In this document: positions 1 to 64,000 of the stretch, in pieces
Numbering within the stretch: position 1 is the first letter of the stretch
Layout of the letters: every line of letters starts with the position of its first letter
NCBI RefSeq assembly: GCF_056712565.1
Contig: NZ_CM160072.1
Reading direction: 5' to 3' (one strand)
Length of the DNA stretch: 64,000 nt
Position numbers and translations under genes: made by a program
The notes under the pieces: generated by a model
What the model was told of the DNA's origin: nothing
Seen by the model: the letters and a program-made list of their open reading frames with translations, nothing else
Databases searched by the model: none

Positions 1-309
1 CACAACGAGCGTAAGAATCTCGATGTTGTGGAAACCATTTGCGAGCTGCTGGAAGAACTGGCTCCGAATAAGCCGCACGGCGTGGCGCACTATCGTGACC
101 TGATCACCTTTGTCGCTGACCGTCCGGGGCATGATCTGCGTTATGCCATTGATGCTTCGAAAATTGCCCGTGAACTTGGCTGGCTGCCGCAGGAAACCTT
201 TGAAAGTGGAATGCGTAAAACGGTGCAGTGGTATCTGGCTAATGAAAGCTGGTGGAAGCAGGTGCAGGACGGCAGCTATCAGGGCGAGCGTTTAGGTCTG
301 AAAGGCTAA
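1..309 (+). CDS. rffG: dTDP-glucose 4,6-dehydratase, C-terminal part (5' end lies outside window)
   Basis: Open frame from position 1 in phase with ORF 28..309; C-terminal sequence typical of RmlB/RffG; directly precedes rffH as in the ECA cluster. Confidence 0.8.
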
Positions 310-327
310 TTTTCAGCGGAGGCAAAC

Positions 328-1209
328 ATGAAAGGTATTATCTTGGCGGGCGGTTCCGGCACCCGATTGCATCCGATTACGCGCGGCGTATCGAAGCAAC
401 TGTTGCCGATTTACGATAAGCCAATGATTTACTATCCGCTGTCGGTGCTGATGCTAGCCGGTATCCGCGAAATTCTCATCATTACTACGCCGGAAGATAA
501 AGGTTATTTCCAGCGCCTGCTGGGTGACGGCAGTGAGTTCGGTATCCAGCTGGAATACGCCGAACAGCCCAGTCCGGACGGTCTGGCGCAGGCCTTTATC
601 ATCGGTGAAACCTTCCTCAACGGTGAACCTTCTTGTCTGGTGCTGGGCGATAACATCTTCTTCGGACAGGGCTTCAGTCCGAAGCTGCGTCATGTTGCGG
701 CGCGCACGGAAGGGGCGACGGTATTTGGCTATCAGGTGATGGACCCGGAACGCTTTGGCGTGGTGGAGTTTGACGACAATTTCCGCGCTATCTCGCTGGA
801 AGAAAAACCAAAACAGCCGAAATCAAACTGGGCGGTGACCGGGCTTTATTTCTACGACAGTAAAGTCGTGGAGTACGCAAAGCAGGTGAAGCCGTCGGAG
901 CGTGGTGAACTGGAGATTACCTCCATCAACCAGATGTACCTCGAGGCGGGCAACCTGACCGTTGAACTGCTCGGGCGCGGATTTGCCTGGCTGGATACCG
1001 GCACTCACGACAGCCTGATTGAGGCCAGCACTTTTGTGCAGACAGTAGAAAAACGCCAGGGCTTTAAGATTGCCTGCCTGGAAGAGATTGCCTGGCGTAA
1101 CGGCTGGCTCGATGACGAGGGTGTGAAGCGTGCTGCCAGTTCATTAGCGAAAACTGGCTACGGCCAATATCTGCTGGAGTTACTTCGTGCCCGTCCGCGC
1201 CAGTATTGA
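328..1209 (+). CDS. rffH: glucose-1-phosphate thymidylyltransferase
   Basis: 293 aa; N-terminal GGSGTRL nucleotidyltransferase motif; ECA cluster position. Confidence 0.9.
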
Positions 1210-1861
1210 GCCACTAACCTGGGAAAACGCCTTCTTTGGTGTTAACAGCGCCATCGTGCGCATTACGTCTGAAGCACCGCTCCTGACGCCAGACGCGTTA
1301 GCGCCGTGGTCACGGGTGCAGGCCAAAATTGCGGCATCAAATACGGGTGAACTGGATGCTCTGCAACAGCTGGGATTCTCCCTGGTAGAAGGTGAAGTTG
1401 ATTTGGCACTACCCGTGAACAATGTCAGTGATAGCGGTGCAGTAGTGGCACAAGAGACCGATATTCCCGCATTACGTCAGTTAGCCAGCGCCGCATTTGC
1501 GCAAAGCCGTTTTCGTGCGCCGTGGTATGCGCCTGACGCCAGCGGTCGCTTTTATGCACAGTGGATTGAAAATGCCGTGCGCGGCACCTTTGATCATCAA
1601 TGTCTGATTTTACGTGCGGCGTCCGGCGATATTCGCGGTTATGTCTCTTTACGGGAACTCAATGCGACAGATGCGCGAATTGGCCTGCTGGCTGGACGCG
1701 GTGCAGGTGCTGAGCTAATGCAAACGGCGCTAAACTGGGCGTATGCTCGCGGTAAAACAACTTTGCGGGTGGCGACCCAGATGGGCAACACCGCCGCGCT
1801 TAAACGATACATACAAAGTGGTGCGAATGTAGAAAGCACCGCGTACTGGTTATACAGGTGA
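1187..1861 (+). CDS. wecD: dTDP-fucosamine acetyltransferase
   Basis: 224 aa ORF, GTG start overlapping rffH end; ECA cluster synteny. Confidence 0.75.
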
Positions 1862-1865
1862 TCAC

Positions 1866-2996
1866 ATGATTCCATTTAACGCACCGCCGGTGGTGGGAAC
1901 CGAACTCGACTATATGCAGTCGGCAATGGGTAGCGGCAAACTGTGCGGCGATGGTGGTTTTACCCGTCGCTGCCAGCAGTGGCTGGAGCAACGTTTTGGC
2001 AGCGCCAAAGTGTTACTGACGCCATCCTGTACCGCTTCGCTGGAGATGGCGGCGCTGCTGCTCGATATCCAGCCTGGCGATGAAGTGATCATGCCGAGCT
2101 ATACCTTTGTCTCCACCGCCAATGCCTTTGTGCTGCGTGGCGCGAAAATCGTCTTTGTGGATGTTCGCCCGGACACCATGAACATCGACGAAACGCTGAT
2201 TGAAGCGGCGATCACCGACAAAACGCGCGTTATCGTGCCGGTCCATTACGCGGGTGTGGCCTGCGAAATGGACACCATTATGGCGTTGGCGAAGAAGCAT
2301 AATCTGTTTGTGGTGGAAGATGCCGCTCAGGGCGTGATGTCCACTTACAAAGGGCGTGCGCTGGGAACCATTGGTCATATTGGCTGCTTTAGCTTCCATG
2401 AAACCAAAAACTACACGGCGGGTGGTGAAGGCGGCGCGACGCTGATTAACGATAAAGCGTTGATCGAACGAGCCGAGATCATCCGTGAAAAAGGCACAAA
2501 CCGCAGCCAGTTCTTCCGTGGTCAGGTCGATAAATATACCTGGCGCGATATTGGCTCCAGCTATTTGATGTCCGATCTGCAAGCTGCGTACCTGTGGGCG
2601 CAACTGGAAGCTGCGGATCGTATCAACCAGCAACGTCTGGCGCTGTGGCAAAACTACTACGATGCGCTGGCGCCTCTGGCAAAAAATGGGCGTATCGAGC
2701 TGCCGTCGATTCCCGATGGCTGCGTGCAGAACGCGCATATGTTCTACATTAAACTGCGGGATATTGATGACCGGAGCGCATTGATTAACTTTCTGAAAGA
2801 AGCGGAAATCATGGCGGTGTTCCATTACATTCCGCTGCACGGTTGCCCTGCGGGGGAACGCTTTGGTGAGTTCCACGGTGAAGATCGCTACACCACCAAA
2901 GAGAGCGAGCGCCTGCTGCGCCTGCCGTTGTTCTACAACCTGTCGCCCGTCAATCAGCGTACGGTAATTGCGACCTTGTTGAACTACTTCTCCTGA
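1866..2996 (+). CDS. wecE: dTDP-4-amino-4,6-dideoxygalactose transaminase (DegT/DnrJ family)
   Basis: 376 aa; aminotransferase-like sequence; synteny. Confidence 0.85.
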   Translation: MIPFNAPPVVGTELDYMQSAMGSGKLCGDGGFTRRCQQWLEQRFGSAKVLLTPSCTASLEMAALLLDIQPGDEVIMPSYTFVSTANAFVLRGAKIVFVDVRPDTMNIDETLIEAAITDKTRVIVPVHYAGVACEMDTIMALAKKHNLFVVEDAAQGVMSTYKGRALGTIGHIGCFSFHETKNYTAGGEGGATLINDKALIERAEIIREKGTNRSQFFRGQVDKYTWRDIGSSYLMSDLQAAYLWAQLEAADRINQQRLALWQNYYDALAPLAKNGRIELPSIPDGCVQNAHMFYIKLRDIDDRSALINFLKEAEIMAVFHYIPLHGCPAGERFGEFHGEDRYTTKESERLLRLPLFYNLSPVNQRTVIATLLNYFS

Positions 2997-2997
2997 T

Positions 2998-4248
2998 ATG
3001 TCGTTGGCAAAAGCGTCCTTGTGGACGGCGGCCAGTACACTGGTCAAGATTGGTGCCGGGTTACTGGTCGGTAAGTTGCTGGCAGTGTCATTTGGTCCGG
3101 CGGGGCTTGGGCTGGCGGCAAATTTCCGCCAGTTGATTACCGTGCTCGGCGTGCTTGCCGGGGCAGGCATCTTTAACGGCGTAACCAAATACGTTGCCCA
3201 GTATCATGATAATCCCCAACAGCTGCGCCGCGTGGTCGGCACTTCATCAGCGATGGTACTTGGCTTCTCTACGCTAATGGCGCTGGTTTTTGTGCTGGCA
3301 GCTGCGCTAATCAGCCAGGGGTTGTTTGGTAATACCGACTATCAGGGGCTGGTGCGTTTAGTGGCGCTGGTGCAAATGGGGATTGCCTGGGGCAACCTGT
3401 TACTGGCGTTGATGAAAGGCTTTCGCGATGCCGCAGGTAATGCGTTATCTCTGATTGTCGGTAGCTTGATTGGCGTTCTCGCGTACTACGTCAGTTATCG
3501 TTTGGGCGGTTATGAAGGGGCGTTGCTGGGTCTGGCGCTGATTCCCGCGCTGGTGGTAATTCCTGCTGTTATCATGTTGATCAAACGTGGTGTCATCCCG
3601 TTAAGCTATCTGAAACCCAGCTGGGATAACGGTCTGGCAGGGCAGTTGAGCAAATTTACGCTCATGGCGTTGATTACGTCGGTGACCTTGCCTGTTGCTT
3701 ACATCATGATGCGTAAACTGCTGGCGGCGCAGTATAGCTGGGATGAAGTGGGGATCTGGCAAGGGGTGAGCAGTATTTCCGATGCCTACCTGCAATTTAT
3801 TACGGCATCGTTCAGCGTATATTTGCTGCCCACGTTGTCGCGGTTAACGGAAAAGCGCGATATCACCCGGGAAGTGGTTAAATCGCTGAAATTCGTCTTA
3901 CCGGCAGTGGCGGCGGCGAGTTTTACCGTCTGGTTGCTGCGTGATTTTGCTATCTGGCTGCTGTTGTCGAATAAATTTACCGCTATGCGCGATCTCTTTG
4001 CCTGGCAGTTGGTGGGTGATGTGTTAAAAGTGGGCGCTTATGTCTTTGGTTATCTGGTGATCGCCAAAGCGTCACTGCGGTTTTATATTCTGGCGGAAAT
4101 CAGCCAGTTCACTTTATTGATGGTATTTGCCCACTGGCTAATCCCTGCGCATGGCGCACTGGGCGCAGCACAGGCCTATATGGCAACCTATATCGTCTAT
4201 TTTTCTCTTTGTTGTGGCGTGTTTTTACTCTGGCGTAGGTGGGCATGA
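2998..4248 (+). CDS. wzxE: lipid III flippase
   Basis: 416 aa polytopic membrane protein; synteny. Confidence 0.85.
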
Positions 4249-5324
4249 CTGTACTGATTCACGTACTGGGATCGGATATCCCTCACCATAACCGAACCGT
4301 TCTGCGGTTTTTCAACGACGCGCTGGCCGCGACGAGCGGGCACGCGCGCGAGTTTATGGTTGCTGGCAAGGACGACGGCTTAAGTGATAGCTGTCCGGCG
4401 CTTTCTGTGCAATTTTTCCCTGGGAAAAAATCGCTGGCGGAAGCGGTCATCGCGAAAGCAAAAGCTAACCGTCAGCAGCGATTTTTTTTCCACGGTCAGT
4501 TCAATCCCAAACTGTGGCTGGCTCTGCTGAGTGGTGGCATTAAGCCCAGCCAGTTTTTCTGGCATATCTGGGGAGCAGACCTGTATGAGCTTTCCAGTGG
4601 CTTGAGATATAAGCTTTTTTACCCGCTACGTCGCCTGGCGCAAAAGAGAGTCGGCTGTGTATTTGCCACCCGCGGTGATTTGAGCTTTTTTGCCAAAACG
4701 CATCCAAAGGTGCGGGGAGAACTGCTGTACTTCCCGACGCGGATGGACCCTTCTCTTAATACGATGGCGAACGATCGGCAACGTGAAGGAAAAATGACCA
4801 TTCTGGTGGGGAACTCCGGTGACCGCAGCAATGAGCATATTGCTGCCTTGCGCGCCGTTCATCAGCAATTTGGCGATACGGTAAAAGTGGTGGTGCCGAT
4901 GGGATATCCGCCTAATAACGAAGCGTACATCGAGGAAGTTCGTCAGGCGGGACTGGAGTTATTCAGCGAAGAAAACCTACAAGTTCTGAGCGAAAAACTG
5001 GAATTTGACGCCTATCTGACGCTACTTCGCCAGTGCGATCTCGGTTACTTTATTTTTGCCCGCCAGCAGGGCATTGGTACGCTTTGCTTACTGATTCAGG
5101 CGGGCATTCCTTGCGTGCTTAACCGGGAAAATCCGTTCTGGCAGGATATGACGGAACAGCATTTGCCAGTACTGTTTACTACCGATGATCTCAACGAGGA
5201 TATTGTGCGTGAAGCGCAGCGCCAGTTGGCGTCGGTGGATAAAAACACCATTGCCTTCTTTAGCCCTAACTATCTACAAGGCTGGCAGCGGGCGTTGGCG
5301 ATTGCCGCCGGGGAGGTCGCATGA
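4245..5324 (+). CDS. wecF: TDP-Fuc4NAc:lipid II Fuc4NAc transferase
   Basis: Start placed at MTVLIHVLG (ORF track begins 2 codons earlier); 359 aa; synteny. Confidence 0.8.
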
Positions 5325-6673
5325 GTCTGCTGCAATTCAGTGGCCTGTTTGTTGTCTGGCTGCTCTGCACGCTGTTTATTGCCACGCTGACCTGGTTTGA
5401 GTTTCGCCGTGTGCGCTTTAACTTCAATGTCTTCTTTTCATTGCTGTTTTTGCTCACCTTTTTCTTCGGCTTTCCGCTGACCAGCGTGCTGGTATTTCGC
5501 TTTGATGTTGGTGTCGCGCCGCCAGAAATCTTGTTGCAGGCGTTGCTTTCTGCAGGCTGCTTCTACGCGGTTTACTATGTCACCTACAAAACCCGTCTAC
5601 GCAAACGCGTTGCTGATGCACCGCGCCGTCCGCTGTTTACCATGAACCGCGTGGAGACCAATCTCACGTGGGTGATCCTGATGGGCATCGCTCTGGTGAG
5701 CGTCGGCATCTTCTTCATGCACAACGGCTTTTTGCTGTTCCGGCTTAATTCTTACAGTCAGATCTTTTCCAGCGAAGTCTCCGGCGTGGCATTAAAACGC
5801 TTCTTTTACTTTTTCATCCCGGCGATGCTGGTGGTTTATTTTCTGCGCCAGGATAGCAAAGCGTGGCTGTTTTTCCTCGTCAGCACGGTTGCCTTTGGCT
5901 TGTTGACTTACATGATTGTCGGCGGCACTCGCGCCAATATCATCATCGCATTCGCTATCTTCCTGTTTATTGGCATTATTCGCGGCTGGATTTCGTTGTG
6001 GATGCTGGCGGCGGCGGGCGTGCTGGGGATTGTGGGCATGTTCTGGCTGGCGCTAAAACGCTATGGAATGAATGTGAGCGGCGATGAAGCGTTCTATACG
6101 TTTCTCTATCTCACTCGCGACACCTTCTCGCCGTGGGAGAATCTGGCGTTGCTGTTGCAGAACTACGACAACATCGACTTCCAGGGCCTGGCTCCAATTG
6201 TCCGCGATTTCTATGTCTTTATCCCTTCCTGGCTGTGGCCGGGTCGCCCGAGTATGGTGCTGAACTCCGCCAACTACTTTACCTGGGAAGTGCTGAATAA
6301 CCACTCCGGACTGGCGATCTCGCCTACGCTTATAGGCTCACTGGTTGTTATGGGCGGCGCGTTGTTCATCCCGCTCGGGGCGATTGTGGTTGGACTGATT
6401 ATCAAATGGTTCGACTGGCTGTATGAGCTGGGCAACCGCGAGACTAATCGCTATAAGGCTGCGATATTGCACAGTTTCTGCTTCGGGGCGATCTTCAATA
6501 TGATCGTGCTGGCGCGTGAAGGGCTGGATTCGTTTGTCTCACGCGTGGTCTTTTTTATCGTGGTCTTCGGCGCATGTCTGATGATCGCAAAACTGTTGTA
6601 CTGGCTTTTTGAAAGCGCCGGACTCATTCATAAACGAACAAAATCATCGCTCCGGACGCAGGTTGAAGGATAA
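5321..6673 (+). CDS. wzyE: ECA polymerase
   Basis: 450 aa polytopic membrane protein; synteny. Confidence 0.85.
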
Positions 6674-6675
6674 CA

Positions 6676-7416
6676 ATGAATAACAACACCACGGCACCGA
6701 CCTATACGCTGCGTGGCTTACAGTTGATTGGTTGGCGTGATATGCAGCACGCCCTCGATTATCTGTTCGCTGACGGGCAGCTTAAGCAGGGAACGCTGGT
6801 TGCCATTAATGCCGAAAAAATGCTGACCATTGAAGATAACGCTGAGGTCAGGGAGTTAATTAACGCTGCCGAATTTAAATATGCGGATGGCATAAGCGTT
6901 GTACGTTCAGTACGTAAAAAGTACCCGCAGGCGCAGGTTTCCCGCGTTGCTGGGGCCGATCTCTGGGAAGAGCTGATGGCGCGCGCAGGCAAAGAAGGGA
7001 CACAGGTATTTCTTGTGGGCGGTAAACCTGAAGTGCTGGCGCAAACTGAAGCTAAACTGCGCAACCAGTGGAATGTGAATATCGTTGGCAGTCAGGATGG
7101 TTATTTTAAACCCGAGCAGCGTCAGGCGCTGTTTGAACGCATTCATGCCAGCGGAGCGCAAATCGTCACCGTTGCGATGGGAGCGCCAAAGCAGGAGATC
7201 TTCATGCGCGACTGCCGTCTGGTGCATCCAGATGCGCTGTATATGGGCGTTGGCGGGACCTACGATGTTTTCACCGGTCACGTAAAACGCGCACCGAAAA
7301 TCTGGCAAACGCTGGGGCTGGAGTGGCTCTACCGCCTGCTTTCGCAGCCGAGCCGCATTAAGCGTCAGCTTCGTTTGCTGCGTTATTTACGCTGGCATTA
7401 CACCGGCAACCTCTGA
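6676..7416 (+). CDS. wecG: UDP-ManNAcA:lipid I transferase
   Basis: 246 aa; last gene of ECA cluster. Confidence 0.85.
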
Positions 7417-7434
7417 TTTTCCTCTCTTTGTAAA

Positions 7435-7472
7435 GCGACGGAGTGGTCACTTCGTCGCCTGTCTGCTTTTTT
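7435..7472 (+). terminator. possible terminator after wecG
   Basis: gcgacg...cgtcgc inverted repeat followed a few nt later by a T6 run. Confidence 0.35.
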
Positions 7473-7606
7473 ATTACACAAAGCATTCAAATTTTTAATG
7501 CTTTATTTGCCATTTCTCCTGAATTACGAAAACATTCGCAACACTCGATGTACCCATAACGATAAACGGTAACACCGGAAAGCATGCAAACACAACACGA
7601 GGATTT

Positions 7607-8992
7607 ATGGCAGATAACAAACCAGAGCTACAGCGTGGGCTGGAAGCTCGACATATCGAACTCATCGCCCTGGGGGGCACCATTGGCGTCGGCCTGTTTA
7701 TGGGGGCCGCCAGTACCCTGAAATGGGCCGGGCCATCCGTATTGTTGGCCTATATCATCGCCGGGCTGTTCGTCTTTTTCATCATGCGTTCAATGGGCGA
7801 AATGTTGTTCCTCGAACCGGTTACCGGTTCGTTCGCCGTTTACGCGCATCGTTATATGAGCCCGTTCTTTGGTTATCTCACCGCCTGGTCTTACTGGTTT
7901 ATGTGGATGGCGGTGGGGATCTCAGAAATCACCGCCATTGGCGTTTATGTCCAGTTCTGGTTCCCGGAGATGGCGCAGTGGATACCCGCATTGATCGCGG
8001 TGGCGCTGGTGGCGTTGGCGAATCTGGCTGCGGTGAGGTTGTACGGCGAAATCGAGTTCTGGTTCGCGATGATCAAAGTCACCACGATTATCGTGATGAT
8101 TGTCATTGGCCTGGGCGTGATTTTCTTTGGCTTTGGCAATGGCGGGCAGTCGATTGGTTTTAGCAATCTCACAGAGCATGGCGGTTTCTTTGCTGGTGGC
8201 TGGAAAGGGTTCCTGACCGCATTGTGTATTGTGGTGGCGTCCTACCAGGGCGTGGAGCTGATTGGCATTACTGCCGGTGAAGCGAAGAATCCGCAGGTGA
8301 CGCTGCGCAGTGCCGTAGGCAAGGTGCTGTGGCGAATCCTGATTTTCTACGTTGGCGCGATTTTCGTTATCGTTACTATCTTCCCGTGGAATGAAATAGG
8401 CAGCAACGGTAGCCCGTTCGTACTGACTTTCGCCAAAATCGGCATTACCGCAGCGGCGGGCATTATCAACTTTGTGGTTCTGACGGCTGCGCTCTCTGGC
8501 TGTAACAGCGGCATGTACAGTTGCGGACGTATGCTCTACGCACTGGCGAAAAACCGTCAGTTACCGGCGGCAATGGCGAAAGTTTCCCGTCACGGCGTAC
8601 CGGTTGCGGGTGTGGCAGTATCTATTGCTATTCTGCTAATTGGCTCATGCCTGAACTACATCATTCCCAATCCGCAGCGTGTGTTTGTTTACGTCTACAG
8701 TGCCAGCGTGCTTCCGGGGATGGTGCCATGGTTTGTGATATTGATAAGCCAGCTGCGTTTTCGTCGTGCGCATAAAGCAGCAATTGCCAGCCATCCGTTC
8801 CGCTCAATCCTGTTCCCTTGGGCCAACTACGTAACAATGGCATTCCTGATTTGCGTTTTGATCGGCATGTACTTTAATGAAGATACGCGTATGTCGCTGT
8901 TTGTCGGCATCATCTTTATGCTGGTGGTGACGGCGATTTATAAAGTTTTTGGGCTTAATCGCCACGGTAAAGCGCATAAACTGGAGGAATAA
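7607..8992 (+). CDS. yifK: APC-family amino acid permease
   Basis: 461 aa, 12-TM permease sequence; synteny. Confidence 0.85.
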
Positions 8993-9044
8993 GCAGCAAA
9001 ACGCACAAACCGTAACCAAACGCGCAATTTATTTAAAAAGGGAC

Positions 9045-9073
9045 TAGACAGAGGGGTGGGAAGTCCGTATTAT
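9045..9073 (+). promoter_or_regulatory. candidate sigma70 promoter of the tRNA operon
   Basis: TAGACA, 17 bp spacer, TATTAT, then GC-rich discriminator about 20 bp upstream of mature tRNA-Arg. Confidence 0.45.
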
Positions 9074-9094
9074 CCACCCCCGCAACGGCGCTAA

Positions 9095-9171
<77 letters not shown>

Positions 9172-9228
9172 TTTAGTCCCGGCGCTTGAGCTGCGGTGGT
9201 AGTAATACCGCGTAACAAGATTTGTAGT

Positions 9229-9305
9229 GGTGGCTATAGCTCAGTTGGTAGAGCCCTGGATTGTGATTCCAGTTGTCGTGGGTTCGAATCCCATTAGCCA
9301 CCCCA
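9229..9305 (+). tRNA. hisR: tRNA-His (anticodon GUG)
   Basis: Extra 5' G characteristic of tRNA-His; anticodon loop TTGTGAT; ends CCA. Confidence 0.9.
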
Positions 9306-9325
9306 TTATTAGAAGTTGTGACAAT

Positions 9326-9412
9326 GCGAAGGTGGCGGAATTGGTAGACGCGCTAGCTTCAGGTGTTAGTGTCCTTACGGACGTGGGGGTTCAAGTCCCC
9401 CCCCTCGCACCA
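9326..9412 (+). tRNA. leuT: tRNA-Leu (anticodon CAG)
   Basis: 87 nt with long variable arm; anticodon CAG; ends CCA. Confidence 0.9.
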
Positions 9413-9454
9413 CGACTTTAAAGAATTGAACTAAAAATTCAAAAAGCAGTATTT

Positions 9455-9531
9455 CGGCGAGTAGCGCAGCTTGGTAGCGCAACTGGTTTGGGACCAGTGG
9501 GTCGGAGGTTCGAATCCTCTCTCGCCGACCA
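9455..9531 (+). tRNA. proM: tRNA-Pro (anticodon UGG)
   Basis: 77 nt; anticodon loop TTTGGGA; ends CCA. Confidence 0.9.
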
Positions 9532-9537
9532 ATTTTG

Positions 9538-9566
9538 AACCCCGCTTCGGCGGGGTTTTTTGTTTT
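9538..9566 (+). terminator. rho-independent terminator of tRNA operon
   Basis: aaccccgc-ttcg-gcggggtt hairpin followed by a T-run. Confidence 0.8.
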
Positions 9567-9677
9567 CTGTGCATTTCGTCACTTTCCCTTCGCAATAAAC
9601 GCCCGTAATAACGTATTGCGCCACGGTATGATTTCGCCCTTAACTTATTGAAGGATGACTTCAGGCAAGGAGCGACC

Positions 9678-10913
9678 ATGCAGCAACAGGTTCCAACGCG
9701 TGCTTTTCATGTGATGGCGAAACCGAGCGGTTCTGATTGTAATCTGAACTGTGACTACTGTTTTTATCTCGAAAAACAATCCCTTTACCACGAAAAGCCA
9801 GTCACGCATATGGACGATGACACGCTGGAAGCGTATGTCCGTCACTATATCGCTGCCAGCGAAACCCAAAACGAAGTGGCTTTTACCTGGCAGGGCGGCG
9901 AACCAACGTTACTCGGGCTGGATTTTTACCGCCGTGCCGTGGCGCTACAGGCGAAATATGGTGCTGGCAGGAAGATAAGTAATAGCTTCCAGACTAACGG
10001 CGTGCTGCTCGATGACGAATGGTGTGCATTTCTGGCAGAAAATCATTTTCTTGTAGGGTTATCGCTGGATGGTCCGGCTGAGATCCACAATCAATATCGC
10101 GTGACCAAAGGTGGCAGACCAACGCATAAGCTGGTGATGCGTGCTCTGACGCTCCTGCAAAAACATCATGTCGACTATAACGTGCTGGTCTGCGTCAATC
10201 GCACCAGTGCGTTACAACCTTTGCAAGTCTATGATTTTCTGTGTGATGCAGGTGTTGAGTTCATCCAGTTTATTCCGGTGGTCGAGCGCCTGGCTGATGA
10301 AACGGCTGCTCATGCTGGACTTAAGCTACATGCTCCCGGCGATATTCAGGGCGAACTGACGGAATGGTCGGTGTGCCCGCAAGAGTTCGGTGAGTTTCTG
10401 GTGGCGATTTTCGACCACTGGATTAAGCGCGACGTCGGCAAGGTTTTCGTAATGAATATCGAATGGGCGTTCGCCAATTTTGTCGGCGCACCGGGCGCGG
10501 TTTGCCATCATCAGCCAACCTGTGGGCGCTCGGTGATTGTTGAACACAACGGCGATGTTTACGCCTGCGATCACTATGTTTATCCGCAGTATCGACTAGG
10601 GAATATGCTTCAGCAGACGATTGCAGAAATGATTGATTCCCCGCAACAGCAGGCATTTGGTGAAGATAAATTCAAGCAGTTACCGGCACAGTGTCGCAGT
10701 TGCAACGTGTTAAAAGCGTGCTGGGGAGGCTGCCCGAAACACCGCTTTATGCTCGATGCCAGCGGCAAACCCGGGCTGAATTATTTGTGTGCCGGGTATC
10801 AGCGTTATTTCCGCCATCTACCGCCATATCTTAAAGCAATGGCTGATTTGCTGGCGCACGGTCGTCCGGCCAGCGACATTATGCAGGCGCATTTGATGGT
10901 GGTGAATAAGTAG
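9678..10913 (+). CDS. aslB: anaerobic sulfatase-maturating enzyme homolog (radical SAM)
   Basis: CxxxCxxC radical-SAM motif (CNLNCDYC); start placed at ATG 7 nt after an AGGAG, 10 codons inside the ORF-track start. Confidence 0.8.
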   Translation: MQQQVPTRAFHVMAKPSGSDCNLNCDYCFYLEKQSLYHEKPVTHMDDDTLEAYVRHYIAASETQNEVAFTWQGGEPTLLGLDFYRRAVALQAKYGAGRKISNSFQTNGVLLDDEWCAFLAENHFLVGLSLDGPAEIHNQYRVTKGGRPTHKLVMRALTLLQKHHVDYNVLVCVNRTSALQPLQVYDFLCDAGVEFIQFIPVVERLADETAAHAGLKLHAPGDIQGELTEWSVCPQEFGEFLVAIFDHWIKRDVGKVFVMNIEWAFANFVGAPGAVCHHQPTCGRSVIVEHNGDVYACDHYVYPQYRLGNMLQQTIAEMIDSPQQQAFGEDKFKQLPAQCRSCNVLKACWGGCPKHRFMLDASGKPGLNYLCAGYQRYFRHLPPYLKAMADLLAHGRPASDIMQAHLMVVNK

Positions 10914-10939
10914 AAATCGGCGGCCGCCTGCGGTTGATT

Positions 10940-11043
10940 GCCGGATGCGGCGTGAACGCCTTATCCGGCCTACAATCATTGCAAATTCAATAAATTGCAG
11001 CGTTCTGTAGGCTGGATAAGATGCGTCAGCATCGCATCCGGCA
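10940..11043. repeat. REP/BIME palindromic unit pair
   Basis: gccggatgcggcgtgaacgccttatccggcctaca and an inverted copy tgtaggctggataagatgcgtcagcatcgcatccggca. Confidence 0.6.
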
Positions 11044-11070
11044 AAGGCAGATCTCAGCGATAGCGCCGGC

Positions 11071-12726
11071 TTAGTCAGATTTAATCTGCGCGCGTGGTGG
11101 ATATTTTTTCAGGATCTCCATATACGCGTGCATTTCGGTCTGTAGCGGTACACCCATCGGAATATGGCGCACGCCGATAGAGTCGCTTTCCTGCGGATCG
11201 GTGTACAGGTTAAACACCGACGATCCCGCCGTTTGCATTACTGTGCCGGTGAATCCACCCTGATATCCGCTCTGGGTATAAGCGTAAGGTTGCTGAATCA
11301 GGACGTGATACTTGAACTCATCCATACGCACAGCAGAAAGTTTACCGTTGAGGAAGTAGTGCTCGGCCTTACGGTTAGACTGACCATTTGTTCCCAGGAA
11401 GAAAGATGTCTGGTCCACACCATCGATAAAGGTGGTTTTCGGTACTAAATTCGCTACTTTCGCCCCAGGATGCCCCGCCAGATCCAGCGCCGTAGGGAAG
11501 AGATCCGCCAGATCGACAATGCCGTCAGATTTACGCGGTTGGATCATGCCTTTCCAGTAAACGAAGGTTGGCACACGAACGCCGCCTTCCCATGTAGAAC
11601 CTTTCGCACCGCGGAACGGCGTGCGACCGTGCGGCGGAACTTCGGCTTCCGGACCGTTATCAGAGGTGAACACAATCAGCGTGTTATCAAGCTGACCGTT
11701 TTTCTCCAGTGCTTTATACAGATTGGCGAAGATATCGTTCATCTCCACCATGCAGTCGCCGTAAGAGGTGCGCGCCGGAGAGCTACCCGCATATTTGGCG
11801 TTCGGGTAGTTATCGAAGTGACAGCCGCGAGTGCCGTAATAGAGGAAGAAAGGCTTATCACTCTTCGCCATCTTGTCGAGGAACTTAACGCCATATTCCA
11901 TCCAGCGTTGATCCAGGTCTTCCATATATTTCGGCGTAATGTCGGCAATGGCTTCCTGTTCACCGCCGCGCACGGCATGAACGTCATCTTTGCTGAACGG
12001 CAGTTTTTGGATGTATTCAGAACGAGCCGGGCTCAGGGCGACTTCCGGGTTGACATGAACATCACGCCATTCGGTATACATATCGGACACCGAGTTAAAG
12101 CCGCGGAAATCATCAAAGCCAACGTTCTGCGGCTGCGACTCTTTGTTTTCCCCCATATGCCATTTCCCGATAGCCTGGGTGACGTAGCCCTGATCGTGCA
12201 GCAACTGCGGCAGCGTGGTTAACCCTTGCAGACCGCCCGGTTGCCCGTACATTGGCGGCATCAGAATGCCGTGGTGGATGGAGTATTGTCCGGTGAGAAT
12301 CGTGGCGCGGGTTGGGGAAGAACTCGGTTGAGAATACGCCGAAGTTAAAATCAGCCCCTGGCTGGCAACGGCGTCGATATCTGGTGTAGGGTTACCCACC
12401 GCCACGCCGCCGCCGTTAAAGCCAACGTCCATCCAGCCCACATCATCCAGCAAGAAAACAACCACGTTCGGTTTCTTACCGGTTTTTTTCTCAAGTTCCG
12501 CCAGTTTCTGCTGGGTTTCTTTGTCTTGTGCAGGATGCTGCATCACCGGCATCATGTTGTCGGCAATAGTGGTCGCCGGTTTAACCAGATACTGGTTTGG
12601 GTGATCGTATCCGGCAAAGCCTTTGCGTGCGGTGGCGGTTGACGGGGTATCTGCTGCGCTGGCTATGAGAGGAAGAGCTGCGGCGACAGCAACAACAAGA
12701 AGTTTGGGTGAAAACGAAAATTCCAT
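11071..12726 (-). CDS. aslA: arylsulfatase-family protein
   Basis: 551 aa with signal peptide; sulfatase-family sequence; paired with aslB. Confidence 0.85.
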
Positions 12727-13150
12727 GCAAAATGCTCCGGTTTCATGTCGTCAAAATGATGACGTAATTAAGCATTGATAATTGAGATCCCTCTCCCTGA
12801 CAGGATGATTGCATAAATAATAGTGATAAAAATAAATTATTTATTTATCCAGAAAATGAATTGAAAAATCAGGAGAGCATTTTCAATCCTACCTCTGGCG
12901 CAGGTGATATGTAAGGCGGTGATGTTATATCGCGTTGATTATTGATGCTGTTTTTAGTTTTAACGGCAATTAATATATATGTTATTAATTGAATGACTTT
13001 TATTATTCATTATATATATGTGTAGAATTGTGCGCAGGAGAAATATTCACTCAGGAAGTTATTACTCAGGAAGCAAAGAGGATTACAGAATTATCTCATA
13101 ACAAGTGTTAAGGGATGTTATTTCCCGGTTCTCTGTGGCATAATAAACGA

Positions 13151-13357
13151 GTAGATGCTCATTCCATCTCTTATGTTCGCCTTAGTGCCTCATAAACTCC
13201 GGAATGACGCAGAGCCGTTTACGGTGCTTATCGTCCACTGACAGATGTCGCTTATGCCTCATCAGACACCATGGACACAACGTTGAGTGAAGCACCCACT
13301 TGTTGTCATACAGACCTGTTTTAACGCCTGCTCCGTAATAAGAGCAGGCGTTTTTTT
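13151..13357 (+). ncRNA. glmZ: small RNA GlmZ
   Basis: Sequence recognised as GlmZ (begins GTAGATGCTCATTCC), ending in intrinsic terminator aacgcctgctc-cgtaataa-gagcaggcgtttttttt; aslA-hemY intergenic location; TGgCATAAT extended -10 just upstream. Confidence 0.85.
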
Positions 13358-13404
13358 ATATATCAGAAAGGCCCCGGAGGTGCTTGCCTCCGGGTGAGAA
13401 AGAG

Positions 13405-14601
13405 CTACTGTGGCGGGTTGTTCTGCAACGTTAACATCAAACCGTCGCGACGCATCGCTGCGGCTTCTTCCGGCTTGTGCAGTCTGTCCAGCGCGTCGGC
13501 AAGCCATGCGTAATCGTAGGCGTCCGGACGTTGTTTCAGCGCTGCGCGGAAGGCGAGCGATGCTTCCTGCCATTCTCCGTGTTTCATCAGCGACTGACCC
13601 AGTGTGCTCCACAACAGCGGGCGATCGCCCACGTTTTTGATCTGTTGGCGCAGCACTTTTTCCAGCTGTTCCGGGTTATTGGTTTTCAGACGCGGGATCG
13701 GCAGCAGCAGGCGATCGTCATACTGGCGTTTCAGGCCATCGATGATAATTTGCTGGGCAGTATCATGATCGTCACACTCAATAAGATGTTCCGCCATTGC
13801 CACCTGCAAGGCCACCTGATGACGCGTTTTCCGGCTTTGGTTTTTCCACCAGTTACGCAAACCTTCACTACCGTTATCGGCACGCGCCTGATCCATCAGG
13901 CCAATCCATGCCTGTTGTTCCAGCATTGCACGATGTTCTTCATCACCAACATGGGCTTTCGCCATTGATGGGATGATATCCAGCAGCGAACTCCATGCAC
14001 CAGTGCGGATATACGCCTGTTCCGCCAGACGTAATACTTCCGGATGGCGTGGCGTAACTTCCAGCAGCTTATCCACGCCGTGACGTGCTGCATGGTTTTC
14101 ATTACGGGCCAGTTGCAGACGTACACGGGTGATTTCTACCGGAATGGTGTCATTGCCGGCCAGCTCCGCTGCGCGTTCCAGATGTTGGTTGGCGCGTGCT
14201 TCATCACCACGTTGTTGCGCGGCTTCGGCTGCCAGTAGATAGTTCACCACCGGTTGTTCAGCGTGATCGGCATTTTTCGCCATCAGCTTTTCAACTTGCT
14301 GATAATCGCCTTCCGCCAGTTTCAGCAGCGCCTGTTCGGTCTGCTTACGTGCACGGCGACGCTTACGTCCGACAAACCACCCACGGGTGTGCGCGCCTGT
14401 GCGGAAGATTCGCCGCAGTAGCCACTCAATGGCAAACAGCACTACCATCGCCAGAATCAAAATAATCGCGAGGCCCGTGACGCTGGTTTCAATATTGTAG
14501 TTGTCGGTCTGGATCAGCACGTAACCCTGATGGCCGGCAATCATCGGGCCAACCACGATCCCCGCAATCAGCAACACAAAGAGCAATAACACTTTTAGCA
14601 T
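13405..14601 (-). CDS. hemY: HemY (TPR-containing heme biosynthesis-associated protein)
   Basis: 398 aa; N-terminal TM segments; hemCDXY operon synteny. Confidence 0.85.
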   Translation of the reverse strand: MLKVLLLFVLLIAGIVVGPMIAGHQGYVLIQTDNYNIETSVTGLAIILILAMVVLFAIEWLLRRIFRTGAHTRGWFVGRKRRRARKQTEQALLKLAEGDYQQVEKLMAKNADHAEQPVVNYLLAAEAAQQRGDEARANQHLERAAELAGNDTIPVEITRVRLQLARNENHAARHGVDKLLEVTPRHPEVLRLAEQAYIRTGAWSSLLDIIPSMAKAHVGDEEHRAMLEQQAWIGLMDQARADNGSEGLRNWWKNQSRKTRHQVALQVAMAEHLIECDDHDTAQQIIIDGLKRQYDDRLLLPIPRLKTNNPEQLEKVLRQQIKNVGDRPLLWSTLGQSLMKHGEWQEASLAFRAALKQRPDAYDYAWLADALDRLHKPEEAAAMRRDGLMLTLQNNPPQ

Positions 14602-14603
14602 GG

Positions 14604-15797
14604 TTATTCTCCTTGCGGCGCGGCTGCCGGAGCATCAGCTTGCGGTGCAGGTGCAGGTGCAGGTGCAGGTTTAGCTTCCGTTGTCCCTGCTGCCGGTTGT
14701 GCCAGCAGGTTACGCACGCGGGTCTGCATCAATTTTTCCAGCATCGCCTGGCTTTGCAGGGTTTCCGGAAGATCCATCGAGATATTTTGCTGGCTTAACT
14801 GGTCCACCTCGTCGAGGAACGCTTTGGTGGTGGCATCATCAGTATCGTAGTAAGCACGTACCCAGGTGGAGACGTTCTCCAGCGCCTGGCGATAAGTCTC
14901 TTCCTGGTGACGCGGTACAGCTTGTGCTGCGACCAGCAGGCGAGAGCGAATATTTTCGCGCAGATAGATATCCTGATTTGGCGCTAACAGCGGTACGGCG
15001 GTGTCATCACGACGGCGAATCGTAATGAAGTTGTCCATAAAGTTCTGCCAGCTTTTTTGCAGATTGATACGCCATTCGCTGATGGAACTGGAAAGCTCTT
15101 CACCGTCGGAATCCATCGGCGAACCATCGCTGTCATTATCGGCCAGACGCAGATTATCTACCTGATTTGAAAGCTGATTAAGCTTAAGGATGATACCGTC
15201 ATAATCCACCTGCGATACCGCAGAAAGGCTGGCGATATCATCGGTAATTGCCCGGCGAACGGTAATCAGACTCGGGTCATTCATATCCGCCAGGCTGGCG
15301 TCTGCACTTTTCAGCAACGCTGCAGCGGTCGTGACGTCCTGATCGCTCCACAGCTTCCGTCCGGCGAGTTTCACCAGAAAATCGGCCTGGGCCAGCAGCC
15401 AGGTTTTAGCATCGCTGCCGGAAATGGTGGCGACCTTTTGTTGGACTTCATCCAGCTGTTTTGCCAGCGTTTCTTGCTGACGATTCGCCTGCTCAAGCTG
15501 TACAGCTTGTTGCTTGATAATGCCTTCCAGCTCGGCTTTTTGGCTCTCCTGGGCTTTTTGCAGTGCCGTAAGTTGGTTAGCCAGGGCATCGCTGGTGGCA
15601 GTCTGATTGACGGCCTGTTGTTTACCCCAGCCATACAAACCGACGCCCGCCGCCAGAGCAATAGCGATAGCCACCGCGCTGAGAATCAATGCGGTATTGT
15701 TCTTACTCTTTTTTTCTGTTGCGACAGGTTGTGACGTGGTGTCCACGGCCTCCCTGGTCTCTTCAACCACGGCGGAGGTTTTTTCTTGTTCCGTCAT
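14604..15797 (-). CDS. hemX: HemX
   Basis: 397 aa with coiled-coil and C-terminal Pro-Ala repeat; synteny. Confidence 0.8.
14641..14670. repeat. hexanucleotide tandem repeat (GCAGGT x4 plus one variant) inside hemX
   Basis: tgcggt gcaggt gcaggt gcaggt gcaggt; encodes PAPAPAPA on the minus strand. Confidence 0.7.
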
Positions 15798-15818
15798 TAT
15801 GGCTTCCTGTTATGAGAG

Positions 15819-16559
15819 TTATTGTAATGCCCGTAAAAGCGCATCGTTGTCAGCGTTATCGGCGACCTTAATGTCTTGCCAGCCCAGTTCCCGGGCGAGT
15901 TTCGCCAAACGCTCACTGACGACCAATAGTCGACAGCGTAGTAACCAGTGCTCACGATACCATTGTGGGATCAGCGACCAGAGTTGCTGCAACATTTCAC
16001 CGCTGGTAACAACGACCGTCGTCACCTCGCGGGATTGCCAGCGCATCGCTTCTTCTGCACCATCGTAATGGATTGCGCATCGTTGATAACATTCACAAAA
16101 AGTGACCTCAGCACCGCGCGCCGTCAGGGAATCCCCAATTAGCTCACGACCGCCATTGCCACGTAATATCAGCGCACGTTTGCCCGCAATATTTTGTAAT
16201 TCAGGTAATTGTAGCAAGACTTCGCTGATTTCCCGATCCTGCGGGTAGAGAATCTTCTGTCCGCTTACGGTATGTAGTGCCAGCGCGGTGGTGCGTCCAA
16301 TGGCGAAATAATCAGGTAGTCGGGGCCATTTACGATCTTGCTGATGCAGCTGTGATTGGGCAAAAGCAACCGCGTGTTGCGAGAGGGCAAACAACAGATC
16401 GCTCTCTCCCAGCGCTGCCAGTTGATCAGCAAGTTGCGGTAATTGTCGACCCGGAGAAAACTCAATCAGCGGAAAATGCCAGGCCACCTGCCCCAGTGTG
16501 CGCAGACGGCTCACTAACTCTTCTCCTGCGGGAGACGGGCGGGTGACCAGGATACTCAT
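15819..16559 (-). CDS. hemD: uroporphyrinogen-III synthase
   Basis: 246 aa; 4-nt overlap with hemC; synteny. Confidence 0.85.
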
Positions 16560-17497
16560 GCCGGGGCGTCTCCGTTATAGACTTCAGCGAGGATCTCGCG
16601 CGCGCCGTTATTCAGTAGCTCTTCTGCCAGCGAAATCCCCATTTGTTCGGCATCTTGCGGCGCACCGCGGCGTTCACCGCGAATAATCTGCGAACCGTCC
16701 GGCGCGCCGACCAACGCACGCAGCCAGATTTCGCCATCAATAAGCTCGGCGTAGCTACCAATTGGCACCTGACATCCGCCTTCGAGACGGGTATTCATGG
16801 CGCGTTCGGCGGTAACGCGCAGTGCAGTTTCGTGGTGATTCAGCGCGGCGAGCAGCTCGCGAGTGCGTGCATCATCAAGGCGGCATTCAATGCCCACCGC
16901 ACCTTGCCCTACCGCCGGAAGAGAAATCTCGGGTGGCAACGCGGCGCGAATGCGGGACTCCAGACCTAAACGTTTTAGTCCGGCTACGGCAAGAATGATG
17001 GCATCATATTCGCCGTTATCCAGTTTGCTCAGACGAGTGCCGACGTTGCCGCGCAGGGAGCGGATAATCAGATCCGGGCGGCGTTCAGCCAGTTGGCACT
17101 GGCGACGTAAACTGGACGTCCCGACGATACTGCCTGCCGGTAACGCATCCAGACTGTCATAGGTGTTGGATACAAAGGCATCGCGGGGATCTTCGCGCTT
17201 GCAAATGGTGACCAGCCCCAGACCTTGCGGGAATTCAACCGGCACATCTTTCATTGAATGTACGGCGATATCGGCGCGATTTTCGAGGAGCGCGACTTCC
17301 AGCTCTTTCACAAATAAGCCTTTTCCGCCTACTTTCGCCAGCGGCGTATCAAGAATCACATCGCCGCGCGTCACCATCGGTACCAGTTCAACGACCAGGC
17401 CCGGATGGCTCGCCATCAACTTGTCTTTGACATAGTGTGCCTGCCAGAGTGCAAGTGGGCTTTGGCGTGTGGCAATTCTTAAAACATTGTCTAACAT
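16556..17497 (-). CDS. hemC: porphobilinogen deaminase (hydroxymethylbilane synthase)
   Basis: Start placed at [14 protein letters not shown] (313 aa), 7 codons inside the ORF-track start. Confidence 0.85.
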
Positions 17498-17883
17498 GCT
17501 TGTTACCGTCATTATCATCCGTGGTCCATCCTAACATCCTTGCCAGAGCGATGTCAGTGTTGTGGTGAAACGTAGACGCCTGCGCAAACCGTAAAATGAG
17601 GTCTGGCAGTGGATCCTGACAGGCGCTTTGAGCCTTCGTAATAAGGAATTTACAGAGAATAAACGGTGCTACACTTGTATGTAGCGCATCTTTCTTTACG
17701 GTCAATCAGCAAGGTGTTAAATTGATCACGTTTTAGACCATTTTTTCGTCGTGAAACTAAAAAAACCAGGCGCGAAAAGTGGTAACGGTTACCTTTGACA
17801 TACGAAATATCCCGAATGCCGCGTGTTACCGTTGATGTTGGCGGAATCACAGTCATGACGGGTAGCAAATCAGGCGATACGTC

Positions 17884-20430
17884 TTGTACCTCTATATTGA
17901 GACTCTGAAACAGAGACTGGATGCCATAAATCAATTGCGTGTGGATCGCGCGCTTGCTGCTATGGGGCCTGCATTCCAACAGGTCTACAGTCTACTGCCG
18001 ACATTGTTGCACTATCACCATCCGCTAATGCCGGGTTACCTTGATGGTAACGTTCCCAAAGGCATTTGCCTTTACACGCCTGATGAAACTCAACGCCACT
18101 ACCTGAACGAGCTTGAACTGTATCGTGGAATGTCAGTACAGGACCCACCGAAAGGTGAGCTTCCAATTACTGGTGTATACACCATGGGCAGCACCTCGTC
18201 CGTAGGGCAAAGTTGTTCCTCTGACCTGGATATCTGGGTCTGTCATCAATCCTGGCTCGATAGCGAAGAGCGCCAGTTGCTACAACGTAAATGTAGTCTG
18301 CTGGAAAGCTGGGCCGCCTCGCTGGGTGTGGAAGTCAGCTTCTTCCTGATTGATGAAAACCGCTTCCGTCATAATGAAAGCGGCAGCCTGGGGGGCGAAG
18401 ATTGTGGCTCCACCCAGCATATACTGCTGCTTGACGAATTTTATCGTACCGCCGTGCGTCTCGCCGGTAAGCGTATTCTGTGGAATATGGTGCCGTGCGA
18501 CGAAGAAGAGCATTACGACGACTATGTGATGACGCTTTACGCGCAGGGCGTGTTGACGCCAAATGAATGGCTGGATCTTGGTGGCTTAAGCTCGCTTTCT
18601 GCTGAAGAGTACTTTGGTGCCAGCCTTTGGCAGCTCTACAAGAGTATCGATTCCCCATACAAAGCGGTGCTGAAAACACTGCTGCTGGAAGCCTATTCCT
18701 GGGAATACCCGAACCCACGTCTGCTGGCGAAAGATATCAAACAGCGTTTGCACGACGGCGAAATAGTGTCGTTTGGTCTCGACCCGTATTGCATGATGCT
18801 GGAGCGCGTCACTGAATATCTGACGGCGATCGAAGATTTTACTCGTCTGGATTTAGTTCGCCGATGCTTCTATTTAAAAGTTTGCGAAAAACTCAGCCGT
18901 GAACGCGCCTGCGTAGGCTGGCGTCGTGAAGTGTTAAGCCAGTTGGTGAAAGAGTGGGAATGGGACGATGCTCGTCTGGCGATGCTTGATAATCGCGCTA
19001 ACTGGAAGATTGATCAGGTGCGTGAGGCGCACAACGAGTTGCTCGACGCGATGATGCAGAGCTACCGCAATCTGATCCGCTTTGCGCGTCGCAATAACCT
19101 TAGCGTTTCCGCCAGCCCGCAGGATATCGGTGTTCTGACACGTAAACTGTACGCCGCGTTTGAAGCGTTACCGGGTAAAGTGACGCTGGTAAACCCGCAG
19201 ATTTCACCCGATCTCTCGGAACCGAATCTGACCTTTATTTATGTGCCGCCGGGCCGGGCTAACCGTTCAGGTTGGTATCTGTATAACCGCGCGCCAAATA
19301 TTGAGTCGATCATCAGCCATCAGCCGCTGGAATATAACCGTTACCTGAATAAACTGGTGGCGTGGGCATGGTTTAACGGCCTGCTGACCTCGCGCACCCG
19401 CTTGTATATTAAAGGTAACGGCATTGTCGATTTGCCTAAGTTGCAGGAGATGGTCGCCGACGTGTCGCACCATTTCCCGCTGCGCTTACCTGCACCGACA
19501 CCGAAGGCGCTCTACAGCCCGTGTGAGATCCGCCATCTGGCGATTATCGTTAACCTGGAATATGACCCGACAGCTGCGTTCCGCAATCAGGTGGTGCATT
19601 TTGATTTCCGTAAGCTGGATGTCTTCAGCTTTGGCGAGAATCAAAATTGCCTGGTAGGTAGCGTTGACCTGCTGTATCGCAACTCGTGGAACGAAGTGCG
19701 TACGCTGCACTTCAACGGCGAGCAATCGATGATCGAAGCCCTGAAAACTATTCTCGGCAAAATGCATCAGGACGCCGCGCCGCCAGATAGCGTGGAAGTC
19801 TTCTGTTATAGCCAGCATCTGCGCGGCTTAATCCGTACTCGCGTGCAGCAACTGGTTTCTGAGTGTATTGAACTGCGTCTTTCCAGCACCCGCCAGGAAA
19901 CCGGGCGCTTCAAGGCGCTGCGCGTCTCCGGTCAAACCTGGGGCTTGTTCTTCGAACGGCTGAATGTCTCGGTACAGAAACTGGAAAACGCCATCGAGTT
20001 TTATGGCGCTATTTCGCATAACAAACTGCACGGCCTGTCAGTGCAGGTTGAAACCAATCACGTCAAATTACCGGCGGTGGTGGACGGCTTTGCCAGCGAA
20101 GGGATCATCCAGTTTTTCTTCGAAGAAACGCAAGACGAGAATGGCTTTAATATCTACATTCTCGACGAAAGCAACCGGGTTGAGGTGTATCACCACTGCG
20201 AAGGCAGCAAAGAGGAACTGGTGCGTGACGTCAGTCGCTTCTACTCGTCTTCGCACGACCGTTTCACCTACGGCTCAAGCTTCATCAACTTCAACCTGCC
20301 GCAGTTCTATCAGATTGTGAAGGTTGATGGTCGTGAACAGGTGATTCCGTTTCGCACCAAATCTATCGGTAACATGCCACCTGCCAATCAGGAGCATGAC
20401 GCGCCGCTGTTGCAGCAGTATTTTTCGTGA
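17884..20430 (+). CDS. cyaA: adenylate cyclase (class I)
   Basis: 848 aa; TTG initiation codon at 17884; N-terminal [17 protein letters not shown]. Confidence 0.9.
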
Positions 20431-20469
20431 TGAAAGTGCCGGAAAGCGAGGCTTATCCGGCATGCAATC

Positions 20470-20790
20470 TTAGCGGAAACTAACTGTTTCACCCGCCTGC
20501 TGCGTCGCCGCCTGTTCCAGCAAATCCCAGAAGGTTTCACCGCTACGATCGCAAATCCACTCGTCGCCTTTCAGATCAAAATGGTAGCCACCCTGTTTGG
20601 TTGCCAGCCACACCTGGTGCAGTGGTTCCTGGCGGTTGATAATGATTTTGCTGCCGTTCTCAAAGGTAATGGTTAGTACACCGCCGTTGATTTCACAGTC
20701 GATATCGCTGTCGCCATCCCAGTCGTCCAGATGTTCTTCAATGGTCAGCCACAGTTGATCAGCCAGGCGATGAAATTCACTGTCGTTCAT
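20470..20790 (-). CDS. cyaY: frataxin homolog CyaY
   Basis: 106 aa; convergent with cyaA. Confidence 0.9.
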
Positions 20791-20837
20791 TGTTGTATCC
20801 TGTTTTTAAGTGATGGCGGCAGTATAGCGGCATGGGG

Positions 20838-22154
20838 TCAGGGCTTCAAAGTTTGCCCGTCTGCTGCTGCGTTCCGGCATGATTCATCCGTCACCGGAAT
20901 AATAATGTCGCTGTTATGAATTTCACGGACATTCTCTTCTCTGACGCGTGTTTTCGCCGGGCAGTGGGAGGGCGTAATCCTTACCTCTGTATCAGTCCAG
21001 GTATAAACATTGCGATCGTCATAAGCGAAGCGATCGTTTTTAGTTAGCGGACCGTTAACTGGAATAATTTGCACGCTCTTGCGTGACCGTAATTGGCGGA
21101 TAAAGTAAGCATGTTGTTTGCCGCTATTAAATGAGTCATCAATGACCAGGTCTGGCGTATCCAGCGGGATTATCTCAAGCTGGTCTTCACCAAAAGTCGA
21201 TAATTTTGTTACATACAGTCGATCTTTATACTGCGCAATATTGTCAGTAATCAGATGAAATTGTTCAGGTTCAATACCCGGTAGGTCTATCCACTTGCTC
21301 CACTGACGGTCGGGCGTGAGCTGTTTACGCCAGCGAACGCGACTTTCCCCTACTTCAAAAGAGACGTCATCATCTACGGGTATCGCTTTGCCAGATAATT
21401 GACCAAAGGGATAACGATGCAGACCCTTATTGTCGCGAAAAACCAGCAGTGAATGAGGTATCCAGCGAATTATCTCAAATGAGTCTGCATTCGCCGTAAG
21501 GTGAGCGCCATTTAAATAAATATTCTGCCCACTGCGGATAAGCAGATCATTGGAATACAAATTTCTGTTTACACTCATAAGACGTGGATTAATACCCCAC
21601 CATCTTTTTTCTAATACAGTAACATTACTGCTGCTCCCCTGACGTCGACCGGACAAGTAGAGATTTTTACTATCCACCAGCGTGGTAGAGTTACCTTCGA
21701 TAGCTTTTAGTGTCGCCAGATCAACACGTGACGCGCCGCTATTACTTTCGGTACGCTGTCCGTCAAAATAGAGGCTATATTTATCGACCGCGAAGCGGCC
21801 CATAGCCTGAAAGCTGGCAATATCGACAGTGGGTGTTCCCGGTGGATTGCTAACGATTTTGCCACGCCAGAGAATAACGTGGCCGTCTGTCACCCAGTGA
21901 TATTCCTCATTTTCTATGCTTATTTCATCGGAAGGTATATAACCCGTCTTCCCAGAGATATTTTTCACAAGGCGCAAATCGGCCCTGTTCATCTCCGGAA
22001 ATTGGGCAATGATTTTCTTATCCCCCCAATAACCTTTACCGTAAGACATGACACTGTGATCATTGTAATAGTCGAACCCTATGGCCTGTACAGGAGGTGT
22101 CAGAAATGTGTTCCCCAACAGGATGAGTGCAACTGTGATTATTTGACCATTCAT
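20838..22154 (-). CDS. secreted repeat protein with recurring D-K/R-x-(L/V/I)-Y motifs (DKNYY-like), function unknown
   Basis: 438 aa; N-terminal signal peptide; motifs DKYSLYFDG, KNLYLSG, QNIYLNG, DRLYVTK, DRNVYTW; not in K-12 gene order as I recall it. Confidence 0.6.
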   Translation of the reverse strand: MNGQIITVALILLGNTFLTPPVQAIGFDYYNDHSVMSYGKGYWGDKKIIAQFPEMNRADLRLVKNISGKTGYIPSDEISIENEEYHWVTDGHVILWRGKIVSNPPGTPTVDIASFQAMGRFAVDKYSLYFDGQRTESNSGASRVDLATLKAIEGNSTTLVDSKNLYLSGRRQGSSSNVTVLEKRWWGINPRLMSVNRNLYSNDLLIRSGQNIYLNGAHLTANADSFEIIRWIPHSLLVFRDNKGLHRYPFGQLSGKAIPVDDDVSFEVGESRVRWRKQLTPDRQWSKWIDLPGIEPEQFHLITDNIAQYKDRLYVTKLSTFGEDQLEIIPLDTPDLVIDDSFNSGKQHAYFIRQLRSRKSVQIIPVNGPLTKNDRFAYDDRNVYTWTDTEVRITPSHCPAKTRVREENVREIHNSDIIIPVTDESCRNAAADGQTLKP

Positions 22155-23650
22155 TTTGTTGCCTCATTGCGTGGGGCAGGAATAAATTCGCCGTCATCGG
22201 TAATTTTTCCGTCCAGATATCCCGTTTTGTAATTTACGCCATAGCCATATCCCGAATGTTGTTCCTTCCAGATTAAGCGAACTTGTTTCGGATCAGCGGT
22301 GCGGTATCGCCAGAGCTGCGCGCCATCAAAGCTGTAAACGTAGCGGTTATCGCGGGCATACCATCTGCGCAAAAAGGGATGGTCATTAAGATGGGCTTCG
22401 CGTTCATCCGGAGAGCGGTTATCCAGTAAGATCAGCGGTCCGTCAGATTCAAACACGTGTAAACTGGAATGGTTTACCCACCCTTCGGCACGCGTAAGTA
22501 AATAGCCGTGGCGTTTCCCGGCGTTGAAACGTTTGTTGATAATAAGATTGGGGTCATCGAGTTTTACGATCTCCAACTTGCGGTCACCAGACTCTGTTTC
22601 GATGATGGTATAAAGCGAATCCTGATACTGGGCGACAGCATCACTGATGGGGTGGAACTGTTCAGGATCGAGTCCGGATAATTCTTCCTGTTTACAAGCA
22701 GGCCCTTTACGCCAGAACACTTTCTTTTCCTGCAGAGAAAAATCCAGACAGTGCTTTGTTAAATCTTCATCCCACGCCAGATTTTCCTTGTCGAGGACTT
22801 TACGCTACAGCCCGTTTTTATCACGCCAGGTGAAGAGTGAGCCGGGCATCCAGCGCACGACGGAAAAGGTGTCCGGGTCGGCATCCAGTTGTTCTCCGTT
22901 GATCATGATTTTCGTCTGTGTGCGGGCTAGCGTATCCCAGGGGCCAAATGGGGCAGGAAGGCAGGGATTAAATGCTGTAGAGAATTTACCGCGCTGATCC
23001 CATGACTTTTGAGCCAGTACCGTAAAGGTGTCGGGATCATCAAGGCGCTGACCATTTGCGTAAAGATAGTGCTTGTCACGGAGAATCAAACCTAGCCAGT
23101 CTGGTTTCCATTGCGGGTTAAATTCTACCTGACGCAACGTTCGGCGGTTTAGTTGCTGGTTGCTATCGGTGCGTTTGCCTTCGTAATAGAGGCTGTACTT
23201 ATCTGCGGCAAAATCACCCCATGCCTGAAATGACGAGATATCGACTGGCGGTGTGCCTGGAGGGTTTTGCACAATCTCGCCAGCGTAGAGAATAGCGCGA
23301 CCATCGCTATAGTAAGAGTAATGGGGAAGAGTTGCGTTTGCGCCGCTGTAGACAACGTCTGTCATGAGATTGGTAGCCGGGGGCACCGTTTCCCAATCCT
23401 CCAGTTTGGTTGGGTCAATTAGCAAATTCGGTAACAGACGCAGACGCTTGTAGTTAATCTGCGGTAGCGAAAGATTGGTCTTTTCATAAGGGCGCAAATA
23501 CACCACGCCTTTTCCCTGTTTCTGGTAAATATTATGTTCCGGCTCATCAAGCCGACATCCCCATGCCGACGATAAAAACAACGAACAAGACAATAAACAA
23601 ACCACATTGCGATAGTGCATAAAGCCATCCTGGCGCGAGGTGCCGATCAC
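22151..23650 (-). pseudogene. paralog of the adjacent DKNYY-like gene interrupted by one in-frame TAG (minus-strand codon at 22805..22807)
   Basis: ORFs 22805..23650 and 22151..22720 are in the same frame; read-through joins them without further stops and the product aligns along the neighbouring 438 aa protein (EPEQFH, DKYSLY blocks). Confidence 0.6.
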
Positions 23651-23808
23651 GAAACTACCAGCAAAACATAAATCCCCACGTGTAAGCGTTATACTCGCAG
23701 CATTTCCTCACTTTTCAGACTTCATAAAGAGTCGCTAAACGCTTGCTTTTACGCCTTCTCCTGCGATGATAGAAAGCAGAAAGCGATGAACTTTACAGGC
23801 AATCCATA

Positions 23809-24012
23809 ATGAAAAACGTGTTTAAGGCACTCACTGTATTACTTACTCTCTTCAGCCTGACGGGCTGCGGTCTGAAAGGTCCGCTCTATTTCCCGCCTGC
23901 AGATAAAAACGCACCGCCGCCGACCAAACCGGTAGAGACGCAAACGCAATCCACGGTGCCGGACAAAAACGACCGCGCCACTGGCGATGGTCCATCCCAG
24001 GTGAATTACTAA
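23809..24012 (+). CDS. yifL: small lipoprotein YifL
   Basis: 67 aa; lipobox LTGC; immediately upstream of dapF. Confidence 0.8.
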   Translation: MKNVFKALTVLLTLFSLTGCGLKGPLYFPPADKNAPPPTKPVETQTQSTVPDKNDRATGDGPSQVNY

Positions 24013-24048
24013 AAGTCAGTTTCTGTACCCGCGTGATTGGAGTAAATG

Positions 24049-24873
24049 ATGCAGTTCTCGAAAATGCATGGCCTTGGCAACGATTTTATGGTCGTCGACG
24101 CGGTAACGCAGAATGTCTTTTTTTCACCGGAGCTGATTCGTCGCCTGGCGGATCGGCACCTGGGGGTAGGGTTTGACCAATTGCTGGTGGTTGAGCCGCC
24201 GTATGATCCTGAACTGGATTTTCACTATCGCATTTTCAATGCTGATGGCAGTGAAGTGGCGCAGTGCGGCAACGGCGCGCGCTGCTTTGCCCGTTTTGTG
24301 CGCCTGAAAGGGCTGACCAATAAGCGCGATATCCGCGTCAGCACCGCCAACGGGCGGATGGTTCTGACCGTCACCGATGATGATCTGGTCCGCGTAAATA
24401 TGGGCGAACCCAACTTCGAACCTTCCGCCGTGCCGTTTCGCGCTAACAAAGCGGAAAAGACCTATATTATGCGCGCCGCCGAGCAGACAATCTTATGCGG
24501 CGTGGTGTCGATGGGAAATCCACATTGCGTGATTCAGGTCGATGATGTCGATACCGCTGCGGTAGAAACGCTTGGTCCTGTTCTGGAAAGCCACGAACGT
24601 TTCCCGGAGCGCGCCAATATCGGTTTTATGCAAGTGGTTAAGCGCGAGCATATTCGTTTACGCGTTTATGAGCGTGGGGCAGGAGAAACCCAGGCCTGCG
24701 GCAGCGGCGCGTGTGCGGCGGTTGCAGTAGGGATCCAGCAAGGTTTGCTGGCCGAAGAAGTACGCGTGGAGCTCCCCGGCGGTCGTCTTGATATCGCCTG
24801 GAAAGGTCCGGGTCACCCGTTATATATGACTGGCCCGGCGGTACATGTCTACGACGGATTTATTCATCTATGA
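24049..24873 (+). CDS. dapF: diaminopimelate epimerase
   Basis: Start at [13 protein letters not shown] (274 aa); two catalytic Cys motifs (GNGARC, GSGACA). Confidence 0.9.
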
Positions 24874-25577
24874 AGCAACCAGGGGAAGAACTGCAGGAAA
24901 CACTCACGGAGCTTGATGACCGGGCGGTTGTCGATTATCTGATTAAAAATCCTGAGTTTTTTATCCGCAATGCGCGCGCAGTAGAAGCGATACGTGTGCC
25001 GCATCCGGTACGCGGCACCGTTTCGTTGGTCGAGTGGCACATGGCCCGCGCACGTAATCATATTCATGTTCTGGAAGAGAACATGGCGCTGTTGATGGAA
25101 CAGGCAATCGCCAACGAAGGCCTGTTTTATCGTCTACTCTACCTGCAGCGCAGTCTCACCGCCGCCAGCAGTCTCGATGATATGCTGATGCGCTTTCACC
25201 GCTGGGCGCGCGATCTCGGCCTGGCAGGTGCGAGTCTGCGCCTGTTTCCGGATCGCTGGCGCTTAGGTGCGCCGTCGAACCACACTCATCTGGCATTAAG
25301 CCGTCAGTCTTTCGAACCGCTGCGTATTCAGCGTCTGGGGCAGGAACAGCACTATCTGGGGCCGCTTAACGGACCGGAGCTTCTGGTGGTGCTACCGGAA
25401 GCGAAAGCGGTGGGATCGGTGGCGATGTCGATGCTGGGAAGCGATGCTGATTTGGGTGTTGTGCTGTTTACCAGTCGCGATGCCAGTCACTATCAACAAG
25501 GGCAGGGAACGCAGTTACTTCATGAAATTGCACTGATGTTGCCGGAGCTTCTGGCGCGTTGGATTGAACGCGTATGA
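24870..25577 (+). CDS. yigA: DUF484-family protein YigA
   Basis: 235 aa; dapF-yigA-xerC-yigB synteny. Confidence 0.8.
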
Positions 25578-26470
25578 CCGATTTACACACCGATGTAGAA
25601 CGCTACCTACGTTATCTGAGCGTGGAGCGCCAGCTTAGCCCGATAACCCTGCTTAACTACCAGCGACAGCTTGAGGCGATCATCCATTTTGCCAGCGAAA
25701 ATGGCCTGCAAAGCTGGCAGCAATGTGATGTGACGATGGTGCGTAATTTTGCTGTACGCAGTCGCCGTAAAGGGCTGGGAGCTGCAAGTCTGGCGTTACG
25801 GCTTTCTGCGCTACGTAGCTTTTTTGACTGGCTGGTCAGCCAGAATGAACTCAAAGCTAACCCGGCGAAAGGTGTTTCGGCACCGAAAGCGCCGCGTCAT
25901 CTGCCGAAAAACATCGACGTCGATGATATGAATCGGCTGCTGGATATTGATATCAACGATCCCCTCGCCGTGCGCGATCGGGCAATGCTGGAAGTGATGT
26001 ACGGCGCGGGTCTGCGTCTTTCCGAGCTGGTGGGGCTCGATATCAAACACCTCGACCTGGAGTCTGGCGAAGTGTGGGTGATGGGAAAAGGCAGCAAAGA
26101 GCGCCGCCTGCCGATTGGTCGCAACGCCGTGGCGTGGATTGAGCACTGGCTTGATTTGCGCGACCTGTTTGGTAGTGAAGACGACGCGCTTTTTCTGTCG
26201 AAACTGGGCAAACGCATCTCCGCGCGTAATGTGCAGAAACGCTTTGCCGAATGGGGCATAAAACAAGGGCTGAATAATCACGTTCACCCGCATAAATTAC
26301 GTCACTCGTTCGCTACCCATATGCTGGAGTCGAGCGGCGATCTTCGTGGTGTGCAGGAGCTGCTGGGTCATGCCAACCTCTCCACCACGCAAATCTATAC
26401 TCATCTTGATTTTCAACACCTTGCCTCGGTGTACGATGCGGCGCATCCACGCGCCAAACGGGGGAAATAA
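25574..26470 (+). CDS. xerC: tyrosine site-specific recombinase XerC
   Basis: 298 aa; C-terminal RHSFATH...[12 protein letters not shown] catalytic motifs. Confidence 0.9.
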
Positions 26471-27186
26471 TGCGTTTTTACCGGCCTTTGGGGCGCATCT
26501 CGGCGCTCACCTTTGACCTGGATGATACCCTTTACGATAACCGTCCGGTGATTTTGCGCACCGAGCGAGAGGCGCTTACCTTTGTGCAAAATTATCATCC
26601 GGCGCTGCGCAGCTTCCAGAATGAAGATCTGCAACGCCTGCGCCAGGCGGTACGGGAAGCGGAACCCGAGATTTATCACGACGTGACGCGCTGGCGTTTT
26701 CGTTCGATTGAACAAGCGATGCTCGACGCCGGGCTGAGTGCCGAAGAAGCCAGTGCAGGCGCACATGCAGCAATGATCAACTTTGCCAAATGGCGCAGCC
26801 GGATCGACGTCCCGCAGCAAACCCACGACACTTTAAAACAGCTGGCGAAGAAATGGCCGCTGGTGGCGATCACCAACGGTAACGCCCAGCCGGAACTGTT
26901 TGGTTTGGGGCATTATTTTGAGTTTGTGCTGCGCGCTGGCCCGCACGGGCGCTCAAAACCGTTCAGCGATATGTACTTCCTGGCGGCGGAAAAACTCAAC
27001 GTGCCGATCGGCGAGATCTTACATGTCGGGGACGATCTCACCACTGACGTGGGTGGGGCAATTCGCAGCGGAATGCAGGCCTGTTGGATCAGACCGGAAA
27101 ATGGCGATCTGATGCAAACCTGGGACAGCCGTTTACTGCCGCATCTGGAAATTTCCCGGTTGGCATCTCTGACCTCGCTGATATAA
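26470..27186 (+). CDS. yigB: HAD-family phosphatase YigB
   Basis: 238 aa; [11 protein letters not shown] motif I. Confidence 0.85.
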
Positions 27187-27195
27187 TCAGCAAAT

Positions 27196-27211
27196 CTGTA
27201 TATATACCCAG
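27196..27211. promoter_or_regulatory. LexA (SOS) box upstream of uvrD
   Basis: CTGTATATATACCCAG matches CTGT-N8-ACAG-type consensus; about 60 bp upstream of the uvrD start. Confidence 0.6.
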
Positions 27212-27269
27212 CTTTTTGGCGGAGGGCGTTGCGCTTCTCCGCCCAACCTATTTTTACGCGGCGGTGCCA

Positions 27270-29432
27270 ATGGACGTTTCTTACCTGCTCGACAGCCTTA
27301 ATGACAAACAGCGCGAAGCGGTGGCCGCGCCACGCAGCAACCTTCTGGTGCTGGCGGGCGCGGGCAGTGGTAAGACGCGCGTACTGGTGCATCGTATCGC
27401 CTGGCTGATGAGCGTGGAAAACTGCTCGCCATACTCGATTATGGCGGTAACGTTTACCAACAAAGCGGCGGCGGAGATGCGTCATCGTATCGGGCAGCTG
27501 ATGGGCACCAGCCAGGGCGGCATGTGGGTCGGCACCTTCCACGGGCTGGCGCACCGTCTGCTGCGTGCGCACCATATGGACGCCAATCTGCCGCAGGATT
27601 TTCAGATCCTCGACAGCGAGGACCAGCTACGCCTGCTCAAACGCCTAATCAAGGCGATGAACCTCGACGAGAAGCAGTGGCCGCCGCGCCAGGCAATGTG
27701 GTACATCAACAGCCAGAAAGATGAGGGGCTGCGTCCGCATCATATTCAGAGCTACGGTAATCCGGTGGAGCAGACCTGGCAGAAGGTGTATCAGGCGTAT
27801 CAGGAAGCGTGTGACCGCGCGGGCCTGGTGGACTTCGCCGAGCTGCTGCTACGTGCTCACGAGTTGTGGCTTAACAAGCCGCATATCCTTCAGCACTATC
27901 GCGAACGGTTTACCAATATCCTGGTGGACGAATTCCAGGATACCAACAACATTCAGTATGCGTGGATCCGACTGCTGGCAGGCGATACTGGCAAAGTGAT
28001 GATCGTTGGCGATGACGACCAGTCAATCTACGGCTGGCGCGGAGCGCAGGTGGAGAATATTCAGCGTTTCCTCAATGATTTCCCCGGTGCTGAAACTATC
28101 CGTCTGGAGCAGAACTACCGCTCTACCAGCAATATTCTGAGCGCCGCTAACGCCCTGATTGAAAACAATAACGGGCGTCTGGGTAAAAAACTGTGGACCG
28201 ATGGCGCGGACGGTGAGCCTATTTCCCTCTATTGCGCTTTTAACGAACTCGACGAAGCGCGTTTTGTGGTTAACCGCATCAAAACCTGGCAGGACAACGG
28301 CGGGGCGCTTGCCGAGTGCGCCATTCTCTACCGCAGCAACGCCCAGTCGCGTGTGCTGGAAGAGGCGTTATTGCAGGCGAGTATGCCGTATCGTATTTAC
28401 GGCGGGATGCGCTTCTTCGAACGCCAGGAAATCAAAGATGCGCTCTCGTATCTGCGCCTGATTGCCAACCGCAACGACGACGCGGCCTTTGAGCGTGTGG
28501 TTAATACGCCAACGCGGGGTATTGGTGACCGGACGCTGGACGTGGTACGTCAGACATCGCGCGATCGCCAGTTAACACTCTGGCAGGCATGTCGTGAACT
28601 GTTGCAGGAAAAAGCCCTCGCCGGACGTGCTGCCAGCGCCTTACAGCGGTTTATGGAGCTGATCGACGCCTTAGCGCAGGAAACTGCCGATATGCCGCTG
28701 CATGTACAGACTGACCGGGTAATTAAAGACTCCGGCCTGCGCACCATGTACGAGCAGGAGAAGGGCGAAAAAGGTCAGACGCGTATCGAAAACTTAGAGG
28801 AACTGGTGACGGCAACGCGCCAGTTCAGCTACAACGAAGAAGACGAAGATTTAATGCCGCTGCAGGCATTCCTCTCCCATGCGGCGCTGGAAGCGGGCGA
28901 GGGGCAGGCGGATACCTGGCAGGACGCGGTGCAGTTGATGACGCTACACTCGGCGAAAGGTCTGGAATTCCCGCAGGTGTTTATCGTTGGTATGGAAGAG
29001 GGCATGTTCCCAAGCCAGATGTCGCTGGATGAAGGCGGGCGTCTGGAAGAAGAACGCCGTCTGGCCTACGTTGGCGTAACCCGCGCGATGCAGAAACTGA
29101 CGCTGACCTACGCGGAAACCCGCCGTCTATATGGCAAAGAGGTTTACCATCGCCCGTCGCGCTTTATCGGTGAGTTGCCGGAAGAGTGTGTGGAAGAGGT
29201 GCGCCTGCGCGCCACGGTAAGCCGCCCGGTCAGCCATCAACGGATGGGGACGCCGATGGTCGAGAACGACAGCGGCTACAAGCTCGGCCAGCGCGTACGC
29301 CACGCTAAGTTTGGTGAAGGCACCATCGTCAATATGGAAGGCAGCGGTGAGCATAGCCGTTTGCAGGTGGCGTTCCAGGGCCAGGGTATTAAATGGCTGG
29401 TGGCGGCTTACGCCCGGTTGGAGACGGTGTGA
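27270..29432 (+). CDS. uvrD: DNA helicase II
   Basis: Start at MDVSYLLDSLN (720 aa); Walker A GAGSGKT; the ORF-track 782 aa version is an artefactual upstream extension into yigB. Confidence 0.9.
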   Translation: MDVSYLLDSLNDKQREAVAAPRSNLLVLAGAGSGKTRVLVHRIAWLMSVENCSPYSIMAVTFTNKAAAEMRHRIGQLMGTSQGGMWVGTFHGLAHRLLRAHHMDANLPQDFQILDSEDQLRLLKRLIKAMNLDEKQWPPRQAMWYINSQKDEGLRPHHIQSYGNPVEQTWQKVYQAYQEACDRAGLVDFAELLLRAHELWLNKPHILQHYRERFTNILVDEFQDTNNIQYAWIRLLAGDTGKVMIVGDDDQSIYGWRGAQVENIQRFLNDFPGAETIRLEQNYRSTSNILSAANALIENNNGRLGKKLWTDGADGEPISLYCAFNELDEARFVVNRIKTWQDNGGALAECAILYRSNAQSRVLEEALLQASMPYRIYGGMRFFERQEIKDALSYLRLIANRNDDAAFERVVNTPTRGIGDRTLDVVRQTSRDRQLTLWQACRELLQEKALAGRAASALQRFMELIDALAQETADMPLHVQTDRVIKDSGLRTMYEQEKGEKGQTRIENLEELVTATRQFSYNEEDEDLMPLQAFLSHAALEAGEGQADTWQDAVQLMTLHSAKGLEFPQVFIVGMEEGMFPSQMSLDEGGRLEEERRLAYVGVTRAMQKLTLTYAETRRLYGKEVYHRPSRFIGELPEECVEEVRLRATVSRPVSHQRMGTPMVENDSGYKLGQRVRHAKFGEGTIVNMEGSGEHSRLQVAFQGQGIKWLVAAYARLETV

Positions 29433-29476
29433 CGTTGCGGAATGCGGTGCGCCATACCGCATTCCGCATCAGCACC

Positions 29477-30379
29477 TTACTTAGCGCACTTCTTCACATC
29501 AATATTCCAGTCAGCACCAGACGCAACCTGATGTTTCTGCGCGAAATTATCCATATTCAGCGCCACGGAAACATTCAATAAGCTGTTCAGATACACCATC
29601 GGCTGGCCTTCCGGCACATCGCCGAAGCTTGCGACATACGGCATTTTCCCTGCGTATTTTTGCTGGGAACCTTCGGAAATGGTCACACACAACGTGTCGT
29701 TGAGTTTGATTCCTGCCTGATTCAGCAACTCGTCGCTGATATTGCTCCAGACGTTGCCGTACTGAATATCGAGAATCGGGATATTGCCCTTCACTTCACC
29801 TTTTGTTGCTTTGGCTTTCTGATAAGAAAGTTCGACAACTTTTGCAGGAAGCTCTGGCCCCACCTGCTCGAACGTGATCGCCCCGGAAGCCAGACGTGCA
29901 CCGGTGTAGGCATACACGTCACGACCGTGGAAGGTATATGACTTTTCGGAACCTTTCAGACGGTTGGTTTTTTCATCGATTTGCCGGACGCTCTCAATAC
30001 CCAGCGATTCCGCCACCAACGTGAGCGTACCGTTATCTGGTGAAACGAAGTACTGACCATTTTTGGTTTTCAGCACTACCGATTTACGGTCTGTACCAAC
30101 ACCTGGATCGACCACGCTAACAAACACCGAACCTTGCGGCCAGTAACTGGCAGTCTGATACAGGCGGTAAGCGCCTTCCCAGATGTTATACGGTGGAATT
30201 TCGTGTGTTAAATCAAATATTTTAAGATTATGGTCAACGCCGAAAGCGACCCCTTTCATCGCCGAGACGGCGCCATCTTTCAGGCTAAAATCCGTTTGTA
30301 AAATCAAAGCGTTATCCGCATAAGCGGATGATGACCCCAGACAGGTTAATAAAAATAATGTTGCGAGCGTTTTTTTCAT
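29477..30379 (-). CDS. signal-peptide-bearing DUF62-like (SAM hydroxide adenosyltransferase family) protein
   Basis: 300 aa; predicted signal peptide MKKTLATLFLLTCLGSSSAYA; motifs TDFSLKDGAVSAMKGV and VVDPGVGTDR resemble the DUF62/fluorinase family; not in K-12 as I recall. Confidence 0.55.
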   Translation of the reverse strand: MKKTLATLFLLTCLGSSSAYADNALILQTDFSLKDGAVSAMKGVAFGVDHNLKIFDLTHEIPPYNIWEGAYRLYQTASYWPQGSVFVSVVDPGVGTDRKSVVLKTKNGQYFVSPDNGTLTLVAESLGIESVRQIDEKTNRLKGSEKSYTFHGRDVYAYTGARLASGAITFEQVGPELPAKVVELSYQKAKATKGEVKGNIPILDIQYGNVWSNISDELLNQAGIKLNDTLCVTISEGSQQKYAGKMPYVASFGDVPEGQPMVYLNSLLNVSVALNMDNFAQKHQVASGADWNIDVKKCAK

Positions 30380-30461
30380 TTTTGTTTCCCTTCATTTATC
30401 TGATGATTTTCCAGCTGTGTAGCCAGCCCCAGTTTGTCTGGCCTCCTCGAGTGTACAATGT

Positions 30462-31226
30462 TTAACCTTTCTGCTCGACGGAAATCATGGTGACAAAAGG
30501 ATAGCGTTGCCACGGGATTGCCTCGCCTTTCATATACATATGTGAAATTGTGCCATCAAGATAAAGCAGCTGCTCAACGTTCAGTTTCGCTTTGGCATAA
30601 CAGGCAAAATCATAAAAATTTGTCGCCTGCTGGCTCAACAAAAACACGGCGTTCCCATGTTTATTAATCCCAACACCGTTACGAATTTTACGTGAGGCGA
30701 CGTTGGGATGAATACGCGGATTAATTACACCGTTTTCCATCAACAATGGCCCTGACTGCACCGCAAACTGAATCTCTTTACTGGTTTTAAAGGCATCCAG
30801 ACGAACGATGCCGACTTTATCTCCCGCGACATAAAACACTCCGCCAGGACGAATAAAGAAATTCCCTTCACCTGAAGCGAGATTTAACGCCACCTTCTGC
30901 TGACCGTTTTCGATGTACAAACCGAGCGGCGCATAGCTTTCATCATAGATGCCGCCGTTCATCGCCATCTGCACCTGACCCTGACTATTAATATCCGCCA
31001 GCAGAGCATGTAACGTTCCCCACGCTTCGCCATTGGCTTTTTGCCAGTACATTTTCACCCGCTCTGTTTGAGGATTAACGGTATACGCCTGTACGGTCAG
31101 CGTCGGATCTGAGGGTGCGCAATCATCAGCGGCAACAGCAAACAAGGGAAGTAAGGTGAGGGTGAGAAAAATCCGTTTGAGATTCAAGGTGATCATTCCT
31201 TTACCAATGAATAGCCGATGCGCCAT
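30462..31226 (-). CDS. yigE: DUF2233-family exported protein YigE
   Basis: 254 aa with signal peptide; between uvrD and corA. Confidence 0.7.
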   Translation of the reverse strand: MAHRLFIGKGMITLNLKRIFLTLTLLPLFAVAADDCAPSDPTLTVQAYTVNPQTERVKMYWQKANGEAWGTLHALLADINSQGQVQMAMNGGIYDESYAPLGLYIENGQQKVALNLASGEGNFFIRPGGVFYVAGDKVGIVRLDAFKTSKEIQFAVQSGPLLMENGVINPRIHPNVASRKIRNGVGINKHGNAVFLLSQQATNFYDFACYAKAKLNVEQLLYLDGTISHMYMKGEAIPWQRYPFVTMISVEQKG

Positions 31227-31595
31227 TATAGGCCCTGAATGTGGGATTTTTTTATCCTGTTAGCGACCTTGACGAGTACCAAAAAGCGCGAAGTTCAACT
31301 ATTGTTCTGTGGTGTTCTGTTGCGTGTTGACGGCAAAATTTTGCTGGCGTAACATGCGCGCACGATCACTCTAAGAGGACATTCGCCTTGGACACACCCA
31401 GTAGATACTGGCTCATTATCCTGTCATCCAGGATCAACTCCTAAGGCTATCCCTTTTTGCTGATAGCCTTAGCGGTTGTCAGCGACCTCAATTTTTCCCG
31501 TCGCGCTGAGTCAGGCTGTTTAATGGTCTGAAACCCAATTTGTTTCTGTGTGCCCACCGAACTGTCCGATATTTTAAGCATTGGGAGTCCCGGTC

Positions 31596-32546
31596 ATGCT
31601 GAGCGCATTTCAACTGGAAAATAACCGACTGACCCGGCTGGAAGTCGAAGAGTCACAACCCCTTGTAAATGCAGTATGGATTGATCTTGTCGAACCGGAC
31701 GACGACGAGCGACTGCGCGTACAATCTGAACTTGGCCAGAGCCTGGCAACCCGCCCGGAACTGGAAGACATCGAAGCATCGGCACGTTTCTTTGAAGACG
31801 ATGACGGCCTGCATATTCACTCCTTCTTCTTCTTTGAAGATGCGGAAGATCACGCCGGTAACTCCACTGTGGCATTTACCATCCGTGATGGTCGTCTGTT
31901 TACTCTGCGTGAGCGTGAACTGCCCGCTTTTCGTCTGTATCGTATGCGTGCCCGTAGCCAGTCAATGGTGGACGGTAACGCCTACGAGCTGCTGCTGGAT
32001 CTGTTCGAAACCAAAATCGAACAGTTGGCAGATGAAATTGAAAATATCTACAGCGACCTGGAGCAGTTGAGCCGGGTAATTATGGAAGGGCATCAGGGCG
32101 ATGAGTACGACGAGGCGCTCTCCACGCTGGCGGAACTGGAAGATATCGGCTGGAAAGTTCGCCTGTGTCTGATGGATACCCAGCGCGCGCTCAACTTCCT
32201 GGTACGTAAAGCACGCTTACCGGGTGGGCAACTGGAGCAGGCGCGTGAAATCCTGCGAGATATCGAATCCCTGCTGCCGCATAACGAATCCCTGTTCCAG
32301 AAGGTGAACTTCCTGATGCAGGCGGCGATGGGCTTTATCAATATCGAGCAGAACCGCATCATCAAAATCTTCTCGGTGGTATCCGTGGTGTTCCTGCCAC
32401 CGACGCTGGTCGCTTCCAGCTACGGGATGAACTTTGAGTTTATGCCGGAACTGAAGTGGAGCTTCGGCTACCCAGGCGCGATTATCTTTATGATCCTCGC
32501 GGGCCTGGCACCGTATCTGTACTTTAAGCGGAAGAACTGGTTGTAA
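31596..32546 (+). CDS. corA: Mg2+/Co2+ transporter CorA
   Basis: Start at MLSAFQLEN (316 aa); C-terminal YGMNF motif and two TM helices. Confidence 0.9.
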
Positions 32547-32581
32547 TATAAATGCCGGGTAAAGATTGTTCTTTATCCGGC

Positions 32582-33079
32582 TTATTGCTGAAAATTGTCT
32601 TTTTCAAAGTCATGCGGGTTGAACACTCGCTCTATCTTATTTTCCTGGGTTAGTTGATACTCATTGTTATCAGCAATAAAAAAATGAGTATTACGGTAAG
32701 GATATTCATTAATAACCATTAAATAGTTTTTTACGATGCAATTATCATTGCTCTTAATCGTCGGGAAACAGTAGAGATCTTCATACGGCCCTTCGATATA
32801 TTTTTTATAGTCAGTGAAGCCATTACCGATATCAATAACATACCAGGTATGCCAACTATCTTCTGGTAGGGGATTTTGACTTTTAATTTCATCCTGATGC
32901 TTCAGATACCAATTTATTTTATCGCTATCAGTCCATGGCAGATGATCAACGACCAGAAAGACTGAATTGCCAGCATCAGAGTATGTATACAAAATCTGTA
33001 CAGGACGCAATATCCATAAATTATAGATGCAGCATAGAAGAAATAAATATAATATAATTTTCTGGAGTTTTCTTTTCAT
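32582..33079 (-). CDS. small membrane-anchored protein, candidate immunity/partner protein (possibly DUF943-like)
   Basis: 165 aa; N-terminal hydrophobic anchor; very AT-rich codon usage; 4-nt overlap with upstream gene. Confidence 0.5.
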   Translation of the reverse strand: MKRKLQKIILYLFLLCCIYNLWILRPVQILYTYSDAGNSVFLVVDHLPWTDSDKINWYLKHQDEIKSQNPLPEDSWHTWYVIDIGNGFTDYKKYIEGPYEDLYCFPTIKSNDNCIVKNYLMVINEYPYRNTHFFIADNNEYQLTQENKIERVFNPHDFEKDNFQQ

Positions 33080-33924
33080 AGATAATTTTCGATTCTTTCG
33101 ATAGTGTTAAAATTGGTGAAAAAAGGTTTGAAAGCAAAGTCTTTATGCCGTTGTAAAAAGAACCATATGCGAAAAAATCTATACTTGTTGTAAATCTTGT
33201 TTTTTATATCAGTCACATCCAAACCAAAGTGGTCTTGTGCTATGAAATGAATGGTAGCGCTCCAGCCCATAGGATATTTTTGAAAATTTAAAAGAGATAT
33301 TTTTTGAGCTGAGATATCATGAATGCTGATTCCCAGGCCATTAAAATTATCTTTAAAATCATTGAATTTATTTAGTCTTGATGAAAGTAATTCGGTCTTA
33401 ATCTTTTGTAGGAGAAGAGGCCGGTATCCTATCGTAGGTGTTGAAGAAATATCATTTTCGATACATTCTTTGATTACACGTATTGGGCTATTATAATCAT
33501 ATTTGTTTATTCGTTCATGAAAAGATAAGTTCAATTCCTGGCTATGGAAACTGTTGCCATTTTCATATCTAAAATGATCAATCAGATCCTGGATGAGTGT
33601 TTTGTATTGTCCAAAAAAGGAAAACATTTTTGCCAGATCTTTCATTTCTGCAAATAAAATATCAATACATTCACTTTGTGATATTTTTGTTCCAGAAGTT
33701 GGAACACTAAAAGCACCATAAGTAGAATTCGGCCCAGGAAAATGGTATTTAATGAGGCGGTAAGGATCAACTTTTGCAGAGATGTCGCTTAAGCCGAGAG
33801 AGAGAAAATCTTGTTCTTCCATATCCCCATACTGCATATCATCAGCAGAAAAATCATCGAATAAAGTAATAGTTTCGAAAAGTGTACAGGGCATATTAAT
33901 TGATGAGCCTAATATGTTGTTCAT
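33076..33924 (-). CDS. hypothetical protein, candidate toxin/effector-like (possibly DUF3289-like)
   Basis: 282 aa; no signal peptide; AT-rich; translationally coupled to the downstream 165 aa gene; occupies the slot held by yigF/yigG in K-12. Confidence 0.5.
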   Translation of the reverse strand: MNNILGSSINMPCTLFETITLFDDFSADDMQYGDMEEQDFLSLGLSDISAKVDPYRLIKYHFPGPNSTYGAFSVPTSGTKISQSECIDILFAEMKDLAKMFSFFGQYKTLIQDLIDHFRYENGNSFHSQELNLSFHERINKYDYNSPIRVIKECIENDISSTPTIGYRPLLLQKIKTELLSSRLNKFNDFKDNFNGLGISIHDISAQKISLLNFQKYPMGWSATIHFIAQDHFGLDVTDIKNKIYNKYRFFRIWFFLQRHKDFAFKPFFTNFNTIERIENYL

Positions 33925-34234
33925 TTATATTCTCCTTTCTTATAATTAAGGGCAATGTTAATTTGATAAGAAATAATAGGGTAAAAAAATTTTAAAAAAG
34001 AAATGCACTTCACATTTTTTATTACATTCTGAAGATAACTTGGTTAATGATTGGTCTTGCTCATCGCTAATAACATAATGATGAATTTACCAAAAATGAA
34101 ATTTATTAAAGCAAATGAAAATATACAACGACGTCTGGAAATTCTGCCTTTCCTTATGTGAGTCTCCTGTCAGCATGGCAATATGCCCACTCTCATGCAA
34201 GAGTCGGCATATTTTTTCAGAATATATTTATTTT

Positions 34235-35125
34235 TTATTTGGACGTTCTACGCTGCGTATAAATCGCATCCATCACAAAAATTGCCAGCGCCACCCAAAT
34301 AAAGGTGAAAGTTACCATCTTATCGGCACCCGGTTTTTCACCATAAAACGTCACAGCCAGCAGGAACATCAGCGTCGGACCAATGTACTGGAAAAAGCCT
34401 AACGTTGAGAGACGCAGGCGTGTCGCCGCTGCAGTAAAACACAACAGTGGCACGGTGGTGACAATACCGGCGGCGATCAGCAGTAAATTCAGCGACATCG
34501 GGTTTTGCCCCATATGACTGGTTGAGCTGTCGGCAATAGCAAACAGGTAAATCGCCGCCACGGGCAGCAACCACATAGTTTCGATTAACATGCCGGTTTG
34601 CGCTTCAACAGCAATCTTCTTGCGCACCAGGCCGTAGAAAGCAAAACTAAACGCCAGCCCCAGCGCGATGATCGGCAGTGAACCAAAAGTCCACAACTGA
34701 ACCAGCACTCCACATATCGCCAGAATCACCGCCAGCCATTGCATCCGGCGGAATCGCTCGCCGAGGAAAATCATCCCCAGCACAATGTTCACCAGCGGGT
34801 TAATAAAGTAACCAAGGCTCGCTTCCAGCATATGGTGATTGTTCACCGCCCAGATAAACAGTAGCCAGTTGCCGCCAATCAGCACGGCAGAGACTGCCAG
34901 CATAAAAATTTTCTGTGGCGTCTGAATCAGCGTTTTTAAATAGGACCACTGGCGGCAAATGCTCATCAGCACCACCATAAAGAAAAACGACCAGATCACG
35001 CGATGCGTCAGGATCTCATCGGCGGGCACGTAGTAAATCAGTTTGAAGTACGCTGGCGCAATACCCCAAATAAAATAAGCGGCAAGAGCGAGTAATACGC
35101 CCTGCCGCGTTTGTTTTGCATCCAT
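34235..35125 (-). CDS. rarD: EamA-family transporter RarD
   Basis: 296 aa, 10-TM protein; synteny. Confidence 0.85.
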   Translation of the reverse strand: MDAKQTRQGVLLALAAYFIWGIAPAYFKLIYYVPADEILTHRVIWSFFFMVVLMSICRQWSYLKTLIQTPQKIFMLAVSAVLIGGNWLLFIWAVNNHHMLEASLGYFINPLVNIVLGMIFLGERFRRMQWLAVILAICGVLVQLWTFGSLPIIALGLAFSFAFYGLVRKKIAVEAQTGMLIETMWLLPVAAIYLFAIADSSTSHMGQNPMSLNLLLIAAGIVTTVPLLCFTAAATRLRLSTLGFFQYIGPTLMFLLAVTFYGEKPGADKMVTFTFIWVALAIFVMDAIYTQRRTSK

Positions 35126-35176
35126 CGGGAATACTCATTTTTAATTGGTAACAGCAGTTTACCTGCTTTTATGTCT

Positions 35177-35644
35177 TCAACCTACCATATAGGTGGCGGT
35201 GGCACTGGCAATATAAAGCTGTTCTTCATTGTGTAATTCAACGCGGGCGACGGCGACTTTATTGCCTGCACGTAACAGGCTACTGGTAGCAGTAAAACGC
35301 TCGCCTCTGCCTGGGCGCAGATAATCGACGCGAAGATCAATGGTCCCCATCCGCGATAGCCGCTGGCGTAGTTCATCTTCACTGATGGTTTCGTGGCGGG
35401 TTAAGGTACTTCCCACGCACACCAGACCTGCGGCGACATCCAGCGCCGACGCAATGACCCCGCCGTGTAAAATGCTTTGCGCCCAGTTGCCCACCATCAT
35501 CGGCTGATTTTTAAAGGCCAGCTGTGCGAACTCTTTTTCGTAACGCTCCAGTTCCATCCCCAATGCGCGGTTAAATGGTATGTGATAAACAAACATCTCA
35601 CCCACTAATTTGAGGGCTTGTTCAGCGGTCAGTACGGCAGACAT
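35177..35644 (-). CDS. yigI: hotdog-fold thioesterase YigI
   Basis: Start at MSAVLTAEQ (155 aa); synteny. Confidence 0.8.
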
Positions 35645-35808
35645 AACATCCTTACACTTCATTGGTTAATGAAATGTTGATTTTATGCTTCTTTGTTGTT
35701 GGTTTCTACTTTAGGAAGGGATAACTAACGGCTATGGAGTTAAGTATGTAAAATAGCCCGCAGAAAAATATTCACCTTATCAATAATTCGTTACGGAGAA
35801 CACGAGCG

Positions 35809-36678
35809 ATGCGGACTCTGCAGGGCTGGTTGTTGCCGGTGTTTATGTTGCCTATGGCAGTATATGCACAAGAGGCAACGGTGAAAGAGGTGCATGACGC
35901 GCCAGCGGTGCGTGGCAGTATTATCGCCAATATGCTGCAGGAGCATGACAATCCGTTCACCCTTTATCCTTATGACACCAACTACATCATCTACACCCAA
36001 ACCAGCGATCTGAATAAAGAAGCGATTGCCAGTTACGACTGGGCGGAAAACGCGCGTAAGGATGAAGTAAAGTTCCAGTTGAGCCTGGCGTTTCCGCTGT
36101 GGCGTGGGATTTTGGGGCCAAACTCTGTACTGGGCGCCTCCTACACACAGAAATCCTGGTGGCAGCTTTCTAATAGCGATGAGTCATCACCGTTTCGTGA
36201 AACTAACTACGAACCGCAATTGTTCCTCGGTTTTGCCACGGATTACAACTTTGCTGGCTGGACGCTGCGCGATGTGGAAATGGGCTACAACCACGACTCA
36301 AACGGGCGTTCAGACCCGACTTCCCGCAGCTGGAACCGCCTTTATACCCGCCTGATGGCAGAAAACGGTAACTGGCTGGTAGAGGTGAAGCCGTGGTATG
36401 TGGTGGGGAATACGGACGATAACCCGGACATCACCAAATATATGGGTTACTACCAGCTTAAAATCGGCTATCACCTCGGTGATGCGGTACTGAGCGCGAA
36501 AGGGCAGTACAACTGGAACACCGGTTACGGCGGCGCGGAGTTAGGCTTAAGCTACCCGATCACCAAACATGTGCGCCTTTATACTCAGGTTTACAGCGGT
36601 TACGGCGAATCGCTCATCGACTATAACTTCAACCAGACCCGCGTTGGTGTGGGAGTTATGCTAAACGACCTGTTTTGA
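35809..36678 (+). CDS. pldA: outer membrane phospholipase A
   Basis: 289 aa with signal peptide; OMPLA sequence. Confidence 0.9.
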   Translation: MRTLQGWLLPVFMLPMAVYAQEATVKEVHDAPAVRGSIIANMLQEHDNPFTLYPYDTNYIIYTQTSDLNKEAIASYDWAENARKDEVKFQLSLAFPLWRGILGPNSVLGASYTQKSWWQLSNSDESSPFRETNYEPQLFLGFATDYNFAGWTLRDVEMGYNHDSNGRSDPTSRSWNRLYTRLMAENGNWLVEVKPWYVVGNTDDNPDITKYMGYYQLKIGYHLGDAVLSAKGQYNWNTGYGGAELGLSYPITKHVRLYTQVYSGYGESLIDYNFNQTRVGVGVMLNDLF

Positions 36679-36753
36679 TGAATGGTTGGCAAATCTGGAA
36701 TCCAGCATCCAGGATTACCCTCTCAGAGACTAAAAGCATTGCAGTTTCTCGCG

Positions 36754-36783
36754 CAGGCGCTGAAAATAGCGCCTGTTTTTATT
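36754..36783 (+). terminator. rho-independent terminator after pldA
   Basis: caggcgct-gaaaat-agcgcctg hairpin followed by tttttatt. Confidence 0.6.
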
Positions 36784-36802
36784 TCAGGCAATCGGGGTGA
36801 AT

Positions 36803-38632
36803 GTGGCGCAGGCGGAAGTGTTGAATCTGGAGTCCGGAGCTAAACAGGTTTTACAAGAAACCTTTGGCTACCAACAGTTTCGCCCCGGCCAGGAAGAGAT
36901 TATCGACACCGTACTTTCCGGTCGCGATTGCCTGGTCGTCATGCCCACTGGTGGCGGAAAATCCCTTTGCTATCAAATCCCTGCCTTATTGCTAAACGGC
37001 CTTACCGTGGTTGTTTCACCGCTGATTTCCTTGATGAAAGATCAGGTGGATCAACTGCAAGCCAACGGCGTGGCGGCGGCGTGCCTTAACTCGACGCAAA
37101 CCCGCGAGCAGCAACTTGAAGTTATGACAGGCTGTCGCACCGGGCAAATCCGCCTGCTTTATATCGCGCCGGAACGCCTGATGCTGGATAACTTTCTTGA
37201 GCATCTGGCGCACTGGAATCCGGTGTTATTAGCCGTTGATGAAGCGCACTGTATCTCCCAATGGGGCCACGATTTCCGCCCGGAATACGCTGCCCTCGGT
37301 CAGCTGCGTCAGCGTTTTCCGACGCTGCCGTTTATGGCGCTGACTGCCACCGCCGACGACACCACGCGCCAGGATATCGTGCGCCTGCTGGGGCTGAACG
37401 ATCCGCTAATTCAAATCAGCAGTTTTGACCGTCCGAATATTCGCTACATGCTGATGGAGAAATTCAAACCGCTCGATCAGTTGATGCGTTATGTACAGGA
37501 ACAACGCGGTAAGTCGGGGATTATTTACTGTAATAGTCGTGCGAAAGTAGAAGACACCGCTGCGCGCCTGCAAAGCAAGGGAATTAGCGCGGCGGCCTAT
37601 CATGCCGGGCTGGAAAATAATGTTCGCGCTGATGTGCAGGAAAAATTCCAGCGCGATGACCTGCAAATTGTGGTGGCGACGGTGGCGTTCGGCATGGGCA
37701 TCAACAAGCCTAACGTTCGCTTCGTGGTGCATTTTGATATTCCGCGCAATATCGAATCCTATTATCAGGAAACTGGACGCGCCGGGCGTGATGGCCTGCC
37801 CGCGGAAGCGATGCTGTTTTACGATCCGGCTGATATGGCGTGGCTGCGCCGTTGTCTGGAAGAGAAGCCGCAGGGGCAGTTGCAGGATATCGAACGTCAT
37901 AAACTCAATGCGATGGGCGCGTTTGCCGAAGCGCAAACTTGTCGTCGTTTGGTATTGCTGAACTATTTTGGCGAAGGGCGTCAGGAGCCGTGCGGGAACT
38001 GCGATATCTGCCTCGATCCGCCGAAACAGTACGACGGTTCAACCGATGCTCAGATTGCCCTTTCCACCATTGGTCGTGTGAATCAGCGGTTTGGGATGGG
38101 TTATGTGGTGGAAGTGATTCGCGGTGCTAATAACCAGCGTATCCGCGACTATGGTCATGACAAACTGAAAGTCTATGGCATGGGCCGTGATAAAAGCCAT
38201 GAACATTGGGTGAGCGTGATCCGCCAGCTGATTCACCTCGGCCTGGTGACGCAAAATATTGCCCAGCATTCTGCCCTACAACTGACAGAGGCTGCGCGTC
38301 CGGTGCTGCGCGGCGAATCCTCTTTGCAACTTGCCGTGCCGCGTATCGTGGCGCTCAAACCGAAAGCGATGCAGAAATCGTTCGGCGGCAACTATGATCG
38401 CAAACTGTTCGCCAAATTACGCAAACTGCGTAAATCGATTGCCGATGAAAGCAATGTCCCGCCGTACGTGGTGTTTAACGACGCAACCTTGATTGAGATG
38501 GCGGAGCAGATGCCGATCACCGCCAGCGAAATGCTCAGCGTTAACGGCGTTGGTATGCGCAAGCTGGAACGCTTTGGCAAACCGTTTATGGCGCTGATTC
38601 GTGCGCATGTCGATGGTGACGACGAAGAGTAG
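36803..38632 (+). CDS. recQ: ATP-dependent DNA helicase RecQ
   Basis: GTG start giving [12 protein letters not shown] (609 aa); helicase motifs, zinc-binding and HRDC regions. Confidence 0.9.
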
Positions 38633-38695
38633 TCAGCAGCATAAAAAAGTGCCAGGATGAAGACTCCGTAAACGTTTCCCCCGCGAGTCTAATGT

Positions 38696-39316
38696 ATGTT
38701 GATGTTATTCCTCACCGTCGCCATGGTGCACATTGTGGCGCTTATGAGCCCCGGTCCCGATTTCTTTTTTGTCTCTCAGACCGCTGTTAGTCGTTCCCGT
38801 AAAGAAGCGATGATGGGCGTGCTGGGCATTACCTGCGGCGTAATGGTTTGGGCTGGGATTGCGTTGCTTGGCCTACATTTGATTATCGAAAAAATGGCCT
38901 GGCTGCATACGCTGATTATGGTGGGCGGTGGCCTGTATCTCTGCTGGATGGGTTACCAGATGCTACGTGGTGCACTGAAAAAAGAGGTTGTTTCTGCCCC
39001 TGCGCCACAAGTCGAACTGGCGAAAAGCGGGCGCAGTTTTCTTAAGGGCTTACTGACCAATCTCGCGAACCCTAAAGCGATTATCTACTTTGGTTCGGTG
39101 TTCTCGCTGTTTGTCGGTGATAATGTCGGCACCACCGAACGCTGGGGCATTTTCGCGTTGATTATTGTCGAAACACTGGCGTGGTTTACCGTCGTTGCCA
39201 GCCTGTTTGCTCTGCCGCAAATGCGCCGTGGTTATCAACGTCTGGCGAAGTGGATTGATGGTTTTGCCGGGGCGTTATTTGCCGGATTTGGCATTCATTT
39301 GATTATTTCGCGTTAA
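38696..39316 (+). CDS. rhtC: threonine efflux protein (LysE family)
   Basis: 206 aa; synteny. Confidence 0.85.
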   Translation: MLMLFLTVAMVHIVALMSPGPDFFFVSQTAVSRSRKEAMMGVLGITCGVMVWAGIALLGLHLIIEKMAWLHTLIMVGGGLYLCWMGYQMLRGALKKEVVSAPAPQVELAKSGRSFLKGLLTNLANPKAIIYFGSVFSLFVGDNVGTTERWGIFALIIVETLAWFTVVASLFALPQMRRGYQRLAKWIDGFAGALFAGFGIHLIISR

Positions 39317-39339
39317 TGCCAGATGCGTCATCAGAGTAA

Positions 39340-39369
39340 GTCGGATAAGGCGTTTACGCCGCATCCGAC
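39340..39369. repeat. REP-like palindrome between rhtC and rhtB
   Basis: gtcggataaggcgtttacgccgcatccgac. Confidence 0.5.
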
Positions 39370-39376
39370 ATTATTT

Positions 39377-39997
39377 TCACGCATGCCTCGCCGATGCTAA
39401 CAGCGCTCCCACCAGCATAAATAACGAGCCGAAAATCTTATTCAGCGCCTTCATCTGCTTTGGTCCTTTAATCCATAGAGCAATCCGTTGAGCAAGGGTG
39501 GCGTAACCGATCATCACAATAATATCGACCACAATAGTGGTGACGCCGAGCACGATATACTGCATCAGTTGTGGCTGCTGCGGCATGATGAATTGCGGAA
39601 ATAGCGCCGCCAGAAACACAATACTTTTGGGATTGGTGAGATTCACAAAAACTGCGCGCTGGAACAAATGTCGACGCGATTGAGTGGAGGCCAGCGATTT
39701 AAGATCAATTGCGCCAGCGGCGCGCCATTGCTGTATTCCCAGCCAAATCAAGTAAGCTGCGCCTGCCCACTTCAACACTTCAAACGCAATCACTGAGCGG
39801 GAAAATAGCGTCCCCAACCCCACGCCAACCAGCACAATATGAATCGCCAGTCCGGTCTGAAGCCCAGCAATAGACGCCACCGCGCCGCGATAACCGTGGT
39901 TGAGCGAGGTGGTCATGGTGTTGATTGCGCCAGAGCCTGGCGACAGGCTTAAAATGATCGATGTCAGCAGGTAGGCAAACCACCATTCTAAGGTCAT
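39377..39997 (-). CDS. rhtB: homoserine/homoserine lactone efflux protein (LysE family)
   Basis: 206 aa; synteny. Confidence 0.85.
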
Positions 39998-40107
39998 GAT
40001 GAACTCCCGGTGTGTCTATTTTTGTGCCACAATACGCTACTGTCGCAGCGTTGTGTCAGGCACGCTTAAAAAAACGATTTTACGTGGTTTAAGAGGCAGA
40101 TTACCCG

Positions 40108-41130
40108 ATGTTTCAGCAGCAAAAAGACTGGGAAACAAGAGAAAACGCGTTTGCTGCTTTTACCATGGGACCGCTGACTGATTTCTGGCGTCAGCGTGAT
40201 GAAGCAGAGTTTACTGGTGTGGATGACATTCCGGTTCGCTTTGTCCGTTTTCGCGCACAGCACCATGACCGGGTGGTAGTCATCTGTCCGGGGCGTATTG
40301 AGAGCTACGTAAAATATGCGGAACTGGCCTACGACCTGTTCCATTTGGGGTTTGATGTTTTAATCATCGACCATCGCGGGCAGGGACGTTCCGGTCGCCT
40401 GTTAGGCGATCCACATCTCGGGCATGTTAATCGCTTTAATGATTATGTTGATGATCTGGCGGCATTCTGGCAACAGGAGGTTCAGCCCGGTCCGTGGCGT
40501 AAACGCTATATACTGGCACATTCGATGGGCGGTGCGATCTCCACATTATTTCTGCAACGCCATCCAGGTGTATGTGACGCCATTGCGCTAACTGCGCCAA
40601 TGTTTGGGATTGTGATTCGTATGCCGTCATTTATGGCACGGCAGATCCTCAATTGGGCCGAAGCGCATCCACGTTTCCGTGATGGCTATGCGATAGGCAC
40701 CGGGCGCTGGCGCGCGTTGCCGTTTGCTATCAACGTACTGACCCACAGCAGACAGCGATATCGACGTAACTTACGTTTCTATGCTGATGACCCAACGATT
40801 CGCGTCGGTGGGCCGACCTACCATTGGGTACGCGAAAGTATTCTGGCTGGCGAACAGGTGTTAGCCGGTGCGGGTGATGACGCCACGCCAACGCTTCTCT
40901 TACAAGCTGAAGAGGAACGCGTGGTGGATAACCGCATGCACGACCGTTTTTGTGAACTACGCACCGCTGCGGGCCATCCTGTCGAAGGAGGACGGCCGTT
41001 GGTAATTAAAGGTGCGTACCATGAGATCCTTTTTGAAAAGGACGCAATGCGCTCAGTCGCGCTCCACGCTATCGTTGATTTTTTCAACAGGCATAACTCA
41101 CCCAGCGGAAACCGCTCTACAGAGGTTTAA
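40108..41130 (+). CDS. pldB: lysophospholipase L2
   Basis: 340 aa; alpha/beta hydrolase with GHSMGG. Confidence 0.85.
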   Translation: MFQQQKDWETRENAFAAFTMGPLTDFWRQRDEAEFTGVDDIPVRFVRFRAQHHDRVVVICPGRIESYVKYAELAYDLFHLGFDVLIIDHRGQGRSGRLLGDPHLGHVNRFNDYVDDLAAFWQQEVQPGPWRKRYILAHSMGGAISTLFLQRHPGVCDAIALTAPMFGIVIRMPSFMARQILNWAEAHPRFRDGYAIGTGRWRALPFAINVLTHSRQRYRRNLRFYADDPTIRVGGPTYHWVRESILAGEQVLAGAGDDATPTLLLQAEEERVVDNRMHDRFCELRTAAGHPVEGGRPLVIKGAYHEILFEKDAMRSVALHAIVDFFNRHNSPSGNRSTEV

Positions 41131-41137
41131 ATTTCTT

Positions 41138-41938
41138 ATGTACCAGGTTGTTGCGTCTGATTTAGATGGCACGTTACTTTCTCCCGACCATACGTTATCC
41201 CCTTACGCCAAAGAAACTCTGAAGCTGCTCACCGCGCGCGGCATCAACTTTGTGTTTGCGACCGGTCGTCACCACGTTGATGTGGGGCAAATTCGCGATA
41301 ATCTGGAGATTAAGTCTTACATGATTACCTCCAATGGCGCGCGCGTTCACGACCTCGATGGCAACCTGATTTTTGCTCATAACCTGGATCGCGACATTGC
41401 CAGTGACCTGTTTGGCGTAGTCAACGACAATCCGGACATCATTACTAACGTTTATCGCGACGACGAATGGTTTATGAATCGCCATCGCCCGGAAGAGATG
41501 CGCTTTTTTAAAGAAGCGGTGTTCAAATATGCGCTGTATGAGCCGGGATTGCTGGAGCCGGAAGGCGTCAGCAAAGTGTTCTTCACCTGCGATTCCCATG
41601 AAAAACTTCTGCCACTGGAGCAAGCGATTAACGCTCGCTGGGGCGATCGCGTCAATGTCAGTTTCTCTACCTTAACCTGCCTGGAAGTCATGGCTGGCGG
41701 CGTTTCAAAAGGCCATGCGCTGGAAGCGGTGGCTAAGAAACTGGGCTACAGTCTGAAGGATTGTATTGCGTTTGGTGATGGGATGAACGACGCCGAAATG
41801 CTGTCGATGGCGGGGAAAGGCTGCATTATGGGCAGTGCGCACCAGCGTCTGAAAGATCTGCATCCAGAGCTGGAAGTGATTGGTACTAACGCCGAAGACG
41901 CAGTGCCGCATTATCTGCGTAAGCTCTATTTATCGTAA
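41138..41938 (+). CDS. yigL: HAD-family sugar phosphatase YigL
   Basis: Start at MYQVVASDLDGTLL (266 aa); Cof-type HAD motifs. Confidence 0.85.
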   Translation: MYQVVASDLDGTLLSPDHTLSPYAKETLKLLTARGINFVFATGRHHVDVGQIRDNLEIKSYMITSNGARVHDLDGNLIFAHNLDRDIASDLFGVVNDNPDIITNVYRDDEWFMNRHRPEEMRFFKEAVFKYALYEPGLLEPEGVSKVFFTCDSHEKLLPLEQAINARWGDRVNVSFSTLTCLEVMAGGVSKGHALEAVAKKLGYSLKDCIAFGDGMNDAEMLSMAGKGCIMGSAHQRLKDLHPELEVIGTNAEDAVPHYLRKLYLS

Positions 41939-42013
41939 TCGTTCTTTATTTGGTCAGTTGTCAACCTGATACTTCGCTACAATGGCTACTCGTTAATCAA
42001 AGAGTTTTCCATT

Positions 42014-42913
42014 GTGGCGCTACTTATCATCACCACGATTCTGTGGGCCTTCTCCTTTAGCTTTTATGGCGAGTACCTTGCGGGGCACGTCGATAGCTAT
42101 TTTGCGGTGCTGGTGCGCGTTGGCCTGGCGGCACTCGTTTTTCTGCCGTTTCTGCGTACCCGTGGCAATAGCCTGAAAACGGTCGGCCTGTATATGCTGG
42201 TGGGCGCGATGCAGCTCGGTGTGATGTATATGCTGAGTTTCCGCGCCTATCTCTACCTGACGGTCTCCGAACTGTTGCTGTTCACCGTACTGACGCCGCT
42301 CTACATCACGCTGATTTATGACATCATGAGTAAGCGCCGTCTGCGCTGGGGCTATGCCTTTAGCGCCTTGCTGGCGGTGATTGGTGCCGGGATTATTCGC
42401 TATGATCAGGTCACCGACCATTTCTGGACTGGCTTATTGCTGGTGCAACTCTCCAATATCACTTTTGCCATCGGCATGGTGGGTTACAAACGTCTGATGG
42501 AAACTCGCCCGATGCCGCAGCATAACGCCTTTGCGTGGTTCTATCTTGGCGCGTTCCTGGTGGCAGTGATTGCATGGTTCTTGCTGGGAAATGCGCAGAA
42601 AATGCCGCAAACCACGTTGCAATGGGGCATTCTGGTGTTTCTTGGTGTGGTGGCTTCCGGGATTGGCTACTTTATGTGGAACTACGGCGCGACGCAGGTG
42701 GACGCCGGAACGCTGGGCATTATGAATAATATGCACGTTCCGGCAGGGCTGCTGGTAAACCTGGCTATCTGGCACCAACAGCCGCACTGGCCAACGTTTA
42801 TTACAGGCGCGCTGGTGATCCTGGCCTCACTGTGGGTGCATCGTAAGTGGGTCGCTCCGCGCTCTTCACAAACGGCAGATGATCGCAGGCGTGATTGCGC
42901 GCTGAACGAATAA
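42014..42913 (+). CDS. yigM: EamA-family transporter YigM (biotin transporter BioP)
   Basis: 299 aa; GTG start; 3' end overlaps the convergent metR by about 113 bp. Confidence 0.75.
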
Positions 42914-43754
42914 ACGCTTCCGTAATCGGCTGACGCTGCTCGCCATCGCGCACGGCGGCGTACAGTCGGCTCCACAAGCCTTCGCCCAGGGTTTTGGTGA
43001 CCACCAGACCCTGGCGTTCAAAACTCTCCACCACCCAATGCGGTAGTGCGGCAATACCCATCCGTGCGGCAACCATCTGAATCAACAATAAGGTGTTATC
43101 GACGCTTTTCAGTGACGGGCTGACGCCTGCTGGCTGAAGAAAATGCCGCCAGACATCCAGTCGGCTACGCTGCACCGGATAAATCAACAGCGTTTCGCTG
43201 GCGAGGTCTTCCGGCGTGATTCGCGTTTTCGCCGCCAGTGGATGGTCAGGTGCTAACACCAGACGCACTTCATAGTCGAACATCGGCGAATAATGCAGGC
43301 CACTGCGCGGCAGAATATCGGAGGTCATCACCAGATCCAGCTCACCCTGCTGCAACGCGGGCTGCGGGTCAAACGTCACGCCCGATTTAAAATCCATCTC
43401 CACCTGCGGCCAGTTCTTATGGAAATTTTCTAACGCGGGCGTCAGCCACTGAATACAGCTATGGCACTCAATGGCAATGCGCAGGCGCGTCTGCTGCGGT
43501 TCATTGCAGGCTTGCAGTGCCTGGCTGATTTGCGGCAGCACCTGATTCGCCAGTTGCAACAGGATTTCTCCCTGCGGTGTAAACCGAAGCGGCTGGCTTT
43601 TACGCACAAATAGCCGGAAGCCAAGGCGTTGTTCCAGATCGCTAAACTGGTGAGACAGGGCGGATTGCGTTTGATGCAACGTCGCCGCAGCGGCTGCGAG
43701 TGAGCCGCAGTTCCGCAACGCTTGTAGCGTTTTCAGGTGTTTTACTTCGATCAT
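42801..43754 (-). CDS. metR: LysR-family regulator MetR
   Basis: 317 aa; N-terminal HTH; divergent from metE. Confidence 0.9.
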
Positions 43755-43871
43755 GAAAGTCCTTCACTTCGGCATGAATAATTTGCGCTTGAGGAATATA
43801 CAGTAACCGCCAATTATGGATGTGTAAACATCTGGACGGCTAAATACTAAAAATTCCATAAGGGGCATATA
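43755..43871. promoter_or_regulatory. metR/metE divergent control region with putative MetJ boxes
   Basis: Tandem 8-bp units aaacatct-ggacggct near 43825..43840 resemble AGACGTCT met boxes. Confidence 0.45.
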
Positions 43872-46133
43872 ATGACAATTCTTAATCACACCCTCGGTTT
43901 CCCTCGCGTTGGCCTGCGTCGCGAGCTGAAAAAAGCGCAAGAGAGTTATTGGGCGGGGAACTCCACGCGTGAAGAACTGCTGGCGGTAGGGCGTGAATTG
44001 CGTGCTCGTCACTGGGATCAACAAAAGCAAGCGGGTATCGACCTGCTGCCGGTGGGCGATTTTGCCTGGTACGATCATGTACTGACCACCAGTCTGCTGC
44101 TGGGTAATGTTCCGCAACGTCATCAGAACAACGATGGTTCGGTAGATATCGACACCCTGTTCCGTATTGGTCGTGGACGTGCACCGACTGGCGAACCTGC
44201 GGCGGCAGCGGAAATGACCAAATGGTTTAACACCAACTATCACTACATGGTGCCGGAGTTCGTTAAAGGCCAACAGTTCAAACTGACCTGGACGCAGCTG
44301 CTGGAGGAAGTGGACGAGGCGCTGGCGCTGGGCCACAAGGTGAAACCTGTGCTGCTGGGGCCGATTACCTACCTGTGGCTGGGTAAAGTGAAAGGTGAAC
44401 AGTTTGATCGCCTGAGCCTGCTGAACGACATTCTGCCGGTTTATCAGCAAGTGCTGGCAGAACTGGCGAAACGCGGCATCGAGTGGGTACAGATTGATGA
44501 ACCCGCGTTGGTACTGGAACTGCCGCAGGCGTGGCTGAACGCATACAAACCCGCTTACGACGCGCTCCAGGGACAGGTGAAACTGCTGCTGACCACCTAT
44601 TTTGAAGGCGTAACGCCAAATCTCGACACGATTACTGCGCTGCCTGTTCAGGGTCTGCATGTCGATCTTGTACATGGTAAAGATGACGTTGCTGAACTGC
44701 ACAAGCGTCTGCCTTCTGACTGGCTGCTGTCTGCGGGTCTTATCAATGGTCGTAACGTCTGGCGCGCCGATCTTACCGAGAAATATGCGCAAATTAAGGA
44801 CATTGTCGGCAAACGCGATTTGTGGGTGGCATCTTCCTGCTCGTTGCTGCACAGCCCCATCGACCTGAGCGTGGAAACGCGTCTTGATGCAGAAGTGAAA
44901 AGCTGGTTTGCCTTCGCCCTGCAAAAATGTCATGAACTGGCATTGCTGCGCGATGCGCTAAACAGTGGTGATACGGCAGCTCTGGCAGAGTGGAGCGCTC
45001 CGATTCAGGCGCGTCGTCACTCTACTCGTGTACATAATCCGGCAGTAGAAAAGCGTCTGGCGGCGATCACCGCCCAGGACAGTCAGCGTGCGAATGTCTA
45101 TGAAGTGCGTGCTGAAGCCCAGCGTGCGCGTTTTAAACTGCCCGCATGGCCGACCACCACGATTGGTTCCTTCCCGCAAACCACGGAGATTCGTACCCTG
45201 CGTCTGGATTTTAAAAAGGGTAATCTCGACGCCAATAACTACCGCACGGGCATTGCGGAACATATCAAGCAGGCCATTGTTGAGCAGGAACGTTTGGGAC
45301 TGGATGTGCTGGTACATGGCGAGGCCGAGCGTAATGACATGGTGGAATACTTTGGCGAGCACCTCGACGGGTTTGTCTTTACGCAAAACGGTTGGGTACA
45401 GAGCTACGGTTCCCGCTGCGTGAAGCCACCGATTGTTATTGGTGACGTTAGTCGTCCGGCGCCGATTACCGTGGAGTGGGCAAAATATGCGCAATCCCTG
45501 ACTGATAAACCGGTGAAAGGGATGTTGACCGGCCCGGTGACTATTCTCTGCTGGTCGTTCCCGCGTGAAGATGTCAGCCGTGAAACCATCGCCAAACAAA
45601 TTGCGCTGGCGCTGCGTGATGAAGTCGCGGACCTGGAAGCCGCTGGAATTGGCATCATTCAGATTGACGAACCGGCATTGCGCGAAGGTTTACCACTGCG
45701 TCGCAGCGACTGGGATGCCTATCTCCAGTGGGGCGTGGAGGCTTTCCGTATCAACGCCGCCGTGGCGAAAGATGACACACAAATCCACACTCACATGTGT
45801 TACTGCGAGTTCAACGACATCATGGATTCGATTGCGGCGCTGGACGCAGACGTCATCACCATCGAAACCTCGCGTTCCGACATGGAGTTGCTGGAGTCGT
45901 TTGAAGAGTTTGATTATCCAAATGAAATCGGTCCTGGCGTCTATGACATTCACTCGCCAAACGTACCGAGCGTGGAATGGATTGAAGCCTTGCTGAAGAA
46001 AGCGGCAAAACGCATTCCGGCAGAGCGTCTGTGGGTCAACCCGGACTGTGGCCTGAAAACGCGCGGCTGGCCAGAAACCCGCGCGGCACTGGCGAACATG
46101 GTGCAGGCGGCGCAGAATTTGCGTCGGGGATGA
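43872..46133 (+). CDS. metE: cobalamin-independent methionine synthase
   Basis: 753 aa; [20 protein letters not shown]-terminus. Confidence 0.9.
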
Positions 46134-46172
46134 TGAGTATTAACGAGTCATTGTAAATTGCAGTACGATAAT

Positions 46173-46199
46173 GGCTTCCAGTACTGGAAGCCATTTTGC
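46173..46199 (+). terminator. probable metE terminator
   Basis: Perfect 20-nt palindrome ggcttccagtactggaagcc followed by attttgc. Confidence 0.5.
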
Positions 46200-46301
46200 A
46201 TGAGTGCCAGATTGAAGCAGATCTTCAGGAGTAGAAATAACCGAATCGTTTTTTTCGCAAAACACAGTTTTGAGTGATTCCGTTCAGTAATCAACGCTAC
46301 G

Positions 46302-46562
46302 TTATTTATTCTCACGTTGCACGAGATTGTATCCCTTTTCACTAACGTGGTAGTGAGGCATAGACTTATGCCCGCTATCCTCAATAATAACCAAACCTTC
46401 GTTAGCTAATTTGTTAACAATATTAACAACATTACCGAATCCTGGTATTTGCCTTATGGATAGTGTGCGATCGAGATTCATCCAGTTCCAGTTTATATCT
46501 TTCTCAGTCATAACGTTCAGCACGTTAAGTTCATTTTTAGTGATCACGATATTCTGTACCAA
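46302..46562 (-). CDS. small protein, candidate orphan immunity protein (paralog 2)
   Basis: 86 aa; high identity to the adjacent 85 aa protein by eye; AT-rich. Confidence 0.5.
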   Translation of the reverse strand: MVQNIVITKNELNVLNVMTEKDINWNWMNLDRTLSIRQIPGFGNVVNIVNKLANEGLVIIEDSGHKSMPHYHVSEKGYNLVQRENK

Positions 46563-46621
46563 AATTGATGAGTATCTTATTGAAAGATCACAATGTAAAT
46601 CATGCTCCTGTAATGGCTGGA

Positions 46622-46879
46622 TCAGAAGAGGTTGTCTTGTTGTTCTTTGATAAGATTCAATCCATATTGAGAAACTCTGTAGCGTGGTTTAGAGTTGCCC
46701 TCACCATTTACGATATCAACCAACCCATGATTAACCAGCTTTGTTACGATATTCGCTACGTTGCCAAATTCTGGAATATTTCGTATAGCTAAAGTACGAT
46801 CCAGCACCATCCAGCTCCAGTCAATATCTTTCTCAGCCATAACTTTCAGCACGTTAAATTCAACTATCGTAATCGTCAT
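46622..46879 (-). CDS. small protein, candidate cognate immunity protein (paralog 1)
   Basis: 85 aa; start overlaps the stop of the upstream toxin-domain ORF by 4 nt. Confidence 0.5.
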   Translation of the reverse strand: MTITIVEFNVLKVMAEKDIDWSWMVLDRTLAIRNIPEFGNVANIVTKLVNHGLVDIVNGEGNSKPRYRVSQYGLNLIKEQQDNLF

Positions 46880-48054
46880 TTTTTTGCATCCGGATGAAAT
46901 AAGTCAGTATCTTTAATTTTAAAGTCTTCTAGAGTTGCAGTATGTGCATTATTCCATAATTCATATCCATCTAAACCATTCGGTTCACCTGTTTCCCATC
47001 CTAAATTACAATAACGCTGATACTCGCGGCATTCATGAGTATAGTAGTTCAGATCGTATTTTTCAGGAAGCAATTCTTTATTTGCTATTTTTTTTAGCCT
47101 TGAAATCATTACATCATTAGCTGGATCATGATCAAATCTGGAGATATGCTTTTCAACAATAGCGATACCTTCCCTATTGATTGTTACGCCATCTATCGTC
47201 AGGTTTTCTATTGGACCACCGGCAAGGTCGGGATTAAATGGTCTTCCTGATACTGCTCCTCTGGCTCCGAAATGCTCAAATGATTCCAAATCAGGGAATC
47301 TCATTCTTCCCAGAACAACTCCAGCAACTATTGAAGCACCAGCGATGAGTAACCCTTTGTTATCCATAACTTGATCGTAACCAGCAGGTGCATCTCCTCC
47401 CAACTTGTTTGCTGTTTCCCTGAATCCTTCGATATTCCCATTGTATATGCCGCCAGCAGCAAGCAGTCTGCCAACCGCTTTACTATTGAGTGTTTTGAGG
47501 CCATTATTATCTTTAGTTTTTTGCCGTGGTATAAACAGACGGTTGTAGTTATCGGGAAATGCCAAATGACTAAATTCAGTATTAGCAATCAGATGCCTGG
47601 AGAGTATATATTCATAACTGACAGTGATGGTTTCTGTATCCAGATTGTTCTCAGTAAACAGGTGATTGATTGCTGATAAGAGCGCGCCGCGGAGTTGAAT
47701 GTTGTAATATTTCTCCTATCGACCAAATCTATTGATCCGATAGAAGTCAAACTCCATGAACAACTGCTCGTTATTGTTAATAGCGTTAATAAGTAACGGG
47801 GAGCTTTTGTCAATCAACTTACAGAAACTAAGGCCATGTAATTGTGACCCTTTGCCTGTATTCGTAATACTATTAGATAGCGAGAACGCGAAGATTTCAT
47901 CTTCATGGCCAATCTGCCAGCGATTACCTATTGATGCGCTCGTTCCGCAACGAGAGGAAATACATCCTTGTTGTTCTCCGGTTATGGTCAGGTAAATTTC
48001 ATCACTCATCTTTGATGAACTCTCTTTATTGCTTGATGTTTTAAAAATAAACAA
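46876..48054 (-). pseudogene. Hcp (T6SS tube protein) fused to a C-terminal extension domain, interrupted by in-frame TAG at 47716..47718
   Basis: N-terminal ORF matches Hcp (YLTITGEQQG..., LSFCKLIDKSSP); the frame continues past one TAG through the rest of the Hcp fold into the 229 aa domain; likely true start MSDEIYL at 48009. Confidence 0.6.
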
Positions 48055-48493
48055 TATTGCTATTTGTTTATAATTATTTACTCCTCAAGTTAATGGATTT
48101 AAATATGGGAAATAAAATGTTTCACTTTAGACCAGTTTTCATGAGGAAAATCTGTAATCATTAATAATAAACATGAATATTTTGCAGTGATTAATATTTG
48201 TTATGAATATAATCTATAACAATGAAGAGTTATCAGTTGTTCGGTGTATAGCCAGAGACGAGTTCAGTTTGTGATTTTTACAGGGCAGTTACAGCCGCAA
48301 AATTTTATGGCTGATTTCACCTTCCCCTCAAGCTTATCTTTCTTAAAAAGAGAAATAATTCTTAAATTCAAATAGTTATATACAATCTACTCTCTTTCTT
48401 GTGACTAGCTTCACATTTCATACTGATGCATTGGAATGAAATAAAATTTCATGAGATTTTGTGTTTGAGAAAAATTATTTCATTAGGTGTGAA

Positions 48494-49051
48494 ATGGACG
48501 CAAAGCTGTACATCACTGAGATCATCAATGAATTAACCTTCGTTAAGGACTCTATCCGTGAGGATGACTGCACCAAATTGATCGACGCTATTCAGCAAAG
48601 CCAGCGCGTTTTCTGCTATGGCCTGGGGCGTGCCGGCTTTTCCATGAAAGCCTTCACCATGCGCCTGATGCATATGGGCAAAGAGGTTTACTTCCTGACG
48701 GAAACCATTACGCCGAACTTTGGGCCTGGCGATCTGTTTATCGTTTCTTCCGCTTCCGGTGAGACAGCACAACTGGTGGCACTGGCGAAAAAAGCACGTC
48801 AGTTTGGCGGCGCTGTGGCGGTGTTAACCACGAATCGACACGCCACTATCACCGAGTTTGTCGACGTCATCGTGCAAATCAATGCCCCTTCCAAAAATCA
48901 AAAAGATTCTGTTTTCCGCTCGGCACAGCCGATGGCGTCGTTGTATGAGCAAGCTTTGCTGGTGATTGCCGATGCATTAGTGATGAAGATGGCTGCTGAA
49001 AGCGGTGCGCCGGAAAGTGAACTGTTTAAGCGCCACGCCAATCTGGAATAG
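48494..49051 (+). CDS. SIS-domain protein (6-phospho-3-hexuloisomerase-like sugar-phosphate isomerase)
   Basis: About 185 aa from ATG at 48494 preceded by AGGTG; SIS phosphosugar-binding pattern. Confidence 0.55.
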   Translation: MDAKLYITEIINELTFVKDSIREDDCTKLIDAIQQSQRVFCYGLGRAGFSMKAFTMRLMHMGKEVYFLTETITPNFGPGDLFIVSSASGETAQLVALAKKARQFGGAVAVLTTNRHATITEFVDVIVQINAPSKNQKDSVFRSAQPMASLYEQALLVIADALVMKMAAESGAPESELFKRHANLE

Positions 49052-49092
49052 TCGTCGCCGTTATTTGCTCGATACCCTACAGGAGAATAAAA

Positions 49093-50601
49093 ATGAGCAA
49101 AAAAATAACATCCTTGTTTAACTTCAAGAAGTTGCAGAAATTTTCTTCTGCTCTGATGTTACCAATCGCCATTCTTCCGGCGGCGGGTTTGATTTTAGCC
49201 ATCGGGATTTCATTTAACATTGAGCTGCTGGCGAATTGCGGCGGCCTGATTTTCGCCAACCTTCCTTTGCTGTTTTGTGTCGGTATTGTGATTGGCCTGA
49301 CAGGTGATGGTTCTTCATCACTTTCAGCGATTATCAGCTACATGATCATGAATGCCACGATGGGAACGCAACTTGGCATTACCGCGGAGTCCGTTGCAGC
49401 CAGTAACGGTGACTATGCGATGATCCTCGGGGTACCGACGTTACAAACGGGAGTGTTTGGCGGTTTGATTGTCGCCATCTTTGTTTATCTGCTCTATACC
49501 CGCTTCCACAATATTGAATTGCCTCAGTTTCTTGGTTTCTTCGGTGGAAAACGCTTTGTACCGATTATTACGGCGGTGGCGGCAATTATTGTCGGCTATT
49601 TATTGCCGTGGCTGTGGATACCGGTACAAAAAGGTCTGGCGTCGCTTTCAACGCTGGTGACCAGTGGGCATAACGCGAACTTCGCGGCCTTTATTTACGC
49701 CGTTGGCGAACGTTCGCTGATTCCTTTTGGCCTGCATCATATCTGGAACGTGCCGTTTTATTACAACTTTGGCGACTACATGACCAAATCCGGGCAACTG
49801 GTGACGGGCGATATTCCGGTGTTCTTTGCCCAATTGCGCGACGGTGTTCCGTTGACGGCGGGGTTGTTTATGACAGGTCGTTTCCCAATCATGATGTTTG
49901 CGTTACCTGCCGCCGCGTTGGCGATGTATCAGGAAGCAAAACCGGAACGTAAGGCGCTGATTAAAGGCCTTTTACTCTCCGGTGCGCTGACCACATTTGT
50001 TACCGGGATTACGGAGCCGCTGGAATATGCATTTTTGTTTGCAGCTCCGGTTCTCTACATCATTCACATCTTCTTATATGCCACTTCATTTGTGCTGATG
50101 AACATCCTGAATGTGCACATTGGTCATCCTTTTGCTGGCGGTCTTATTGATTTCGTACTGAATGGCGTTATGCCAAACCGCACGCCGTGGTATCTGGTGT
50201 TCCTGGCAGGCGCGGGCTATGCAGCGATTTACTACACCGTATTTCGGGTACTGATCCGCAAGTTGAATCTGAAAACACCGGGACGTGAGGATGAAGAGAT
50301 TGCCGTTGCAACCACATTAACGCGCGAAGAACGTCCATACCAAATCATCGAGGCAGTAGGTGGTTTCGACAATATCGAAGATGTGGATGCCTGCGCAACA
50401 CGCCTGAGGCTGGCGCTGGTAGACGATAAGAAAGTGAATGAAAAACGGCTGAAGGAGTTGGGGGCTGCGGGTTTAGTGAAACTGGGTGATGGCGGTGTAC
50501 AGGTGATATTTGGCGGCAAATCGCAAATCCTGCGCGACGAAATCAAAACCGTAATGAGCAGACCGCGCCCGACAGAAATGACAGTGGCCTGTGCTAACTA
50601 A
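49093..50601 (+). CDS. PTS glucose-family EIICB component
   Basis: 502 aa; polytopic EIIC followed by C-terminal EIIB with CATRLR phosphorylation motif; AGGAG 7 nt upstream. Confidence 0.75.
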   Translation: MSKKITSLFNFKKLQKFSSALMLPIAILPAAGLILAIGISFNIELLANCGGLIFANLPLLFCVGIVIGLTGDGSSSLSAIISYMIMNATMGTQLGITAESVAASNGDYAMILGVPTLQTGVFGGLIVAIFVYLLYTRFHNIELPQFLGFFGGKRFVPIITAVAAIIVGYLLPWLWIPVQKGLASLSTLVTSGHNANFAAFIYAVGERSLIPFGLHHIWNVPFYYNFGDYMTKSGQLVTGDIPVFFAQLRDGVPLTAGLFMTGRFPIMMFALPAAALAMYQEAKPERKALIKGLLLSGALTTFVTGITEPLEYAFLFAAPVLYIIHIFLYATSFVLMNILNVHIGHPFAGGLIDFVLNGVMPNRTPWYLVFLAGAGYAAIYYTVFRVLIRKLNLKTPGREDEEIAVATTLTREERPYQIIEAVGGFDNIEDVDACATRLRLALVDDKKVNEKRLKELGAAGLVKLGDGGVQVIFGGKSQILRDEIKTVMSRPRPTEMTVACAN

Positions 50602-50651
50602 TTCGAGATTAGCGGGCTGGTTTCAGCCCGCCAGACAGAGAGAGCTGAAGT

Positions 50652-52649
50652 ATGAATTCACAATTACTGGCTAACGCCATCCGAATGTTAAGTGTTGATG
50701 CGATCCAGAAAGCGAACTCCGGTCATCCGGGCGCGCCGATGGGGATGGCGGATATTGCCGAAGTGGTCTGGCGTCGTCACCTGCGTCATAACCCAAAAAA
50801 TCCGCAGTGGTTTAACCGCGACCGCTATATTCAGTCGAACGGGCACGGTTCCATGTTGATTTACGCTTTGCTGCATCTTACAGGCTACGACCTGTCGATG
50901 GATGATATTCGCGACTTTCGTCAGCTCCACTCCCGCACGCCAGGTCATCCAGAATATGGTTATACGCCGGGTGTTGAAACCACCACCGGCCCGTTGGGGC
51001 AGGGCGTAGCTAATGCGGTGGGGATGGCGATTGCGGAGAAGGCGCTGGCGGCAGAATTTAACAAACCGGGCTTTAATATTGTTGATCATCACACATGGCT
51101 ATTTTTGGGTGATGGCTGCCTGATGGAAGGGATCTCCCACGAGGCCTGTGGTCTTGCAGGAACGCTGAAGCTCGGCAATCTGATTGCTATCTGGGACGAT
51201 AACGGTATTTCGATCGATGGTCACGTAGAAGGCTGGTTTGCTGAAGATACGGCTGCCCGTTTTCGTGCCTACGGCTGGCATGTCATTGAAGGCGTTGATG
51301 GTCACGATCCAGAAGAGGTAGATGCTGCGGTGCGTGAAGCGAAAAGCGTCACGGATAAGCCCAGTCTGCTGTGCTGCAAAACGATTATCGGTTTTGGTTC
51401 GCCAAATAAAGCCAACAGCCACGATTGCCACGGCTCGGCGCTGGGTGCAGATGAAGTGGCGCTGGTGCGTGAACGTCTGCAATGGCCGTATGCCCCTTTC
51501 GAAATTCCTGGTGAAATTTATGCCGCATGGGATGCGACCGAGAAAGGCGCGCAGGTTCAACAGGAATGGGATGCACTGTTTGCTGACTACGCGAAGCAGT
51601 GGCCGGAACTGGCGGCGGAGTTTACTCGTCGCATGAAGGGTGATTTGCCTGCTGGCTGGGCCGAGAATATGCAGAAATATGTGCACGATCTGCAATCCCA
51701 TCCGGCGGCGCTGGCAACCCGTCAGGTCAGCCAGAAATGCCTCAATCACTTCGCGGATATGCTGCCGGAACTGATGGGCGGCTCGGCGGACTTGTCGCCC
51801 TCTAACCTGACTCGCCATCAGAAATCGGTTGATTTCACCGGGGAAAATCCGGCGGGGAATTACATCTCCTATGGCGTGCGTGAATTTGGTATGTCGGCCA
51901 TCATGAACGGTCTTGCGCTGCATGGTGGGTTTATCCCTTACGGCGGTACTTTCCTGATGTTTATGGAATATGCGCGTAATGCACTGCGCATGGCGGCGCT
52001 GATGAAGATCCGCTCGGTGTTTGTTTATACCCACGATACCATCGGCCTGGGCGAAGACGGCCCGACACATCAGCCCGTTGAGCAACTGGCGTCGCTGCGT
52101 CTGACGCCGAATATGGAAACCTGGCGCGGTTGCGATCAGGTGGAAGTGGCGGTAGCCTGGCAACAGGCGATTGAGCGCAAAGATGGCCCAACGTCGTTGG
52201 TATTAACGCGCCAACCTCTGGCGCAACAGCCGCGCACCGCTGCACAGTTGGCAGAGATTGCGCGTGGTGGTTATGTACTGAGTGATTGTGACGGTCAGCC
52301 TGAGATGATCCTCATTTCTGCGGGTTCAGAGATTGAGTTAGTGGTCAGCGCCGCAAAAGCGTTAACGGAAGAAGGGCGTAAAGTTCGCGTGGTTTCCATG
52401 CCGTGTACCGAGCGTTTCGATAATCAGGATGCGGCGTACAAAGAGTCGGTATTGCCAAAAGCTGTACGCAAACGTCTGGCGGTAGAAGCCAGCATCGCCG
52501 GATTCTGGGAACGCTACGTCGGCCTGGACGGTAAAGTGATCGGCATGACGAGCTTTGGTGAGTCTGCTCCGGCGAATGTGTTGTTCAAACACTTTGGTTT
52601 TACGCCGGAAAATGTCCTGGCGCAGGCGCGTGAGCTACTGAACAGCTAA
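50652..52649 (+). CDS. transketolase paralog
   Basis: 665 aa; collinear with TktA by eye ([29 protein letters not shown], ThDP-binding regions). Confidence 0.85.
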
Positions 52650-52678
52650 ACCTGCACAAGGGGTGAAAGGATGACCTT

Positions 52679-53524
52679 TTACCCCTTGAAACGGGAGCCA
52701 AGAAACTCTTCACGGGTGCGGTATTTCTCGTAATGCGCCTTGTTTTTATACATAAACAACAGCACCAGCATATCAATAACGCCCATTGCCGGAACGCGAG
52801 TGGAGTCGAAGGCTTCAAAGAAGATTTTATCGCTGACCGCGGTATTGAGTTGATGGGTGGAGAGTTTTGATAACGGAGATTTAATATAGTTAGTGATACA
52901 AACGGATTTGGCACCGCGCTCTTTCACCACTTTAAAGATATCGACCATTAAGTTGGTGCTGCCAGAGTTAGAAATACCAATCGCCAGGTCACGTTTCCCC
53001 ATAGAATATGCCGCATTAATTTGCATTTCCGGGCTGACGTGAACAACGGTTTTTAATCCGAGTTGGCTGAATTTATAAGCACCATAAACGGCCAGAGGGT
53101 TTGAATTTCCGGCAGCAAAAAAGAAAATAGTGTCGCAATTAGCAAGTAGTTTGAGAATGGACTCAAGCACTTCGGCATTAAAAAATTGCGTTGATTGTAT
53201 TAAATCTTCGGCCTGTTTTTTTAATAAAAATGTGGCCAGCGACGTTATATCGGTAAAATCGGTATTATCAGGATAGCTATTGTCAGGATTAATGACTTCT
53301 TTTGCTAATGCAATTTTTAAATGGTAATAACCCTGATAACCTAATTTCTTACAGGTGCGTACGATAGTCGCTTCACTGGCATGGCTTTTTTCTGATAGTT
53401 CAGTGACACTATAGTTCACGACTTCATGTGCGTGGCTAAGAATATAGTCAGCGACCTTTTTTTCCGCCTGATGCAGTGTAGGGTAATTGCTTTGAATCAG
53501 ACTTTTTACGGTTATGTTATTCAT
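52679..53524 (-). CDS. RpiR/MurR-family transcriptional regulator (HTH plus SIS domain)
   Basis: 281 aa; N-terminal HTH, C-terminal SIS; convergent with the PTS-SIS-transketolase genes. Confidence 0.7.
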   Translation of the reverse strand: MNNITVKSLIQSNYPTLHQAEKKVADYILSHAHEVVNYSVTELSEKSHASEATIVRTCKKLGYQGYYHLKIALAKEVINPDNSYPDNTDFTDITSLATFLLKKQAEDLIQSTQFFNAEVLESILKLLANCDTIFFFAAGNSNPLAVYGAYKFSQLGLKTVVHVSPEMQINAAYSMGKRDLAIGISNSGSTNLMVDIFKVVKERGAKSVCITNYIKSPLSKLSTHQLNTAVSDKIFFEAFDSTRVPAMGVIDMLVLLFMYKNKAHYEKYRTREEFLGSRFKG

Positions 53525-53724
53525 AATTAGTAAATTTCATTCTGACAGAAAGTGCTGATTATAACATAGTTTTCAGGCGTGGATAGGTGTGAAAAAAATG
53601 AAGGTGTGCAGTGAACGTAATGATTAACAGACCGGTTAATTTTCATGAATTACGTCAACTGCACAAAAATAATTTAAACGGGTGCTCTAATTAAAGCAAA
53701 ACTTATATTTTTATCATTGTATTG

Positions 53725-54630
53725 TCAATTAAATACAAATTGTGTCATTAATTGTGGGTTTCTTAAATATTCTATGCACCACTGACAGGCTTTGCCCATA
53801 CCATCGGAACGAGCGGCAAGAAATAACTTGGTGGCGTGTTTATGTTCGCGCATTGGCTTTTTAAGCAATTTACCGCTGTTCAATAACGGCAATGCCAGAT
53901 GATGTGGAATATAACCAATACCGACGTTTTGTTCTATTAAGGCGATTGCCGTAGCGAAGTCAGGAACAAAAATGGGTTTTTGTCCTTCCAACAACCAGGC
54001 TTGCATCGGGGGGAAGTTAACGGAGGTATCGCGGATACAAATCGCTGGATAGTGACGCAATTCACTGTTTTCTAATGGATGCCGCTTCGCTGCCAGTGGG
54101 TGGAGTGGGCTGACGACAAAATCCCATTCCATTTGTCCGACCGGTTCGCTAATGATGCCTTCACTGCTTGGTACTGCATGAGGAGCACCGTAGACCAGAT
54201 CAGCACGCTTACTGTACAGCGCATCCCAGCAGCCGTTGTATACCTCAAGATCTACCGTCAGTGTTGTTGATGTGAATTGCCGTTCAAAATCTCGAATAAA
54301 TGCCACCAGCAAATCACCAGGAATAATATTGTTCACCGCAATTGTCAGTTCACGCTCAATACCATCGTGAATCAGCACTGTGTTGCGCTTTAATGCTTCC
54401 AGGTCGCCAAGAATAGTTTTGCTATGTTCGATGAAGTAACTTCCCGCTGGCGATAATTCAATATAGCGTCCCTTACGAATGAACAGTTCAACGCCCAGGC
54501 TCTCTTCCGCTTTCTTGATGGTGTAACTGATGGCGGAAGGGACTTTATTTAACTGCTCGGCTGCGGTGGTAATGCTCTGGTGTCTGGCGACCAGATGAAT
54601 AACACGAAGCGTTTCGTCTGAGATGAACAT
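53725..54630 (-). CDS. LysR-family transcriptional regulator
   Basis: 301 aa; N-terminal LysR-type HTH. Confidence 0.75.
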   Translation of the reverse strand: MFISDETLRVIHLVARHQSITTAAEQLNKVPSAISYTIKKAEESLGVELFIRKGRYIELSPAGSYFIEHSKTILGDLEALKRNTVLIHDGIERELTIAVNNIIPGDLLVAFIRDFERQFTSTTLTVDLEVYNGCWDALYSKRADLVYGAPHAVPSSEGIISEPVGQMEWDFVVSPLHPLAAKRHPLENSELRHYPAICIRDTSVNFPPMQAWLLEGQKPIFVPDFATAIALIEQNVGIGYIPHHLALPLLNSGKLLKKPMREHKHATKLFLAARSDGMGKACQWCIEYLRNPQLMTQFVFN

Positions 54631-54707
54631 AAGGCTCCCTGGTCAGTGGTAAAGTGGCTGAATCTCTCCAGATTCAGCCGTAATCATTGCCTGAGTATAC
54701 CCAGGAA

Positions 54708-55931
54708 TTAGCGGTGTTGACTTGCCCGACTGAGAATCGCATACGCGATACATGCCACCAGAATCGAGTCTACCGAAGGGATCGTCGTCAGGGTGAATAA
54801 GCCTTTTACGGTCATAAAGCCAACCGCTGCGCCTATGATCCATGCTGCGAATGTCAGCACTTTAATCTGTGACTCCTGGGCTAACACTGACTCTTGATAG
54901 CCATTACGGCGATAAAGGAAAAAGTCAGCGATATAAATTCCGGCAACGGGTGGCGTGGCGATACCCAGGAACAGCAGAAACGGAATAAACCACGCCATAA
55001 TATCCATACTGCCTACGATGGCGGAAAGGATACCCAGCGCCACGGTAATCTGCCATTTGGGAAAGCGGGTAAGCAGTGTGGAAACCACCAGCGTGCCCTG
55101 GAACATATTGCCCGCGTTACCGGTGACGCAGGCGAAAATCAACAACAGCGCCGCAGGCAGAACCGCACCGAATACCGCCATCGCACCCAGTAAAGATCCC
55201 TGACCACTAATGGCGCTCGGCGTTGCACCCGCCCAGTAGAGCAGAGGGTAGGCAACCAGAAACGTCACGCCTGCGGCAATCAGCGCATGTTTGCGGTTAT
55301 GCACAAAACTACCGAAATCAGGCAGTGTGGCAACCAGCACAATAATGGTGCCAACAACGGTGGAAACGGCGACACCTGTATTCATCTCCACAATCGCCGC
55401 TGGTACTGCCACTTCGGTATGGGTTGCCACATAGAGGATGTAACACAGCACCAGCGCGATAACCGGCACGGCAACCTGGGCAATTTTTCCCAGAACGGCA
55501 AAGCCAAATGCCGTAGAGGCGACAAAAATGACACAGCCAGCCGCCACTAACAGTGCCAGTGGAACTTCCAGTCCATGTTGAGCCAGTAAGTCATGTACCG
55601 AATGACCAAACATATTGGCGGTAACGGCAATCCAGCCGAACAGACTTATCGCCATCAAAATGTTAATGGCGATGGCCCCTTTTTCGCCAAACGAATATTT
55701 CACAATGCCATACGTTGGCAGGCGGGCTTTTTCTCCCACGCTAATGGTGATGGCTGAAAGTAAGGTCAGAATGACGCCGCCTAACAATACGACGCTAATT
55801 AAACTGCCGCTGGAAAGTTGATTGCCGAGGCTTGAGGATGACAACAGCACAGGTGTGACGGCAATACCCAGCAAAATCATGGCAATACGCAATCCTGATG
55901 CCGTATTCAGATTCTCTTCTTTTTTACGCAT
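54708..55931 (-). CDS. NCS1-family nucleobase permease (CodB-like)
   Basis: 407 aa, about 12 TM; resembles cytosine permease CodB around GIYIADFFLYRRNG. Confidence 0.65.
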   Translation of the reverse strand: MRKKEENLNTASGLRIAMILLGIAVTPVLLSSSSLGNQLSSGSLISVVLLGGVILTLLSAITISVGEKARLPTYGIVKYSFGEKGAIAINILMAISLFGWIAVTANMFGHSVHDLLAQHGLEVPLALLVAAGCVIFVASTAFGFAVLGKIAQVAVPVIALVLCYILYVATHTEVAVPAAIVEMNTGVAVSTVVGTIIVLVATLPDFGSFVHNRKHALIAAGVTFLVAYPLLYWAGATPSAISGQGSLLGAMAVFGAVLPAALLLIFACVTGNAGNMFQGTLVVSTLLTRFPKWQITVALGILSAIVGSMDIMAWFIPFLLFLGIATPPVAGIYIADFFLYRRNGYQESVLAQESQIKVLTFAAWIIGAAVGFMTVKGLFTLTTIPSVDSILVACIAYAILSRASQHR

Positions 55932-55956
55932 AGTATGTTCCCTTTATAAATGCGCG

Positions 55957-56346
55957 TTACACAGTATGAAAATGCCCGGTGTATTTGCGCCAGCTACCCA
56001 GTTCTGTAATTTCCCGTTGGCCTTCGGTCAGCCAGTTTTCTGCCAGTACGCCCAGCACTTCGCTACCATCGGCAAGTTTGATTTTGCCAATTGCCAGCCC
56101 AGCGGGTTCGCTCATTAACAGAGCGGCAAAACTGGCCAGCGGTAATTGCCAAATTTCTACGTCGACGTGTGTTCCTCCTTCATTCACGCGAATCATTCCC
56201 GGATGGCGATCATTAATACTCCACAACCGGTAATGGGCGTCAGTTCGGTCTTCACGGACAAAAATACCGCCCGCTTTTTGCATATTTGGGTTGAGTTCCA
56301 GGCCGCGCATCAGCGTTCCGTTAACGGCTAAAAGCGTTGTAGTCAT
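55957..56346 (-). CDS. gamma-glutamylcyclotransferase-like (AIG2 / allophanate hydrolase C-terminal domain-like) protein
   Basis: 129 aa; LAVNGTLMRG N-terminal motif typical of GGCT-fold proteins. Confidence 0.5.
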   Translation of the reverse strand: MTTTLLAVNGTLMRGLELNPNMQKAGGIFVREDRTDAHYRLWSINDRHPGMIRVNEGGTHVDVEIWQLPLASFAALLMSEPAGLAIGKIKLADGSEVLGVLAENWLTEGQREITELGSWRKYTGHFHTV

Positions 56347-56362
56347 TGTGTTCTCCAGAGAA

Positions 56363-57319
56363 TTAAAGGGTTATCCATGTACCGCTCTGATGCGCCAGGG
56401 CTGCTTTTATGGTTTGCGGTGAAGTAATCAGGCCGCTGGCCTGTTTGCCTTGTTGCTGGCTGGCATTGATGAAATCAACAATGGCTTCCACTTTGGGTTG
56501 CATACTGCCGACACCAAACTGACCTTCCCGCAACAGCGTTTGCGCTTCGGCAACGCTGATAGCGTCGAGCCACTGTTGTTGTGGTGTACCAAAGTTAATC
56601 GCTACTTTTTCTACACCGGTGGGGATCACCAGCAGATCTGCGCCTAACTGACTGGCGAGCAGCGCGGAGGCCAGATCTTTATCGATCACGGCTTCTACAC
56701 CTTTCAGTTGTTGCCCGTCTCGCACCACCGGAATACCGCCGCCGCCGCAGGCAATAACCAGATATCCCTGGCGCACCAGGTGAGCGATGGTGTCGTGCTC
56801 AATAATTTCCAGTGGTGCAGGAGAGGGAACTGTACGCCGCCAACCACGCCCGGCGTCCTCCATCAGCGTCCAGCCGAGTTGTTGTTGGCGTTGTTGGGCC
56901 GTTGCTTCATCGAGAAACGCGCCAATTGGTTTACTGGGGCTGGCGAAAGCATCGTCATGTGGGCTGACTCGCGTTTGTGTCACCAGGGCAATTACCGGTT
57001 TGTTTATGCCACGGCGAGCCAATTCGTTATGCAGCGCTTTCTGGAACATGTAGCCAATTGCACCTTGTGTATCACCCACGGCGTAATCAAGTGGAACCGG
57101 AGAAACTTCGTTACTGGCGAGTTCAGAGCGGCGCAGAATAAAGCCCACCTGCGGGCCATTACCGTGGGTTAGTACCAGGTCCCATCCGGCTTCAACCATA
57201 TCAACGATATGTTGCACGCTTTCCATCACTGCAACATATTGATCGGGAATACTATTGCGTTGCTCGTCCTGAATGAGCGCATTGCCGCCAACCGCGACGA
57301 CAGCCAGTGGCTTAACCAT
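56363..57319 (-). CDS. carbamate kinase
   Basis: Start at MVKPLAVVAVGGNAL (318 aa), overlapping the upstream stop; carbamate kinase family pattern. Confidence 0.75.
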   Translation of the reverse strand: MVKPLAVVAVGGNALIQDEQRNSIPDQYVAVMESVQHIVDMVEAGWDLVLTHGNGPQVGFILRRSELASNEVSPVPLDYAVGDTQGAIGYMFQKALHNELARRGINKPVIALVTQTRVSPHDDAFASPSKPIGAFLDEATAQQRQQQLGWTLMEDAGRGWRRTVPSPAPLEIIEHDTIAHLVRQGYLVIACGGGGIPVVRDGQQLKGVEAVIDKDLASALLASQLGADLLVIPTGVEKVAINFGTPQQQWLDAISVAEAQTLLREGQFGVGSMQPKVEAIVDFINASQQQGKQASGLITSPQTIKAALAHQSGTWITL

Positions 57320-58736
57320 GATGGTTCTCCTTTGCGACGATCTCCGCCAGTGCACGTACAGCGGCGACAAAACAGGCCATCGGCGCAGTGGTGATCCCGG
57401 CACCAATTTGCCCGACCCCCGCTTGTTTGTGGGCGATACCCGTATTGATGACCGGTAAAATGCCGCGATCGGTCACTTTACGCGCATCAATTCCTGCTGC
57501 GGTGGGGGCAAAATTGAGGGCTGGAAGTGTAAATGCGGGGTTACCGCCGAGGGTGATGGCTTGCATCCGACGGCTGTTATTGGTGGCATCGGCAGGGGTG
57601 CCTCCCACAAATTTGACGATCGCCGGAGACGACGCCATCGCGAAGCCACCCATACCTGCGGTTTCAGTAATTGCGCTATCACCCAGGTCAGCAGCAGCGT
57701 CGTCAACGCCAAATCCGGGGAAGAACAGACCTTCAACGGCATTGGCAGGAGCCTGGAACCAGCGATCGCTAGTACCGGAAAGCCGAATACCAAAACTCAC
57801 CCCGTTACGCGCCATCACCGTAACCATTGAACTGAACGGTACATTGGCGGCGGCATCCATCATTGCTTTACAGGCGGCCATCGACAGATTGAGGAAGAAG
57901 TGATCGTTACCGGTGATAAATGCCACGACGCGCTGGATATGTTCCTGTGGAAGAGAGCAGGCCAGCAATGCCGGGAGCAGGCGCTTAATCAGCAAACCGG
58001 TAGCGGCAGCATTGCGGTTATGAACTTCATCCCCCATATGCAGCGCCTGCGCCATTAATGGCTTGAGTTCCAGCTCGCCGTGTTGTGCGATTGCTGCTTT
58101 CATTGCCGGCGCCAGTTCATCGCGCATCCAGGCCAGACGATTGAGAACTTCATCGTTATTGGCGCCAAAACGGAGAACCTTACCCAGACCTTCATTGAAA
58201 TTGCTAAAAGTACGATGGCCGTTGGTTTTGTTTTCTACCACCCATAACGGCATCGACGGGCTGATGATGCCTGCCATTGGGCCAACCGCGTGATAATGAT
58301 GACAAGGGGCAAGGTCGATTTCGCCTGCGTTTATTTGGTTTTCAGCGTCTTGCTGGCTGGTGGCCCAACCTTCGTACAGCATGGCACCAATAATCGCCCC
58401 TTTTACCGGACCACACATCTCTTCCCAGGCAATCGGCGGGCCAGAGTGCAAAATACGTTTTTGTTCAGCCATTGCTGGAATGGCCTCTTTAGCGAGCATG
58501 ACATCCACCAGCATGGGCTGTGCTTCGAGATAACGTGTCATGGCGATTTGGTTGGCATTTTCTACCAGGGGATGACGTAGCAACGATGCCAGATCCAATC
58601 CAGCGTCAATATCGCCTTGTGCTGGTGGCTGCCAGTTGAGTGCAATTGCGCTTCCCCCGGCATGTTGAATATTGTCAGCAAAACTGTGTAGTCCCGCGTT
58701 CACAACCTTCAAAGGCTGATTAAATAAGGTATTCAT
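57312..58736 (-). CDS. DUF1116-family protein (YlbE-like)
   Basis: 474 aa; start immediately follows the FdrA-like stop; assignment mainly from size and operon context. Confidence 0.5.
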   Translation of the reverse strand: MNTLFNQPLKVVNAGLHSFADNIQHAGGSAIALNWQPPAQGDIDAGLDLASLLRHPLVENANQIAMTRYLEAQPMLVDVMLAKEAIPAMAEQKRILHSGPPIAWEEMCGPVKGAIIGAMLYEGWATSQQDAENQINAGEIDLAPCHHYHAVGPMAGIISPSMPLWVVENKTNGHRTFSNFNEGLGKVLRFGANNDEVLNRLAWMRDELAPAMKAAIAQHGELELKPLMAQALHMGDEVHNRNAAATGLLIKRLLPALLACSLPQEHIQRVVAFITGNDHFFLNLSMAACKAMMDAAANVPFSSMVTVMARNGVSFGIRLSGTSDRWFQAPANAVEGLFFPGFGVDDAAADLGDSAITETAGMGGFAMASSPAIVKFVGGTPADATNNSRRMQAITLGGNPAFTLPALNFAPTAAGIDARKVTDRGILPVINTGIAHKQAGVGQIGAGITTAPMACFVAAVRALAEIVAKENHHG

Positions 58737-60292
58737 GCGTTTAGCCCCTTTTTCTGCAACTGAGTCTGTGCAACGGTGCTGGCCCATAGCGCCGCCTGTG
58801 CATTGCTGCTGGCGATGATGACCCCTGCATTTTGTAGTGCTCTTATCTGCTGACTGCGTATTTGCGGATCAGCTTCCGTTCCGCAAACGTGCGCAATCAG
58901 CAACGGTGCGTTATTCATGTCGATGTGTGAAAGTTGGTCCAGTAATTCGCTGGCAGGCGCCGTGGAAGCGCCATAACCAAGTACCAGGTCGAATAACACG
59001 ACGGCAGTGTGTGAGTCGTTGAGTTCGTTGAGCAGACGTTGATTGCGCAGAGTCGGGTCGATCATTGGATGCGGTTTGCCACGGGTGAAATCATCGTCGC
59101 CCATATCGATCAACGTGTGATCTTCGCTTTGCCAGATATTTGCCAGAGCACGATTACCCGCAACTGGCGTATTGGAAGCTGCGCTGAATCCCTTTTGTTG
59201 GCAGATAAGTTGCGCTTCGTAGCAGAAGGTTCCTCCGGCGAAAACACCGCGTATCGCCTGGCGATGGGCTGGCAGGCGCTGACAGGCGTTTTGTAACATT
59301 GTGAGATCGGCGCAGGAAATCTCGGTCTCGACAGCCGGAAGTGGCTGAGCATTCAGTAACGCTACGGCGATATTTGCGGCGCTGGCAAGTGTGGTGGCCG
59401 CGGTGATATTGGGACGTGCCAGATCATGCGGATTCGCACCGAGGAAATTCACCACCACGGGTTTTCCACAAGCCTCGGCGCGCTCCAGAATAGTCTGGGC
59501 AACGATCGGTGAAGGCGGTTTTGAAATCAGCACAATCACGCGAGTTTCATCGTCTTGCGCCAGCGCATCTAAAGCGAAGAGCATCGATATTCCACCAATC
59601 TCTTCACTGAGATCATGCCCACCGGTTCCCAACGCCTGAGAAATACCCGCTCCGAGCTGGTCGATTCGGCAAGTCACTTCCTGTAGCCCGGTGCCTGACG
59701 CGCCAATAACACCAATTGCTCCGCGTTTCACCACATTAGCGAAGCCTAACGGAATGCCGTTAACAATGGCGGTTCCACAGTCAGGTCCCATTACGATGCG
59801 CTGACGTTCTCGGGCAAGCGTTTTGATAGATTTTTCCTGCCCGATACTGACGTTATCGCTGAACATCATCACGTTCATTCCGAGGTTTAACGCTTTAATT
59901 GCTTCGGCGGCGGCGTAGTCTCCCGGTACAGAAATGAGTGCCAGGTTGGCTTCGGGTTCGGCTTCCAGTGCCATTTCCAGGCTGACCTTTTCCGGTGTTT
60001 TAATGCCACTATCCGTTTCATCATCGGGTTTGCTGGTCAGACGTTGCTGGGCCAGTACCAGTGCTTCATTGCAAATATCTTCTTCACCCATGACTGCAAT
60101 CACTAAATCATTGGGACTGGCGTTGATTTCGTTACCCAGACCCGCATCGCGCAATTGTTCGAGATTATTGGGCGTTCCCATGACGACCGAGGCCTGTTGA
60201 ATACCGGGCAACTTGCTGATTTGCGCGGAAATCTGCATCAGAGAAACTGAGTCCTGATAAAGATTACTGAAAACTTTATATTTAACTTTCAT
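58733..60292 (-). CDS. FdrA-family protein (succinyl-CoA synthetase alpha-like fold)
   Basis: 519 aa; blocks YQDSVSLM, MMFSDNV, MGPDCGT, GVIGASGTG, PHPMIDPTLRNQ match E. coli FdrA. Confidence 0.75.
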   Translation of the reverse strand: MKVKYKVFSNLYQDSVSLMQISAQISKLPGIQQASVVMGTPNNLEQLRDAGLGNEINASPNDLVIAVMGEEDICNEALVLAQQRLTSKPDDETDSGIKTPEKVSLEMALEAEPEANLALISVPGDYAAAEAIKALNLGMNVMMFSDNVSIGQEKSIKTLARERQRIVMGPDCGTAIVNGIPLGFANVVKRGAIGVIGASGTGLQEVTCRIDQLGAGISQALGTGGHDLSEEIGGISMLFALDALAQDDETRVIVLISKPPSPIVAQTILERAEACGKPVVVNFLGANPHDLARPNITAATTLASAANIAVALLNAQPLPAVETEISCADLTMLQNACQRLPAHRQAIRGVFAGGTFCYEAQLICQQKGFSAASNTPVAGNRALANIWQSEDHTLIDMGDDDFTRGKPHPMIDPTLRNQRLLNELNDSHTAVVLFDLVLGYGASTAPASELLDQLSHIDMNNAPLLIAHVCGTEADPQIRSQQIRALQNAGVIIASSNAQAALWASTVAQTQLQKKGLNA

Positions 60293-60386
60293 GCTGTTAC
60301 GCCTGTTTCATTCCGCCCGATAGCAAAATTCGGGCAAAGCATCCCCGTGTAGCCCCATAAACGGGCTACGGGAGAAAAGGTTGAAA

Positions 60387-61247
60387 TCAATTCATGGTGT
60401 TCAGGGTTCGAAAGCCATGCAGCATTCCTGCAAGGCAATCTACTCCTGACGTTGCGCCAAATTGCATGACCTGTTCTGCACAGGATGCGATTGTCATTGC
60501 CGATGCGCTCCCAACCAGTTGTGCGAGTAACTGGCAAATCGGTTCTGAAAAATGTCCCTGAAGCGCACGCTCCAGATAATGACGACTGATATCCGTGGTG
60601 TTGTGCGCATGTTGATCAATTGCCTGCTGCAACCGGTATTGATGATCGGCAAGTGGTGCAGGGAGTTGCCATAACCAGAGCGCTGCCAGATAGCCCAACA
60701 AATAGTCATCTCCATCGGGCGTTAAGCCTTTACCAAAGCCGATCAGTTGTGGCACCTGGCGTTCCAGCGCATCTGGATGCTCCATAATTGCTAATCCCTG
60801 GTGCGTGAGACTATCCGGCAGGTGCAATGTGCTTTGAACGTTATGTTCCAGACAAAATAAAAGCCGTTGCGATGCCATCGTTGGGTAGTGCTGGAAAACC
60901 AAAGGGAATGCCTCAAGTGTCAGCATTCTCCCCACAAATGGCGACTGCCAGAGCGTTGCGTTTTCGAGCGCCACACAAAATCGAGGTGTCCGCAGTAAGC
61001 CTTGGGTTAACTGAATGGGATCTGAATGGGCAATCTCTCTTCGCCAGTCCCAACATTCAGGTAGCCAGACTCTGGCAGCATCAGGGAGATTCAGATACGT
61101 TTGCGCACACAACAGAGTGATGAATGTTCCCGCGTCTGAATACAGATTTACCGCATGTTTAAAAGCGCTATGTAGACGTAAATCTTGCGTTTCATTCTGC
61201 GGGAAAAGATATCCCAACGACGATGCGCAAAGCGTAACCTGTACCAT
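60387..61247 (-). CDS. hypothetical protein, possibly DUF2877 (YlbF-like)
   Basis: 286 aa; assignment inferred from position beside FdrA-like and DUF1116-like genes, not from a recognised motif. Confidence 0.4.
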   Translation of the reverse strand: MVQVTLCASSLGYLFPQNETQDLRLHSAFKHAVNLYSDAGTFITLLCAQTYLNLPDAARVWLPECWDWRREIAHSDPIQLTQGLLRTPRFCVALENATLWQSPFVGRMLTLEAFPLVFQHYPTMASQRLLFCLEHNVQSTLHLPDSLTHQGLAIMEHPDALERQVPQLIGFGKGLTPDGDDYLLGYLAALWLWQLPAPLADHQYRLQQAIDQHAHNTTDISRHYLERALQGHFSEPICQLLAQLVGSASAMTIASCAEQVMQFGATSGVDCLAGMLHGFRTLNTMN

Positions 61248-61252
61248 CGGCG

Positions 61253-61921
61253 TTAGCCTTCCAGACCTGCAATAATGGCTTTGGAATCAGTAACCCAACC
61301 GAAAATGGCACCTTGTGCTTTGATCATCTCGAGGGCGTATTTCTGGAATTCCGGGAAATAGGAGCCGACACAATCTTCCGGGATAATGCATTCATAGCCA
61401 CGATCATTTGCTTCGCGCACGGTGGTGGTTACGCAAACTTCGGTTGTTACACCACAAACTATCAGCGTCTTGATACCGTGGTTTTGCAAAATCAGATGTA
61501 AGTCGGTTTGATAAAACGCGCCTTTGCCAGGCTTATCAATCACCGGTTCGCCTGCCACCGGGTACAGTTCAGGAATGATGTCATGACCTGCTTCACCTCT
61601 GACCAGAATGCGTCCCATCGGTCCTGGTTCACCAATAAAGGTTTTTCCGCCGCGCGTCAGTTTGGCTGGCGGGCAGTCGCTTAAGTCTGCACGATGGCCT
61701 TCACGAGTATGAATAACCATAATTCCTTTTTGACGTGCGGCTGCCAGCACCTCTGTACATGGTGCGATAGCCGTGCGTACCAGTGAAACATCATTGCCCA
61801 GAGCCTCACCGAAGCCCCCTGCTTCGACAAAGTCACGCTGCATGTCGATCATGACCAGTGCAGTTGTGCGCGGATCAAAAGGTAATTCAAAGGGTTGAGC
61901 CTGAAAAATGGATTGCGTCAT
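61253..61921 (-). CDS. isochorismatase-family cysteine hydrolase (RutB/biuret hydrolase-like amidohydrolase)
   Basis: 222 aa; VMIDMQRDF start and VCGVTTEVCV catalytic-Cys region typical of the family; first gene of the operon. Confidence 0.7.
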   Translation of the reverse strand: MTQSIFQAQPFELPFDPRTTALVMIDMQRDFVEAGGFGEALGNDVSLVRTAIAPCTEVLAAARQKGIMVIHTREGHRADLSDCPPAKLTRGGKTFIGEPGPMGRILVRGEAGHDIIPELYPVAGEPVIDKPGKGAFYQTDLHLILQNHGIKTLIVCGVTTEVCVTTTVREANDRGYECIIPEDCVGSYFPEFQKYALEMIKAQGAIFGWVTDSKAIIAGLEG

Positions 61922-62177
61922 GGTAAATCTCCTGTCTGATGTTTAAACGATCCAGTTGTTCTGAGAACGAGTATTCAGGAGAAAAGCGACACAAAACAGG
62001 AAAAAAGTTTGCCGCACAGCAACGAAATTTTTGCATTCAGCAGGTGGTGTGATGACGAATGTGAAGGGAGTCAAAGAGTGGCATACAGCAACAAATTTTT
62101 TGATGCTGTATGGTTTTGAGATTAAAAAAATCGTTGAAATTGTGTGAGCTTAATCATCAGATTTAGCGACTATGGCG

Positions 62178-62987
62178 TTACTTTTTAACACCATACTGTG
62201 TAAACCATTCCAACATTCGCTGCCAGCCGTCTTTCGCAGATTCGGCATGATAGCTCGGACGATAATCGGCGTTGAACGCATGCCCTGCATCCGGGTACAC
62301 GATAATCTCTGCTTTCGCGTTTGCTGCCCGCAGCGCCTGGCGCATCGTTTCCACGCTCTCTTGCGGAATGCTGTTATCCTGGCCGCCATATAAGCCGAGA
62401 ACCGGAGCGTTAAGATCGGTTGCGATATCAACAGGTTGTTTCGGTGAATTCAGCGACTTATCGCCCGTCAGTTTGCCGTACCACGCCACTGCGGCTTTTA
62501 GCTGTGGATTATGCGCGGCATACAGCCAGGTGATACGTCCACCCCAGCAGAATCCGGTGATCATTAAACGATGAACATCGCCGCCGTTGCGGGAAGCCCA
62601 ACTGGCGACATGATCGAGATCGGCCAGCACCTGCGAGTCAGGCACTTTTGCTACCAGACCGCTAAGCAACGTGGGGATATCGGCAAAATCATTCGGATCG
62701 CCTTCGCGGAAGTAAAGTTCAGGTGCGATAGCCAGATACCCCTCCAGCGCCAGACGGCGACAAATGTCGCGGATATGTTCATGCACGCCAAAAATTTCCT
62801 GCACTACAATGACCACTGGCAGTGGGCCATCGCTTTGCTTTGGTCTGGCATGGTAAGCAGGCATGTTATCCCCTTGTGAAGGGATAGAGGTGAAGCCCGC
62901 CACAATCGCGTCGTCCGGAGTCTGAACGATGGTCGAAGCGAGAGGCGATGCAGCAGGTGCAAATCCAGATTGTTGTGTTGTTGCCAT
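62178..62987 (-). CDS. ysgA: dienelactone hydrolase-family protein
   Basis: Start placed at MATTQQSGF with GGAG about 8 nt upstream; conserved neighbour of udp. Confidence 0.7.
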   Translation of the reverse strand: MATTQQSGFAPAASPLASTIVQTPDDAIVAGFTSIPSQGDNMPAYHARPKQSDGPLPVVIVVQEIFGVHEHIRDICRRLALEGYLAIAPELYFREGDPNDFADIPTLLSGLVAKVPDSQVLADLDHVASWASRNGGDVHRLMITGFCWGGRITWLYAAHNPQLKAAVAWYGKLTGDKSLNSPKQPVDIATDLNAPVLGLYGGQDNSIPQESVETMRQALRAANAKAEIIVYPDAGHAFNADYRPSYHAESAKDGWQRMLEWFTQYGVKK

Positions 62988-63107
62988 GGTATTCTCCGTA
63001 CCCTTATAAAAATGTTGCGCAATGTTAACTATAGTCAGCATGCAACAAATCACATTGCCTGAATCGGCTCATCTTTTATGCAGTCCTGCAGAATGAAGAG
63101 TGATTTA

Positions 63108-63174
63108 TGTGATTTGCATCACTTTTGATGGGTAAATTTATGCAACACATTTTCGTCATGGTGATGAGTATCAC
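63108..63174. promoter_or_regulatory. udp promoter region with two CRP sites (CytR/CRP-type architecture)
   Basis: TGTGAtttgcaTCACT at 63108..63123 and gGTGAtgagtaTCACg at 63159..63174, centres about 51 bp apart. Confidence 0.6.
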
Positions 63175-63248
63175 GAAAAAATGTTAAACCCTTCGGTAAA
63201 GTGTCTTTTTGCTTCTTCTGACTAAACCGATTCACAGAGGAGTTGTAT

Positions 63249-64000
63249 ATGTCCAAGTCTGATGTTTTTCATCTCGGCCTCACTAAAAACGATTTACAAG
63301 GGGCTACGCTTGCCATCGTCCCTGGCGACCCGGATCGTGTGGAAAAGATCGCCGCGCTGATGGATAAGCCGGTTAAGCTGGCATCTCACCGCGAATTCAC
63401 CACCTGGCGTGCAGAGCTGGATGGTAAACCTGTTATCGTCTGCTCTACCGGTATCGGCGGCCCGTCTACCTCTATTGCTGTTGAAGAGCTGGCACAGCTG
63501 GGCATTCGCACCTTCCTGCGTATCGGTACAACGGGCGCTATTCAGCCGCATATTAATGTGGGTGATGTCCTGGTTACCACGGCGTCTGTTCGTCTGGATG
63601 GCGCGAGCCTGCACTTCGCACCGCTGGAATTCCCGGCTGTCGCTGATTTCGAATGTACGACTGCGCTGGTTGAAGCTGCGAAATCCATTGGCGCGACGAC
63701 TCACGTTGGCGTGACAGCTTCTTCTGATACCTTCTACCCAGGTCAGGAACGTTACGATACTTACTCTGGTCGCGTAGTTCGTCACTTTAAAGGTTCTATG
63801 GAAGAGTGGCAGGCGATGGGCGTAATGAACTATGAAATGGAATCTGCAACCCTGCTGACCATGTGTGCAAGTCAGGGCCTGCGTGCCGGTATGGTAGCGG
63901 GGGTTATCGTTAACCGCACCCAGCAAGAGATCCCGAATGCTGAGACGATGAAACAAACCGAAAGCCATGCGGTGAAAATCGTGGTGGAAGCGGCGCGTCG
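63249..64000 (+). CDS. udp: uridine phosphorylase (3' end beyond window)
   Basis: ATG at 63249; [31 protein letters not shown]; open to end of window. Confidence 0.85.

Follow-up and report, generated by a model that had tools for sequence, protein, structure and literature searches.

A candidate polyuret catabolic operon joining a TrtA-type hydrolase to an FdrA-type transcarbamylase set in the 'tkt1' island of Escherichia coli

Introduction

Which compound is degraded by an operon that combines an isochorismatase-like hydrolase, an FdrA-type carbamoyltransferase set, a carbamate kinase and a nucleobase-type importer? The window, which is the whole 64-kb stretch of DNA analyzed here, is 100% identical to the chromosome of E. 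coli ATCC 11775, and the cluster sits within the 'tkt1' island of this strain, in B2-lineage E. coli. The island proved to be absent when E. coli K-12 was checked. A preliminary description of the locus had proposed that an amidohydrolase, an FdrA-type carbamoyltransferase and carbamate kinase degrade an imported N-carbamoyl compound with recovery of ATP, and had left the substrate unnamed. All the evidence gathered is consistent with that scheme, and residue signatures, cross-phylum synteny and the published phenotype of the strain Nissle 1917 restrict the substrate candidates to triuret, biuret and carboxybiuret.

Triuret and biuret are small urea-like compounds, one of which arises from uric acid oxidation in inflammation; urea itself is not usable by E. 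coli. We consider it probable, though well short of established, that the eight genes constitute a regulated catabolic module for 'polyurets', namely triuret and possibly biuret. The substrates and the order of the steps are inferred, and no enzyme encoded by the cluster has been assayed.

Results

Organization of the operon

Seven tightly packed genes on the minus strand (61921 to 54708), together with a co-directional LysR gene, form one unit with the following features:

61922..62177, minus strand: promoter/operator region upstream of the hydrolase gene, with inferred motif function
61253..61921, minus strand: predicted TrtA-type isochorismatase-family cysteine hydrolase, 222 aa; closest solved relative, TrtA 6XIX
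60387..61247, minus strand: DUF2877/AllH-family subunit, 286 aa (Pfam AllH PF11392)
58733..60292, minus strand: FdrA/AllF-family subunit, succinyl-CoA-synthetase-alpha-like, 519 aa (NCBIfam FdrA)
57312..58736, minus strand: DUF1116/AllG-family subunit, 474 aa (Pfam AllG PF06545)
56363..57319, minus strand: carbamate kinase, 318 aa (TIGR00746 arcC)
55957..56346, minus strand: stand-alone allophanate-hydrolase C-terminal domain (AH-C), GGCT-like fold, 129 aa (PF21986; PDB 5C5Z)
54708..55931, minus strand: CodB-like NCS1 permease, presumed importer, 407 aa (NCBIfam cytosine permease)
53725..54630, minus strand: LysR-type regulator, PunR/AllS-like (NCBIfam PunR, AllS), part of the mobile unit

The seven co-directional genes lie in the order and at the positions previously given, with short gaps or overlaps of −8 to 94 nt; from the hydrolase to the permease, the spacings are 5, 94, −4, −8, 16 and 25 nt. 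The two negative values are overlaps, of 4 nt between the FdrA stop and the DUF1116 start and of 8 nt between the DUF1116 stop and the carbamate kinase start. Both of these starts are the RefSeq starts, and a longer DUF1116 reading frame from 58787 found no support from homologues. The LysR gene, likewise correctly placed immediately downstream, follows the permease gene by 77 nt on the same strand, and IS-flanked copies on plasmids include it along with the seven genes.

A conserved unit, TCACA ... ~40 nt ... CA(A/T)CAAAAATTT(C)GTTGCTG, is present twice in tandem in the upstream region, which also has a CTGAATACTC box that is conserved; the hydrolase ATG is preceded at 8 nt by an AGGAG ribosome-binding site. 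The upstream motifs are kept in Citrobacter, Edwardsiella, Serratia, Budvicia, Rahnella and a plasmid-borne E. coli copy. No consensus sigma-70 promoter was found in this region, where the promoter scan did not rise above chance, and the Rfam search yielded no RNA element. The permease matches the NCBIfam cytosine permease model (E 2e-42, 146 bits) below its equivalog cut-off of 326, and 23 enterobacterial, Burkholderiales and Vibrionaceae loci have a homologue at the equivalent position. The LysR protein scores 289 bits with NCBIfam PunR and 214 bits with AllS, each under the cut-off, and its gene is syntenic in 22 loci.

The hydrolase carries a TrtA signature

The first enzyme had been described as an isochorismatase-like hydrolase. 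The family is right; on its sequence, the protein belongs more specifically to the triuret-hydrolase (TrtA) type and should be called neither RutB nor simply an isochorismatase. Its best solved relative is Herbaspirillum TrtA 6XIX (270 bits, 58% identity), compared with 237 bits and 53% for BiuH 6AZO and 105 bits for RutB. BiuH is the best NCBIfam match, at 280 bits against a cut-off of 370; the same model gives 252 bits for a canonical Nitrospira TrtA and 414 bits for a true BiuH. The catalytic D/K/C residues and the substrate ligands E72, K132 and Q202 are retained. At the positions that discriminate TrtA from BiuH, as defined in PMC7948467, the hydrolase is TrtA-type in six out of six (F35, N41, A134, E160, Y187 and I205). 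Genes for TrtA occur in only 1–2% of genomes (PMC7948467). The FdrA-linked hydrolases form their own subgroup, with 66–91% mutual identity and 55–63% identity to Herbaspirillum TrtA. Together with the 58% identity of the E. coli protein to TrtA, this separation leaves a related but different substrate possible.

Biuret rather than triuret could be the physiological substrate, in which case the hydrolase, as a biuret hydrolase or a generalist, would make allophanate directly, and the FdrA-type complex would phosphorolyze only allophanate to carbamoyl phosphate and carbamate. The top NCBIfam match and the subgroup apart from canonical TrtA are in line with this possibility, as are known natural generalists such as RhdBiuH (PMC7948467). 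However, the score remains under the BiuH cut-off, A134 and each of the five second-shell positions marking BiuH (Y, Y, D, T, V) show the TrtA state, and single changes in TrtA toward BiuH gave no biuret activity.

The BEN2908 genome paper proposed a Rut-like pyrimidine scavenging role for 'GR 29', in which the CodB-like permease imports cytosine or uracil and a RutB-like enzyme hydrolyzes a ureido intermediate, with reported identities of 32% between the hydrolase and RutB and 26.5% between the permease and CodB (PMC12928451). This proposal is hardly tenable: the RutB model gives 112 bits against a cut-off of 378, TrtA and BiuH are much closer, and a RutA-type ring-opening enzyme is absent from the island and the related loci.

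A third FdrA-type transcarbamylase set

Profile searches against NCBIfam and Pfam supported every family assignment of the preliminary description. FdrA scores 499 bits with its NCBIfam model (cut-off 433) and contains the Pfam Ligase_CoA and CoA_binding domains; DUF1116 matches AllG PF06545 (E 5e-98), DUF2877 matches AllH PF11392 (E 5e-27), and the kinase reaches 366 bits with TIGR00746 (cut-off 358). Identities to the K-12 proteins are 42% to AllF and 43% to YahF for FdrA, 49% to AllG and 46% to YahG for DUF1116, 24% to AllH and 27% to YahE for DUF2877, and 42% to AllK and 50% to YahI for the kinase. A recent duplication of K-12 genes is ruled out by these values, and near-identity to the allantoin-cluster copies, which would have refuted the preliminary description, was not encountered, and neither was a failure of the profile searches, the other refuting outcome. 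Sequence comparison places the set as a third paralogue beside AllFGHK and YahEFGI. It had been taken for a second, differently ordered copy; the order does differ from that of AllFGHK, but the set is the third, and its order is exactly yahE-yahF-yahG-yahI. Of 80 loci identified in other genomes, 79 encode a DUF1116 protein nearer to that of the cluster (54–87%) than to AllG or YahG. The earlier wording that fdrA-ylbE-ylbF has been 'proposed' to act as oxamate carbamoyltransferase is outdated, as the oxamic transcarbamylase activity of AllFGH was demonstrated in 2024 with purified protein, and oxalurate is its proven substrate (PMC11326118).

A stand-alone allophanate-hydrolase C-terminal domain

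Allophanate hydrolase models align with the 129-aa protein only over their C-terminal ~125 residues (E 4e-30). The protein has 100% identity to PDB 5C5Z and also matches Pfam PF21986 and the C-domains of 4GYS and 4ISS. Thus, 'GGCT-like' was correct for the fold, and the alignments identify the protein more exactly as a stand-alone allophanate-hydrolase C-terminal domain. A comparison of 54 AtzF C-domains, whether stand-alone, fused or full-length, shows 29 residues that 90% or more of the sequences share. A single reading frame encodes both carbamate kinase and AH-C in seven Mycolicibacterium/Mycobacterium loci and in one Verrucomicrobia locus (a MAG). N-carboxycarbamate, as the substrate proposed for this domain, would not form without the amidase domain, which counts against the polyuret reading.

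The constant AH-domain partners (stand-alone, kinase-fused or full-length AtzF) indicate allophanate or N-carboxy chemistry rather than oxamate. They bear on the idea that the hydrolase deamidates another acyl-urea amide, such as oxaluramide or some further product of urate or pyrimidine oxidation, to oxalurate or a close analogue for cleavage by the transcarbamylase. The hydrolase is just 58% identical to TrtA, the transcarbamylase family acts on oxalurate, and the proteins that the regulator resembles, PunR and AllS, are purine-related. Given that the TrtA ligand and specificity signature is complete and that no oxamate-handling gene was seen, we attach very little weight to this idea.

Conservation of the cluster across phyla

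An orthologous DUF1116 gene is present in 80 loci from Enterobacterales, Burkholderiales, Vibrionaceae, Xanthomonadales, Mycolicibacterium, Nitrospira (L036, L041 and L049), Chloroflexi, Coriobacteriia and Bacilli. Among the 58 loci with enough flank for co-occurrence counts, a TrtA-signature hydrolase is found in 48 (median distance from fdrA, 1.6 kb), an AH-C homologue in 47 and the kinase in 52. The ten loci lacking the TrtA-signature hydrolase count against the polyuret reading. So do the mycobacterial loci, in which DUF2877 is absent within 10 kb, given that AllFGH depends on DUF2877 in vivo. Of the 48 TrtA-signature loci, about 40 contain neither BiuH nor an allophanate hydrolase amidase domain within 10 kb. 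The fate of allophanate in clusters with AH-C only lacks an explanation unless the transcarbamylase accepts allophanate, a further point against the polyuret reading. Full-length AtzF replaces the stand-alone AH-C in nine loci, five of which have a TrtA-type hydrolase; from sequence, this alternative fits allophanate as an intermediate. The Nitrospira locus L049 is a tight same-strand array of GntR-DUF2877-FdrA-DUF1116-CK-ABC transporter-BiuH-TrtA-AH-C. No allophanate amidase is present in L049, leaving the FdrA set as the sole candidate consumer of allophanate or carboxybiuret there.

Such arrangements could also represent two independent neighboring pathways, in which the hydrolase, with AH-C, serves triuret or biuret, while the FdrA/DUF1116/DUF2877 set and the kinase form a second oxamic transcarbamylase system acting on oxalurate. 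PMC12625717 reads similar nitrifier clusters in this way and assigns their co-located FdrA genes to an oxalurate pathway of their own. No substrate other than oxalurate is proven for the transcarbamylase family, and oxaluric acid also arises from urate oxidation (PMC11782772). We nevertheless regard separate pathways as improbable. Both parts are translationally coupled or tightly packed within one operon, are found together in different phyla (48 of 58 loci) and are mobile together as one IS-flanked plasmid unit. The set was never next to allantoin genes; across the 80 loci, allC homologues are absent and allD is represented by a single weak match, so that oxalurate-producing genes are not at hand. 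In addition, E. coli already has AllFGHK, to which the cluster set is only 24–49% identical. Separate pathways also leave the hydrolase product stranded: with neither BiuH nor an AtzF amidase encoded in the cluster, E. coli would need some further enzyme to process it.

Strain phenotype and fitness

Characterized TrtA has almost no activity on biuret, and the published biuret phenotype of E. coli Nissle 1917, which has the identical cluster, may consequently stem from triuret present as an impurity, from a broader specificity or from unrelated genes. With biuret as the sole nitrogen source in Biolog PM3, Nissle 1917 gave a weak but reproducible signal (4/4) and K-12 gave none (0/4); urea was negative for both strains, and the metabolic model contained no gene explaining the biuret result (PMC7924626). 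Commercial biuret contains ~1 mol% triuret (PMC7948467). The difference between the two strains amounts to about 1 Mb, which leaves room for unrelated genes. The Nissle response speaks for biuret as the physiological substrate; on the other hand, a weak signal fits the impurity, and Nitrospira retains a separate true BiuH next to TrtA. Together with the residue signature, these points make biuret in place of triuret an unlikely but still serious candidate. For AIEC, a 'carbamate kinase NRG857_19070' has been described as contributing to gut fitness in vivo (PMC8016931); it very probably corresponds to the kinase of this cluster, a point in favor of the polyuret reading.

Discussion

Proposed pathway

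The gene content, the protein families, the TrtA residue signature, the cross-phylum synteny, the fusion of the kinase with the C-domain and the correlation with the published biuret phenotype are observed or computed. In the polyuret pathway that we infer, the LysR protein would turn the operon on, and the NCS1 permease would bring in a planar, nucleobase-like compound. The TrtA-type hydrolase would remove one terminal amide, converting triuret to 1-carboxybiuret and NH3. The complex of FdrA with the AllG-like and AllH-like subunits may then phosphorolyze the terminal N-carbamoyl group, yielding carbamoyl phosphate and allophanate from carboxybiuret and Pi, a step modeled on the cleavage of oxalurate by AllFGH. 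In a probable second round, the same complex would convert allophanate and Pi to carbamoyl phosphate and carbamate. By their formulas, carboxybiuret (H2N-CO-NH-CO-NH-COO-) and allophanate closely resemble oxalurate (H2N-CO-NH-CO-COO-). Carbamate kinase would transfer the phosphate to ADP, producing ATP and carbamate. The AH C-domain is presumed to handle an N-carboxylated product (carbamate, N-carboxycarbamate or carboxybiuret), and this is the least certain step. If the scheme is true, all four nitrogens would be freed as ammonia, bypassing urea, with up to two ATP per triuret. A triuret/biuret route via carbamoyl phosphate that gives nitrogen and ATP is so far undescribed.

Comparison with known systems

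K-12 AllFGHK likewise unites FdrA, AllG (PF06545), AllH (PF11392) and carbamate kinase in one operon (PMC11326118, PMC9843812), and the chemistry is presumably shared, namely N-acyl-urea phosphorolysis to carbamoyl phosphate and then ATP. The present set is related to it by paralogy rather than orthology (42%, 49%, 24% and 42% identity), with the AllH-type subunit first. It has no adjoining allantoin genes and instead includes a TrtA-type hydrolase, an AH C-domain, a permease and its own LysR regulator; its predicted substrate is carboxybiuret or allophanate instead of oxalurate. The uncharacterized K-12 cluster yahE-yahF-yahG-yahI-yahJ has the identical order of DUF2877, FdrA, DUF1116 and carbamate kinase genes, and an amidohydrolase-type enzyme and the LysR gene yahB are also near. 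The identities are only 27–50%, YahJ belongs to the metal-dependent amidohydrolase family rather than the isochorismatase family, and the yah cluster lacks an AH C-domain.

The TrtA-(TrtB)-BiuH-AtzF pathway of Herbaspirillum sp. BH-1 and Rhizobium leguminosarum (PMC7948467) starts with the same type of enzyme, sharing the triad, the ligands and the six specificity positions, and an allophanate-hydrolase-derived domain is common to both systems. In contrast, the E. coli cluster has no BiuH, TrtB or AtzF amidase domain and contains a transcarbamylase and carbamate kinase in their place, and the downstream steps would thus be phosphorolytic and ATP-yielding, not purely hydrolytic. In allophanate hydrolase itself (AtzF/DUR1,2 AH domain; 4GYS, 4ISS), the C-terminal domain is homologous to the 129-aa protein, which is without the N-terminal amidase-signature domain that hydrolyzes allophanate. 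In comammox Nitrospira and ammonia-oxidizing archaea, biuH/trtA clusters are also joined to 'allFGHK' (FdrA/DUF1116/DUF2877/kinase) and sometimes codB, and the published account assigns them to two separate pathways, for biuret and for oxalurate (PMC12625717). The Nitrospira loci were also recovered here among those with an orthologous DUF1116 gene. These nitrifier clusters contain both TrtA and BiuH, an ABC transporter and a GntR regulator, whereas the E. coli form is minimal, with a single hydrolase.

Genomic setting and gene layout

The sequence matches the chromosome of ATCC 11775, the E. coli type strain, at 100% identity. The cluster lies within an insertion of approximately 16 kb that separates metE from ysgA, two genes that are adjacent in K-12 with 39 bp between them. 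This insertion, known as the 'tkt1' island and named 'GR 29' in the description of the BEN2908 genome, is linked to ExPEC of phylogroup B2 (PMC12928451). The cluster is carried by 1559 of 5426 complete E. coli genomes. The arrangement reported in the preliminary description, seven co-directional minus-strand genes in the order listed here, was confirmed to the exact coordinates, and the spacings between them are 5, 94, −4, −8, 16 and 25 nt in order.

Genes of the cluster and the adjoining regulator
61921-61253, minus strand: cysteine hydrolase
61247-60387, minus strand: DUF2877 protein, first gene of the transcarbamylase-like set
60292-58733, minus strand: FdrA, transcarbamylase-like set
58736-57312, minus strand: DUF1116 protein, transcarbamylase-like set
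57319-56363, minus strand: carbamate kinase, start overlapping the DUF1116 stop by 8 nt
56346-55957, minus strand: 129-residue protein, an allophanate-hydrolase C-terminal domain (AH-C), previously 'GGCT-like'
55931-54708, minus strand: NCS1 permease, CodB-like
54630-53725, minus strand: LysR gene, 77 nt past the permease gene on the same strand

Elsewhere in the island, from metE to the LysR gene (approximately 45000-53524), there are a tssD (Hcp) pseudogene carrying an internal stop, two small genes encoding hypothetical proteins, and hxlB, a ptsG-like gene and tkt (published as 'tkt1'), with an RpiR regulator gene in divergent orientation. The GC content falls to 38–44% at the RpiR/LysR junction (53000-54500).

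The cysteine hydrolase

The best solved relative of the hydrolase is the Herbaspirillum triuret hydrolase (TrtA; 6XIX), at 270 bits and 58% identity, compared with 237 bits and 53% for the biuret hydrolase (BiuH) 6AZO and a far lower 105 bits for RutB. The protein is closer to characterised TrtA than to BiuH by a modest margin. Six positions that separate the two enzymes were defined by Tassoulas et al. from more than 500 sequences, with F35, N41, A134, E160, Y187 and I205 in TrtA and Y, Y, S, D, T and V in BiuH (PMC7948467). The hydrolase carries the TrtA residue at all six and a BiuH-state residue at none. It has the isochorismatase-like fold and retains the Asp-Lys-Cys triad together with the ligand residues E72, K132 and Q202. 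Its score with the NCBIfam BiuH model is 280 bits, under the cut-off of 370 (canonical Nitrospira TrtA, 252; true BiuH, 414), so that neither the score nor the specificity residues fit the definition of BiuH. The earlier assignment to the isochorismatase-like family of RutB and biuret hydrolase therefore stands at the family level, while the six residues place the protein more precisely as TrtA-type. These comparisons suggest a putative triuret hydrolase; its activity on triuret is inferred, with a weak biuret signal in strain Nissle 1917 as the only indirect support. Clustering of biuH and atzF, the allophanate hydrolase gene, with the hydrolase gene is absent from the E. coli island and present in Nitrospira relatives.

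Scavenging of pyrimidines by a Rut-like route, the idea put forward in PMC12928451, would make the hydrolase a ureidoacrylate amidohydrolase. Its score of 112 bits against TIGR03614 is far below the cut-off of 378, no rut genes lie nearby and no ring-opening enzyme is present, so we give this explanation almost no weight.

The transcarbamylase-like set and carbamate kinase

Each family assignment made earlier for the FdrA, DUF1116, DUF2877 and carbamate kinase proteins passes a profile search, and the permease matches CodB-like NCS1 models below the equivalog cut-off. FdrA scores 499 bits in NCBIfam (cut-off 433) and carries the Pfam domains Ligase_CoA and CoA_binding; the DUF1116 and DUF2877 proteins match Pfam AllG (PF06545) and AllH (PF11392), respectively. 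The three subunit families of the AllFGH type are thus encoded together, with a catabolic carbamate kinase as operon partner (TIGR00746 arcC, 366 bits, cut-off 358; PRK12352, 377 bits, cut-off 266). Purified AllF-AllG-AllH has oxamic transcarbamylase activity (EC 2.1.3.5) (PMC11326118), so the oxamate carbamoyltransferase role described earlier as proposed for the K-12 set was right and is no longer hypothetical. That enzyme interconverts oxalurate + Pi and oxamate + carbamoyl phosphate; for the set in the island, such an activity would be an inference from family membership alone.

Identities to AllF, AllG, AllH and AllK are 42, 49, 24 and 42%, and those to YahF, YahG, YahE and YahI, the second K-12 set, are 43, 46, 27 and 50%. 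The set is therefore not a duplicate of the near-identical kind that would have refuted the preliminary description. Orthology to AllF, AllG and AllH, in the sense of one clade with high identity, is not supported, since 42, 49 and 24% are about equal to the values for YahF, YahG and YahE. Because identities to both K-12 sets are low, the FdrA, DUF1116, DUF2877 and kinase genes are, on sequence grounds, a third paralogous set in E. coli. The earlier view of 'a second, differently ordered copy' was correct in separating them from the allantoin set, and errs in the number and in the order, which matches that of yahEFGI. A midpoint-rooted neighbour-joining tree of DUF1116 proteins included only one AllG and one YahG and left the clades unresolved; pairwise identities were used instead. 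No allantoin or ureidoglycolate genes able to supply oxalurate are present in the island.

Proposed pathway

Oxalurate (H2N-CO-NH-CO-COO-), 1-carboxybiuret (H2N-CO-NH-CO-NH-COO-) and allophanate (H2N-CO-NH-COO-) are all anionic N-carbamoyl compounds. In the proposed scheme, the TrtA-type hydrolase would convert triuret to 1-carboxybiuret. By analogy with AllFGH, the clade of FdrA-, AllG- and AllH-type proteins would then convert carboxybiuret + Pi to carbamoyl phosphate + allophanate, and probably also allophanate + Pi to carbamoyl phosphate + carbamate, after which carbamate kinase would make ATP from the carbamoyl phosphate. In loci with full-length allophanate hydrolase (AtzF), this enzyme would consume the allophanate in place of the transcarbamylase. 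For E. coli, the scheme predicts release of all four nitrogens of triuret without urea, which the strain cannot use, and a yield of up to two ATP.

The substrate, left unnamed in the preliminary description, is now narrowed by inference to triuret, biuret or carboxybiuret from the residue signature, synteny and the Nissle phenotype. We somewhat favour the overall reading, in which a triuret hydrolase feeds a phosphorolytic transcarbamylase/kinase pair, although its substrates are inferred. A further claim is put forward only tentatively and may well fail: that the clade is an undescribed carboxybiuret/allophanate:phosphate carbamoyltransferase, forming a widespread ATP-conserving triuret/biuret route that bypasses urea and allophanate hydrolase and is linked to host urate.

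The 129-residue protein

The 129-residue protein matches only the last 125 or so residues of allophanate hydrolase models (positions ~440-563, E 4e-30), carries Pfam PF21986 and is identical to PDB 5C5Z. The N-terminal amidase-signature domain of AtzF is absent from it. 'GGCT-like' remains valid as a description of the fold, and allophanate-hydrolase C-terminal domain (PF21986, 5C5Z) is the more precise name. In 54 stand-alone, fused and full-length C-domains, 29 residues are kept in at least 90%, including Y39, R40, R53, E64, D93 and E103; this conservation points to a function in catalysis or binding that has been retained. The PDB entry and many RefSeq records for this gene (55957-56346, minus strand) bear the label 'glutamyl-tRNA amidotransferase', a misnomer because the name is inherited from the amidase domain that is absent here; the newer PGAP name is 'allophanate hydrolase-related protein'. 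The carboxybiuret decarboxylase TrtB was considered as a relative and rejected, as it groups with AtzH/HpxZ in the NTF2-like family.

The role of AH-C is the weakest point of the pathway, and its substrate is unresolved. Carbamate, carboxybiuret and allophanate are chemically analogous N-carboxylates. N-carboxycarbamate is reportedly the substrate that the allophanate hydrolase C-domain decarboxylates, a finding attributed to Fan et al. (JBC 2013). 'Dicarboxyammonia' is also mentioned (PMC6219798). Fusion of AH-C to the kinase in some related loci favours carbamate or a close relative as the substrate, whereas decarboxylation of carboxybiuret by AH-C would be just as compatible with the 4-nt overlap that its gene shares with trtA in Nitrospira.

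Related loci in other genomes

A scan of one genome per species with the DUF1116 protein as query gave 80 loci, in which this protein is 54–87% identical to the query and, in 79, closer to it than to AllG or YahG. They are distributed among Enterobacterales (Citrobacter, Lelliottia, Serratia, Edwardsiella, Rahnella and Budvicia), Caballeronia, Paraburkholderia, Silvimonas, Dyella, Vibrio, Photobacterium, Mycolicibacterium, comammox-type Nitrospira, Chloroflexi, Coriobacteriia and Halolactibacillus. Greedy ORF calls in high-GC loci produced spurious antisense families (8 and 11), and tblastn and HMM results were used instead.

Co-occurrence was counted in 58 loci, those whose flanks extend at least 5 kb upstream and 3 kb downstream. 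A hydrolase with the full TrtA signature is present in 48 of these, at a median distance of 1.6 kb from fdrA; the kinase is found in 52 and an allophanate-hydrolase C-domain in 47. As TrtA genes are reported in only 1–2% of genomes (PMC7948467), the association of the FdrA set with the TrtA signature is far from chance. Neither BiuH nor an allophanate-hydrolase amidase domain was found within 10 kb in about 40 of these 48 loci, among them every enterobacterial, Burkholderiales and mycobacterial locus. The oxalurate-related gene allC was found in none of the 80 loci and a weak allD-like gene in one, so no oxalurate supplier lies nearby. Another acyl-urea amide could still give oxalurate, the compound on which the known family acts; we judge this quite unlikely, as it leaves the constant partnership with allophanate-hydrolase domains unexplained.

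A Nitrospira locus (L049) carries one tight same-strand array of GntR, DUF2877, FdrA, DUF1116, kinase, ABC transporter, BiuH, TrtA and AH-C (131 aa) genes. An allophanate amidase is absent from this array, which leaves the FdrA-type enzyme as the only candidate consumer of the allophanate or carboxybiuret made by TrtA and BiuH. Full-length AtzF replaces the stand-alone C-domain in nine loci, five of which also have a TrtA-type hydrolase; this fits allophanate as a pathway intermediate. In seven Mycolicibacterium/Mycobacterium loci (L028:11419-12771, L030, L031, L032, L034, L037 and L065) and one Verrucomicrobia MAG (L029), the kinase and AH-C are fused in one ORF with a linker of about 20 residues, which connects AH-C with the part of the pathway that handles carbamoyl phosphate and carbamate.

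Although AllFGH of E. coli does not function without AllH, no DUF2877/AllH gene was found within 10 kb of the fusion-bearing mycobacterial loci, and DUF2877 was rejected as a universal partner, as an HMM search finds it in only 49 of the 80 loci and in no mycobacterial locus within 10 kb. Two further arrangements were observed. In Huaxiibacter chinensis (L009, 3850-10500), DUF2877, FdrA, DUF1116, kinase and LysR genes occur without the hydrolase, AH-C and CodB, and an NCS2 xanthine-type permease gene lies directly upstream. In four betaproteobacterial MAG loci (L042, L045, L057 and L059), the FdrA set is accompanied by an allophanate hydrolase gene, which is full-length in all but L042, where it is a 299-aa ORF; these loci lack a TrtA-type hydrolase.

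Mobility, phenotypes and fitness

An allele 94.5% identical to the cluster and comprising exactly eight genes, from the hydrolase to LysR, is present on 82 large conjugative PLSDB plasmids, of which E. coli accounts for 78 and Klebsiella for 4. We therefore take the unit of function and of mobility to comprise eight genes. Among the 12 plasmid records listed, 7 are from chicken or duck. Birds excrete uric acid, a precursor of triuret. The plasmid looked at closely was pR2-2 from chicken (L086, 7982-16160); in it, IS elements flank the block, which is next to the eitABCD iron-uptake genes. Alternatively, the hydrolase and the FdrA set may belong to two unrelated pathways that happen to be neighbours, as PMC12625717 reads the arrangement in nitrifiers. 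The operon structure, the joint mobility of the hydrolase and the FdrA set, their co-occurrence in 48 of 58 loci and the lack of a nearby oxalurate source all speak against this, and we consider it unlikely.

In E. coli Nissle 1917, the hydrolase, DUF2877, kinase and AH-C proteins of the cluster are identical (ECOLIN_RS22025-22060). With biuret as sole nitrogen source in Biolog PM3, this strain gives a weak but reproducible signal (w/w/w/w), compared with 0/4 for K-12; urea is negative in both, and the genome-scale model contains no reaction accounting for the Nissle result (PMC7924626). Because commercial biuret contains approximately 1 mol% triuret (PMC7948467), the weak signal could come from an enzyme specific for triuret that attacks this contaminant, or from biuret itself being used slowly. 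Biuret could thus be the real substrate in place of triuret; the TrtA residue signature argues against this explanation, which we regard as a minority possibility that should be kept in mind. In the same Nissle chromosome (L090, NZ_CP007799.1, 4549846-4555710), priA-rpmE-yiiX-metJ occurs three times in tandem with truncated priA and metB fragments, either a real amplification or an assembly artefact.

Triuret, described as the product that urate oxidation gives specifically with peroxynitrite, is present in human urine. A transposon screen of AIEC NRG857c reported 'carbamate kinase NRG857_19070' as an in vivo fitness gene in the mouse gut, interpreted there as arginine/pyrimidine biosynthesis (PMC8016931). 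The cluster kinase in this strain is NRG857_RS19505 (L087, 17297-18253). The offset between old and new tags is +195 at 1.90 Mb and extrapolates to about +414 at 4.05 Mb, predicting an old tag of ~19090, and no other kinase was found in the neighbouring 250 kb examined. The two tags very probably denote the same gene, although this rests on the extrapolated offset and the lack of another kinase nearby and is not proven.

Permease, regulator and upstream region

The permease matches CodB/NCS1 models over residues 14-405 (E 2e-42) with 146 bits, against an equivalog cut-off of 326. It is a predicted member of the NCS1 superfamily; its substrate is not shown. A membrane protein of about 520 residues with approximately 12 predicted spans replaces or joins the CodB-like permease in 17 related clusters (L024:12804-14402, plus strand; also L025, L027, L006, L033, L040, L044, L052-L054, L056, L066, L077, L082 and L083). 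It has no sequence match in Pfam, NCBIfam or PDB. In its AlphaFold model (pLDDT 82), the fold is the 7+7 inverted repeat seen in UraA/SVCT/SLC26/AzgA transporters. The protein thus seems to represent a branch of nucleobase/anion transporters that has gone unrecognised and is a candidate importer of triuret or ureides.

Upstream of the hydrolase gene (61922-62177, minus strand), two tandem conserved units consist of TCACA followed approximately 40 nt later by CAnCAAAAATTTnGTTGCTG, and a conserved CTGAATACTC box is also present. These motifs are common to six enterobacterial genera and the plasmid allele and are probably LysR operator and promoter elements. A promoter and terminator scan of 53400-62400 gave counts no higher than those of shuffled sequences, with no convincing sigma-70 promoter or internal terminator, and it carries no weight in the interpretation. 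An Rfam scan of 52000-64000 (E ≤ 0.1) gave no match, so no riboswitch, such as one for guanidine, appears to control the operon.

Discussion

What is already known comprises annotated genes, one solved structure and a central family known since 2024. Co-location of trtA and biuH with such genes has been noticed in nitrifiers (PMC12625717). In the searchable literature, where only two papers turned up that annotate the genes, neither with this interpretation, we found no prior description of a TrtA-type hydrolase coupled to a phosphorolytic, ATP-yielding transcarbamylase/kinase pair, no assignment of such a role to the B2 E. coli island and no link to the Nissle biuret phenotype.

If the proposed pathway is true, a function would be provided for a conserved block of the B2-associated 'tkt1' island and for the mislabelled PDB 5C5Z, and an orphan phenotype, biuret use by Nissle and none by K-12, would be explained, its gene having been unknown. 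On the more tentative claim, B2 ExPEC/AIEC and E. coli with the conjugative plasmids, many of the sampled ones from poultry, would feed on triuret, linking inflammation or a urate-rich niche to bacterial fitness. The pathway would also provide a testable connection of urate oxidation in the host with its colonisation by ExPEC, AIEC and APEC. The same module is found in bacteria of soil and sea and in nitrifiers, which encounter triuret and biuret as impurities of fertiliser. Compared with the hydrolytic TrtA-BiuH-AtzF pathway, the proposed route would represent an energy-conserving alternative. The three-subunit transcarbamylase family would gain a second substrate class, suggesting an approach to yahEFGI of K-12, in which the gene order DUF2877-FdrA-DUF1116-kinase is the same as in the cluster described here.
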